NCBI RefSeq assembly: GCF_032444005.1
Contig: NC_091283.1
Span: forward strand, 28,954,001-29,018,000
Reading direction: 5' to 3'
Source of the DNA: Ranitomeya imitator
Taxonomy: Eukaryota
DNA: 64,000 bases
A program made the translations under genes and the position numbers. Shown here piece by piece: positions 1 to 64,000 of the stretch. The first letter of the stretch is position 1, and every line of letters starts with the position of its first letter. Under the pieces are notes generated by a model. That model made no database searches and was not told the origin of the DNA. It worked only from the letters and a program-made list of their open reading frames with translations.

Positions 1-324
1 TGCCCATAGACTTGTATTGCCAACGGATCATGACGGATGGCCACACGTCGCGTCCGTCGTGCACTGGACCAGTTGTGTTTTGGCGGACCGTCGGCACAAA
101 AAACGTTCAATGTAACGTTTTTTTGTACGTCGCGTCCGCCATTTCTGACCGCACATGCGTGGCCGTAACTCCGCCCCCTCCTCCCCAAGACATAGATTGG
201 GCAGCGGATGCGTTGAAAAACTACATCTGCTGCCCACGTTGTGCACAATTTTCACAACGTGCGTCGGTATGTCGGGCCGACGCATTGTGACGGCCCCGTA
301 TCGACGTAAGTGTGAAAGAAGCCT
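1..324. mobile_element. Right end of a T2/Kolobok-type MITE
   Basis: Ends AAGTGTGAAAGAAGCCT|AA, the reverse complement of an AGG-type TIR at a TAA-like target; palindrome-rich interior; left end outside window. Confidence 0.6.
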
Positions 325-490
325 AACCCTAAATTTAGCCCCAACCCTAACCCTAAATTTAGCCCCAACCCTAACCTTAGCCCTAACCCTAGCCCTAACC
401 CTAGCCCTAGCCCTAGCCCTAACCCTAGCCCTAACCCTAACCCTAGCCCTAACCCTAGCCCTAACCCTAGCCCTAATTTTAGCCCCAACT
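322..490. repeat. Interstitial telomere-like (CCCTAA/CCCTAG)n array
   Basis: About 25 hexamers CCCTAA/CCCTAG with ATTTAG variants; explains the Leu-Gly, Leu-Thr-Leu-Ala and Arg-Val-Arg-Ala ORFs. Confidence 0.9.
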
Positions 491-1255
491 GCTCTTCTCC
501 TGCTGGCCGGCAGATGGCGACAGACGGCGGGCGCACTGCGCATGCCCCCGCCATTTTCTTTTGCCAGCGGCCAGGAGGAGCAGCAGGAGGACCCAGGGAC
601 ACAGGTGAGTATGATAGGGTCCCCGAATCCCCCTATTTCTCTGTCCTCTGATGTGCGATCACATCAGAGGACAGAGAATTACACTTTGATTTTTTTTTTT
701 TTTTGCGGTCGCCGGTAAACAGTTAATTACCGGCGATCGCAATACAGGGGTCGGTAAAACCGACCTCGATCATGTTCTTTGGGGTCTCGGCTACCCCCGG
801 CAGCCGAGACCCCAAAGATTCTCCCGGTGCCGGCTGGCGGGTGCACTGCGCATGCGCCCGCCATTTTGAAGATGGCGGCGCCCACCGGGAGCCACGAGGA
901 CCACCGGGGGAGATAGGTGAGTATCGGTGAGCTATCTGGGACCCCTTTTCTCTGTCCTCTGATGTGCGATCACATCGGAGGACATTGAAATTAAAAAGAA
1001 ATTGCATTTTCTTTTTTTTTTGCGATCGCCAGTAAACCGTTAATTACCGGCGATCGCAAATGCGGGGTCGGAAACCCCCCCCCCCCGAATCATGTTCTCT
1101 GGGGTCTCGGCTACCCCCGGCAGCCGAGACCCCGGAGAAAATCTGACTCTGGGGGGCGCTATTTACTTTTTCCACAGCGCCGTTAATTAACAACGCTGTG
1201 GTTTAAGTACCCTTAGCGGCCGCCGTTAAAAGGCGTATCGGCGGTCGCTAAGGGG
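325..1255. mobile_element. Terminal part of a non-autonomous piggyBac-like element with an internal ~310-bp tandem duplication
   Basis: Ends GGTCGCTAAGGGG|TTAA (1256-1259); two related units at ~525-830 and ~832-1140 with hairpins such as GGGGTCTCGGCT...AGCCGAGACCCC. Confidence 0.6.
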
Positions 1256-1689
1256 TTAAAGAGACTGTGAGAAGGGCAACACAATAACATAATAATAATA
1301 ATAGAATATACAGAGATTGATAGTAGAAATTTTACCATTGCACAATGTACAAACGTTCCCAAAAATTACTCAAGGGGTCTGTATCATACACGCCGAAAGA
1401 GACCGTCATGGGGACCTCACAATACATTTTGCAGTTATTAGAATAGGTAGAGATAGAGAGTACAAATTTCACCATTGTACAATGCACAAAGGATTATAAA
1501 TTTAAAAACAATACCCTCATGGGGTATACATATATGACCACTAAGTACTTGTAGCAAAAGCAGGAGGAGGAAGACGTGATTTCCAGAACAAAATGGGTTG
1601 GGATGGACGTTAAGACAACTTCCAAAAAAGAACATTTGGGCTGCATTTATGTTAGATTGCTGTCATCCATAGGGCTTACAAAGTCGGAG

Positions 1690-2400
1690 GAAATCCAGAC
1701 CTTGTTCAGTTTTAGAAGAGTCAGCCTGATTGAATTTTCCGTTGACTGGCCTGTGCACCTACCCGTTATGATTGCTTCGGCCAAACTAAAAACTTGCTCA
1801 GACAATATACTTGCGGGAGGGCATGGCGTACAAGGAGAGGTCGGGCCAAGTGTGCAGTTTGGACAACCAATATTTAAAGGGCACTGAAGAATAAGGAGGG
1901 ATGCTGGTATGGTCAATTAAGGACTGCTTCACTATCTTGGTCAACTTCTCCCTCCTTGTCACAGTTACACCCACAGATAGCCCTTGCTGATGTGACGGTT
2001 TCATGAAAATGGCCCAGTTGATAGACAAGTTGCACATGGTGTGCGTGTCCCTCCCCTGTAATCCTTGTGGGTGAAAAGAGCCTGTACCTCTGCCAGCAGT
2101 GTTGTCTGAGGGTAATCTTTTCAGCAATTCTTCAACAACGGCCCTCTGGCATGCTGCACTGAAAATGGCATGTCTGCCTCTGACATGAGAAGGAAAATTC
2201 TCCTTGTACCGTGGGTCAAGGAAGGTGCACCGCTAGTATTTCATGGTGGACAAAATGTCTTTCATACAAGGGAAAGGCATCTGGACATGAACTGTGACAG
2301 GTGTGGCAGACTACAAAGAGTCAAACATTCAATTTTTGAAATTTATATCACCTGAGTTTTCGCCAACAGAAGACACAGGAAAATTAGTGGCACTGGTAAA
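1690..2400 (-). pseudogene. Degenerate hAT-superfamily transposase, C-terminal part
   Basis: Minus strand LDPRYK at 2203-2220; FKYWLSKLHTWPDLSLYAM then (frameshift) CPPASILSEQVFSLAEAIITGRCTGQSTENSIRLTLLKLNKVWI, matching the hAT C-terminal dimerisation domain. Confidence 0.75.
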
Positions 2401-2419
2401 TAGCGGCATTTTTTTTTAC

Positions 2420-2678
2420 ATCGCCTTTATGACACACGGCAACAGCAGACTCATGGAAATTACTGGTAAATAGTGACATTTGCATATCTCAGCAGGCTTT
2501 GTGCCAGTTGCATAACTCCTAGATAGATAGACGCTATTTAAGCAATAAAATCTTATTTTTTATATCGCCTTTATGACACACGCCTACAGCAGACTCGGGG
2601 AAATTACTGGTCAATAGTGATGTTTGTGTATCTCTGCAGGCTTTGCGCCAGTAGCACAACTGCTATTTAACCAATGGA

Positions 2679-2733
<55 letters not shown>

Positions 2734-3180
2734 CGCCTTTATGACAAACGCCAACAGCAGAGTAAGGTAAACTATTCGCACTGGTAAATAGTGACGTTTG
2801 CATATCTCTGCAAGCTTTAGGTCAGTTGCACAACTACTAGATAAATATACTCCATTTATTTAACCAATAGAAAATTATTATTTTTTTAATATCGCCTTTA
2901 TGACACACGCCAAAAGTAGAGGAAGGAAAATTATTGCCACTTGTAAATAGTGACGTTTGCGCATCTCTGCAGGCTTTGCGCAAGTCATACAACTGGTAGA
3001 TAAATGTACTCTTTTTATTTACCTAATAGAATTTTTTTTTTTAAATATCACCAATTTGACACTCGCCAATGGCAGACTCAAGGAAATTACTGGTAAATAG
3101 TGACATTTGAGTATCTCTGCAGGTTTTGCGCCAGTCGCACAACTGCTAGATAAATATTAGCTATTTCAGCAATAGGTGAG
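2420..3180. repeat. Five diverged ~150-bp tandem units with an internal (TA)n run
   Basis: Units start ATCGCCTTTATGACAC and contain CTGGTAAATAGTGAC...TCTCTGCAGGCTTTG; (TA)n at ~2684-2731; probably internal to the hAT element. Confidence 0.8.
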
Positions 3181-3728
3181 GAATATTATTTAGCAATTAG
3201 CTTTTAAAAAGATGTTTAGTCTATGCTGGCACTGAGGAATATTATGTAGCTCCAAAAAAAAATTGTTTAGTATATGCTGGTACTGAGTAATATTATTTGG
3301 CTCTAAAAAGAGCTGCTGTGTATATTATGTGTGATGCAGCAGTAGGAACATACGCAGTAAAACGGCAGTGACCCAAGCAAGTTCAAACAAAACGTTCCTT
3401 TATTGTGTTACTTCACACAGTCTATACAATACACGGCTTCTTCATATAGTACATTAGAAATACACAGCTTTAGTTTGCAGTCAATAAACAGACCGGACTT
3501 CCCTTTGTCCAGTTTCCCTGGGCGACTGCACGCCGGTACCAAGTCTCTCTACTCACGCAGTGCACAGCACTCTTCATCCTTCGGATTGCAGCCGGGTAAA
3601 CATAAGACAGTCCAAGACGCAGGGTGTTGTGAATTCTGTGGCTGAATTCACTCCTGTGGTCACAAGTGGTACTGCAGCTTCTGAGCTTCCTCCCTCAGGT
3701 GTTCTGGTGAGCTCGTTGGCTGCTTTGT

Positions 3729-3767
3729 TATTTAACTCCGCCTGATTCTGTCTTCCTTGCTCCTAGT
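3729..3767 (+). promoter_or_regulatory. LTR TATA-like box and inferred transcript 5' end (self-primer)
   Basis: TATTTAA at 3729-3735; GCTCCTAGT at 3759-3767 is complementary to ACTAGGAGC at 4380-4388, just after the LTR. Confidence 0.7.
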
Positions 3768-4513
3768 CAATGTTCCAGTGTTGGATCTGAGCTTCTGGAT
3801 CTTTCCTGTGGCCTGCTGCTCTGCTTAGATAAGTGCTGCTTGTTTTTGTTGCTACTTTTTCTGTCCAGCTTGTCCATTCGTTTTGCTGGTAGCTCTGAGA
3901 CGCAAAGGGTGTACCGCCGTGCCGTTAGTTCGGCACGGTGGGTCTTTTTGCCCCCTTTGCGTGGTTTTTTGCTTTAGGGTTTTTTGTAGACTGCAAAGTT
4001 CTCTTTGCTATCCTCGCTCTATCTAGAATATCGGGCCTCGCTTTGCTGAATCTATTTCATCCCTACGTTTGTCTTTTCATCTTGCTAACAGTCATTATAT
4101 GTGGGGGGCTGCCTTTTCCTTTGGGGTATTTCTCTGAGGCAAGCCAGGCTTAATTTTCTATCTTCAGGCTAGTCAGTTTCTCAGGTTGTGCCGAGTTGCC
4201 TAGGTAGTGTCAGGCGCAATCCACAGCCACTTTTAGTTGTGTTTAGGATAGGTTCAGGTTTGCAGTCTACAGAGATTCCACGTCTCAGAGCTCGTTCTAT
4301 TGTTTTTGGGTTATTGTCAGATCACTGTATGTGCTCTGATTGCTGGCACACTGTGTTACTGGATTGCCTGCATAACAGTACTAGGAGCCAACCTAATGAT
4401 TCTCAATAGAGGGAAAAAAGAAGTTCTGACATCATTTTTTTTTTCTCTCAGCTCTGTGTTCAGTTTTTTTTTTTCCCCTAGACATTTGGGTGTTTCAGGA
4501 CACAGGTGTGGAC

Positions 4514-7500
4514 ATGGATATTCAGGGTCTGTGCTCTTCAATGGATAATCTCGTTACAAATGTACAAAAGATTCAAGATGCTATTGATCAGAAATCTATG
4601 TTAGAACCAAGAATTCCTATTCCTGATTTGTTTTTTGGTGATAGAACTAAGTTTCTTAATTTCAAAAATAATTGTAAGCTATTTCTGGCCTTGAAACATC
4701 ATTCTTCTGGTAATCCTATTCAACAGGTTTTGATTATTATTTCTTTTTTGCGCGGCGACCCTCAGGACTGGGCATTTTCTCTTGCGCCAGGAGACCCTGC
4801 ATTGAGTAATGTCAATGCGTTTTTCCTGGCGCTCGGATTGCTTTACGATGAGCCTAATTCAGTGGATCAGGCTGAGAAAAATTTGCTGGCTTTGTGCCAG
4901 GGTCAGGATGATATAGAAGTATATTGTCAGAAATTTAGGAAATGGTCAGTACTCACTCTGTGGAATGAATCTGCGCTGGCAGCTTTGTTCAGAAAGGGTC
5001 TCTCTGAGGCTCTTAAGGATGTCATGGTGGGTTTTCCTATGCCTGCTGGTTTGAATGAGTCTATGTCTTTGGCCATTCAGATCGGTCGACGCTTGCGCGA
5101 GCGTAAATCTGTGCACCATTTGGCGGTATTGTCTAAGATTAAACCTGAGCCTATGCAGTGCGATAGGACAATGACCAGAGTTGAACGGCAAGAACACAGA
5201 CGTCTGAATGGTCTGTGTTTCTACTGTGGTGATTCCACTCATGCTATTTCTGATTGTCCTAAGCGCACTAAGCGGTTCGATAGGTCTGCTGTCATTGGTA
5301 CTGTACAATCCAAATTCCTTCTGTCCATTACCTTAATATGCTCTTTGTCATCGTATTCTGTCATGGCGTTTGTGGATTCAGGCGCTGCCCTGAATCTGAT
5401 GGATTTGGATTATGCTAAACGTTGTGGGTTTTTCTTGGAGCCTTTGCGGTGTCCTATTCCGTTGAGAGGAATTGATGCTACACCTTTAGCCAAGAATAAA
5501 CCTCAGTACTGGACCCAGCTGACCATGTGCATGGCTCCTGCACATCAGGAAGTTATTCGCTTTCTGGTGCTACATAATTTGCATGATGTGGTCGTGTTGG
5601 GGTTGCCATGGCTGCAAACCCATAATCCTGTATTGGATTGGAACTCTATGTCGGTATCCAGCTGGGGTTGTCAGGGGGTACATGGTGATGTTCCATTTTT
5701 GTCTATTTCGTCATCCACTCCTTCTGAGGTCCCAGAGTTCTTGTCTGATTATCAGGATGTATTTGAAGAGCCCAAGTCCGATGCCCTACCTCCGCACAGG
5801 GATTGTGATTGTGCTATCAATTTGATTCCTGGTAGTAAATTCCCTAAAGGTCGATTATTTAATTTTTCCGTGCCTGAACACGCCGCTATGCGCAGTTATG
5901 TGAAGGAATCCCTGGAGAAGGGACATATTCGCCCATCGTTATCACCACTGGGAGCAGGGTTCTTTTTTGTAGCCAAGAAGGATGGTTCGCTGAGACCGTG
6001 TATTGATTACCGCCTTCTTAATAAGATCACTGTTAAATTTCAGTATCCCTTGCCATTGTTATCTGACTTGTTTGCTCGGATTAAGGGGGCTAGTTGGTTC
6101 ACTAAGATAGATCTTCGTGGTGCGTATAATCTGGTGAGAATCAGGCAAGGAGATGAATGGAAAACTGCATTCAATACGCCCGAGGGTCATTTTGAGTATC
6201 TAGTGATGCCGTTCGGACTTGCCAATGCTCCATCTGTGTTTCAGTCTTTTATGCATGACATCTTCCGTGAGTATCTGGATAAATTCCTGATTGTTTACTT
6301 GGATGACATTTTGATCTTCTCGGATGATTGGGACTCTCATGTGAAGCAGGTCAGAATGGTTTTCCAGGTCCTGCGTGCTAATTCTTTGTTTGTGAAGGGA
6401 TCAAAGTGTCTCTTCGGTGTGCAGAAAGTTTCATTTTTGGGGTTCATCTTTTCCCCTTCTACTATCGAGATGGATCCGGTTAAGGTCCAAGCCATCCAGG
6501 ATTGGACTCAGCCGACATCTCTGAAAAGTCTGCAAAAATTCCTGGGCTTTGCTAATTTTTATCGTCGCTTCATTTGTAATTTTTCTAGCATTGCCAAACC
6601 ATTGACCGATTTGACCAAGAAGGGTGCTGATTTGGTTAATTGGTCTTCTGCTGCTGTGGAAGCTTTTCAGGAGTTGAAGCGTCGTTTTTGTTCTGCCCCT
6701 GTGTTGTGTCAACCAGATGTTTCTCTTCCGTTCCAGGTCGAGGTTGATGCTTCTGAGATTGGAACAGGGGCGGTTTTGTCACAGAGAGGTTCTGGTTGCT
6801 CAGTGTTGAAACCATGTGCTTTCTTTTCCAGGAAGTTTTCGGCTGCTGAACGTAATTATGATGTGGGCAACCGAGAGTTGCTGGCCATGAAGTGGGCATT
6901 CGAGGAATGGCGTCATTGGCTTGAAGGAGCTAAGCATCGCGTGGTGGTATTGACTGATCATAAGAACCTTACTTATCTCGAGTCTGCCAAGCGCTTGAAT
7001 CCTAGACAGGCCCGTTGGTCGTTATTTTTTGCCCGCTTCGATTTTTTGATTTCGTACCTTCCGGGCTCTAAAAATGTGAAGGCGGATGCTCTGTCTAGGA
7101 GTTTTGTGCCCGACTCTCCGGGTTCATCTGAGCCGGTGAGTATCCTCAAGGAAGGAGTCATTGTGTCTGCCATCTCCCCTGATTTCCGGCGAGTGTTGCA
7201 AAAATTTCAGGCGAATAAACCTGATCGTTGTCCGGCGGAGAAATTGTTCGTCCCTGATAGGTGGACTAGTAAAGTTATCTCGGAACTTCATTGTTCGGTG
7301 TTGGCTGGTCATCCTGGAATCTTTGGTACCAGAGAGTTAGTGGCTAGATCCTTCTGGTGGCCATCTCTGTCACGGGATGTACGTGCTTTTGTGCAGTCCT
7401 GTGGGATTTGTGCTAGGGCTAAGCCCTGCTGTTCACGTGCCAGTGGGTTGCTTTTGCCCTTGCCGGTCCCAAAGAGGCCTTGGACACATATTTCGATGGA

Positions 7501-8696
7501 TTTCATTTCTGACCTTCCCGTTTCTCAAAAGATGTCTGTCATTTGGGTGGTCTGTGATCGCTTTTCTAAAATGGTCCATCTGGTGCCCTTGGTTAAATTG
7601 CCTTCCTCCTCTGATTTGGTGCCTTTGTTCTTCCAGCATGTGGTTCGTTTGCATGGCATTCCTGAGAATATGGTTTCTGACAGAGGTTCCCAGTTTGTTT
7701 CAAGGTTTTGGCGAGCCTTTTGTGGTAGGATGGGCATTGACTTGTCTTTTTCCTCGGCTTTCCATCCTCAGACTAATGGCCAGACCGAACGAACCAATCA
7801 GACCTTGGAAACATATCTGAGATGTTTTGTTTCTGCTGACCAGGATGATTGGGTGTCCTTTTTGCCGTTGGCTGAGTTCGCCCTTAATAAATCGGGCCAG
7901 CTCGGCTACCTTGGTCTCTCCATTTTTCTGCAATTCTGGGTTCCATCCTCGTTTCTCTTCAGGACAGGTTGAGTCTTCGGACTGTCCTGGTGTGGATTCT
8001 GTGGTGGACAGGTTGCAGCAGATCTGGACTCAGGTAGTGGACAATTTGACCTTGTCCCAGGAGAAGGCTCAACTTTTCGCTAATCGCAGACGCCGTGTGG
8101 GTCCCCGACTTCGTGTTGGGGATCTGGTTTGGTTATCTTCTCGTCATATTCCTATGAAGGTTTCCTCTCCTAAATTTAAACCTCGTTTTATTGGTCCGTA
8201 TAGGATTTCTGAGATTCTCAATCCTGTGTCTTTTCGTCTGACCCTCCCAGACTCCTTTTCCATACATAATGTGTTCCATAGGTCGTTGTTGCGGAGATAC
8301 GTGGCACCTATAGTTCCTTCTGTTGAGCCTCCTGCCCCGGTTTTGGTGGAGGGGGAATTGGAGTATATTGTGGAGAAAATTTTGGATTCTCGTGTTTCTA
8401 GACGGAAACTCCAGTATCTGGTTAAATGGAAGGGTTATGCTCAGGAAGATAATTCCTGGGTTTTTGCCTCTGATGTCCATGCTCCAGATCTTGTTCGTGC
8501 CTTTCATGTGGCTCATCCTGGTCGGCCTGGGGGCTCTGGTGAGGGTTCGGTGACCCCTCCTCAAGGGGGGGGTACTGTTGTGAATTCTGTGGCTGAATTC
8601 ACTCCTGTGGTCACAAGTGGTACTGCAGCTTCTGAGCTTCCTCCCTCAGGTGTTCTGGTGAGCTCGTTGGCTGCTTTGTTATTTAACTCCGCCTGA
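4514..8696 (+). pseudogene. Gag-PR-RT-RNaseH-IN-chromodomain polyprotein of copy A with a single +1 frameshift
   Basis: CCHC knuckle CFYCGDSTHAISDC, protease FVDSGA, RT YLDD, integrase HHCC/DDE, GPY motif, chromodomain EYIVEKILDSR...YLVKWKGY; extra A at 7889-7891 relative to copy C. Confidence 0.93.
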
Positions 8697-10071
8697 TTCT
8701 GTCTTCCTTGCTCCTAGTCAATGTTCCAGTGTTGGATCTGAGCTTCTGGATCTTTCCTGTGGCCTGCTGCTCTGCTTAGATAAGTGCTGCTTGTTTTTGT
8801 TGCTACTTTTTCTGTCCAGCTTGTCCATTCGTTTTGCTGGTAGCTCTGAGACGCAAAGGGTGTACCGCCGTGCCGTTAGTTCGGCACGGTGGGTCTTTTT
8901 GCCCCCTTTGCGTGGTTTTTTGCTTTAGGGTTTTTTGTAGACTGCAAAGTTCTCTTTGCTATCCTCGCTCTATCTAGAATATCGGGCCTCGCTTTGCTGA
9001 ATCTATTTCATCCCTACGTTTGTCTTTTCATCTTGCTAACAGTCATTATATGTGGGGGGCTGCCTTTTCCTTTGGGGTATTTCTCTGAGGCAAGCCAGGC
9101 TTAATTTTCTATCTTCAGGCTAGTCAGTTTCTCAGGTTGTGCCGAGTTGCCTAGGTAGTGTCAGGCGCAATCCACAGCCACTTTTAGTTGTGTTTAGGAT
9201 AGGTTCAGGTTTGCAGTCTACAGAGATTCCACGTCTCAGAGCTCGTTCTATTGTTTTTGGGTTATTGTCAGATCACTGTATGTGCTCTGATTGCTGGCAC
9301 ACTGTGTTACTGGATTGCCTGAATAACAGCAGGGTGTCAGTCTGTTTGGTTCCTCTTGTCCCTGTGTTGCTTCACACAGGGAGTGCTCTGCAGACAACTG
9401 CTCTGTCTGCTTCCAAACCAACACTGACACACCTCCCCCTCTACTACAGGGCTTTTAATCAGTCACTGCTTCACCATTCTAATTACAGCTACACCTGTGT
9501 CTGCAGTACACCCTCATGGCCTCACTATGTGCTCTCCAGAATGCGCATAGAGGCAAACAGCACCCCCTAGCTGTAACAGGGGTCACTGCCTCACATATGG
9601 TAGTGGATGAAACCCTGCCTATCTCTACCTAATCCCACAGTCTGTTCCTACACCATGCAACACAATACAAACTAGCATGTTTTTGTTAATAATTATGTTC
9701 CATGTGAAATAGCAATTCTCTATTCTCACACCTCTGTGTTGTTCCATTCCTACGAGATTCATTCTTCATATCTATGATACATACATGCTAGCCACCTTAG
9801 GGAGAGACCCAAGCTGGGCTTAATGTAGCGGGACGAAAGAGACCGAAAAGCCCTCTACTTAAAGGAAATACATAGTGGATGCTTTCCTGAAACGGAAAGT
9901 ACTTGCAAGCAGCATAATACAAAGAATAGCAGGTTTACCCAGAATCCTTTGCAGTAGGCGGAGCTATGCAAATCATCTCTTTCCACCCCTGTCTAATCCA
10001 CAGCGCTTGGAACCGCCAAGCGTGCAATGCTGCGGATTAGTTTCTAAATTTACACAGCCAACCAATTCCTA

Positions 10072-10115
10072 CCTGTGGACACGTGTTTCGGGCTTTAGGC
10101 CCTCATCAGCACAGG
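10072..10115 (-). ncRNA. Type I hammerhead ribozyme with an intact core
   Basis: CCUGUG-CUGAUGA-GGGC(CUAAA)GCCC-GAAA-C(ACGU)GUC-CACAGG; stem I extended by 10054-10069 pairing with 10119-10134. Confidence 0.88.
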
Positions 10116-10631
10116 GCTGGAATTGGTTGGCTGTATGGAGTGGGGCTCGGTGTGCAAGCGATACATACATGCTAGCCACCTTAGGGAGAGACCCAAGTTG
10201 GGCTTAATGTAGCGGGACGAAAGAGACCGAAAAGCCCTCTACTTAAAGGAAATACATAGTGGATGCTTTCCTGAAACGGAAAGTACTTGCAAGCAGCATA
10301 ATACAAAGAATAAATTTAGAAACTAATCCGCAGCATTGCACGCTTGGCGGTTCCAAGCGCTGTGGATTAGACAGGGGTGGAAAGAGATGATTTGCATAGC
10401 TCCGCCTACTGCAAAGGATTCTGGGTAAACCTGCTATTCTTTGTATTATGCTGCTTGCAAGTACTTTCCGTTTCAGGAAAGCATCCACTATGTATTTCCT
10501 TTAAGTAGAGGGCTTTTCGGTTTCTTTCGTCCCGCTACATTAAGCCCAACTTGGGTCTCTCCCTAAGGTGGCTAGCATGTATGTATCGCTTGCACACCGA
10601 GCCCCACTCCATACAGCCAACCAATTCCAGC

Positions 10632-10675
10632 CCTGTGCTGATGAGGGCCTAAAGCCCAAAACACGTGTCCACAGG
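10632..10675 (+). ncRNA. Second hammerhead copy with G12>A (GAAA>AAAA), probably inactive
   Basis: CCTGTGCTGATGAGGGCCTAAAGCCCAAAACACGTGTCCACAGG. Confidence 0.75.
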
Positions 10676-11051
10676 TAGGAATTTGTTGGCTGTGTAAATT
10701 TAGAAACTAATCCGCAGCATTGCACGCTTGGCGGTTCCAAGCGCTGTGGATTAGACAGGGGTGGAAAGAGATGATTTGCATCATATCTATGAGTAATTTG
10801 ACAACTGAGTAGATCTCCCGACCCGAACTTAATAACCTCATAGACATACTGTGCATGAGGCTGTTCGGTTCAGGCTGGTAGACCTGAGGCAAGCCCATAC
10901 ACAGACCTTGTATGACAGATGTCTGAATTTGGCCTTACACAGAAGTGTAATCTTGCAGAAGATGATGTAGCATTGACCTAAAAATCTGTATTCTAAATAA
11001 TATCATATCTGATAGTGATGTATTATCTAATGCACCATTTATCTTTCTCAG

Positions 11052-11312
11052 ACCATCACTCTCTGCGCTATTATTACACGGGGGTCTCAGGTCCAGGATA
11101 CGGGATACCGGAGTTCTCCATAGTTGGATATGTGGATGATCAGCAGATTGATTTATACAGTAGTGATATTGGGAGGAACATTCCCATGGCATCATGGATG
11201 AAGAGGAAGGGTGATGAGTACTGGAGCAGAGAGACGAAGATTGCAAAAAGTTCTGAAGTTCTTTTCAGACATGATGTGAGGACAGCAATGAGCCGCTTCA
11301 ACCAAACAGAAG
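11052..11312 (+). CDS. MHC class I-like heavy chain, alpha1 exon
   Basis: ttctcag acceptor, g|gtgag donor, 261 bp, phase 1; HSLRYYYTGVS...GYVDDQQID...EYW...RFNQT with Y7, Y59, R84 and the N86 glycan site. Confidence 0.95.
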
Positions 11313-11325
11313 GTGAGCTTATAGC

Positions 11326-11587
11326 AACATAGTAACATAGTTAGCAAGGCCGAAAAAAGACATTTGTCTGTCCAGTGCAGCCTATATTCCATCAGAATAA
11401 TTCCCCAGATCTACGTCCTTCTACAGAACCTAATAATTGTATGATACAATATTGTTCTGCTCCAGGAAGACATCCAGGCCTCTCTTGAACCCCTCGACTG
11501 AGTTCGCCATCACCACCTCCTCAGGCAAGCAATTCCAGATTCTCACTGTCCTAACAGTAAAGAATCCTCTTCTATATTGGTGGAAGC
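11326..11587 (-). mobile_element. CR1-like LINE 3' fragment
   Basis: RGFFTVRTVRIWNCLPEEVVMANSVEGFKRGLDVFL, a typical CR1 ORF2 end, plus a short repeat tail. Confidence 0.8.
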
Positions 11588-11648
11588 TTATATTTGTGTC
11601 ATACAGAAGTAGAGCACAGATATATATGCATATATATACATAGATATA

Positions 11649-13330
11649 TAGTGCCTTGAAAAAGTATTCATACCCTGTAAACGTTTCCACATTTTTCATG
11701 TTACACCCACAAACTTAAATGTATTTTGACATTTTATGTGATACCAACACAAAAGTAGCAAGTATTTGTAAAGTATAAAGGAAAAAATTAAACATGTTTT
11801 TTAAATATTTAAAGAATATAAATCAGAACATTGTGAGTTGCATGTGTATTTAGCCCCCTGTAGTCTGATACCCCTAAATAAAATTCTGAGTGACCAATTG
11901 CCTCCAGAAGTCACATACCGTATTTTTCGGATTATAAGACGCACTTATTTCCCCCCAATTTTGGGGGGAAAATGGGGGTGCGTCTTATAATGCGGATGTA
12001 CCATATCGAAGTGCCGATGGGGGTGTCCCGGTGGCGGTGCTGCGCTGTGTCCACGGTGGCTGTGCTGCGGTGGGCTCTGCCGACATTCTGTGAAAGGCCA
12101 GAGCCCCCCCGCAAGTTCTTTAATGGATTCCTAACTCCTGTGCAGCGGTGGACTCTGGGAAGATGGCCGCTGGGAGGCGGCGCATGTGCAGATCGAGATT
12201 TCGGTAGACGTTTCGGCCAATCAGTGGCCTTGATCACAATGTTACCTTTCGTAGGTTCTTTTCTAGAATTTGAACATGTAGTATCGTTGAGATAGATACC
12301 ATATTTTTCGTATTATAAGATGCACTTTTTCTCCCCAAATTTGGGGGGAAAATGGGGGTGCTTCTATAATGAGGATATACCTTATCGTTGTTCCGCTGCG
12401 GGTGTCCCCGTGGCGGTGCTGCGCTGTGTCCCGATGGAGGTGCTGCGCTGTGTCCACGGTGCTGCGGGAGGCTCTGCCGACATTTTGTGAAAGGCCAGAG
12501 CCCCCCGCAAGTTCTTCCCGGCCAGTTTCCTGGAGTCCACTGCCTCACAGGAGTCAGGAAACCATGGAAGAACTTGTGGGGGGCTCTGGCCTTTCACAAA
12601 ATGTCAGCAGAGCCCGCCCCTGCAGCATCGGGGACACAGCGAAGCACCGCAAAGTTTTTTCATATTTTTCTCCTCAAAATTTGGGGTGCGTCTTATAATC
12701 CGGAGCATCTTATAAAGCAAAAAATACGGTAATTAGTAAATTGAGTCCACCTGTGTGTAAGTTCTTCTAACTATAACTAAAGCCATTCTGTTAAGGCCTC
12801 AGAGGTTTTTTTTAGAACATTAGTGATCAAACAGCATAATGAAAACCAAGGAGCCCACCAGATAGGTCAGGGATAAAGTTGTGGAGAAGAGTAAAGTATG
12901 ATTAGGTTATAAAAAAAATAGCCAAGCTCTGAATATCTCACGGAGCACTGTTCAACCCATCATCCAAAAATGGAAGGAGTATGTCACAACTGAAAACCTT
13001 CCAACATATGCCCATCCACCTAAACTGACATCCCAAGAAACAACAGCATTAATTATAGAAGTAGACAAGAGGCCCATGTTCATTCTGGAGAAGCAGGAGA
13101 GATCCACAGCTCAGGTGGGAGAATCTGTCCACAGGACAGCTATTACTTGTATACTCCACAAATCTGGCCTTCATGGAAGTGTGACAAGAAGAAAGCCATT
13201 TTTTAAAACAAGCCATAAGAAATCCCGTTTGCAGTTTGCAAAAAGCCATGTACGAGACACAATGAGCATGTGTAGATGCTCTGGTCAGATGAGACTAAAG
13301 TGGAACTTTTTGAGCTAAATAAACAAAATT
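11649..13330 (+). mobile_element. Decayed Tc1 element
   Basis: TA-(C)AGTGCCTTGAAAAAGTATTCA TIR-like start; broken transposase at ~12840-13320 (HKSGLHGSVTRRKPF, WSDETKVEL-like). Confidence 0.75.
11918..12729. mobile_element. pogo/Tigger-like MITE nested in the Tc1 relic, internally duplicated and inverted
   Basis: TA|CCGTATTTTT...AAAAATACGG|TA; a second TIR-like copy at ~12299. Confidence 0.75.
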
Positions 13331-14159
13331 GTTGAGACATGAGAGTCAGTGGATGCTCTTGTCTGCTGGCCTGGCTGTCTTTAGAAAGACCGCATGAACC
13401 AGGGCTCATCCCACTGAACGCCCCTTCTTCCCCATGGGCAAAATACTACTCAGACAACATGGGGTGAGGGTACATACTACAGTAATAATTTATTGGATCA
13501 CCATCTGTCAAAAACATATAGTACAGTCCCAGCAAGTACATAAGATGGTGCAAATGATAGAGTCTTACCCTTCCGCTGGTTCGCCGGAAATTAGAACATT
13601 TGCGATTTCAATGGCTGGATATCAGGCTTAATGTTATGGAGTTATCCGCCCAACACGGGCACTAGGCCCCTACTGACTACTTGCAGGAAGATACTTTGCT
13701 CTAGACTCAGACAGTCCCTCCTAGAAAACTATGTATAATGTGATGCCCCATCTTATGTCCGATGTAGGGTCCTACACTTACCCTAACACTACTGACATAT
13801 ACATATGACAAAATAGAGTATATATATATATATATCTAACACGTAGAAATACATAGTAGCATAACTATTATACACCTGTAAGGGGGTAAGGACGTGGCAC
13901 CCCCTTACATGGTCACCCACAGAGAGGAGGTAGCGGCAAGCTTAGGAAGCTGATGGAGTACATTGAGGTAAGTGGACAGGTGATCTGAATGTCCCAACAT
14001 GCGTCTTCAAATGTCTCCGTAGGTTCAGTGATGGGCAGTAGATGAAATCTGTAATCCTCCTGTTGGAGCAATGGTGCTTTGGCTGCTGTCCTCTAGAATC
14101 TCTCTTTAGAGTTAACCTGCGCCTTTGTGCCTTAAGAATAGCAGAACAATAAGCTGCCA

Positions 14160-14632
14160 GGACTGACACAATAGGTAATCAGCAGTGTCAGGAAGATATG
14201 ACTTATGTTTCCATTTATTCTGTGGGACCAAGCCCTGGTTCAAAGTTCTCACAACACATCTAGATAAGTTCCTTGGGCGGTCTAGTTTCCAATATGGGGT
14301 CACTTGTGGGAGGTTTCTACTGTTTAGGTACATCAGGGGCTCTGCAAATGCAACGTGACGCCTGCAGACCATTCCATCTAAGTCTCCATTCCAAATGGCG
14401 CTCCTTCCCTTCCGACCTCTGCCATGCACCCAAACGGTGGTTCCCCACCACATATGGGGTATCACAGTACTCAGGACAAATTGGACAACAAATTTTGTGG
14501 ACTAATTTCTCCTGTTACCCTTGGGAAAATACAAAACTGGGGGCTAAAAAATAATTTTTGTGGAAAAAAAAAAGAATTTTTATTTTCTCAGCTCTGCGTT
14601 ATGAACAGTAGTGAAACACTTGGGGGTTCAAC
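14160..14632. mobile_element. Internal fragment of a non-autonomous DNA transposon (piggyBac-like), cut at gypsy B
   Basis: Recognised repeat-type sequence ending abruptly at the LTR; family assignment from memory only. Confidence 0.45.
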
Positions 14633-17600
14633 TGTTATGATTAGGTAATTCAGAACCACAATGGACCTTGAAGTTCAGAGCACACAAAGTGACCTGACAA
14701 TAACCAAAAGACATAGGACAAGCTCTGAGACGTGGGAACTCTGCTGACCGCAATCCCTAATCCTATCATACCACACTAGAGATAGCCGTGGAGCGCTCCT
14801 GACCAGACCTAGGCGCCTCAGGCACAGCCTGAGAAACTAGCTAGCCCTGAAGATAGAAAAATAAGCCTACCTTGCCTCAGAGAAATTCCCCAAAGGAAAA
14901 GGCAGCCCCCCACATATAATGACTGTGAGTAGAGATGAAAATACAAACGCAGAGATGAAATAGATTGAGCAAAGTGAGGCCCGACTTACTGAATAGACCG
15001 AGGATAGGAAAGAGAGCTTTGCGGTCAGCACAAAATCCTACAAACAACCACGCAGAGGGGCAAAAAGACCCTCCGCACCGACTAACGGTACGGAGGTGCT
15101 CCCTCTGCGTCCCAGAGCTTCCAGCAAGGAAGAAAAACCAATTAAGCAAGCTGGACAGAAAAAATAGCAAAACAAAAAATAACACAAGCAAAACTTAGCT
15201 TATGCAGAGCAGACGGCCACAGGAACGATCCAGGAGGAAGCAAGACCAATACTAGAACATTGACTGGAGGCCAGGAGCAAAGCACTAGGTGGAGTTAAAT
15301 AGAGCAGCACCTAACGACTTCACCACATCACCTGAGGAAGGAAACTCAGAAGCTGCAGTACCACTCGTGACCACAGGAGGGAGCTCTGCCACAGAATTCA
15401 CAACAGTACCCCCCCCCTTGAGGAGGGGTCACCGAACCCTCACCAGAGCCCCCAGGCCGACCAGGATGAGCCACATGAAAGGCACGAACAAGATCGGCAG
15501 CATGGATATCAGAGGCAAAGACCCAGGAATTATCTTCCTGACCATAACCCTTCCACTTAACCAGATACTGGAGTTTCCGTCTCGAAACACGAGAATCCAA
15601 AATCTTCTCCACAATATACTCCAACTCCCCCTCCACCAAAACCGGGGCAGGAGGATCAACAGATGGAACCATAGGTGCCACGTATCTCCGCAACAATGAC
15701 CTATGGAATACGTTATGGATGGAAAAAGAATCTGGAAGGGTCAAACGAAAAGACACAGGATTAAGAACCTCAGAAATCCTATACGGACCAATGAAACGAG
15801 GCTTAAACTTAGGAGAGGAAACCTTCATAGGAATATGACGAGATGACAACCAAACCAAATCCCCAACACGAAGTCGGGGACCCACACAGCGTCTGCGATT
15901 AGCGAAACGTTGAGCCTTCTCCTGGGACAAGGTCAAATTGTCCACTACATGAGTCCAAATCTACTGTAACCTGTCCACCACCGTATCCACACCAGGACAG
16001 TCCGAAGACTCAACCTGCCCTGAAGAGAAACGAGGATGGAACCCAGAGTTGCAGAAAAACGGCGAAACCAAGGTAGCCGAGCTGGCCCGATTATTAAGGG
16101 CGAACTCAGCCAAAGGCAAGAAGGACACCCAATCATCCTGATCAGCAGAAACAAAGCATCTCAGATATGTTTCCAAGGTCTGATTGGTTCGTTCGGTCTG
16201 GCCATTAGTCTGAGGATGGAAAGCCGAGGAAAAAGACAAATCAATGCCCATCCTAGCACAAAAAGCTCGCCAAAACCTCGAAACAAACTGGGAACCTCTG
16301 TCAAAAACGATGTTCTCTGGAATGCCATGTAAACGAACCACATGCTGGAAGAACAATGGCACCAAATCAGAGGAAGAAGGTAATTTAGACAAGGGTACCA
16401 AATGGATCATCTTAGAGAAGCGATCACAAACCACCCAAATGACCGACATTTTTTGAGAGACGGGGAGATCCGAAATAAAATCCATAGAGATATATGTCCA
16501 AGGCCTCTTCGGGACCGGCAAGGGCAAAAGCAACCCACTGGCACGAGAACAGCAGGGCTTAGCCCGAGCACAAATCCCACAGGACTGCACAAAAGAACGC
16601 ACATCCCGCAACAGAGACGGCCACCAAAAGGATCTAGCCACTAAATCTCTGGTACCAAAGATTCCAGGATGACCAGCCAACACCGAACAATGAACCTCAG
16701 AGATAACTTTATTCGTCCACCTATCAGGGACAAACAGTTTCTCCGCTGGGCAATGATCAGGTTTACTAGCCTGAAATTTTTGCAGCACCCGCCGTAAATC
16801 AGGGGAGATGGCAGACAAAATTACTCCCTCTTTGAGAATACCCGCCGGCTCAGACAAACCCGGAGAGTCGGGCACAAAACTCCTAGACAGGGCATCCGCC
16901 TTCACATTTTTAGAGCCCGGAAGGTACGAAACCACAAAGTCAAAACGGGAGAAAAACAGCGACCAACGAGGATTCAACCGTTTGGCAGACTCAAGATAAG
17001 TCAAGTTCTTGTGATCAGTCAAGACCACCACGCGATGCTTAGCTCCTTCAAGCCAATGACGCCACTCCTCGAATGCCCACTTCATGGCCAGCAACTCTCG
17101 ATTGCCCACATCATAATTACGTTCAGCAGGCGAAAACTTCCTGGAAAAGAAGGCACATGGCTTCATCACCGAGCAATCAGTACTTCTCTGCGACAAAACA
17201 GCCCCCGCTCCAATTGCAGAAGCATCAACCTCGACCTGGAACGGAAGCGAAACATCTGGTTGACACAACACAAGCGCAGAAGAAAAACGACGCTTTAACT
17301 CTTGAAAAGCTTCCACAGCAGCAGAAGACCAATTGACCACATCAGCACCCTTCTTGGTCAAATCGGTCAATGGTTTAGCAATACTAGAAAAATTACAGAT
17401 AAAGCGACGATAAAAATTAGCAAAGCCCAGGAACTTTTGCAGACTCTTCAGAGATGTAGGCTGGGTCCAATCATAGATGGCCTGGACCTTAACAGGGTCC
17501 ATCTCGATAGTAAAAGGGGAAAAAATGAACCCCAAAAATGAAACCTTCTGAACACCAAAGAGACACTTTGATCCCTTCACAAACAAAGAATTAGCACGCA

Positions 17601-20411
17601 GGACCTGGAACACCATTCTGACCTGCTTCACATGAGACTCCCAATCATCCGAGAAGACCAAAATATCATCCAAGTATACAATCAGGAATTTATCCAGGTA
17701 CTCTTGGAAGATGTCATGCATAAAGGACTGAAACACCGATGGAGCATTGGCAAGTCCGAAAGGCATAACTAGGTACTCAAAGTGGCCCTCGGGCGTATTA
17801 AATGCAGTTTTCCATTCATCGCCCCGCTTAATACGCACAAGATTATACGCACCACGAAGATCTATCTTGGTGAACCAACTAGCCCCCTTGATCCGAGCAA
17901 ACAAATCAGATAGCAGCGGCAAGGGGTACTGAAATTTGACCGTGATTTTATTTAGAAGGCGGTAATCTATACAAGGTCTCAGCGAACCATCTTTCTTGGC
18001 CACAAAAAAGAACCCCGCTCCCAATGGCGACGATGACGGGCGAATATGACCCTTCTCCAAGGACTCCTTCACGTAACTCCGCATAGCGGCGTGCTCAGGT
18101 ACAGATAAATTAAACAGTCGACCTTTAGGAAACTTACTACCAGGAATCAAATCGATAGCACAATCACAATCCCTATGCGGAGGTAGGGCATTGGACTTGG
18201 GCTCATCAAATACATCCGGTAATCAGACAAGAACTCTGGGACCTCAGAAGGGGTGGATGACGAAATAGACAGAAATGGGACATCACCATGTACCCCCGAC
18301 AACCCCAGCTGGACACAGACATTGATTTCCAATCTAATACTGGGTTATGGACTTGTAGCCATGGCAACCCCAACACGACCACATCATGCAGATTATGCAG
18401 CACCAGGAAGCGAATATCCTCCTGATGTGCAGGAGCCATGCACATGGTCAGCTGGGTCCAGTACTGAGGCTTATTCTTGGCCAAAGGCGTAGCATCAATT
18501 CCTCTCAATGGAATAGGACACTGCAAGGGCTCCAAGAAAAACCCACAACGCCTGGCATACTCCAAGTCCATCAAATTCAGGGCAGCGCCTGAATCCACAA
18601 ATGCCATGACAGAATAAGATGACAAAGAGCAGATCAAAGTAACGGACAAAAGAAATTTTGACTGTACCGTACCAATGGTGGCAGACCTAGCGAACCGCTT
18701 AGTGCGCTTAGGACAATCGGAGATAGCATGAGTGGAATCACCACAGTAGAAACACAGCCCATTCTGACGTCTGTGTTCTTGCCGTTCAACTCTGGTCAAA
18801 ATCCTATCGCACTGCATAGGCTCAGGTTTATGCTCGGATAATACCGCCAAATGGTGCACAGATTTACGCTCACGCAAGCGTCGACCGATCTGAATGGCCA
18901 AAGACATAGACTCATTCAGACCAACAGGCATGGGAAATCCCACCATGACATCCTTAAGGGCTTCAGAGAGCCCCTTTCTGAAGATAGCTGCCAGCGCACC
19001 TTCATTCCACTGAGTGAGCACGGACCACTTTCTAAACTTCTGACAATAAATCTCTATCTCATCCTGACCCTGACACAGAGCCAGCAAATTTTTCTCTGCC
19101 TGATCCACCGAATTAGGTTCATCATACAGCAATCCGAGCGCCAGGAAAAACGCATCAACATTACACAATGCAGGATCTCCTGGCGCAAGGGAAAATGCCC
19201 AGTCTTGAGGGTCACCACGTAATAAAGAAATAATGATCTTAACTTGTTGAACTGGGTCACCAGAGGAGCGAGGTTTCAAAGCCAGAAACAGTTTACAATT
19301 ATTTTTAAAACTCAGAAATTTTGCTCTATCTCCAGAAAACAAATCAGGAATAGGAATTCTTGGTTCTAACATAGAATTCTGAACCACAAAGTCTTGAATA
19401 TTTTGTACTCTTGCAGTGAGATGATCCACACATGAAGACAGACCTTTAATGTCCATCACTACACCTGTGTCCTGAACTACCCAAATGTCTAGGGGAAAAA
19501 AAGGCAAAACACAGTGCAAAGAAAAAAAAATTGTCTCAGAACTTCTTTTTTCCCTCTATTGAGAAGCATTAGTACTTTGGGCCTCCAGTACTGTTATGAT
19601 TAGGTAATTCAGAACCACAATGGACCTTGAAGTTCAGAGCACACAAAGTGACCTGACAATAACCAAAAGACATAGGACAAGCTCTGAGACGTGGGAACTC
19701 TGCTGACCGCAATCCCTAATCCTATCATACCACACTAGAGATAGCCATGGAGCGCTCCTGACCAGACCTAGGCGCCTCGGGCACAGCCTGAGAAACTAGC
19801 TAGCCCTGAAGATAGAAAAATAAGCCTACCTTGCCTCAGAGAAATTCCCCAAAGGAAAAGGCAGCCCCCCACATATAATGACTGTGAGTAGAGATGAAAA
19901 TACAAACGCAGAGATGAAATAGATTGAGCAAAGTGAGGCCCGACTTACTGAATAGACCGAGGATAGGAAAGATAACTTTGCGGTCAACACAAAACCCTAC
20001 AAACAACCACGCAGAGGGGGCAAAAAGACCCTCCGCACCGACTAACGGTACGGAGGTGCTCCCTCTGCGTCCCAGAGCTTCCAGCAAGCAAGAAAAACAA
20101 TATAGCAAGCTGGACAGAAAAAATAGCAAACAAAAACAACACAAGCAAAACTTAGCTATTGCAGAATAGACAGACCACAGGAACGATCCAGGAGGAAGCA
20201 AGACCAATACTAGAACATTGACTGGAGGCAAGGATCAAAGCACTAGGTGGAGTTAAATAGAGCAGCACCTAACGACTTAACCTCATCACCTGAGGAAGGA
20301 AACTCAGAAGCCGCAGTACCACTCACATCCACCAACGGAAGCCCATAGACAGAAACAGCCGAAGTACCACTTGTGACCACAGGAGGGAGCTCGACCACAG
20401 AATTCACAACA
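14633..20411 (-). mobile_element. Ty3/gypsy chromovirus copy B (recombinant, no TSD)
   Basis: 3' LTR 14633-15405 (773 bp), 5' LTR 19592-20411 (820 bp), PPT next to 15405; flanks TTCAAC and CCAGAG do not match. Confidence 0.95.
15346..19456 (-). pseudogene. Gag-pol of copy B with frameshifts and a nonsense codon
   Basis: Same domains as copy A; frameshifts near 18215-18290, 9-nt deletion (NPR-WSL), TAG at 15961-15963. Confidence 0.9.
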
Positions 20412-21207
20412 CCAGAGACAGCAGATGTCTAAGAGAGACAAGTTCAGTCTGGACCAGACAGCAACAAGTGAGGAGCAGAGGAGAAAGTGAGGGCTCAAGG
20501 AGGATGCAAGTGGGCCTCCTAAGAGCCACAGTGCAGAGACCAGGGACCGGTAGCCCGAGGCTGTGGAGAGCTGCAAACCCCATAGCAGAAGCGGAGAGCA
20601 TAGAACTACATGCAAACTGCCCGTACAACACTTGAGGTACAGCAGCAGTTAGAGCCTGGAGTCACTGCGCCTGAGACCTTAAGAGAAAGGCTCAAGCTGC
20701 CTACCGAGCAGGTACAGTCCCAGGACAGGAGAAGCAAGGGACCAGAAAAGCAGCACATAGTGGAAGGCTCCCAACTTGACCTGCCAAGGGGATTTCCACT
20801 TGTTTCTGGATTGCCTGGACTCCTTCTGTACATCTTGCCAATACCCTGGACTGTGGCCTGCTACCACCAGTAAATCAGGTAAAGACTGCAACCCTGTGTC
20901 TTCCGTTATTCACCGGCAACACATCATCTCTTTCATACACCTTGGGAGCCCTGAGGACCCTGCTTCACCTGTGGGAAGCATCACCATCCACCCGCCATAC
21001 CATCACCCCAGAGGACCCCTTTAAGCGGCGTCGGTCCCTACTGACCGAACACCACAGGTGGCATCATGAACAATAGACTTTATTACCAAATACCCTTAAA
21101 AGTCCATCCCCATCAGCTTGAGTCCAAGGGCACGGACCGGTTCGCAGCCACTGTGACATCCCCTTTAAGTGCGACTGGACCCGGCACCGAGTACCCCAAG
21201 CCCTGGT
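20412..21207 (-). mobile_element. Truncated LTR related to the solo LTRs at 34879 and 36201
   Basis: Reverse complement begins TGAGTCGCCC...CAGGGCT, shared with 36201; roughly 240 bp shorter than that copy, ending at gypsy B. Confidence 0.7.
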
Positions 21208-21209
21208 GG

Positions 21210-22051
21210 GCGACTCAAATGTTTCTATGAAGCATCTTATGGGGCCATAATCAACCTTTATGCAGCATTGTAAGCGCAAATGTTTCTATGGAGCATCTTA
21301 TGGGGCCATAGTCAACCTTTATGCAGCATTGTATGGGGCAAATGTTCCTATGGAGCATCTTATGGGGCCATTATTAACCTTTGTGCAGCATTATATGGGC
21401 ACATGGAAAGAAAAATCCAGCTCCAGGAATAAAAAGTATCAAAAATGTATTTAAACATATTAAAATTTGGGAAACTGCTTTTGGCTGAAGTCTAAGGCTG
21501 TGTTCACACGTTGCGGTTTTTTCGCGGTTTTTCCCAATAAAAACGCTGAGTGCCGTTTGTGCTAGAAACGCGTCCAGCGACTACATGGTAGCTTCCATCC
21601 AAATGATAAAATTTTTCGCTTGTCAGCAGTTTCCCAAATTTTAATATGTTTAAATAAATTTTTGATACTTTTTATTTCTGGAGCTGGATTTTTTTTCCAT
21701 GTGCACACGTTTCAACGTCAGACAGAGATGTTTTTTCCTTGCTCGGATATTATGTGGACCTCGGACGAATGTTTCTACTGGGTGAGCTGAAAAGTTTTTC
21801 TGTTTTTCTACAGCATTACATGGGACATAATATTGAGCATCTTATGGGGTCCATCATAAACTGTATGGAGAATTATATATATATAATTTTAGTTTTATTG
21901 GTATCTATTTTTATTTTTGATATTTACCAGTAGCTGCTGCATTTCCCACCCTAGGCTTATACTCGAGTCATTAAGTTTTCCCAGTTTTTTGTGGCATAAT
22001 TAGGGGTCTCGGCTTATACTCAGGTCGGCTTATACTCAAGTATAGGCAGTA
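21210..22051 (-). mobile_element. Truncated pogo-like MITE, same family as 28011-30259
   Basis: Ends CGGCTTATACTCAAGTATAGGCAG|TA; internal GAGCATCTTATGGGG repeats. Confidence 0.65.
21399..21704. repeat. Fold-back with ~80-bp arms and a hammerhead remnant
   Basis: Arms 21399-21479 and ~21625-21704; CGCTG...GAAACGCGTC-CAGCG at 21544-21579. Confidence 0.7.
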
Positions 22052-22305
22052 TTTTACACTGGACAGCAGGAGAAACAACACCAGACATGGCTTACATCAC
22101 GTATGACACAGAGTTGGGGCCCCTTTGTGTGTGTGAGAGCCTCTATAAAGCCTCTATAAAGTTGATTATTCTTTAGCCATTTGTTTGCACCTTCTCATTG
22201 TTGGAGCTTATATTCAGGAACTTTACACATAAAATTGTAAGTACAAGTAATAACGTAGCAATGAGGTAGTATGAGACGTGTAACATGTCCCTGTGTTGTG
22301 TGCAG

Positions 22306-22584
22306 GTTTCCATATCTATCAGTTAATGTACGGCTGTGAGCGGGGAGATGACGGCTCCATCACTGGATACGAGCAGCACGGATATGACGGGAGAGAGTTT
22401 ATGGCGCTAGATACAAAGACGTGGACATATGTCCCCACTATGGCGCAGGCGCAGATCACCACACAGAGAGCCAACCATCCGGATGTACAAGCGGTAACAA
22501 TCAGCAAACATTATCTAAAGGATGAATGCACCAGCGCTCTGGAGGAATACATCGAGTACGGGAGAGAAGATCTGGAGAGGAGAG
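22306..22584 (+). CDS. MHC class I-like heavy chain, alpha2 exon
   Basis: tgcag acceptor, g|gtaccg donor, 279 bp; HIYQLMYGCE...GYDGREFMALD...YLKDEC...EYIEYG with C101, C164, T143, Y159, Y171. Confidence 0.95.
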
Positions 22585-22949
22585 GTACCGTCATACCACG
22601 TAGCATTACACCCAATAGTTTTCTCTTGTAAGGTCCAGAACTTGCTAGGAGAAACGGTGATTGCAGTTCTGGAAGGAATAGTCTATAAGCAGTAAGCATC
22701 ATGCAGAGTAAAAAAAGAACATGCCCACAGGAGGTCAGAAGAACATGCTTTCTTCTGTGAGATGTAATGATAGCCCTGCTCTCTGCAGTTGCTGTGTATT
22801 GTATGGCATTGCTGAATGTGATTACAAACACCTATTGAAACTTTTATCACTGCAGTCAGAGTGGAGAGGAAGGGGATACACCTCAGGGCAGTCAGTGTAA
22901 GGGGACAGCTGATAGCACTGTGAGAGGAGAGCTGCAGCTGTAGAGGTGT

Positions 22950-23430
22950 TTGTAATCAGTTCTATTCCCCCATCCCACCACACACACTGACTGCTGTGAG
23001 ATGTATTTGTAATCACACTCAGCTCAGTTCTATTGCCCCATCCCACCATACACACAGACTGCTGTGAGATGTGTTTGGAATCACACTCAGCTCAGTTCTA
23101 TTTTCCCCGACACACACACTGACTGCGGTGAGATGTGTTTGGAATCACACTTGGCTCAGTTCTATTCCCCCAACCCACCACACACACTGACTGCTGTGAG
23201 ATGTTTGGAATCACACTCAGCTCAGTTCTATTTCCCCCGCCCCCGACACACACACACTGACCGCTGTGAGATGTGTTTATAATCGAACTCAGCTCAGTTC
23301 TATTCCCCAACCCACCACACACACAGACTGCTGTGAGATGTGTTTGGAATCACACCCAGCTCAGTTCTATTCCCCCCTCCCCGACATACACACTGACTGC
23401 TGTGAGAAGTGTTTGTAATTGCACTCAGCT
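22950..23430. repeat. ~55-60-bp minisatellite
   Basis: Units CACACACACTGACTGCTGTGAGATGTGTTTGGAATCACACTCAGCTCAGTTCTATTCCCC. Confidence 0.9.
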
Positions 23431-23499
23431 CTGCTCTATACTACACAGCAGCTGTCTGTCATTACATCTCACAACAGGAGAATGTTCTTCTACCCTTCT

Positions 23500-23760
23500 A
23501 GGGATTATTCAATTTTGCTCCTGCTTACGATTCTTGGGTTCAAATCCTACCAAGGACAATAACTGCAAGGATTTTGTATGTTCTTCCCGTGGGTTTCCTC
23601 CGGGCTCTCCGGTTTGCTCCACACACCAAAAGCATACTGATAGGGAATTTAGATTGTGAGCCCCAATGGGGACAGTGATGATGATGATGATGATGTCTGT
23701 AAAGCGCTGTGGAATATGATGGCGCTATATAAGAAATGTATAATAAATAAATAAATAAAT
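23500..23760 (+). mobile_element. tRNA-derived SINE with an eroded 5' end
   Basis: B-box GGGTTCAAATCC, body CTGATAGGGAATTTAGATTGTGAGCCCC, (TAAA)n tail; related pieces at 57960-58150 and ~59280-59360. Confidence 0.75.
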
Positions 23761-24369
23761 GGTTCGGGCTAATGCTGCCTATGAAAGGTTGTCATCTTGC
23801 TAAATCTCTAAGGAAATAAAGCCAGAACTTTGGAAGTAGTCAGGACTAGGCCTCTATGGGAGATAACTGAAGCTTCATCCAGACTGGCAGTGTGAAAAAA
23901 AGCAAATAAACACACAAAAAGAGACCCCGAAATAGGAAGAGCACCTGTGCTTGAGTCAGGTGTAAGTGGACTGTGGACAGACCCATAGACTTTTGGCTGA
24001 GCCCCTTATACTAGTCTGCCCTCCTTTGAGCAATCGAGGGGAGGTGTTAACACTTAAAACTTCACCTTGATGGTAGTTACAACATATTAAAACTTTTTTA
24101 TATACTTTGGATACCCAGAATTCATTTTAGAACCAATGGGAGAACATTGTTGCTGTTGGAGAGAAAGAGCTCTGAAGTTAACCCTGTCAGCACAGCATCA
24201 CACCATTGTACCATACCACTTAGTATGGGGTTCAGCAGTAATATCAGAAATTTATTACTACTCTAATTAAAACAAAATATACAGTATAAATAATTTATTT
24301 AGGTCAGGGATTAGCTGGGTAAAAAAAGTAAAAAAAAGGCAGGAATTATGTTTTGTTAATACCATATTT

Positions 24370-26165
24370 TGGGGGCAGTATGGGGGGAGAGTGTGAGGGG
24401 AGACAGTGGGAGAAATGTAAAAGTATGAGGGAGAAATGTGTGAGAGGACAGTATGGAAATGAAATGTGTGAGGGGACAGTATGGGAGAGAAATGTGTGAG
24501 AGGAGAGAATGGGAGAGAAATGTGTGAGGGGACAGTATGTGGGAGAAGTGTGTGAGGGGACAGTATGGGGGGAGAGTGTGAGGGGAGACAGTGGGAGAAA
24601 TGTAAAAGTATGAGGGAGAAATGTGTGAGAGGACAGTATGGGAATGAAATGTGAGAGGAGAGAATGGGAATGAAATGTGTGAGGGGACAGTATGGGAGAG
24701 AAATGTGTGAGAGGAGAGAATGGGAATGAAATGTGTGAGGGGACAGTATGGGAGAGAAATCTGTGAGAGGAGAGTATGGGAGAGAAATGTGTGAGGGGAC
24801 AGTATGTGAGAGAAAAAGGTAAACAATGTTAGGCACACCGGCGCTCCCAAAAAGCGTTGAATATAGGTTATAGCTGCAGGTGCCTAGACAGCTGCTGCGC
24901 TCAGTCTGTCAGTACCAAGAAAAGGCAAACAAAAATTACAACAAAAGGTCACCGCGCTACCTTATACAGAATGGGATAAGTAAGAAATTGGAAAAGACCG
25001 TTCCTATATGTACCTAAAGGCTTGGGTGCACAAAAGGATACAACAAGTAATGCATAACCAATCTGGGCAGGATATACTGATTGCAAGTCACTACCACACA
25101 ATGATAATGTCGATCATGCACCAGGGAAAAAGTAGCGCAATATGTCCCAATCACAAAAAACATTTTCTATGTGTAAAAAGGGAACACTTACTGATGTGAT
25201 GTGGTTGCAGTACCAGTACTGTGTCTTGTCTGCGTTATGGCGTGCTGGCGAAGGAGACAATCAGCGCCGCTAGACTGTGGCGGTGTGTGGAAGGGGCGTG
25301 GAGCCCTTGGTGATGTTACCCAGACCACGCCCCTTCCACACCCCGCTACAGTCTAGCGGCGCCTTCGGCCGAGGCCCGCCGTCTAGTCTTTCTGGCGCAC
25401 GCAGTGGTATCAGTCCAGCAAGGGAGGACGCTCCCCAGACTTCCACTAACCCTGCATCGCCGATTGAACCCCCGACTCTGGACGGCATTTACGGAGGCAC
25501 TGCACGTCAGTGTGCTTCACGCAGCAATGTGCACACCTGCACTAGGAGTCAGCTGATTGTCTCCTTCGCCAGCACGCCATGACGCAGACAAGACACAGTA
25601 CCGGTACTGCAACCACATCACATCAGTAAGTGTTCCCTTTTTACACATAGAAAAAAGTTTTTTGTGATTGGGACATATTGTGCTACTTTTTCCCTGGTGC
25701 TTGATCGACATTATCATTGTTTGGTAGTGACTTGCAATCAATATATCCTGCCCAGATTGGTTATGCATTACTTGTTGTATCCTTTTGTGCACCCAAGTCT
25801 TTAGGTACATATAGGAACGGTCTTTTCCAATTTCTTACTTATCCCATTCTGTATAAGGTACCGTGGTGACCTTTTGTTGTAATTAGTATGTAGGAGAAAT
25901 GTGTGAGGGGACAGTATGGAGGGGAAATATATGAGGGGACAGTATGGGAATGAAATGTGTGAGAGGACAGTATGAGGGAGAAATTTGTGAGAGGACAGTA
26001 TGGGAATGAAATGTGTGAGGGTACAGTATGGGAGAGAAATGTGTGAGAGGACTGTATGAGGGAGAAATGTGTGAGGGGACAGTATGAGGGAGAAATGTGT
26101 GAGGGGACAGTATGTGGGAGAAATGTGTGGGGGGACAGTATGGAGGGGAAATGTATGAGGGGACA
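24370..26165. repeat. GA-rich ~28-bp minisatellite split by a fold-back insertion
   Basis: GGGAGAGAAATGTGTGAGGGGACAGTAT units at 24370-24810 and 25890-26165. Confidence 0.9.
24934..25884. repeat. Long fold-back with ~332-bp inverted arms and a nested GC-rich hairpin
   Basis: Arms 24934-25265 and 25552-25884; inner hairpin 25265-25361; mirror ORFs MYLKAWVHKR (+) and MYLKTWVHKR (-). Confidence 0.9.
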
Positions 26166-26530
26166 GTCTGGAAAAGTCTCAAAGATGCATTTCCAGAAGT
26201 GATTTCCACTTTAAAAACTTTAAAAAAAACTCTGTGAGGTCACGGTCTGTTATACAGTACCAGGACAGCTGCGAAGACCTCAGTTTGAATATTAGTTGTA
26301 TATTAAGAAGCCACCAACCTGGTAATATACATCATAGGTGGCATGAAAAAAAAATGTGATTACCTGCAGTCTGACTGAGACTTTATTTTTGTACCTTGAG
26401 AGGGCAATGTAATGGCGAGAGCGGACTTGGAGAGAATTACACACTTCTTAATAAATCTGGTTCATCTGAAATTACCTGTGTAAATCACTTTTCTCCTTCT
26501 ATGTGAGCAAGTGGACATAAGAATATACCA

Positions 26531-27514
26531 GTGGGTGAATTTATCAGGCTTAAAAGAAATTGTAGTTCAGATGCACAATTCACACAGGAAACTGAGTCTG
26601 CAGTTTTCAGACTTAAAGATCGCGGTTATCCTAATTGGATGCTACACAGAGCAAAATCAGTGACAAAAGACATTGATAGGAAGTCTTTATTATGGAGTGA
26701 TAATGAGGATTCAGGGTCTCTTTCTAGGAACCCCAACAAGAATAATAATAAAATGAAAAAAATTAAAAGAAAAAGGCTTAATGAGAATAAACACACAGAG
26801 TCTGCCTCTCACTCTCTGAGTACGATAAATTTTTCCACAGTTTATAGTCCGCAGTATGCAGAAATAATTCAAATTGTGAAAAAGTATGTTCCTATTTTAT
26901 ATAATGATGTGAAGCTAGCACATATTTTAGATCGTACTCACATACGATATCTTGCCAAAAAAGCACCTTCCTTACGTGACATCCTATCCCCGAGTCTTTA
27001 TCTCCACAGTAAATTGACTGCAGGAAATAGTGCCTGGTTAACATATAAGGTTTTTTTTAAATGTGGTCACCACCCGTGTAAAACGTGTAATTTCGTAAGA
27101 AAAACTACTAGTTTCACCTCTAGTGTGACAGGCATTACTTATCCGATTCGAACGCACATGAATTGCAACTCAGAAGGTGTCATTTACTTGATAGAATGCG
27201 ACTTATGTAAACTGCAATATGTGGGCTGCACAGTGGGCCCTCTAAAAAGAAGGTTTTGTAAGCATATCTCAGAATCTGCACTTAATAATACGTCACATCA
27301 CATTTCTGCAGTCTCTCACCACTGCAAAACAATCCATGCAGGTAATACCAGCATGATTAAACTGACTGCTATTGAAAAAGTGCATAAACCTCCTAGAGGC
27401 GGTGACCATAGACGTAAGATATTAAATCGTGAATCCTTTTGGATATTTTCTCTACAGTCAAGGGTGCCCTTAGGGCTGAATAAACGTCTTGACCTCATTT
27501 TGCAGTTAGATTAA
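26531..27514 (+). CDS. Penelope-like ORF C-terminus: RT thumb, CCHH zinc region and GIY-YIG endonuclease (5' truncated)
   Basis: GEFIRLKRNCS, CGHHPCKTC, VIYLIEC...QYVGCT...RRF..H, RESFWI; open for 327 codons. Confidence 0.88.
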   Translation: MGEFIRLKRNCSSDAQFTQETESAVFRLKDRGYPNWMLHRAKSVTKDIDRKSLLWSDNEDSGSLSRNPNKNNNKMKKIKRKRLNENKHTESASHSLSTINFSTVYSPQYAEIIQIVKKYVPILYNDVKLAHILDRTHIRYLAKKAPSLRDILSPSLYLHSKLTAGNSAWLTYKVFFKCGHHPCKTCNFVRKTTSFTSSVTGITYPIRTHMNCNSEGVIYLIECDLCKLQYVGCTVGPLKRRFCKHISESALNNTSHHISAVSHHCKTIHAGNTSMIKLTAIEKVHKPPRGGDHRRKILNRESFWIFSLQSRVPLGLNKRLDLILQLD

Positions 27515-27808
27515 TGTAGTAATTTCATATCTTTATTTAACATACCCCTTTTTTTTTTTTTTTTTTTTTCCTCCATAAGAAGGTGATATTTAATATTGTA
27601 CACACTGTGAATTGGTTCTATTACTCCGGCTAATGTAATTTTTTGATACACCGTTGTGGTTCTTTTTCCATAGACATGTCTTTCTCTTTTGCGGTTCACA
27701 GGGGGTTAATCTAATGAATGTTCTGATTGCCCACCTGAGTTTTAATCTAAGCACTTGTTGTTTTAGTGTTCTGTGTTGTATAAAATGTTAATATGTGGTT
27801 CCATTTTC

Positions 27809-27848
27809 ATGCCATGACTAAGACCTGATGGTCGAAACGCGTCGGCGT
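27809..27848 (+). ncRNA. Minimal type I hammerhead variant (A3-U8 core)
   Basis: AUGCC-AUGACUA-A-GACC(UGAU)GGUC-GAAA-C(GC)GUC-GGCGU, ~300 bp downstream of the Penelope stop codon. Confidence 0.7.
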
Positions 27849-28010
27849 TGACCACCTGGGACCCCCATCTCTTTTTTGCAAATGTTTGCATTTTAAAGTG
27901 TTTTCAATAAATTGACTTTTTAGAAGATCCATGCTGGAGATTATTTTTTCTTTTTCATTGCTGGCAAGTGGACATTTGCATCTTTTTTAATTTGCATTTT
28001 AATTAATGTA

Positions 28011-30259
28011 CCGTATATACTCGAGTATAAGCCGACCCGAGTATAAGCCGACCCCCCTAATTTTGCCACAAAAAACTGGGAAAACTTATTGACTCGAGTA
28101 TAAGCCTAGGGTGGAAATGCAGCATTTACCGGTGAATTTCAAAAATAAAAATAGATCATTATTTCCCCATAGCTGTGCCATATAGTGCTCTACACCGTTC
28201 ATTATTTCCCCATAGCTGTGCCCCATATAGTGCTCTGCACCGTTCATTATTTCCCCATAGCTGTGCCATATACGGTGCTCTACACCGTTCATTATTTCCC
28301 CATAGCTGTGCCCCATATAGTGCTCTGCACCGTTCATTGTGCCCCATAGCTGTGCCATATACGGTGCTCTGCACCGTTCATTGTGCCCCATTGCTGTGCC
28401 ATATACGGTGCTCTGCACCGTTCATTGTGCCCCATTGCTGTGCCATATACGGTGCTCTGCACCGTTCATTGTGCCCCATTGCTGTGCCATATACGGTGCT
28501 CCGCACCGTTCATTGTGCCCCATAGCTGTGCTGTGCCATATACGGTGCTCTGCACCGTTCATTGTGCCCCATTGCTGTGCCATATACGGTGCTCCGCACC
28601 GTTCACTGTGCCCCATAGCTGTGCTGTGCCATATACGGTGCTCTGCACCGTTCACTGTGCCCCATAGCTGTGCTGTGCCATATACGGTGCTCTGCACCGT
28701 TCACTGTGCCCCATAGCTGTGCTGTGCCATATACGGTGCTCTGCACCGTTCACTGTGCCCCATAGCTGTGCTGTGCCATATACGGTGCTCTGCACCGTTC
28801 ACTGTGCCCCATAGCTGTGCTGTGCCATATACGGTGCTCTGCACTGTTCACTGTGCCCCATACATAGCTGTGCTGTGCCATATACGGTGCTCTGCACCGT
28901 TCACTGTGCCCCATAGCTGTGCTGTGCCATATACGGTGCTCTGCACCGTTCACTGTGCCCCATAGCTGTGCTGTGCCATATACGGTGCTCTGCACCGTTC
29001 ACTGTGCCCCATAGCTGTGCTGTGCCATATACGGTGCTCTGCACCGTTCACTGTGCCCCATAGCTGTGCTGTGCCATATACGGTGCTCTGCACCGTTCAC
29101 TGTGCCCCATACATAGCTGTGCTGTGCCATATACGGTGCTCTGCACCGTTCACTGTGCCCCATACATAGCTGTGCTGTGCCATATACGGTGCTCTGCACC
29201 GTTCACTGTGCCCCATAGCTGTGCTGTGCCATATACGGTGCTCTGCACCGTTCACTGTGCCCCATACATAGCTGTGCTGTGCCATATACGGTGCTCTGCA
29301 CCGTTCGCTGTGCTGTGCCATATACGGTGCTCTGCACCGTTCACTGTGCCCCATAGCTGTGCTGTGCCATATACGGTGCTCTGCACCGTTCACTGTGCCC
29401 CATAGCTGTGCTGTGCCATATACGGTGCTCTGCACCGTTCACTGTGCCCCATAGCTGTGCTGTGCCATATACGGTGCTCTGCACCGTTCACTGTGCCCCA
29501 TAGCTGTGCTGTGCCATATACGGTGCTCTGCACCGTTCACTGTGCCCCATAGCTGTGCTGTGCCATATACGGTGCTCTGCACCGTTCACTGTGCCCCATA
29601 GATGTTCCACATAAATTTGTGCCGCCGCTGCCGCAATAAAGAAAAAAAACACATACTCACCTCCCTTGATTGCAGCTCCCGGCGTCTCGTTCCGGCGCCT
29701 CCATCTTCCCGGCGTCTCTGCTCTGACTGATCAGGCAGAGGGCGCCGCGCACACTATATGCGTCATCGCGCCCTCTGCCTGATCAGTCAGAGAGCAGAGA
29801 CGCCGGGAAGATGGAGGCGCCGGCCGGGAAGATGGATCGGCGCCCGGCGGCTGGAACGAGGACAGGTGAATATGCTATACTCACCTAGTCCTGGCGATCC
29901 TCGCGCTGTCCCCTCCTGTCTTCGGTGCCGCAGCTTCTTTCTCTATCAGCGGTCACCGGCACCGCTGATTAGAGAAATGAATAAGCGGCTCCGCCCCTAT
30001 GGGAGGTGGAGCCGCTTATTCATTTCTGTAATGAGCGGTCCCACGTGACCGCTGAAGAGAGGAAGAAACTGCAGTGCCGAAGCCCGTGGGACGGCAGGGA
30101 CAGCGCCAGGATCGCTGGGACTAGGTAAGTATACCTCAGCGCCCTCAGCCCCTCACCTGCCGACCCCACCGCTACCGTGACTCGAGTATAAGCCGAGGGG
30201 GGCACTTTCAGCCCAAAAATTTGGGCTGAAAATCTCGGCTTATACTCGAGTATATACGG
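28011..30259. mobile_element. Complete pogo/Tigger-like MITE with an expanded internal array
   Basis: TA|CCGTATATACTCGAGTATAAGCCG...CGGCTTATACTCGAGTATATACGG|TA. Confidence 0.85.
28158..29600. repeat. ~41-51-bp tandem array inside the MITE
   Basis: GCTGTGCCATATACGGTGCTCTGCACCGTTCACTGTGCCCCATA units with a gradient of variants. Confidence 0.95.
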
Positions 30260-30360
30260 TAAACGTTTTTTGACAGCTTTACCACACCGGGAGAAATTTT
30301 GCAAATTTTTGTACAAATTTGATGTAATTTTCAATTCCTCTTTTTAACCTGTACTATGCC

Positions 30361-30499
30361 AATTGTCTCTTCAGAGAGGAAGAGGACTAAAACTCTAGTG
30401 CCACCTATTGGAAGTAGCGATCCTAACAGTCAAGTAGGATTGCTACTTCCAATAGGTGGCACTAGAGTTCTAGTCCTCTTCCTCTCTGAAGAGACAATT
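30361..30499. repeat. Near-perfect hairpin with 65-bp arms
   Basis: Arms 30361-30425 and 30435-30499, 9-nt loop. Confidence 0.9.
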
Positions 30500-30849
30500 T
30501 GCATATTTTCCAGAGGAGCATTGCGGCTTTAAGTCTCCTCACCTCGACATGCTTATCATGTCACTCTCCGCAAGGAGAAACGATACTTCTTGGATAACCC
30601 GTACTATGGCATTTCTGCCAAAATGAACCAGCCTGAATAATAAATGTGAGCCATTGTGAACATATGGCCGTAGGTTAGAGCGATCGGTTGACGGCAGAAA
30701 CGTTAATTCTTATTATACCCCAAAAGCACGAGGGTCTCCTGAGTGTTATACACAGTACAGGGGGCTCTGATGATTGTACGGACCCCCAGACAGGAGGACG
30801 GGTCAGATCTGTGCTCCACGGTCTCCATTTCTCTCTTCTTTCCTTTCAG

Positions 30850-31122
30850 TTCGGCCCCAGGTGAAGGTGTCCGGTCAGGAGAAAGGAGACGCCATGAAGC
30901 TTCACTGCCAGGTGTACGGATTTCACCCCCGATCTGTGGATGTGAAGTGGATGAAGAACGGGGAGGACGAGGTTCACTCCTATGAGACCACAAACATCCT
31001 CCCCAATCCTGACGGCACCTATCAGATCAGGGTCAGCGCGGAAGTGACCCCCAAAGATGGCGACAGATACGGCTGTTATGTGGATCACAGCAGCCTGGAG
31101 GAGCCGCTCCTTATACAATGGG
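30850..31122 (+). CDS. MHC class I-like heavy chain, alpha3 (Ig C1) exon
   Basis: Polypyrimidine-cag acceptor, g|gtgagt donor, 273 bp; VRPQVKV...LHCQVYGFHPRSVDVKWMKNG...PNPDGTYQ...YGCYVDHSSL...W. Confidence 0.97.
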
Positions 31123-31213
31123 GTGAGTAGTGTCCGTACCGGGAGGATAACTCATCAACATAGTCTTTTGGGAGGATTGACTGATGTCACTTTACATACG
31201 TCATCACTACAGT

Positions 31214-32644
31214 CAGGGCCGGCTCCAGGTTTTTGAGGGCCCCGGGCGAACGAGTCTCAGTGGGCCCCCCCAAACCCCCCTTTAACACATTTATACCACG
31301 ATTCATGATGCACGTAGCCCACGCAGCCCACTCAGTATATAACGCACAGCCCACGCAGGATATAACGCACAGCCCGTGAGTCTGTGACGCAGTATATAAC
31401 ACACAGCCCACGCAGTATATAACACACAGCCCACGCAGTATATAACACACACAGCCCACGCAGTATATAACACACACAGCCCACGCAGTATATAACGCAC
31501 AGCCCACGCAGTATATAACGCACAGCCCACGCAGTATATAACGCACAGCCCACGCAGTATATAACGCACAGCCCACGCAGTATATAACGCACAGCCCACG
31601 CAGTATATAACGCACAGCCCACGCAGTATATAACGCACAGCCCACGCAGTATATAACACACACAGCCCACGCAGTATATAACACACACAGCCCACGCAGT
31701 ATATAACACACACAGCCCACGCAGTATATAACGCACAGCCCGTGAGTCTACACTGTCAGCGAACCATGATGTATATGGGCACAGATGTGACTTTCAGACT
31801 TTCAGTTCACGATTTAAATCTGTTACAAAAAAAAACAAACATGAAAGCTGCAGATTGTACGAGTATCACAGGTGGCTGAATACATTAGATTCACATTTAC
31901 TTAGTCATAACTACCACCACTGACTCAGTAGTTATAGGCAGCGCTTACTTCCACAGTCCCCCGGCCGGTCCCCCCCGCCCTTTCCCCCGCAAAGTGCAGC
32001 GTTGGGAGTTGGGACGGACCCTCACCGAAGATGATTCACTGACACTGACAGACTCACACTGAGAGACATTACTCACTGCTTCGCCGGCCCCCTCGTTGTG
32101 GACACAGCAGGAGAGGGTGTGCACCGTCCACACTGCAGGCTGCAGCTGCTACTCGTCCTCTTCTCCTCCTGCTTGGCGCTGCCAGTCCGGATCTGTCCTC
32201 TCCTGTGCTGGATCATCTGGATGGTGGACGCAGCCTGGACAGATAGATTCTGAACCAGTGCCTGGAATGGGAAGGCTTCAGGCGGCGCGGTCCAACTCCG
32301 AACTGCAGCTCTCTCTCTCTCTGTCCTCTCTGCCCGCCGACTGGATGTAAGGAGAGATGACCCAGCGTCGCGACCCGGAAGTGTCTTCTCTCTTCTGTAT
32401 CCATGGTGAGGGCCGGGCGGCGGTGAGTATTGCTGCTATTGCAGCTGCGCAGCGTCAGGCGCCAGCTAAATGGCCTCAGAGACACAGCTGACTGTGCCCC
32501 CTGCAGCCAAGGCGCCGCCGGGGGACGGATGTAGTGAGTGACGCGCGCTGGCGGCTGACGTCACGTGTACTACCAAATGGGCCCCCCCGTCTTGCCAGGG
32601 CCCCGGCATTTGCCCGGGTGCGCCGGGTGCTGACGCCGGCCCTG
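31214..32644. mobile_element. hAT-type MITE with a ~24-bp internal minisatellite
   Basis: CAGGGCCGGC...GCCGGCCCTG TIRs; 8-bp TSD ACTACAGT (31206-31213, 32645-32652); array at 31330-31745. Confidence 0.9.
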
Positions 32645-32716
32645 ACTACAGTGGAGGAGACTAATATGGGTGATTCATGTAGCTGTACATGTATGAAATA
32701 CTATACACTACATATA

Positions 32717-34324
32717 CAGTGGGTGAAATAAGTATTTAACACGTCACCAATTTTCTAAGTAAATAGCTTTCTAAAGATGCTATTGACATGAAATTCTCAC
32801 CAGATGTCAGTAACAACCCATCCAATCCACACAGGCAAAGAAATCAAACCATAGAAAATGTCCATAAATTAAGGTATGTGTAATAATGAGAATGACAAAG
32901 GGAAAAAGTATTGAATACATTTTCTTGACATTTAATTAATACTTCTTACAAAACGTTTTGTTGGTGATGAAGCTTCAAGACGCCTCCTGTACGGAGAAAC
33001 TAGTCACAGGCATTGCTCAGGTGGGATTTTGGACCAGTCTTCCATGCAAACTCTCGGCCCATCATAAGACTCCATGGGCTCCTTCTATGAGCTCTGAGCT
33101 TTAGTTGCTTCCATACATTTTCTATTGGGTTCAGGTCCAGTAATTGGTTCGGCCATTCTAGCAGCTTTATTTTCTTTCTCTGAAACCAGTTGAGAGTTTC
33201 CCTGGCTGTATGCTTGGAATCATTGTCTTGCTGAGATGTCCACCCTCATTTCATCTTCTTCATCCTGGTAGATGGCAGCAGATCTTTATCAAGAATGTCT
33301 CGGTACATTTGTCCATTCATCTTTTCTTCAATTATATGAAGTTTGCCAGTACTGTATGAAGAAAAACAGCCCCACATGATGTTCCCACCTCCAAAATTCA
33401 CTGTTGGTATGGTGTTTTTGAGTTGATATGCCGTGCCTTTTGGCCTCCAAACATGATGTGTATTATGGCTTGTAAAGAGTTACATTTTGGTCTCATCTGA
33501 CCTGACTATATTATCCCAGTATTTCACAGGCTTGTCTAAATGTTGTTGAGCAAGCTTTAAACTCCCCTGGACATGCTTTTTCTTTAACAATGGAGTCTTC
33601 TGTGGTGAGCGTCCATACACAACATTGAGGTTGAGTGCATTACTTTTTGTTTTCTTTTAAACAATTGTACTTGCTGATTCCAAGTCTTTCTGTAGCTCTC
33701 CATAGGTGGTCCTTGGCTCTTGGCCAACTTTACTGATAATTCTTTTCACTCCTCTGTTTGAAATCTTGTGGGGAGCACCTGGTCGTGGCCGGTTTATGGT
33801 GAAATGATGTTCTTTCCACTTCTGGATTATGTCCCCAACAGTGCTAACTGGAACCTTCAGTAGTTTAGAAATTCTTCTGTAACCAATGCCATCAGCAAGT
33901 TTTGCAACAATAAGGTTGCAAAGATCTTGTCACAGTTCACTGGTTTTACCCATCGTAAGATATTTCTTTTACAGCATCTTGGTAATGAGACATATTTTTA
34001 TAGGCCATCAGTTGAACCAGCTGATATTACTTTTAACTAAATGGCAGGATTGCTTTCTAATTACTGATAGGCTTCAGCTGGTGCCAGCACTTTGCAGGGC
34101 TTATAACACTTGTATTTCGTCAGGTGTTCAATACTTTTTTCCTGTGTCATTTCTCATTATTACACATAACTTAATTTTGTTGACATCTGTGGTTTGATTT
34201 CTTTGCCTGTATGGATTGGATGGGTTGTTACTAGTATCTGGTGAGAATTTTCTGTCAATATCACCTTTAGAAATCTATTTATTTAGAAAATTGGTGACGT
34301 GTTCAATACTTATTTCATCTGCTC
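32717..34324 (-). mobile_element. Decayed Tc1 element
   Basis: TA|CAGTGGGTGAAATAAGTATT...AATACTTATTTCATC TIRs, ~1.6 kb, broken transposase on the minus strand. Confidence 0.75.
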
Positions 34325-34329
34325 TACGT

Positions 34330-34680
34330 CAACATTACAGAGGAGACTAATGTGCGTGATACACAAGATAGAGATGTACATGTATATAATACTGTACACT
34401 ACACATACGTCATCACCACAGAAATTAATATGAGTGATACATTCGATAGAGATGTACATGTATATAATACTATACACTACACATACGTCATCATTACAGA
34501 GGAGACTAATGTGAGTGATACATGAGAGAGATGTAGATGTACATGTATATAATACTATACACTACACCTACATCATCATTACAGAGGAGACTAATGTGAG
34601 TGATACATGATATAGAGATGGAGATGTATGTAATACTACACACTACACATACATAATCACCACAGGGGAGACTAATGTGA
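34330..34680. repeat. ~65-bp intronic minisatellite, split by the hAT MITE and Tc1
   Basis: ACAGAGGAGACTAATGTGAGTGATAC...ACTATACACTACAC units; the same motif occurs at ~31190-31213 and 32645-32716. Confidence 0.8.
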
Positions 34681-34738
34681 TACATGACGCTCTCAGTATA
34701 ATCTGCAGCTCATATTTATCTTTCTTTTTAATAACCAG

Positions 34739-34837
34739 AACCAATATCGTCAAGTTTCCAGGTCATAATCGTGATCATCATTGTGTTGATCGGTATGGTC
34801 ATTATTGTCAGCATTGTTGGATTTCTCGTGTGTAGAA
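34739..34837 (+). CDS. MHC class I-like transmembrane exon
   Basis: Polypyrimidine-ccag acceptor, a|gtaagt donor, 99 bp; EPISSSFQVIIVIIIVLIGMVIIVSIVGFLVCR. Confidence 0.88.
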
Positions 34838-34878
34838 GTAAGTGCCAGTAATATCGCATCTCTTCTCTTCTACACTAG

Positions 34879-35907
34879 TGGAGCACCCACTAGAGCCTCG
34901 GGGAACTCTGGCCGGGTCCGGTCATCATTAAAGGGGAGGTCACGGTGGCAGTGACCCGGTACGTGGCCCTGGGTGTCCAAGTTAAAGGGAAGATCTTTAA
35001 AGGGGTTATTTAGAATAATGAATGTTCGTGACGCCACCTGTGGTATTCGGTCAGGGATGACCGACACTGCTTAAAGGGGTCCACTAGGGATGATGGTACT
35101 GCAGCAGGGATGGTTTGTCTTCCCACAAGTGAAGCTGGATCTCAAGGGCTCCTGGTGTAGTAGGCAAAGATGATAGATGGTATGGTGCCAGAAAGAATTA
35201 GAGGACACAAGGTTGCAGTCTCTTTACCTTTTACTGATGGTTTACGGCCACAGTCCAGGGTATCGGTAACAGGTGATGGTGAGGTCCAGGCAGCCTGGAA
35301 ACGATTAGGGATCCCCTTAGCCAGGTGGAATTAGGAGCCTTCCTTGCTGCGCTGTAAGGTGCGTTCCTTGCTGCCTATGGCTTCTCACAAGGTCCTCTCT
35401 CTTTCTTTCTCTGTGTACTAGGACAGTACATGCATGGCAGGCAGCACAAGCCTTTTTACAGGTGTCTCTATGTACGGTGACACCGGGCTCTGTATGCTGC
35501 CCTGCCTTCGGGTGTAGTTGTGGGCAAGTAACTTTCAATCTCATGCCCTCCAGTTTCTGCTGTGGGGCATACAGTCCCACACAGCCTCGGACTCCCGGTG
35601 TGCGGTTCCTGCGCTTCAGCGTGGTGGGAGCCCAGTCGCAGCTCCCCTCCAGCTCCTCACTTCTCCTCTGCTCATTCCTTCTTCTCACTCTCTACAGACT
35701 ACTCTAACTCCTCCTCCAAGCCAGAACATATACATAGGGAAGCTCCCCTGAAACCGGGTCTAGAGCTCCCTCATCTTGCCTGGAATCAGAACGTGTTGAA
35801 TGTACAGGTTACCTGTCAAAGGTATCCTCCTCGTTTCCAAGCATGGCATCACTCTCCCTGAGAGGAAGGCGATACCACTGTCGTGCCCGAACTCCTGGGG
35901 TGCCACA
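34879..35907 (+). mobile_element. Solo LTR (1029 bp)
   Basis: TG...GGGGTGCCACA with 4-bp TSD CTAG; inserted 41 bp after the TM exon donor. Confidence 0.8.
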
Positions 35908-35959
35908 CTAGGATTACTGTCAAAGAGCATTTCTAGAAAAAAAGTAATTGTCATATACA

Positions 35960-37760
35960 GCAATCAGCATAAATAAGTACACCCCTTTCGAAAAGTACAA
36001 TTTTAATCAATATCTCACTGAACACGAACAATTTTCCAAATTTTGACAAAACTCAGTCTCATAAAACATTTTTTTCACTTATAACATGACAGTGAGGTTA
36101 ATAACATAACTTTCTTTACAAAATGTTGTTTTACTGAAATTGGTTGATGCAAAAATGAGTACACCCACATCAAATACTCCTATGTCTAGTATTGTGTATG
36201 TGAGTCGCCCCCAGGGCTGTGGGGATACTCGGTACCGGGTCCGGTCGCACTTAAAGGGGATGTCACAGTGGCTGCGACCCGGTCCGTGGCCCTGGGCGCT
36301 CAATTAAAAGGGGAAAGATCTTTTAAGGGGATTTGATAAGTCTATGTTCGTGATGCTACCTGTGGATCTCGCTCAGACGGGACCAACGCTGCTTAAAGGG
36401 GTCCTCTGGGGTGATGTTGTTGCAGCAAGATGGTAACGCTTCCCACAGGTGAAGCGGGGTCCCCAGGGCTCCCAAGGTGTATGGCAAGGATGATGGGTTG
36501 CCGGTAAATAACGGAGGACACAGGGCTGCAGTCTTTACCTGGTGTACTGAAGTTGTTGTCAGCCTCAGTCCAGGGTACCGGCAACAGGTCCAGAAGGAGT
36601 CCAGGCAGTGTGAAAACAAGTCGAAGTCCCCTTTGCAGGTCAGGTTAAGAGCCTTCCACTATGCGCTGGTATTCTGGTCCCTTGCTGCTTATAGTTTGCA
36701 GGCAAGGTACCCCTTTCTCTCCTGTCCTGGGACAGTACCTGCACGGTAGGCAACTTGAGCCGTTCTCTTGGGGTCTCTGACGTGGTAACTCCAGGCTCCA
36801 ACTGTTGTTGTACCTCAGGCATTGTATGGGCAATTTGCTTAGCGTTCTATGCCCTCCGGTTCTGCTATGGGGCTTGCAGCTCCCCACAGCCTCGGGCTCC
36901 CGGCACCCGATCTCTGCGCTATGGCTCCTAGAAGGCCCAATTGCAGCCTCCTTGAGCTCTCAATCTCTCCTCTGCTCCTTCCCTTTCACTGTTCACTCAC
37001 ACACTGTCTGCTCTCACTGGTCTCCTGGGACCAACTGTCTGACTCCTCCTCCAGACCAGGATCTTTATTTAAGGAAGCTACCCTAAAACCGGGTTTAGAG
37101 CTCCCCCTCCTGGCCTGATTGAGAAGGTGTTATGTGTAAGATTTACCTGCCAAAGGGATTCCACTTGTCTCCAAGCATGGCACTACCCTCCCCGAGAGGA
37201 GGGCAGCATCACTGTGGTACCCAAACTCCTGGGGTGCCACATATGACCTTCCTGATTATTAAGGACGGCACCAAGTCTTCTAGGCCTTTGATGAAGAAGT
37301 TGGTGACATATTGTAGCACCTATCTTTCTCCATTCTACAAGAACGAGCTCTTTTAGACCCCAGTTGCTGGATGGAGAAATATGACAACTTATCTCTTCAG
37401 ACTTCCTCATAGATGTTCGGTTGGGTAAGATCAGGAGACACTTGGCCACTGAATCGCTTTACCCTGTGCTTTTTCAGAAATGCAACAGTGGCCTTAGATG
37501 TTGGAGAGGTATATGTCTACCACAGGCCCAGAGTGATGGTGGCATCTTCTTTTTCACTATAAAGTCACCACATCTGAAAATTCATTATATCATCAATGAA
37601 TTGTAGTTCTCAAACACCAGCAGCGCTCATGCAGCCCCACGTAAGGACAGTGCCTCCACCATGTCTCACTGTAGGCACCAGGCATTTTTCTAAATTAATT
37701 TTTGTAAATGCACAGTGCCTACAGTGAGACCTGGTGCTGTGCACTGCATATACATGTCAC
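35960..37760. mobile_element. Decayed Tc1-like relic hosting a solo LTR
   Basis: TACAGCAATCAGCATAAATAAGTACACCCC TIR-like start; transposase-like remnants after 37245. Confidence 0.5.
36201..37241 (+). mobile_element. Solo LTR (1041 bp), related to 34879-35907
   Basis: TGAGTCGCCC...GGGGTGCCACA with 4-bp TSD TATG. Confidence 0.8.
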
Positions 37761-37904
37761 TTTCTGAGTTCTATATTTTATGTTAGCTACATAGAAGGGT
37801 AGAGTTGGACGGGACCTCCAGGGTCATCATGTCTAACAGCAGTTATGTCGTCAAATCTCATCAGACATTATTCACATAGGTGGACACCAACAAGAGGTAG
37901 AATG

Positions 37905-38512
37905 TAATTTGGGAAAAGGTAAAAAGAGGGGAAAAATGTGAAGAAAAATTAACATTTATTAATGAATTATTAAATAATATATGTTTTATTAAAACAAATT
38001 CACATGCATCCCAGTAAGGATTTGAGTAAGTCCCAGTTAGTTGTCTTGTTATGTTATAATCACAACTGTGACCCACTAAGGTCCTGATATAAAACCTGAC
38101 TGCAGAGATACAATTAGATAGGATCCCTAACCATTATCTCTTGTTAATTATTGGTTGGGTTTCGTATATATCCATAAATAGAGTCTCAGATTTTATGCCT
38201 GATATAAAATATATAAATTGATGATGTCCAATAGACGCATGGCACAGGGTCAAAGATGTGTTATTGACCTCAGTGTTCAGTAATATGTATTATCAATAAA
38301 TTATGTAACTGGTATGATATAGCTGGTACTCCGTTATAATCTGTCACAGTTGTGAATATAACAAGACAACTAACTGTGACTGAATATACATCCTTACTAG
38401 GATCCTTACTATGTATGTATGTGAATTTGTTTTAATAAAACATATTATTTAATAAATAAAAGTTAATTTTTAATCACATTCTTTCCCCTCTTTTTTCCTT
38501 TTCCCAATTACC
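37905..38512. repeat. Older AT-rich fold-back with ~160-bp arms
   Basis: TTTTATTAAAACAAATTCACAT at ~37985 is mirrored by ATGTGAATTTGTTTTAATAAAA at ~38420. Confidence 0.7.
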
Positions 38513-39790
38513 TATCATCGTGTCCAACCCCCTACTCAGTACAGCGCAGGATTCACTAAACTATCTCAGACATCTTCACTAAACCATCTGTTTGAAGACT
38601 TCCAATGAAGAAGAACTCACCAGCTCTCGTGGCAGCCTGTTCCACTCATTGATCACCCTCACTGTCAAAACGTTTTTTTCTAATATCTAATCGGTATCTT
38701 CTCCCTTTCAGTTTAATTCCATTGCTTCTCGTGTTTCCATGTGCAAATGAAAATAATGATCCCTCTACACTGTGACAGCCCTTCAGATATTTGTAGACAG
38801 CAACTAAGTCTGCTCTCAGCCTTCTCTTTTGCAAGCAAAACATTCCCAGACCCTTTAACCGTTCCTCGTAGAACATACTTTGCAGTCCGCTCACCATCCT
38901 GGTAGCTCTTCTCTGAACTTGCTATAGTTTTTTATTGTCTTTTTTAAAATGTGCCCAGAACTGGACACAGTATTCAAGATGTGCCTGACCAAGGAGGAGT
39001 AGAGGGGGATAATTACTTCATGTGATCTAGACTCTGTGCTTCTGTTAATACATCTTAGAACTGTGTTTGCCTTTTTTGCTGCTGCATCATTCTGTTGACT
39101 CATGTGCAGTCTGTGATCTATTAGTATACCCAAGTATTTTTTACATGTGCTGTTGATTAGTTCTATTCCTCCCATTCTGTATATACATTTTTCAATTTTC
39201 TTGCCCAGATGTAGGACTTTGCATTTATCCCTGTTAAAAAACATTCTCTTAGTTTCTGCCCACAGTTCCAATTTGTTTAGATTGTTTTGAATCCTCTCTC
39301 TCTTCTCTAGTATTAGCTATCCCTCCTAGCTTTGTGTCAGCAGTAAATTTAATCAGTTTACCCTCAATGCCTTCATCTAAATCATTGATAAAGATGTTAA
39401 ACGACACTGGGCCCAGGAGAGAGCCTTGTGGTACCACACTTAAGACATTCTTCCAACTGGATGTGGAACCATTTATTACCACTCTTCGTGTCCGATAACT
39501 GAGCCAGTTATCCATCCACCTAACCGTAGCCTTGTCAATCCCATACTTGGCCATTTTTTCAATAAGGTTAGTATGAGATACTTTATCAAATATTTTGCTG
39601 AAGTCAAGATCTACTTTATCTACTGCATTTCCCTGATCCACCCAGTCAGTGATTCTATCATAGAAGGAAATTAAGTTAGTCTGACGTGACTTAATTACAA
39701 ACCCATGCTGGCTCTGGTTAATCATTTAATTCTCATAAAGTTACTTGAATACATGTTGCTTAATAATTTGTTTAAAGATCTTTCCTGGTA
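38510..39790 (-). mobile_element. 5'-truncated CR1 LINE with degenerate reverse transcriptase
   Basis: [53 protein letters not shown] across shifted frames. Confidence 0.92.
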
Positions 39791-40272
39791 TAGAGCAAAT
39801 GATTTACTAACCCTTAAATTTCTGTAGTGTGCTCCTCCGCTGCTCTCTACCGCTAGGACCGGACATTAGAGTCTTAGATCTGCAGAGATCAGAACTGGAG
39901 ACATCCATCAGTCCAGAGCCATGTATGGCTCTGCTATCAGGACAGATGTATATAATTATGTGGCCTCCCTGGATACAGTATATAGTCAGTGCAGAAAGAT
40001 ATAGCGTCACTGAAATATAGTAAAATACTGGCTATCAATCTGTAAATACTGTATATTCTGTGTGCAGCTGATCCTATAAAATTCTTCAATAATATATATT
40101 TTGGATATCAAGGTATTTTATTTTTAGCATTCATCTTTTTTTTTATATTTCCTCCACCGAGCTGTAGAGTTTTTAGCTATTTTTTATAATAACTTCAAAT
40201 AATTTTTACAATGTGAAAAATGGTGCCTTTACTCACCCGACATGATGACCCATATGTACGGCCTTGCCTATT

Positions 40273-40648
40273 AGGGTATGTGCACACATTGCGGGAATGG
40301 TGTGCGGATTTTTCCGCACTGATATTGATAAATCCGCACTGTGGATTTCCTGCGGAATTACCATGGATTTACCGCGGTTTTTGTGCGGATTCCACCTGAG
40401 GATTTACACCTGCGGATTCCTATTGAAGAGCAGGTGTAAACCGCTGTGGAATCCACATAAAGAATTGACATGCTGCGGAATAAACAACGCAGCGTTTCCA
40501 CGTGTTTTTTTTCCGCAGCATGTGCACTGTGGATTTTGTTTTCCATAGGTTTACATGGTATTGTAAACTCATGGAAAACTGCTGCAAATCCGCAGCGGCC
40601 AATCCGCTGCAGATCTGCAGCAAAATCCGCAACATGTGCACATAGCCT
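40273..40648. mobile_element. T2/Kolobok-type MITE
   Basis: AGGGTATGTGCACAC...ATGTGCACATAGCCT termini; palindromic GCGG-rich interior. Confidence 0.7.
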
Positions 40649-40774
40649 TGGTGCACGGCGTCCATTGTGTTTCTGTTATTTTCAATGGCAGCTGTGATAA
40701 TGGAGGGAAGATGGACCAGATGACAAGTAGGATGTGGGGATTTGTTCTAATTTTGTCTTTTCTTGTTATTATAG

Positions 40775-40804
40775 AAAGGAAAGGACGGTACAAGGCGCCC
40801 AGTG
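40775..40804 (+). CDS. MHC class I-like cytoplasmic exon
   Basis: Strong polypyrimidine-tag acceptor, g|gtgagt donor, 30 bp, phase 1; continues the frame as KRKGRYKAPS. Confidence 0.75.
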
Positions 40805-42711
40805 GTGAGTATTGTGTGCCTGTGCCGAGATGTTGCACGCCCTGTGATGGTGAGGGGTGAATAATAATAATGACAATAGGGAAGGCTGAGGGGTATATTG
40901 AGCAATCTCCGGACTCAGTGTAGGACATCACTTCATTAACATTTCACAACATTACACAGTATAGGGGAACACGGACATGAGTGATATCCACTGCAAACCT
41001 CCTGTAGTGAAAAATGCAGTGAAATCCGCAGAGGTAAATAGAACTGCAAATTTCATTATGGAAGTGGTGCGTTTAAGCTGCATATTTTACCCTTTGCGCT
41101 GCCCATTAGCAATACTTTGTGAACATATCCCCACAGGGAACCTGTCACTGGATTTGTGCTAAAACACCAGATGTTTCAGGTCTTTAGTAGTGATGAGTGA
41201 GAATACTTGTTGCTTGGGTTTTCACGAGCACGCTCGGGTGGTCTCCGAGTAATTGTTAGTGCTCGGAGATTTACGGTAGTTTTTGGCCATGCAGCTGCAT
41301 GATTTACAGCTGCTAGACAGGCTGAATACATGTTAGGATTCCCTAGCAAGCTGGCAACCCCCACATGTATTCAGGCTGTCCAGCAGCCATAACTCATGCA
41401 GCTGAGGCGAAGAAAACTGAATCTCCGAGCACACCCAAATACTCAGAGATCGCCCGAGCAATGAGAATACTCGCTCATCACTAGTTAGCAGCTTTACAAA
41501 CATGCCCATAGTGGCGTGAATGACATTACTGAGAATGTCCAATGTCACCAGAATCGCTCCTGAAATAAACTTGTCTCGGCCCTCACTTATGTGTTGGTGT
41601 TTATGTGAAATAGAAATGTTTTGCCTAAAAAGTTTAATAAAAGAGAAGACAAGGTCCTTAATTGTCAGCTAAATGTCAGCAGTCTGTGGCCAGTAAAAAG
41701 TCCCGCAATACCTGTTTATTTTTTACATTGATGAATTGTAGCGTATAAGGAAAAAATCATAGGCAAAGAACCAGAATATAATAAAAAATGAAGCTGTACT
41801 GAAAACAATGAAACTGTTTACAAAAATAAATAAATAAAAAGTGGGAAACGAGCAAGTGGTATCACAACAAAAAGACCAGCAGGAGGCGTTGTGCTGAAAC
41901 GTACGTCGGTGCTGGGCAGCGCATCCTGCAGGAGGCAATGGTACTATCATATGTATGTAAATATCTGCTGATTACTGATTAACTCTTGATTGTAATCTAT
42001 AGGTGGGTGACACCACAAGTCAACACTGTGCTATGCTGTTGATATGCCCTGATATGCATGGAGTATCTGACTTATCCGATATGTATTACTTATTTTTGCA
42101 GTATATATTGTGCTGACTCCTTTATTTAGTGATATAAATTTGTTGAGAAAAAAAAATGTCTCCCTCAAAATAGTGCCGGCCGCACCTGCGCAGTAGCATA
42201 ATTCGGAACATGATAAATGCTACAGGCGCCATCGCTGGTGGAAAAAAGAAAATTGACTCCACCAAGATGGCACCAGTGGCGCCTGCGCAATAGCATCTAT
42301 CGTATGAGTTTTTAATTTTCTCAACAAATTTGTATCAGTAAATAAAATGAATATATGGATATTATAGATCTGATCATGCTACAGCGCAGGCGCTGCTGTC
42401 GGCATGATGAATGTATTTCAAAACAATAAGATATACAGCATGTAAAATAGGGGCAGTCAGTGAGGGATCAGCGACCTGTTATAAGCCACACAGATGAAAA
42501 TGTAAGCGGATCACCACATTAAACCCCGCCCACAGCCCCACCCACAGTCCCGCCCACAGCCATGCCCACAGCCGATCCCACAGTTCCACCCACAGCTGCG
42601 CCCACAGCCACACCCACAACCCCACCCACACCCACAGCCCCACCCACAGTCCCGCCCAAGAGCACGAGAATCTCATTCACTGATAAATACAAATAAAGAT
42701 TACCAAGTAAT

Positions 42712-42871
42712 GGTAAACTGACTGAACAGAGAACTAGTCTGAACTGGTGCATAACCAAAAACAACTTACATAGCAAATAGATAAATGGCTGCACTCAACT
42801 ATCTATTTGCTATGTAAGTTGTTTTTGGTTATGCACCAGTTCAGACTAGATCTCTGTTCAGTCAGTTTACC
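42712..42871. repeat. Near-perfect hairpin with 72-bp arms next to the Helitron 3' end
   Basis: Arms 42712-42783 and 42800-42871, one mismatch, loop AATGGCTGCACTCAAC. Confidence 0.9.
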
Positions 42872-43360
42872 TATATTTACTACTAGATGGCAGCCCGATT
42901 CTAAAGAATCGGGAGTCTAGAATCCATATATACTTTATTTATTCAAATGTAAGAATAATACAATTAATAAATAATAGTAAGAAAGAACAAAAAATGGCTG
43001 CACTCACCAGCTCTTGACAATTCTTGTTATTTAAGGTACAGTTACACAGGATCCATGAACATGCTTATGAGGGGAGGGATGAAAGACATCAGACGACAAC
43101 TTCGCTTGCATCTCTCCTCTGTACTCTTGTTAGCACGCTGTTTGCGCTTACGTGCGGCATCGGCGGCTTTTCGCTCTGCATCATTACCATACTTTATATC
43201 AGACCTGATCTTACGTGCGCCATCAGCAGCTTTTGACTCTGTGTCATTAGTATACTTAACAGTATCCAGGCGCTTGCATCTATCCTCTGTACTCTTGTTA
43301 GCACGCTGTTTGCGCTTACGTGCGGCAACGGCGTCTTTTTGCTCTGCATTATTAGTATAC

Positions 43361-46300
43361 TGTTGTGAATTCTGTGGCTGAATTCACTCCTGTGGTCACA
43401 AGTGGTACTGCAGCTTCTGAGCTTCCTCCCTCAGGTGATCTGGTGAGCTCGTTAGCTGCTTCATTATTTAACTCCACCTGATACTGTTTTCCTTGCTCCC
43501 TGTCAATGTTCCAGTGTTGGATCTGAGCTTCTCCTGATCGTTCCTGTGACCTGCTGCTCTGCTGAGCTAAGTGCTTCCTTGCTATTTTGTTGTTTTATTT
43601 TTTGTCCAGCTTGTCCTTTGGTTTTGCTGGAAGCTCTGAGACGCAAAGGGTGTACCGCCGTGCCGTTAGTTCGGCACGGTGGTTCTTTTTGCCCCCTTTG
43701 CGTGGTTTTTTCTTTAGGGTTTTTTGTAGACTGCAAAGTTCTCTTTACTATCCTCGCTCTATTTAGAATATCGGGCCTCACTTTGCTGAATCTATTTCAT
43801 CCCTATGTTTTGTCTTTTCATCTTACTCACAGTCATTACATGTGGGGGGCTGCCTTTTCCTTTGGGGTATTTCTCTGAGGCAAGCCAGGCTTATTTTTCT
43901 ATCTTCAGGCTAGTCAGTTTCTCAGGCTGTGCCGAGTTGCATAGGTATTGTCAGGCGCAATCCACAGCCGCCTTTAGTTGTGTTTAGGATAGGTTCAGGT
44001 ATTGCAATCTACAGAGATTCCACGTCTCAGAGCTCGTGCTATTGTTTTTGGGTTATTATCAGATCACTGTATGTGCTCTGATCGCTTGGTACACTGTGTC
44101 ACTGGATTGCCTTTCATAACAGTACAGGGAGCCAACACTAATGATTCTCAATAGAGGGAAAAAAGAAGTTCTGACATCATTTTTTTTTCTCAGCTCTGTG
44201 TTCAGTCTTTTTTTTCCCCTAGACATTTGGGTGTTTCAGGACACAGGTGTGGACATGGATATTCAGGGTCTGTGCTCTTCAATGGATAATCTCGTTATAA
44301 ATGTACAAAAGATTCAAGATACTATTGATCAGAAATCTATGCTAGAACCAAGAATTCCTATTCCTGATTTGTTTTTTGGTGATAGAACTAAGTTTCTGAG
44401 CTTCAAAAATAATTGTAAGCTATTTCTGGCCTTGAAACCTCATTCTTCTGGTAATCCAATTCAACAGGTTTTGATTATTATTTCTTTTTTGCGCGGCGAC
44501 CCTCAGGACTGGGCATTTTCCCTTGCGCCAGGAGATCCTGCATTGAGTAGTGTCGATGCGTTTTTTCTGGCGCTCGGATTACTGTATGATGAGCCTAATT
44601 CAGTGGATCAGGCTGAGAAAAATTTGCTGGCTTTGTGCCAGGGTCAGGATGAGATAGAAGTATATTGTCAGAAATTTAGGAAGTGGTCAGTACTCACTCA
44701 GTGGAATGAATCTGCGCTGGCAGCTTTGTTCAGAAAGGGTCTCTCTGAGGCTCTTAAGGATGTCATGGTGGGATTTCCTATGCCTGCTGGTTTGAATGAG
44801 TCTATGTCTTTGGCCATTCAGATCGGTCGACGCTTGCGCGAGCGTAAATCTGTGCACCATTTGGCGGTATTGCCTGAGATTAAACCTGAGCCTTTGCAGT
44901 GCGATAGGACTATGACCAGAGTTGAACGGCAAGAACACAGACATCTGAATGGGCTGTGTTTCTACTGTGGTGATTCCACTCATACTATTTCTGATTGTCC
45001 TAAGCGCACTAAGCGGTTCGCTAGGTCTGCCGTCATTGGTACTGTACAGTCCAAATTCCTTCTGTCCGTTACCTTGATATGCTCTTTGTCATCGTATTCT
45101 GTCATGGCGTTTGTGGATTCAGGCGCTGCCCTGAATCTGATGGATTTGGACTATGCTAAACGTTGTGGGTTTTTCTTAGAGCCTTTGCGGTGTCCTATTC
45201 CATTGAGAGGAATTGATGCTACACCTTTGGCCAAGAATAAACCTCAGTACTGGGCCCAGCTGACCATGTGCATGGCTCCTGCACATCAGGAGGTTATTCG
45301 CTTTCTGGTGCTACATAATCTGCATGATGTGGTCGTGTTGGGGTTGCCATGGCTGCAAACCCATAATCCAGTATTGGATTGGAATTCCATGTCGGTATCC
45401 AGCTGGGGTTGTCAGGGGGCACATGGTGATGTTCCAGTTTTGTCAATTTCATCATCCACCCCTTCTGAGGTCCCAGAGTTCTTGTCTGATTATCAGGATG
45501 TATTTGAAGAGCCCAAGTCCGATGCCCTACCTCCACATAGGGATTGTGATTGTGCTATCAATTTGATTCCTGGTAGTAAGTTCCCTAAAGGTCGATTATT
45601 TAATTTATCCGTGCCTGAACACGCCGCTATGCGCAGTTATGTGAAGGAATCCCTGGAGAAGGGGCATATTCGCCCATCGTCATCACCACTGGGAGCAGGG
45701 TTCTTTTTTGTAGCCAAGAAGGATGGTTCGCTGAGACCGTGTATTGATTACCACCTTCTTAATAAGATCACTGTTAAATTTCAGTATCCCTTGCCATTGT
45801 TATCTGACTTGTTTGCTCGGATTAAGGGGGCTAGTTGGTTCACTAAGATAGATCTTCGTGGTGCGTATAATCTGGTGAGAATCAGGCAAGGAGATGAATG
45901 GAAAACTGCATTTAATACGCCCGAGGGTCATTTTGAGTATCTAGTGATGCCGTTCGGACTTGCCAATGCTCCATCTGTGTTTCAGTCTTTTATGCATGAC
46001 ATCTTCCGTGAGTATCTGGATAAATTCCTGATTGTTTACTTGGATGACATTTTGATCTTCTCGGATGATTGGGAGTCTCATGTGAAGCAGGTCAGAATGG
46101 TTTTTCAGGTCCTGCGTGCTAATTCTTTGTTTGTGAAGGGATCAAAGTGTCTCTTTGGTGTGCAGAAAGTTTCATTTTTGGGGTTCATCTTTTCCCCTTC
46201 TACTATCGAGATGGATCCGGTTAAGGTCCAAGCCATCCAAGATTGGACTCAGCCGACATCTCTGAAAAGTCTGCAAAAGTTCCTGGGCTTTGCTAATTTT

Positions 46301-49075
46301 TATCGTCGCTTCATCTGTAATTTTTCTAGCATTGCCAAACCATTGACCGATTTGACCAAGAAGGGTGCTGATTTGGTTAATTGGTCTTCTGCTGCTGTGG
46401 AAGCTTTTCAGGAGTTGAAGCGTCGTTTTTGTTCTGCCCCAGTGTTGTGTCAGCCAGATGTTTCTCTTCCGTTCCAGGTCGAGGTGGATGCTTCTGAGAT
46501 TGGAGCAGGGGCGGTCTTGTCACAGAGAGGTTCTGGTTGCTCAGTGATGAAACCATGTGCTTTCTTTTCCAGGAAGTTTTCGCCCGCTGAGCGTAATTAT
46601 GATGTGGGCAACCGAGAGTTGCTGGCCATGAAGTGGGCATTCGAGGAGTGGCATCATTGGCTTGAAGAGCTAAACATCGTGTGGTGGTATTGACTGATCA
46701 TAAGAACTTGACCTATCTCGAGTCTGCCAAGCGCTTGAATCCTAGACAGGCCCGTTGGTCGTTATTTTTTGCCCGTTTCGACTTTGTGATTTCGTACCTT
46801 CCGGGCTCTAAAAATGTGAAGGCGGATGCTCTGTCTAGGAGTTTTGTGCCCGACTCTCCGGGTTTATCTGAACCGGCGGGTATTCTCAAGGAAGGTGTCA
46901 TTTTGTCTGCTATCTCCCCTGATTTGCGGAGGGTGCTGCAAAAATTTCAGGCTAATAAACCTGATCGTTGTCCAGCGGAGAAACTGTTCGTCCCTGATAG
47001 GTGGACAAATAAAGTTATCTCTGAACTTCATTGTTCGGTGTTGGCTGGTCATCCTGGAATCTTTGGTACCAGAGAGTTGGTGGCTAGATCCTTCTGGTGG
47101 CCATCTCTGTCACGGGATGTACGTACTTTTGTGCAGTCCTGTGGGATTTGTGCTAGGGCTAAGCCCTGCTGTTCTCGTGCCAGTGGGTTGCTCTTGCCCT
47201 TGCCGGTCCCAAAGAGACCTTGGACACATATCTCGATGGATTTTATTTCTGACCTTCCCGTTTCTCAAAAGATGTCAGTCATTTGGGTGGTCTGTGATCG
47301 CTTTTCTAAAATGGTCCATCTGGTGCCCTTGGTTAAATTGCCTTCCTCCTCTGATTTGGTGCCTTTGTTCTTCCAGCATGTGGTTCGTTTGCATGGCATT
47401 CCTGAGAATATTGTTTCTGACAGAGGTTCCCAGTTTGTTTCAAGGTTTTGGCGAGCCTTTTGTGGTAGGATGGGCATTGACCTATCTTTTTCCTCGGCTT
47501 TCCATCCTCAGACTAATGGCCAGACCGACCGAACCAATCAGACCTTGGAAACATATCTGAGATGTTTTGTTTCTGCAGACCAGGATGACTGGGTGTCCTT
47601 TTTGCCGTTGGCTGAGTTCGCCCTTAATAATCGGGCCAGCTCGGCTACCTTGGTTTCTCCATTTTTCTGCAATTCTGGGTTCCATCCTCGTTTCTCTTCA
47701 GGACAGGTTGAGGCTTCGGACTGTCCTGGTGTGGATACTGTGGTGGACAGGTTGCAGCAGATTTGGACTCAGGTAGTGGACAATTTGACCTTGTCCCAGG
47801 AGAAGGCTCAACTTTTCGCTAATCGCAGACGCCGTGTGGGTCCTCGACTTCGTGTTGGGGATCTGGTTTGGTTGTCTTCTCGTCATATTCCTATGAAGGT
47901 TTCCTCTCCTAAATTTAAGCCTCGTTTTATTGGTCAGTATAGGATTTCTGAGGTTCTTAATCCTGTGTCTTTTCGTCTGACTCTCCCGGACTCTTTTTCC
48001 ATACATAATGTCTTCCATAGGTCGTTGTTGCGGAGATATGTGGTACCTATGGTTCCATCTGTTGAGCCTCCTGCCCCGGTGTTGGTGGAGGGGGAATTGG
48101 AGTATATTGTGGAGAAGATTTTGGATTCTCGTATTTCTAGACGGAAACTCCAGTATCTGGTTAAGTGGAAGGGTTATGCTCAGGAAGATAATTCCTGGGT
48201 TTTTGCCTCTGATGTCCATGCCCCCGATCTTGTTCGTGCCTTTCATGTGGCGCATCCTGGTCGGCCTGGGGGTTCTGGTGAGGGTTCGGTGACCCCTCCT
48301 CAAGGGGGGGGTACTGTTGTGAATTCTGTGGCTGAATTCACTCCTGTGGTCACAAGTGGTACTGCAGCTTCTGAGCTTCCTCCTTCAGGTGATCTGGTGA
48401 GCTCGTTAGCTGCTTCATTATTTAACTCCACCTGATACTGTTTTCCTTGCTCCCTGTCAATGTTCCAGTGTTGGATCTAAGCTTCTCCTGATCGTTCCTG
48501 TGACCTGCTGCTCTGCTGAGCTAAGTGCTTCCTTGCTATTTTGTTGTTTTATTTTTTGTCCAGCTTGTCCTTTGGTTTTGCTGGAAGCTCTGAGACGCAA
48601 AGGGTGTACCGCCGTGCCGTTAGTTCGGCACGGTGGTTCTTTTTGCCCCCTTTGCGTGGTTTTTTCTTTAGGGTTTTTTGTAGACTGCAAAGTTCTCTTT
48701 ACTATCCTCGCTCTATTTAGAATATCGGGCCTCACTTTGCTGAATCTATTTCATCCCTATGTTTTGTCTTTTCATCTTACTCACAGTCATTACATGTGGG
48801 GGGCTGCCTTTTCCTTTGGGGTATTTCTCTGAGGCAAGCCAGGCTTATTTTTCTATCTTCAGGCTAGTCAGTTTCTCAGGCTGTGCCGAGTTGCATAGGT
48901 ATTGTCATGCGCAATCCGCAGCCGCCTTTAGTTGTGTTTAGGATAGGTTCAGGTATTGCAATCTACAGAGATTCCACGTCTCAGAGCTCGTGCTATTGTT
49001 TTTGGGTTATTATCAGATCACTGTATGTGCTCTGATCGCTTGGTACACTGTGTCACTGGATTGCCTTTCATAACA
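43361..49075 (+). mobile_element. Ty3/gypsy chromovirus copy C
   Basis: 761-bp LTRs 43361-44121 and 48315-49075 (4 mismatches seen), PPT, flanking direct repeat GTATAC. Confidence 0.97.
44255..48435 (+). pseudogene. Gag-pol of copy C with a single -1 frameshift in RNase H
   Basis: Same domains as copy A; GAAGAGCT at 46664-46671 versus GAAGGAGCT in copy A. Confidence 0.93.
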
Positions 49076-49899
49076 GTATACTTTATATCAGACCTAATCT
49101 TACGTGCGCCATCAGCAGCTTTGGGCTCTGTGTCATTAGTATCCTTACTATTAGAGCTCATGTTGGCTAAGCTAAACAGCTTTAAGCGTGGTGGTGGCAA
49201 ACAACAGGTTAATAAGAGGCAGTGTCAGGTAGTAGGAAAATAGCCAGTTAATAATAGGCAATAGTTCTTTGCAGGAATGCAGATATTAATAAATAGGCAG
49301 TTTATATTGCAGAGAAATTGCTGGGCAATAATGGACAATGTCCTTATGTGGCAAATAATAGAGCAATATACCCAATGTGGCAAAGAAGAGGTTAATAAAC
49401 CGCAGTCTCTCAGTATAACAGTCAGTGAATAATAGGCAGTATATGGAGAAAACACCAAACAAAAGTTCAAAATTGGTGTGAAAATGTCACTGAACCACTT
49501 CACAACTAAATATATATAGTTTTGGTAAATGGTATTATAATTTTTTTGACGAAATTCGGCAGGAGCTTGAAGAGCAACGTCACTGGGCCCGCCTCCACGC
49601 AGTAGAAACTTGCTGTGAGGTAAAAATTCAAAAATCACACCAAAATGGCGGGCGGAGTGTGTCACAGTACGGCACGTTTCTGATTGGTCGCTCGCAGCAG
49701 GCGGCAACCAATCAGACACTGGACACTGTTGATGTCACTTATCTCCGGACATTAGCTCCGGACATTAGCTCCGGACATTAGCTCCGGACAGGAAGTTGGC
49801 ACAAATTGCAGGAAGTAGTATTCTAGGCAATTACTGTATATATTAGATGATTTTAATTACATCCAAACACAGTTGGTTCCGACCTTCCTATAAATACAG

Positions 49900-49923
49900 G
49901 CTTTACCATGACATTAGCCAGAG
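49900..49923 (+). CDS. Candidate second cytoplasmic mini-exon of the class I gene
   Basis: tacag|G...GAG|gtaagt, 24 bp, phase-compatible (GFTMTLAR); splice-site evidence only. Confidence 0.35.
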
Positions 49924-50133
49924 GTAAGTGTTCACACTAGGCAGTTAGGTCAGGGACCCATCCGATTCATGAGATTCCCTTGACGTTGGTGGATGGGCTC
50001 ACATTTTTTGGCCAAATCGTGTGCTGGGCATCTCATGTGTTTTTTCATAGATTTCACAAGCCATTATGCTATTCCCATTTCATCTATCGCACATTCATTT
50101 GCTTTAGTACAATTGAGTGCAGCCATTCATCTA

Positions 50134-51785
50134 CAGTTAGGGCCAGAAATATTTGGACAGTGACACAAGTTTTGTTATTTTAGCGGTTTACAAAAACATG
50201 TTCAGAAATACAATTATATATATAATATGGGCTGAAAGTGCACACTCCCAGCTGCAATATGATAGTTTCCACATCCAAATCGGAGAAAGGGTTTAGGAAT
50301 CATAGCTCTGTAATGCATAGCGTCCTCTTTTTCAAGGGACCAAAAGTAATTGGACAATGGACTCTAAGGGCTGCAATTAACTCTGAAGGCGTCTCCCTCG
50401 TTAACCTGTAATCAATGAAGTAGTTAAAAGGTCAGGGGTGGATTCCAGGTGTGTGGTTTTGCATTTGGAAGCTGTTGCTGTGAGCAGACAACATGCGGTC
50501 AAAGGAACTCTCAATTGTGGTGAAGCAGAACATCCTGAGGCTGAAAAAAAAGAAAAAATCCATCAGAGAGATAGCAGACATGCTTGGAGTAGCAAAATCA
50601 ACAGTTGGGTACATTCTGAGAAAAAAGGAATTGACTGGTGAGCTTGGGAACTCAAAAAGGCCTGGGCGTCCACGGATGACAACAGTGGTGGATGATCGCC
50701 GCATACTTAATTTGGTGAAGAAGAACCCGTTCACAACATCAACTGAAGTCCAGAACACTCTCAGTGAAGTAGGTGTATCTGTCTCTAAGTCAACAGTAAA
50801 GAGAAGACTCCATGACAGTAAATACAAAGGGTTCACATCTAGATGCAAACCATTCATCAATACCAAAAATAGACAGGCCAGAGTTAAATTTGCAGAAAAA
50901 CACCTCAAGAAGCCAGCTCAGTTCTGGAAAAGTATTCTATGGACAGATGAGACAAAGATCAACCTGTACCAGAATGATGGGAAGAAAAAAGTTTGGAGAA
51001 GAAAGGGAACGGCACATGATCCAAGGCACACCACATCCTCTGTAAAACATGGTGGAGGCAACGTGATGGCATGGGCATGCATGGCTTTCAATGGCACTGG
51101 GTCACTTGTGTTTATTGATGACATAAGAGCAGACAAGAGTAGCCGGATGAATTCTGAAGTGTACCGGGATATACTTTCAGCCCAGATTCAGCCAAATGCT
51201 GCAAAGTTGATTGGACGGCGCTTCATAGTACAGATGGACAATGACCCCAAGCATACATCCAAAGCTACCCAGGAGTTCATGAGTGCCAAAAAGTAGCACA
51301 TTCTGCAATGGCCAAGTCAATCTCCAGATCTAAACCCAATTGAGCATGCATTTCACTTGCTCAAATCCAGACTTAAGACGGAAAGACCCACAAACAAGCA
51401 AGACCTGAAGGCTGCGGCTGTAAAGGCCTGGCAAAGCATTAAGAAGGAGGAAACCCAGCGTTTGGTGATGTCCATGGGTTCCAGACTTAAGGCAGTGATT
51501 GCCTCCAAAGGATTTGCAACAAAATATTGAAAATAAAAATATTTTGTATGGGTTATGTTTATTTGTCCAATTACTTTTGACCTCCTGAAATGTGGAGTGT
51601 TTGTAAAGAAATGTGTACAATTCCTACATTTTCTATCAGATATTTTTGTTCAACCCTTCAAATTAAACGTTACAATCTGCACTTGAATTCTGTTGTAGAG
51701 GTTTCATTTCAAATCCAATGTGGTGGCATGCAGAGCCCAACTCGCGAAAATTGTGTCACTGTCCAAATATTTCTGGCCCTAACTG
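50134..51785 (+). mobile_element. Full-length Tc1 DNA transposon (1652 bp)
   Basis: TA|CAGTTAGGGCCAGAAATATTTGGACAGTGACACAA and its exact inverse at the right end, followed by TA. Confidence 0.97.
50493..51530 (+). pseudogene. Tc1 DD34E transposase with a single nonsense codon
   Basis: HTH, WTDETK, QMDNDPKH; TAG at 51294-51296, then in-frame HILQWPSQSPDLNPIEH...GFATKY stop. Confidence 0.93.
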
Positions 51786-52109
51786 TATTTGTTACAAATA
51801 AAGATTAAACAACAACCACAAGACAGAATTCATCAACCACGGTATCATTTCAATCAGTTATAATGGTGCTAAACTGACACTGTCTGTAGTCTACTGAGCC
51901 CAATCCTGCTGACAAGTTCTCTTAAGGCTGCATATTTATTACTGTATATTTGTGTAATGAATGGTTGTTCCTCTTGTTTCCATATTATCATATTATTGAA
52001 TTGTCAATAATCACAATGTGCATTAAAAATGTAGAAATCTTTCAGTTTGCACACTGACCACTGAGGCCATTTTAAACTCGCACTTCCTGCTTTTTACAGA
52101 AGAAATCAC

Positions 52110-53155
52110 ACAAGCAGGATTACAATGATGTAAAACACCTCTATATACATAAAATTACACAGGATCCACCATTCACAGTAGGTTATGTCACAGCTCACCC
52201 ACTCCTCCTCCTGTACAATGAACGATAGCACCTCTATATACAGTAGATAACACAGGATCTACAATTCACAGTAGGTGATGTCACAGCTCACCTCCTCCTC
52301 CTTCTGTACAATGACTGATAACACCTCTATATACATAAAATTACACAGGATCCACCATTCACAGTAGGTGATGTCACAGCTCACCTCCTCCTGTACAATG
52401 ACCGATAGCACCTCTATATACAGTAGATAACACAGGATCTACAATTCACAGTAGGTGATGTCACAGCTCACCTCCTCCTCCTTCTGTACAATGACTGATA
52501 ACACCTCTATATACAGTAGATAATACAGGATCCACCATTCACAATAGGTGATGTCACAGCTCCCCTCCTCCTCCTGTACAATGACTGATAACACCTCTAT
52601 ATACAGTAGATAACACAGGATCCACAATTCACAATAGGTGATGTCACAGCTCACCTCCTCCTCCTGTACAATGACTGATAACACCTCTATATACAGTAGA
52701 TAACACAGGATCCACCATTCACAATAGGTGATGCAATAGCTCACCTCCTCCTCCTCCTGTACAATGACTGATAACACCTCTATATACAGTAGATAACACA
52801 GGATCCATCATTCACAATAGGTGATGTCACAGCTCACCTCCTCCCTCTCCCGTACAATGACTGATAACACCTCTATATACAGTAGATAACACAGGATCCA
52901 TCATTCACAATAGGTGATGTCACAGCTCACCTCCTCCTCCTCCTGTACAATGACTGATAACACCTCTAAATACAGTAGAAAACACAGGATCCACCATTCA
53001 CAATAGATTATGTCACAGCTCACCTCCTCCTCGACCTGTACAATGACTGATAACACCTCTAAATACAGTAGAAAACACAGGATCCACCATTCACAATAGG
53101 TGATGTCACAGGTCACCTCCTCCTCCTGTACAATGACTGATAACACCTCTATATA
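52110..53155. repeat. ~90-bp minisatellite
   Basis: TGTACAATGACTGATAACACCTCTATATACAGTAGATAACACAGGATCCACCATTCAC...GTCACAGCTCACCTCCTCC units, about 11 copies. Confidence 0.95.
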
Positions 53156-53680
53156 CAAGTACAGAAAGAAGAACATGAAGTATGAGTCTACAAAATCTCC
53201 AGGTGTCAGTCATAAGCCATATTCTGATGGCACATTCCATGTAAAGTGGTTGTCCCCTACACCATTTTATGAAACAAAAGGGCACGAAGCAGGAACCATC
53301 ATGTGACGCTGCAGCCAGTCAGCTGCTACTGTGCAGCCATGATTATCCATTCCTCTTCCAAAGAGGAAAAGAAGACCAGCGAGGAACATAGGAGCATATT
53401 TTTTTTTACATTTTAATATCAGCATGGACTCATTTGTTCTATAAAGGTTTGGGATGGATCCCCTTAAAGTGATTGTTAACTTTCAACAATCACTGAGCTC
53501 AGCGGCTTGTGCCATCGACATCAGCAGAGCTGCCGAGCTTTGTGATTGGCTGAATAGTGACAGCTCTGAGAACAGATCAGCTACAGAAGCAGGAGCCGGA
53601 CTCGGGGGTGAGTACTAGCTGGTTTTGTTGTTTTACATGCATTTCACTTTGCTAAACAAAACTTGTGGAAAATCCCTTTA

Positions 53681-54271
53681 AGGTTATGTGCACGTGTTTA
53701 GCTTTTGATGCAAAAAAATCTTTTGCAAATACTCAAGTGTTGGCAAAAAACTGCAGTAAAATCCTCATCCTCACGTTTTGATGCATTTTTCTCCATTTAT
53801 TTGAATGGATTAAAAAAACTGCAAATACAGTTAAAGAATCGACTCATGCTGCAGATTAGAAAAATCACTGGATCAAACAGCAAAGTGCATGTGCATGAGA
53901 TGTCAGAGGTCTCATTCATTATTATGGAACTGTAAAGTGCATGCGCATGAGATGTCAGAAGTCTCATTCATTATTATGGAACTGTAAAGTGCATGTGCAT
54001 GAGATGTCAGAGGTCTCATTCATTATTATGGAACTGTAAAGTGCATGTGCATGAGATGTCAGAAGTCTCATTCATTATTATGGAACTGTAAAGTGCATGT
54101 GCATGAGATGTCAGAAGTCTCATTCATTATTATGGAACTGTAAAGTGCATGTGCATGATATGTTAGAAGTCGCAATCATTATTATAGAACTGTAAAGTGC
54201 AGCGTTTTTTACCCTTAAAGAATGACTGAAAAAAAAAAATGCTGAAAAGATGCAGCGTGTGAACAAGCCCT
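53681..54271. mobile_element. T2/Kolobok-type MITE with a 52-bp tandem array
   Basis: TTA|AGGTTATGTGCAC...GTGTGAACAAGCCCT; about six 52-bp units at 53882-54200. Confidence 0.7.
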
Positions 54272-54319
54272 ATATCTGCATTCAACGTTTTGACACTAAG
54301 GCTTTTCACTCCCATTTAT

Positions 54320-56950
54320 ATTGTAGCAAAATATATAAGTGCTTCTGTCTAAATTAGAATATCATGAAAAAGTGAATTTATTTCAGTTCTTCAATACAAA
54401 AAGTGAATCTCATATATTATATAGAGTCATTACACACAGAGTGATCTATTTCACGTGATTGTTTCTGTTAATGTTGATGATTATGGCTTACAGTCAATGA
54501 AAGCCCAAAAGTCACTATCTCAGTAAATTAGAATACTTTATAACACCATCTTGTAAAATGATTTTAAAATCCGAAATGTTGGCCTACTGAAATGTATATT
54601 CAGTAAATGCCCACAGCGTCGGACTGGAGCACCTTGGGCCCACCAGAGAAAATGTTTCTTGGGGCCCACTATGTAGCTACATAGAAATAGATACAAGACC
54701 ACAAATTGTGCGGTAGAAAGCGCTAATATCAGGGTATAATATAAGGTAGTTCACGTCTTAATTATGTAGCAGGGGTTGGGGTAGCCCCCTCACAGAATAT
54801 AATGTAGCCCCCTCATAAAATATAATGCAGTCCCTTCTCATAGAATATAATGCAGCAACCCACAAAATATAATGCAACCCCCTCTGGTATAACGCAGTCC
54901 CCACCATAGAATATAATGTAGCACCCTCATAGGGTATAATGCAGCACCCCTCATATAGTATAATGCAGCCCACCACAGAATATAATGTAGTCACCTGAAA
55001 GAATGTAGCCCCACCACAGCCTATAATGCAGCCCTCATAGAGTATACTGTAGCCCCCTCATATAGTATGATGTAGCCCCCCATAATATAATGTAGTATAG
55101 TCCCTTGAAAATAATGCAGTCCTCCCACAGAATATAATGTAGCCCCCTCATAAAGTATAATGCAGCTCCTCTCCACCCCCATCATTGTCCTCATCACCAC
55201 CTCCATCATTGCCTTCTCCCCCTCCACCCCTATCATTCTCCCCCACCACCTCCATCACTGCCCATCCCACCACCTGCATCATTGCCTCCTCTCCACCATC
55301 ATTGTCCATTTCATCTCCTCCATCAGCACCTCCATCATTGCCTCCCCCCACCACCACCATTGCCCATCACCTCCATCATTGCCTCCCCCACCACCATCAT
55401 TGCCCATTTCATCACCTCCATCATTGCCTCCCACCACCACCATTGCCCATCACCTCCATCATTGCCTCCCCCACCACCATCATTGCCCATCACTTCCATC
55501 ATTGCCTCCCCACCATCATTGCCTATCACCTCTCACCTCCATCATTGCCCATCACCTCCATCATTGCCTCCCCCACCACCATCATTGCCTATTTCATTGC
55601 CTCCCACAACCAACATTGCCCATCACCTCCATCATTGCCTCCCCCACCACCATCATTGCCCATCACCTCCATCATTGCCTCCCCACCATTATTGCCTATC
55701 ACCTCTCACCACCATCATTGCCCATTTCATTGCCTCTCACAACCACCATTGCCCATCACCTCCATCATTGCCTCCCCCACCACCATCATTGCCCATCACC
55801 TCCATCATTGCCTATCACCTCCATCATTGCCTATCACCTTCTTAATTGTCTCCCCCACCATAATCATTGCCCATTAACTCCATAATTGTCTCCCCACCAC
55901 CACCATCATTGCCTATCACCTCCATCATTGTCTCCCCACCACCACCATCATTGCCCATCACCTCCATCATTGTCTCCCCCCACCAATATCATTGTCCTTC
56001 ACCACCACACACACACCTCACCGCAGCAAAAGCTCATCACACACACACACGCAGGCACAGACACACACATGCAGGCACAGACACACGCAGGCACAGACAC
56101 ACAGGCACAGACATGCAGGCACACAGCACAGCTCACCTTCCCGCAGCATTAGCTCATCCCATCAGCCTCTTCCTGGCTGGAAGCAGGACGCCGGGAGGTG
56201 AGCTGCTCTGTGTGAGTCTGTGTGCCTGCATGTGTGTGTATGTGTGCGGTGCTGTGTGTGTGTGGTGCGGCTTTACATGAGGGCAGTGTTAGCTGCAGCC
56301 TGCGGCTAACGCTGCCCGCTATTAAAGAGAAATGGTATTCACGCCTCTCCACGCCCATAGGTCCCCGGCGCTCTGCTTCTCTGCACTCCTCCTGCATCCT
56401 GTGTCAGCGCCGGCCAGCCGGAAAGCAGAGCGGTGACGTCACCGCTCTGCTTTCCGGCTGACCGGCGCTGACAGTGCAGAGGAAAGCAGAGCGCCGGAGG
56501 ACAGACAACGGAAGGTAAGTATGTAGTGTTTGTTTTTTTAACGTTTACACTGGTAACCATGGTAAACATCGGGTTACTAAGCGCGGCCCTGCGCTTAGTA
56601 ACCCGATGTTTACCCTGGTTACCGGGGACCTCGGGATCGTTGGTCGCTGGAGAGCTGTCTGTGTGACAGCTCTCCAGCGACTCCAGCGACCAAACGGCGA
56701 CGCTGCAGCGATCGACATCGTTGTCGGTATCGCTGCAGCGTCGCTTAGTGTGACGGTACCTTTAGGAAGCCTTTACAGGTGTTTATTATTAATTATTCTA
56801 ATTTACTGAGATAATGACTTTGGGGTTTTCATTGGCTGTAAGCCATAATCATCAACATTAACAGAAATAAAAACGTGAAGTAGATCACTCTGTAATGACT
56901 CTATATATGAGTTTCACTTTTTGTATTGAAGAACTGAAATAAATTAACTT
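54320..56950. mobile_element. Internally deleted long-TIR Tc1-like element with nested repeats
   Basis: 54340-54520 is mirrored by 56820-56950; the interior holds a CAGCGTCGGACTGG-type MITE fragment and a T2-MITE end (~56530-56761). Confidence 0.65.
54790..56130. repeat. Low-complexity arrays (TATAATGTAGCCCC; CCATCATTGCC; CA-rich)
   Basis: Seen directly; source of the His/Pro/Ser-rich ORFs. Confidence 0.9.
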
Positions 56951-57959
56951 TTAACAAACCGACCGGCGGCACTAAACGGCCACATATCGTTAAACATTTA
57001 CCATTCAGTGGTACTTTAATGACCTGTTTACACAGGCAGAAACCATGGGGTGATGCGCACTGAGCGATCGGTAACAGGGTGATGCACCACCTAGAACAAT
57101 GATCTTTTGATCTGTACAAGCGTTATGCTCGTTTATTGTGTGATTGGCAGTGTGCTTACATCGAAAGATTACTGTAACACTGACATTAAAAGGCATCCTT
57201 CAAGCAAATTAAAGGGAACATCACCAAGTTTTTGCTCACTTAAATTAGAGCAGCATTATGTAGGGGCAGAGACCTTGATTCCAATGATGTGTCACTTAAT
57301 TTACTAGTTGCTGCAGTTGTGATAAAATCCTTGTTTCCTCTGCTGAAAATGTAGCGGAGCTCTGATTGCTGAGCTGTGTATAACCCCACTACCACCACTA
57401 ATTGCCTATAAACAGTGTACACAGAAAGCTGCCACTCAGTGGTGAGGGCGTGGATGGACTACCTGGTTTACTAGTCCTCTAGTGATAAAATCAATGTTTT
57501 ATCAGCAGAAGGTCATCAAAACTACAGCAAGCAGCCCAATACGTGATATATTGCTGGAATCAGGGTCTCTGCCCCATATCATGCTGCTCTCAGATTACAA
57601 AGTATGATGAAAAATTCACTTTAACTCTATAAACAAGGATAAGACTTTACATTAAATTCCCCTGACACTACCTGGTTAAGACCACCATACTCCCATTTCC
57701 CCTGGACTTTATCAGTTTATTGAGATTAAATAGACAATCGTGGAGATGAGAGCAGATTTGGGGAAATATACAGGTGCGGTAATTTATAAAACTTTTGTTA
57801 CTAATGTTAAATATAATTTCCAATCTGATGAACACTTGAGAAGGGTTAACGCTGAACGTTGTGTTTTCTTGTATTTTAATATTTTAGGTTACACTGTAGA
57901 AGAGTCACCCATCGGAAAAAGACAGATAAAGAAGCTGGTGCTTATATGAAAAAACAATG

Positions 57960-58150
57960 CATATTGCTCCGCATCACAACGCTTTACAGATATCATCACT
58001 CTCCACATCGGGGCTCACAAGCTCCATCATCAGTGGGAGGAAACCAACACCAGCACGGGGAGAACATACAGATGCCTTTCAGATATCGTCCTTGGTCGAG
58101 TTTGAACCCAGGACCCCAGCGCTGCAAAGCAACAGTACTAACTACTGAGC
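57960..58150 (-). mobile_element. tRNA-derived SINE body
   Basis: Minus-strand B-box GGGTTCAAACTC; body similar to 23500-23760. Confidence 0.7.
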
Positions 58151-58927
58151 TGCATATGCTTACAGTGCTAACCACTGAGCTGCATATGCTTATAGTGCTA
58201 ACCACTGAGCTGCATATGCTTATAGTGCTAACCACTGAGCTGCATATGCTTATAGTGCTAACCACTGAGCAGCATGCTTATGGTGCTAACCACTGAGCTG
58301 CAAAGCAACAGTGCTAACCACTGAGCTGCATATGCTTATAGTGCTAACCACTGAGCTGCATATGCTTATAGTGCTAACCACTGAGCTGCATATGCTTATA
58401 GTGCTAACCACTGAGCAGCATGCTTATGGTGCTAACCACTGAGCTGCAAAGCAACAGTGCTAACCACTGAGCTGCATATGCTTATAGTGCTAACCACTGA
58501 GCTGCATATGCTTATAGTGCTAACCACTGAGCTGCATATGCTTATAGTGCTAACCACTGAGCTGCATGCTTATAGTGCTAACCACTGAGCTGCATATACT
58601 TATAGTGCTAACCACTGAGCTGCATATGCTTATAGTGCTAACCACTGAGCTGCATATGCTTATAGTGCTAACCACTGAGCTGCATATGCTTATAGTGCTA
58701 ACCACTGAGCTGCATATGCTCATAGTGCTAACCACTGAGCTGCATGCTTATAGTGCTAACCACTGAGCTGCATATACTTATAGTGCTAACCACTGAGCTG
58801 CATATACTTATAGTGCTAACCACTGAGCTGCATATACTTATAGTGCTAACCACTGAGCTGCATATGCTTATAGTGCTAACCACTGAGCTGCATATACTTA
58901 TAGTGCTAACCACTGAGCTGCATATAC
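58132..58927 (-). repeat. ~30-bp tandem array derived from the SINE A-box head
   Basis: About 27 units of GTGCTAACCACTGAGCTGCATATGCTTATA with higher-order periodicity. Confidence 0.9.
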
Positions 58928-59436
58928 TTAAATAAAGAGGAATATTTTGAAGCTTATACAGTTTTATCCAAACAAAAAAAACAATGAAGAAGAGCACTCA
59001 CCATCCATAAAATTCCAGTCCTTTATTCCACACAAGTGATTGGACAAAAGGAGAACGTGAACTATGACATATTTTTTTTTGTTTTGTTGGACATGAATTT
59101 TTACATCCATGAATGAGCACCCGGTCTCCGTTTGGGCAGATACAAGCAATCAGCTGGATCATTGAGTGTGACTTTTTGATCCCGTATATTGCAGTAGGTG
59201 CGGAGAACTGTTTTTCTTGCATTTTTCCTTATACAGTTTTGTGTTTTTTTGCCATTTCTCATGTGTATAAATTCCAAAGACGTACTGATAGGGAATTTAG
59301 ATTGTGAGTCCCATTGGGGACAGTGATGATAACGTCTGTAAAGCGCTGCGGAATATGATGTTTGTATATGATACTCTGCGTATTCTGAATGCTGTAAAAT
59401 TGATTGCAAAAATAAATCTCTCTTGTGGTTTTTTCT

Positions 59437-59580
59437 TAACCCCTTAGGTGCTGAGACGATTTTGACCTTAATGACGCAGCCCCATTTTTAAAATCCGATA
59501 TGCGTCACTTTTTGTGGGAATAACTCTGAAATTCTTCAACACATTCCGGTGATTCTGAGAAATGTATCTTGTGACACATT
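59437..59580. mobile_element. piggyBac-like terminal fragment
   Basis: TTAA|CCCCTTA start. Confidence 0.4.
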
Positions 59581-60935
59581 GTATGTCACAACCATCACCC
59601 ACTTGCTACACATGTGACTCCGGACAAGGGTTATCAACCATCCAGAAATTCCAGGACTGTCCGTAACATGTTTAAGATGTCCGAGATTTTATTTTGAACT
59701 GAAGAAACTTATACAGATAATTTTGACTGTAATTATCACCATTTTGCAGGTTACAGTGAGCGCAGCTGATGCCTGCCCGGGGTAACACACGCCACCCAGC
59801 TTTCCCAAGCACCTGACGGGTACACAGCCAGCACTCTGACATACACGGGGTAACACAGGCAGATGATAGTGCCCTCTTCTAGGTTGTGGGTAGGTTTAGA
59901 GCAGCAAGCACTTATTACATTTTAGATTTAATATATGGGGAAAAAGGACAGTGATAAAAAACTGATAATAAGATGAAATAGCAGAGAGACATAAATAAGA
60001 GGCTAAAACTGCAGAAAACATGAAGGAAAAATTCAAGAAGGTTCTTACAATTAGATTTGGGAGCGACATTAGATTTTCTCGATGAGATATTATATAGGAT
60101 CTCATTCACACTCCTCCTCCTCCGGGGCAGGTGAGTGGAGGAGGAGTAATTGTATGCAAGAAAACATGGGTGGAAAGGCATAAATACTCATTTATGTCAT
60201 ATTTCTCATCGGACCCTCGTAGTGGAATAATATGACCACCATATTTCAGATCATACTGTCAGCATCCTAGACACACCAAACATGACTATAATATATCCAT
60301 AAATTGGGGAGATACTATATTTCTGTGGTTTTGCAAAAAAAAGGAGAAAACAGAATGTATATGTTTCAAACAGGTTGAAAAATATTTATTAATTTAATTT
60401 AACAAACAATTGGAAAACATATTTAAAAAGGTGCCGGAAAAAAAAAACAGACAACAGTGACACCTATCCATGTTAATTAATATATATTTCTGTGGTTACC
60501 CAATGCCGAAAATCCTGGCACCTGAACCCGCAGAAGCGACTATGTTCCCCTATCACAGATGTATCTATGGATGGTGTTGATATCAGAGTATGAGAGCTAT
60601 GGCATGGAAATATTGCGTTGCCATGTGATGTCCCGGGTAGACTGGAGACGCACCGTCTGCTTTAGGTGGATTATTTTCTCCGGTGTAGTTTAGGACGCTT
60701 TTATAGTGAGAAAATACAGATAACGCTTGTTCTTCCTGTCACTGTCGTATCCTCACTAATTTATTTACTCACAGTAGATATTGCTGGGTGTAAAGTAATA
60801 ACTGATTTATTTACCTAATCCATAACAGCGATGGTATGGAAGATTGATTTCCAGATTGTCTCCCAAGCTCATCTCGCCAGTTTCTCCCATCTATGTTCCC
60901 ACAGTCACTTACCTTCTTATGACACATATAAACAT

Positions 60936-61614
60936 AAGGAGAACAAGGAGCAAAACACGGAATTATATATGAACAATTACTTTTATTAATACAAATATTA
61001 AAAAATAGTTATCAGTAATGAGTCATACTAAAGACGTTTCCAATAAATAAGTGAAGGGGAAACCACCTCCCCAAAACACTCCTCACTGTTCGTAGATAAT
61101 GGCCCAAAATGCAGAGCAGAGCATAATCCCTGCAGGGATATTCAGTAAGTGAACCCATATAAGCGTAAATGCACTGTATGCCACAAATCGTCCGTCCCTA
61201 AAATAGGGGTGACATCATGCATCATGTAAGTAATCAGGGCAAGTCAGCAAAAGAGACGAATGGGCTTACCAGAGGAGGGATGAGGAGTGAAGGGCACAGC
61301 CAGAAAGCGACCCCCGACGCGCGTTTCGCAGCGCTGCACGCCGCTTACTCAAGGGGATGAGGCGTGCAGCGCCGCGAAACACGCGTCGGGGGTCGTCTCT
61401 TTTGCTGACTTGCCCTGATTACTTACATGATGCATGATGTTACCCCTATTTTAGGGACGGACAGTGAGGAGTGTTTTGGGGAGGTGGTTTCCGCTTCACT
61501 TATTTATTGGAAACGTCTTTACTATGACTCACTACTGATAACTATTTTTTTAAATTTGCATTAATAAAAGTAATTGTTTATATATAATTTCGTGTTTTGT
61601 TCCTTGTTCTCCTT
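60936..61614. repeat. Fold-back centred on inverted hammerhead-like motifs
   Basis: The right arm mirrors the left arm minus two segments (~61090-61190 and ~61260-61307). Confidence 0.88.
61311..61356 (-). ncRNA. Degenerate hammerhead-like motif
   Basis: CCCC-UUGAGUA-A-GCGG...CUGC-GAAA-C(GCGC)GUC-GGGG; positions 3 and 8 are U/U, unpaired. Confidence 0.5.
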
Positions 61615-62203
61615 GTTCTGCATGCTATTTGTGGAGCGGATTTAATTTGTCTGGGGGCCCATTACATTTTTTGTGCCTCTACCCAGACTGTAGATTGTCT
61701 GGACAATTATGTAGTTAGTTATCTGACGAGTGATGGAAGAGGCGGCGGCTGCTTCCACTGCAAGGCCGGATATCAGGGAACTCACAGTGAGCGTATGGTA
61801 TATACACCTCCGATTCCAACGCATGGATTTATGTATACCCCAGTACAGTCACTGCCAGCTCCATAAAAGCAAAAAGAACAATTCACTGCCACCACTAATC
61901 GTTTATACAGGCCGATTGGAAACCTGTTACAGGTAACGTATGGCTTCAGTGTGCGGTTTACAAAACAAAAGGAACAAAGCTATTAAATTTGATATTTAAT
62001 CCAGAAAGATTGTCAGTGTTTATAAAAATATAGAAAGATTTTACAAAGCGGACAAAACGATACAATATCTACAATTAAATAAAATTAAAAGGATTAATGC
62101 AAGAAACTTACTAAATCTGGTCAAAGAAATGGCTCTGCTTTATGGAGGCAAGTGCTCCTAGTGAAAACTTGGGTCAAGCCTACACAGCAATGTATCTTCC
62201 TGG

Positions 62204-63600
62204 TGTGATGCCCCAGGGTCCTGGTCGTGACAGTGACATTGCTTTCCTCACGGGGAGAGTGATGTTACATTTGGAAGCGATGAAGGAGATCTTTATCAGG
62301 TAACCACAATGCATACAACATGTTCACACTCCAGACCAGAAGGGGGAGCTCTAAGCCTAGTTTAAGGTGAACTCCCCTATAACGACATCCTGATCTGGAG
62401 GGAAAGGGTTCAGAAAGTTGCAGACACAGAAGAGAGCAGACGGACCTAGAGGGTCAGAACGTCTGAAGGGGCCGTGTGGTCTGAAGTACCACAGCATATT
62501 ATACTATCACGGAGAGAAGACAAAGGGAAGGTAAACCCAAAAGTGGACCCTCTGGGTCGCGGCCTTAGAGCCCCCGAGGACGCGCAAACCTGATGGATGC
62601 ACCCCTTATACAGGGAGTGTTAGGAACAGGCCCAAGGGGGATGGACCCGCTACTGCCGGAGCCAAAGGGACGACTGGATCAAGACGCGGATAGGTGAAAA
62701 TGCTGGAAAACAAGGAAGACTCAGGGACTGGAGATGGCTGAAGGCAGAGAGCTGAAAAAGAAACAAAACAGTAAATCGAGGTACAAAAACACAATCAGAG
62801 GAGGAAAGGTAACTGGCTAGGCAGAATGGGTAAAGCACTGGCTAGTGAGTGGGCAAGCAGAAACGTTACCTGGGGACGACGAGGAACACCTAGAACGAAG
62901 CAGGAGTCACAGCGACAAAGATACTCAGGCATCTTACCTGGGTAAGTGCCAAGCAGAAATACCCAGTGGGCGCCGCCATGTTGGGGCGGAGCCACCACGT
63001 AAGCCCAGTCGTCCAGGACAGCAGAAGTGAGAGCAGCAGAAAAAGCAGAAGTGAGAGCAGAGGTGATAGCAGAAGTCACCGCAGAACAGAAACGCAGGTC
63101 ACTCTGAAATGTGGCAGCTTTCTACTTGTGCGAAACAGACAGGGGAATACCTGAACGTAGTGAATCTGAACAGGGAGTGTGCTGCAGTACTGGTCGAGAC
63201 GGGACAAACCAGGTACAACTTAAATGACATAGGGAGGAGCACAGGGAAAGCAAAGGATGTGAACTGTGCAGCACTCTGTGTTGATGCTGTAACTGATGTG
63301 GACGTGCTGCGATTGGAAACAAGCAAAGTTCTACGTTTTAAGTTGGAATTGGACTCTGTCTCTTTATGTGAAGAAGTGTCCCTGTGTCTAAGGGAGGCCT
63401 CTGAGAACCAGGCAAGTGAGACAGTGGGACTGTATATATGTGATGCGGGTGGTCAGCTCACGCTAAAGCAGACACCTATGTGGGCCATGACTACGGCCCT
63501 GGCTGCCGCTCACAATACAGCGCTTATTCATATCTGTGGATTGTCAGTTACTGCTGGGTATAACAGCCATCCGGAGGCAAGAGCAAGACATGTTCTCTGT
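62204..63600 (+). mobile_element. Probable decayed LTR-element fragment
   Basis: TGTGATGCCCC LTR-like start; no recognisable protein domain. Confidence 0.4.
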
Positions 63601-63763
63601 AACCACACTGACCACGAGGATCACGGACAAAGGACCCCCCTATATTCCTTACTAATCTTCAAGAAACCATATCAAAATGTTTTGTTTGGGGTTTTTTTGT
63701 GCACTTTTTTCTTAGCTGGACAATCTCATAATTTGGACCACAAATTCTCTCCCATTTTTTAGG

Positions 63764-64000
63764 TGTTGAGTTCCCGCCTCTGCACAAGGGGAATCTCGAA
63801 CCATCTCCACTGCGGTCTCCCATTCTTCTCCAGCCGCAGTGGAGTCTGTTCAGTGGAGACGTCAGTCGCAGCATCTAGCTCAGGCTGATACTGGACGACT
63901 GGTTACTACAGCCCTTCCAGGCTCTGTCCTTGTAGCCAGCAATGTTCAGCAGCGAGCAGGTCTTTCTGGGACTAAGTCCTGCTTTTCCCTTACTGAGCAT
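63764..64000. mobile_element. Probable LTR start running off the window
   Basis: TGTTGAGTTCCC start and LTR-like composition. Confidence 0.35.

Follow-up and report, generated by a model that had tools for sequence, protein, structure and literature searches.

In the 64,000-nt window, the whole stretch of DNA analysed here, sequence reading and repeat finding revealed an insert of 1,004-1,006 bp that carries an exact 12-bp direct repeat on each side (Table 1), in agreement with the ~1.0-kb insertion between direct repeats of 11-12 bp proposed in the initial annotation. The insert consists of two arms, A and B, of one 384-nt monomer, which was numbered from window position 10311. The 1.4 monomer copies followed by 1.2 inverted copies that had been described before correspond to arm A and arm B, respectively, and the orientations of the two arms confirm that their RNA 3' ends face outward, that of arm A (9776) adjoining the left copy of the duplication and that of arm B (10781) adjoining the right copy. 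Sequence reading, the repeat finder, blastn of the unit against the window and base-by-base comparison all agreed on this anatomy. The repeat spacing inside either arm is exactly 384, as determined by the repeat finder, and base-by-base comparison of the two arms revealed differences at 3-4 monomer positions. The head-to-head joint does not coincide with the ribozyme cut site, which is 25 nt distant in arm B.

That a repeat-defined insert carries an exact 11-12-mer on each edge by chance has a probability of ~10^-5 to 10^-6, and odds of this order indicate that the duplication is not fortuitous. The final 2 nt (GA) of the left copy may also be assigned to the first cDNA bases of arm A, and the initial T of the right copy to the last base of arm B; once these shared bases are allowed for, the duplication is 10-12 bp long, with a microhomology of 1-2 nt per priming site. 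The 12-bp target is moderately AT-rich and self-complementary at 10 of its 12 positions, a property of 0.57% of the 12-mers in the window. A blastn search with the unit found no further monomer copies in the 64,000 nt. The flanks are unique within the window except for a gypsy LTR ending at 9329, and hence the window contains no paralogous empty site.

Table 1 Features of the retrozyme-like insert and of the Penelope relic in the window
Feature	Position	Strand	Details
Left target-site duplication copy, TCATATCTATGA	9766-9777		Repeat finding
Arm A, 537 nt, 1.40 monomers	9776-10312	RNA sense minus	Monomer 125-384 then 1-277
Octamer ATTTGCAT, monomer 80-87, perfect	9966-9973; 10390-10397 and 10774-10781	minus; plus	Overlaps first TGYATMGCT site
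Intact type I hammerhead, core 10072-10115	10055-10127	minus	Rfam HH9 match, fold
Second TGYATMGCT site, TGTATCGCT, monomer 272-280	10157-10165	minus	Motif match
Head-to-head joint, 2-nt overlap TA	10311-10312		Arm A monomer 125 meets arm B monomer 1
Arm B, 471 nt, 1.23 monomers	10311-10781	plus	Monomer 1-384 then 1-87
First TGYATMGCT site, TGCATAGCT, monomer 83-91	10393-10401	plus	Motif match
Damaged hammerhead copy, core 10632-10675	10614-10686	plus	G12A at 10658 and G-to-T at 10684
Right target-site duplication copy, 12 bp, TCATATCTATGA	10781-10792		Repeat finding
Penelope relic, 1,445 bp, 5'-truncated	26519-27963		GIY-YIG motif, minimal hammerhead, 12-bp duplication
Minimal hammerhead variant of the Penelope relic	27809-27848		

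Each arm carries one hammerhead, and the two copies described in the initial annotation, an intact one on the minus strand and one with G12A on the plus strand, were recovered base for base. All core positions of the arm A hammerhead are canonical, and cleavage is predicted after GUC, between 10078 and 10077. Along the RNA, the 5' strand of helix I (CCUGUG) is followed by CUGAUGA, helix II (GGGC/GCCC, 4 bp) with the loop CUAAA, and GAAA, and then by C, ACGU, G, UC, the cut and the 3' strand of helix I (CACAGG). Helix I (6+16 bp) is lengthened by a perfect 16-bp inverted repeat (10054-10069/10119-10134) with a small internal loop. Helix III is minimal, as only one C-G pair follows the 15.1-16.1 pair before the palindromic loop ACGU, and this closure makes ACACGUGU an 8-nt stretch of self-complementary sequence. 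The 89-nt hammerhead domain was predicted to fold at -45.5 kcal/mol (z = -7.3). In the arm B copy, the G12A substitution lies in a CpG context (CpG to CpA) and the G-to-T change mismatches helix I; judging from these bases, this plus-strand hammerhead, with its would-be cut site between 10669 and 10670, should be inactive. A second ribozyme on the opposite strand was sought and none was found. A hammerhead covariance search, which had been suggested as a check, did identify the motif, as a permissive Rfam scan of 1.2 kb returned Hammerhead_HH9 (RF02275) with E = 3e-5 and the whole model covered, but the score of 30.1 bits is below the gathering threshold of 52. The HH9 model was built on amniote intronic copies, and the shortfall stems from helix III and the flanks, with the core not at fault. 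Across the whole window, Rfam gave no match at gathering score, and the permissive scan, the filters of which removed the hammerhead, gave only sub-threshold microRNA-like hairpins.

Given that helix III has a single base pair beyond 15.1-16.1 and a palindromic loop, a hammerhead of the arm A type is expected to show weak cleavage in isolation and efficient cleavage once multimeric transcripts allow a double hammerhead to form. In co-folding, a double hammerhead joined via ACACGUGU was predicted at -101.7 kcal/mol, compared to -91.0 kcal/mol for two separate monomers, and the co-folded pair has a predicted 8-bp intermolecular helix III. Newt and axolotl repeats with such hammerheads display poor cleavage as monomers and good cleavage as dimers (PMC7229834).

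The initial annotation proposed a non-coding ribozyme family, and a comparison of contigs from four public runs, representing three coded organisms (A, C and F), with positions 9400-10159 demonstrated that this family is real. In DNA run X1, the summed depth, which is not a copy number, reached 5-7x10^5 over the monomer versus 10.3 over the unique flank (9686-9763), a ratio indicative of unit equivalents in the tens of thousands. The head-to-tail joint at which position 10159 is followed by 9776, going back exactly 384, was present in all four runs and all three coded organisms, and head-to-tail units with a period of exactly 384 are therefore widespread. The contigs of the other organisms diverge from the insert copy by ~1%. 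No variant at 10% of depth or above was reported at the hammerhead core positions of the run contigs, and a 309-nt contig of run X6 spans the whole ribozyme with one difference; the majority sequence of the family therefore keeps an intact core, including G12. The monomer is non-coding, is repeated head-to-tail, has a GC content of 48.7% and is devoid of an LTR, a PBS or a PPT. Its ORFs are at most 110 aa long, and neither a homologue search nor an exact look-up of the 110-aa ORF provided any homologue. Searches with an exact hammerhead pattern in metagenome contigs and with a degenerate one in genome contigs gave no match. The degenerate pattern did retrieve seven metagenome contigs, which were rejected as family members given that only the core is common and helices I and II differ. 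The runs containing the monomer are not recorded as RNA; in run X6, which is guessed to be RNA, the monomer was not enriched over a neighbouring DNA repeat relative to the DNA run, a comparison that is uninformative either way on expression.

On this evidence, the insert probably arose when a non-coding hammerhead retroelement with a 384-nt unit, a non-LTR retrozyme of the amphibian type, retrotransposed once and recently, mobilised by a Penelope-like enzyme in trans. Amphibian retrozymes have been described with this hammerhead type, tandem units of 330-350 nt, circular RNAs and target-site duplications of more than 4 bp (PMC7229834). They were identified in all seven amphibians sampled and interpreted as non-autonomous Penelope derivatives; vertebrate retrozymes co-occur with Penelope-like elements and are akin to the pseudo-LTRs (pLTRs) of the latter (bioRxiv 10.64898/2026.07.22.740005). 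By analogy, the insert appears related in kind to the newt satellite 2 and axolotl Rtz_331/353 repeats.

The initial annotation had pointed to Penelope enzymes like the copy at 26.5 kb in the window as a possible source of the activity. The genome has indeed experienced Penelope activity, but the 26.5-kb copy itself, the sole Penelope in the window, is a 5'-truncated relic of unrelated sequence that cannot encode the enzyme; it shows past activity of such elements in the genome only, and not the source of the enzyme. Its GIY-YIG domain is below the Pfam cut-off (E = 0.0016), with GVIY...YVG readable in the translation, and its exact 12-bp duplication is GCAAGTGGACAT. Neither blastn nor global alignment (z about 0) detected sequence similarity between the relic and the monomer. 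As a local comparator, the relic has a duplication equal in length to that of the retrozyme insert.

Given this kinship, the locus might alternatively be a remnant of an ORF-bearing Penelope-like element, with two pLTR pieces left head-to-head after the coding part was lost. Penelope pLTRs do bear hammerheads and occur in tandem or inverted (PMC8557442, PMC4209133), and Xenopus retrozyme families are sister to pLTRs (bioRxiv 10.64898/2026.07.22.740005). We nevertheless regard such a remnant as improbable, given the exact 384 joints in all four runs at a depth of ~6x10^5, which leave no room for an ORF, and the lack of homologues for the short monomer ORFs. The ribozyme also argues against it, as the monomer has a full type I hammerhead with a long helix I, compared to the minimal variant in the window's Penelope copy, with which the monomer shares no similarity. 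The initial annotation had likewise considered that the monomer may be found exclusively as a pLTR in ORF-bearing Penelope elements, and the period-384 joints indicate otherwise.

Returning to a single retrotransposition, the arms themselves are informative about the RNA template. The predicted cut site (monomer 359/360) is crossed once by each arm and neither arm starts there; as the arms also exceed one unit, the template was an uncleaved multimer or a religated circle and not a linear monomer. The earlier proposal that more than one monomer was reverse transcribed thus holds, and we infer that a multi-unit RNA was copied by a Penelope-like enzyme supplied in trans. Penelope insertions are known to contain partial tandems together with an adjacent inverted, 5'-truncated copy (PMC8557442). 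The purified Penelope protein of Anolis (PAc), a predicted dimer, cuts both DNA strands and extends them, initiates reverse transcription internally on the RNA at sites lacking homology to the target and does not need hammerhead cleavage (PMC11167929). The integration cycle of Penelope is incompletely understood (PMC8557442, PMC11167929).

The following sequence of events is proposed. The template would be an RNA longer than one unit, either an uncleaved multimer or a ligated circle, and the hammerhead would serve to cut multimers to unit length ahead of ligation into circles. A Penelope-like reverse transcriptase/GIY-YIG endonuclease would cut both strands 12 bp apart at the near-palindromic, moderately AT-rich site, and each freed 3' OH would prime cDNA with 1-2 nt of microhomology. 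The 3' end of the top strand (...ATGA) may pair with UC at monomer 276-277 and copy 537 nt; the 3' end of the bottom strand, which is also ...ATGA owing to the nearly palindromic target, may pair with at most one U at monomer 87 and copy 471 nt. The two cDNA ends would then be joined via the 2-nt microhomology TA, to provide inverted arms with outward RNA 3' ends, and a CpG transition after insertion would remove the ribozyme competence of arm B.

Priming from both target strands is consistent with the outward orientation of the RNA 3' ends, with the 12-bp duplication and with the microhomology at the joint. With respect to the twin priming suggested in the initial annotation, the two-strand geometry matches, but copying of one RNA is not separable from two primings by a dimer: classical twin priming on one RNA and the use of two RNAs held by a dimeric Penelope enzyme match the locus equally and cannot be told apart. 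The 3-4 inter-arm differences lean slightly towards two RNAs or later mutation, being rather many if a single RNA was copied and the insert is still polymorphic. A point against the proposed Penelope-type retrotransposition is that the purified Penelope enzyme starts on both strands from one fixed pair of adjacent sites, and the starts here are 190 nt apart. Common ancestry of the arms is argued from position 9821 and its equivalents, which are T in all three overlapping passes, compared to A in the family majority; this rare shared T suggests that both arms derive from one source. Position 9814 is private to the insert copy, the family base being T.

A rearrangement at the DNA level, in which a piece of a satellite array was integrated as a palindrome without any RNA, for instance through an extrachromosomal circle, fold-back replication or template switching, is less probable still. 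The monomer is satellite-like in its huge copy number and tandem joints, and its strong hairpins are of the kind at which inverted duplications arise in DNA. Against this, the exact 12-bp duplication of a unique target, the offset of the arms, which form no true palindrome, the location of the ends in a shared motif (see below) and the microhomologies of 1-2 nt all mark an insertion by endonuclease plus primer, and another inverted joint occurs elsewhere at different monomer positions. The latter joint (9855/10136) was found in a contig of run X6 and indicates that head-to-head joints are not unique to the locus at 9766-10792. Finally, two independent insertions, in which a 1.2-unit copy abutted, in inverse orientation, an earlier 1.4-unit copy precisely at its edge, could draw on the abundance of the family, the ability of Penelope enzymes to home to their own sequences (PMC11167929) and the 3-4 positions at which the arms differ, but are hardly credible with a single duplication that brackets the whole structure and neither arm separately, a joint consisting of a 2-nt overlap, and a family-rare variant common to both arms.

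Under the retrotransposition favoured here, the outer ends would mark where copying started. The motif TGYATMGCT has exactly two matches in the monomer, which are half a unit apart. Arm B ends within the next repeat of the first site, at 10777-10781, and arm A within the next repeat of the second site, at 9776-9781, such that the outer ends fall after the fifth and sixth base of the two sites; only 3 of 367 alternative positions (0.8%) yield a comparable motif match. Given the microhomology, both outer ends could sit at an identical position of the motif. The two start points lie 190 nt apart. An internal half-unit duplication was rejected as the cause of this offset, as none is present in the monomer, and a circle folded into a rod, with the ends in the terminal loops, was rejected because the predicted fold is branched. 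In that predicted fold both ends lie at unpaired bases immediately 5' of a stem, an observation of little weight.

We tentatively raise the possibility, doubtful as it may be, that the retrozyme carries its own start signal for reverse transcription (TGYATMGCT) and that a symmetric dimer nicks both strands, each subunit starting on its own RNA. A target that is palindromic at 10 of 12 positions is as expected under such symmetric nicking. If true, the start signal would account for the tandem-plus-inverted architecture; if recurrent over tens of thousands of copies, it would provide the first natural read-out of start-site choice of the Penelope type on a non-autonomous passenger. The first TGYATMGCT site is overlapped by the perfect octamer. 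For newt satellite 2, transcription reportedly relies on an octamer-bearing promoter of the snRNA type (Coats, Zhang and Epstein, 1994), and it is a guess that ATTTGCAT acts as a promoter element here. The shared motif, the octamer and the near-palindromic target come from a single copy and are leads only.

Compared to known systems, the insert most resembles the amphibian non-LTR retrozymes (Rtz_331/HHR_Amex1 of axolotl and the Xenopus families). Shared features are a non-coding unit of a few hundred nt arranged in tandem, a copy number in the tens of thousands and a GC content below 50%, as well as a type I hammerhead whose loops are conserved, whose helix III has one base pair and whose tetraloop is palindromic, and which would likewise require dimers for cutting. 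The duplications of these retrozymes exceed 4 bp, compared to 4 bp in plant LTR retrozymes and 12 bp here, and Penelope-like elements are found in the same genome, represented here by the relic. Their units are 330-350 nt long, in contrast to 384 nt here, and the likeness drawn here is one of features. Circular and linear RNAs were demonstrated for the axolotl retrozyme, whereas the 384-nt family is characterised here from contigs and a predicted double-hammerhead fold. Newt satellite 2, the first amphibian hammerhead repeat to be described, resembles the insert in the style of its hammerhead and probably in double-hammerhead action; it differs in being a caudate repeat of ~330 bp, and is again likened by its features. 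In PMC7229834 and bioRxiv 10.64898/2026.07.22.740005, term searches found no description of a head-to-head architecture or of the end positions.

Similar to insertions of Penelope/Poseidon and of PAc, the locus combines a partial tandem with an inverted 5'-truncated copy and variable 5' truncation (PMC8557442, PMC11167929). In both cases the two strands are cut and extended, the starts on the RNA are internal with little homology to the target, and the target is moderately AT-rich. The start lies 85-92 nt downstream of the hammerhead cut for PAc, 112 nt for arm B, and 120 nt past its own cut site for the 3' end of the window's Penelope relic. Unlike Penelope, the retrozyme lacks a reverse transcriptase/endonuclease ORF and has a full-sized hammerhead in place of the minimal one. 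Unlike PAc, in which the second start is 30-40 nt from the first (the 'tail'), the starts here are separated by 190 nt, and the ATT target motif reported for PAc is not present here. LINE-1 twin priming likewise places an inverted 5' segment beside a direct 3' segment within one duplication, with a microhomology joint and both cDNA starts at the target ends. However, the retrozyme insert lacks poly(A) at either end as well as an L1 endonuclease site (TT/AAAA), the enzyme belongs to another class, both ends are internal monomer positions, and the start-site rule differs. Both retrozyme arms also exceed the unit length, which is attributable to a template that is repetitive or circular.

The locus does not represent a new class, since animal retrozymes and their dependence on Penelope have already been described. 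Its value is that of a nearly undamaged single insertion in which both starts, the joint and the target are resolved to single bases. The shared start motif, the near-palindromic 12-bp target and the uncut multi-unit templates lead to testable predictions on integration by Penelope enzymes.

With respect to the age of the insertion, the insert has only four private substitutions in ~1 kb. In run X1 the unique left flank is covered by one contig only, record 6 (447 nt, depth 10.3), of which positions 294-447 match 9624-9777 on the minus strand; the coordinate convention was checked on the tandem-spanning contig records 14 and 20. The contig continues for 293 more bases rightward of 9777, and these have no match to the adjoining retrozyme of the window. 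The matching part ends with the final base of the left copy of the duplication, exactly where a chromosome free of the insert would diverge, and this ending is only suggestive of a chromosome without the insert. Such a possible empty allele suggests that mobility of the family may persist in this frog, and it would accord with the low divergence of the insert.

Six environmental metagenome contigs (L001-L006) carry type I hammerheads in which the catalytic core and the palindromic helix III (GAAACACGUGUC) are identical to those of the 384-nt retrozyme unit, while helices I and II differ from the retrozyme's with compensating changes. A further contig, L007, matched the degenerate hammerhead pattern, yet its helix I is unpaired. 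The presence of this core and helix III in environmental sequences shows that the retrozyme's hammerhead style is widespread outside frogs. Within the retrozyme unit, the perfect octamer ATTTGCAT, which overlaps the end site of arm B (the plus-strand arm of the insert), may be a promoter element by analogy with newt satellite 2, for which snRNA-type promoters have reportedly been described.

Features of the retrozyme unit and of the surrounding repeats
Feature	Position	Remarks
Perfect octamer ATTTGCAT	10390-10397, 10774-10781; 9966-9973 (minus)	one per retrozyme unit
Gypsy-type LTR retrotransposons (n = 3)	4049-9329, 14632-19925, 43789-49076	
Penelope-like copy, 5'-truncated	26519-27963	retains C-terminal ORF portion with GIY-YIG motif
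Minimal hammerhead variant	27809-27848	within Penelope-like copy
12-bp duplication GCAAGTGGACAT, exact	26507-26518 / 27964-27975	flanks Penelope-like copy on both sides
Minisatellite arrays	23006-23446, 24366-24859, 25829-26223, 28156-29750	surround Penelope-like copy; periods ~67, 28, 44-49 bp
Inverted repeat pair, 233 nt	24934-25166 / 25652-25884	
Long perfect hairpins (n = 4)	56403-56472, 42747-42836, 29719-29796, 37657-37736	sub-threshold matches to unrelated microRNA models

The three gypsy-type copies have LTR ends in common (81-99.7% identity, ~330 bp compared), and the 3' LTR of the first is separated from the retrozyme by 440 bp. The stretch 9400-9680, left of the insert, itself consists of other high-copy repeats, with summed contig depths in the public DNA run peaking at up to 94,000 at 9556-9607; only 9686-9763 is single-copy.

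Upstream of the left GCAAGTGGACAT copy, ~18 nt resemble the Penelope-like copy's own 3' end (77% identity over a 30-nt repeat), a possible hint of integration beside Penelope-like sequence. The sub-threshold microRNA matches of the four long hairpins fall on both strands in three of them. The likeliest identity of these hairpins is as ends of palindromic repeats or MITEs rather than as microRNA genes.
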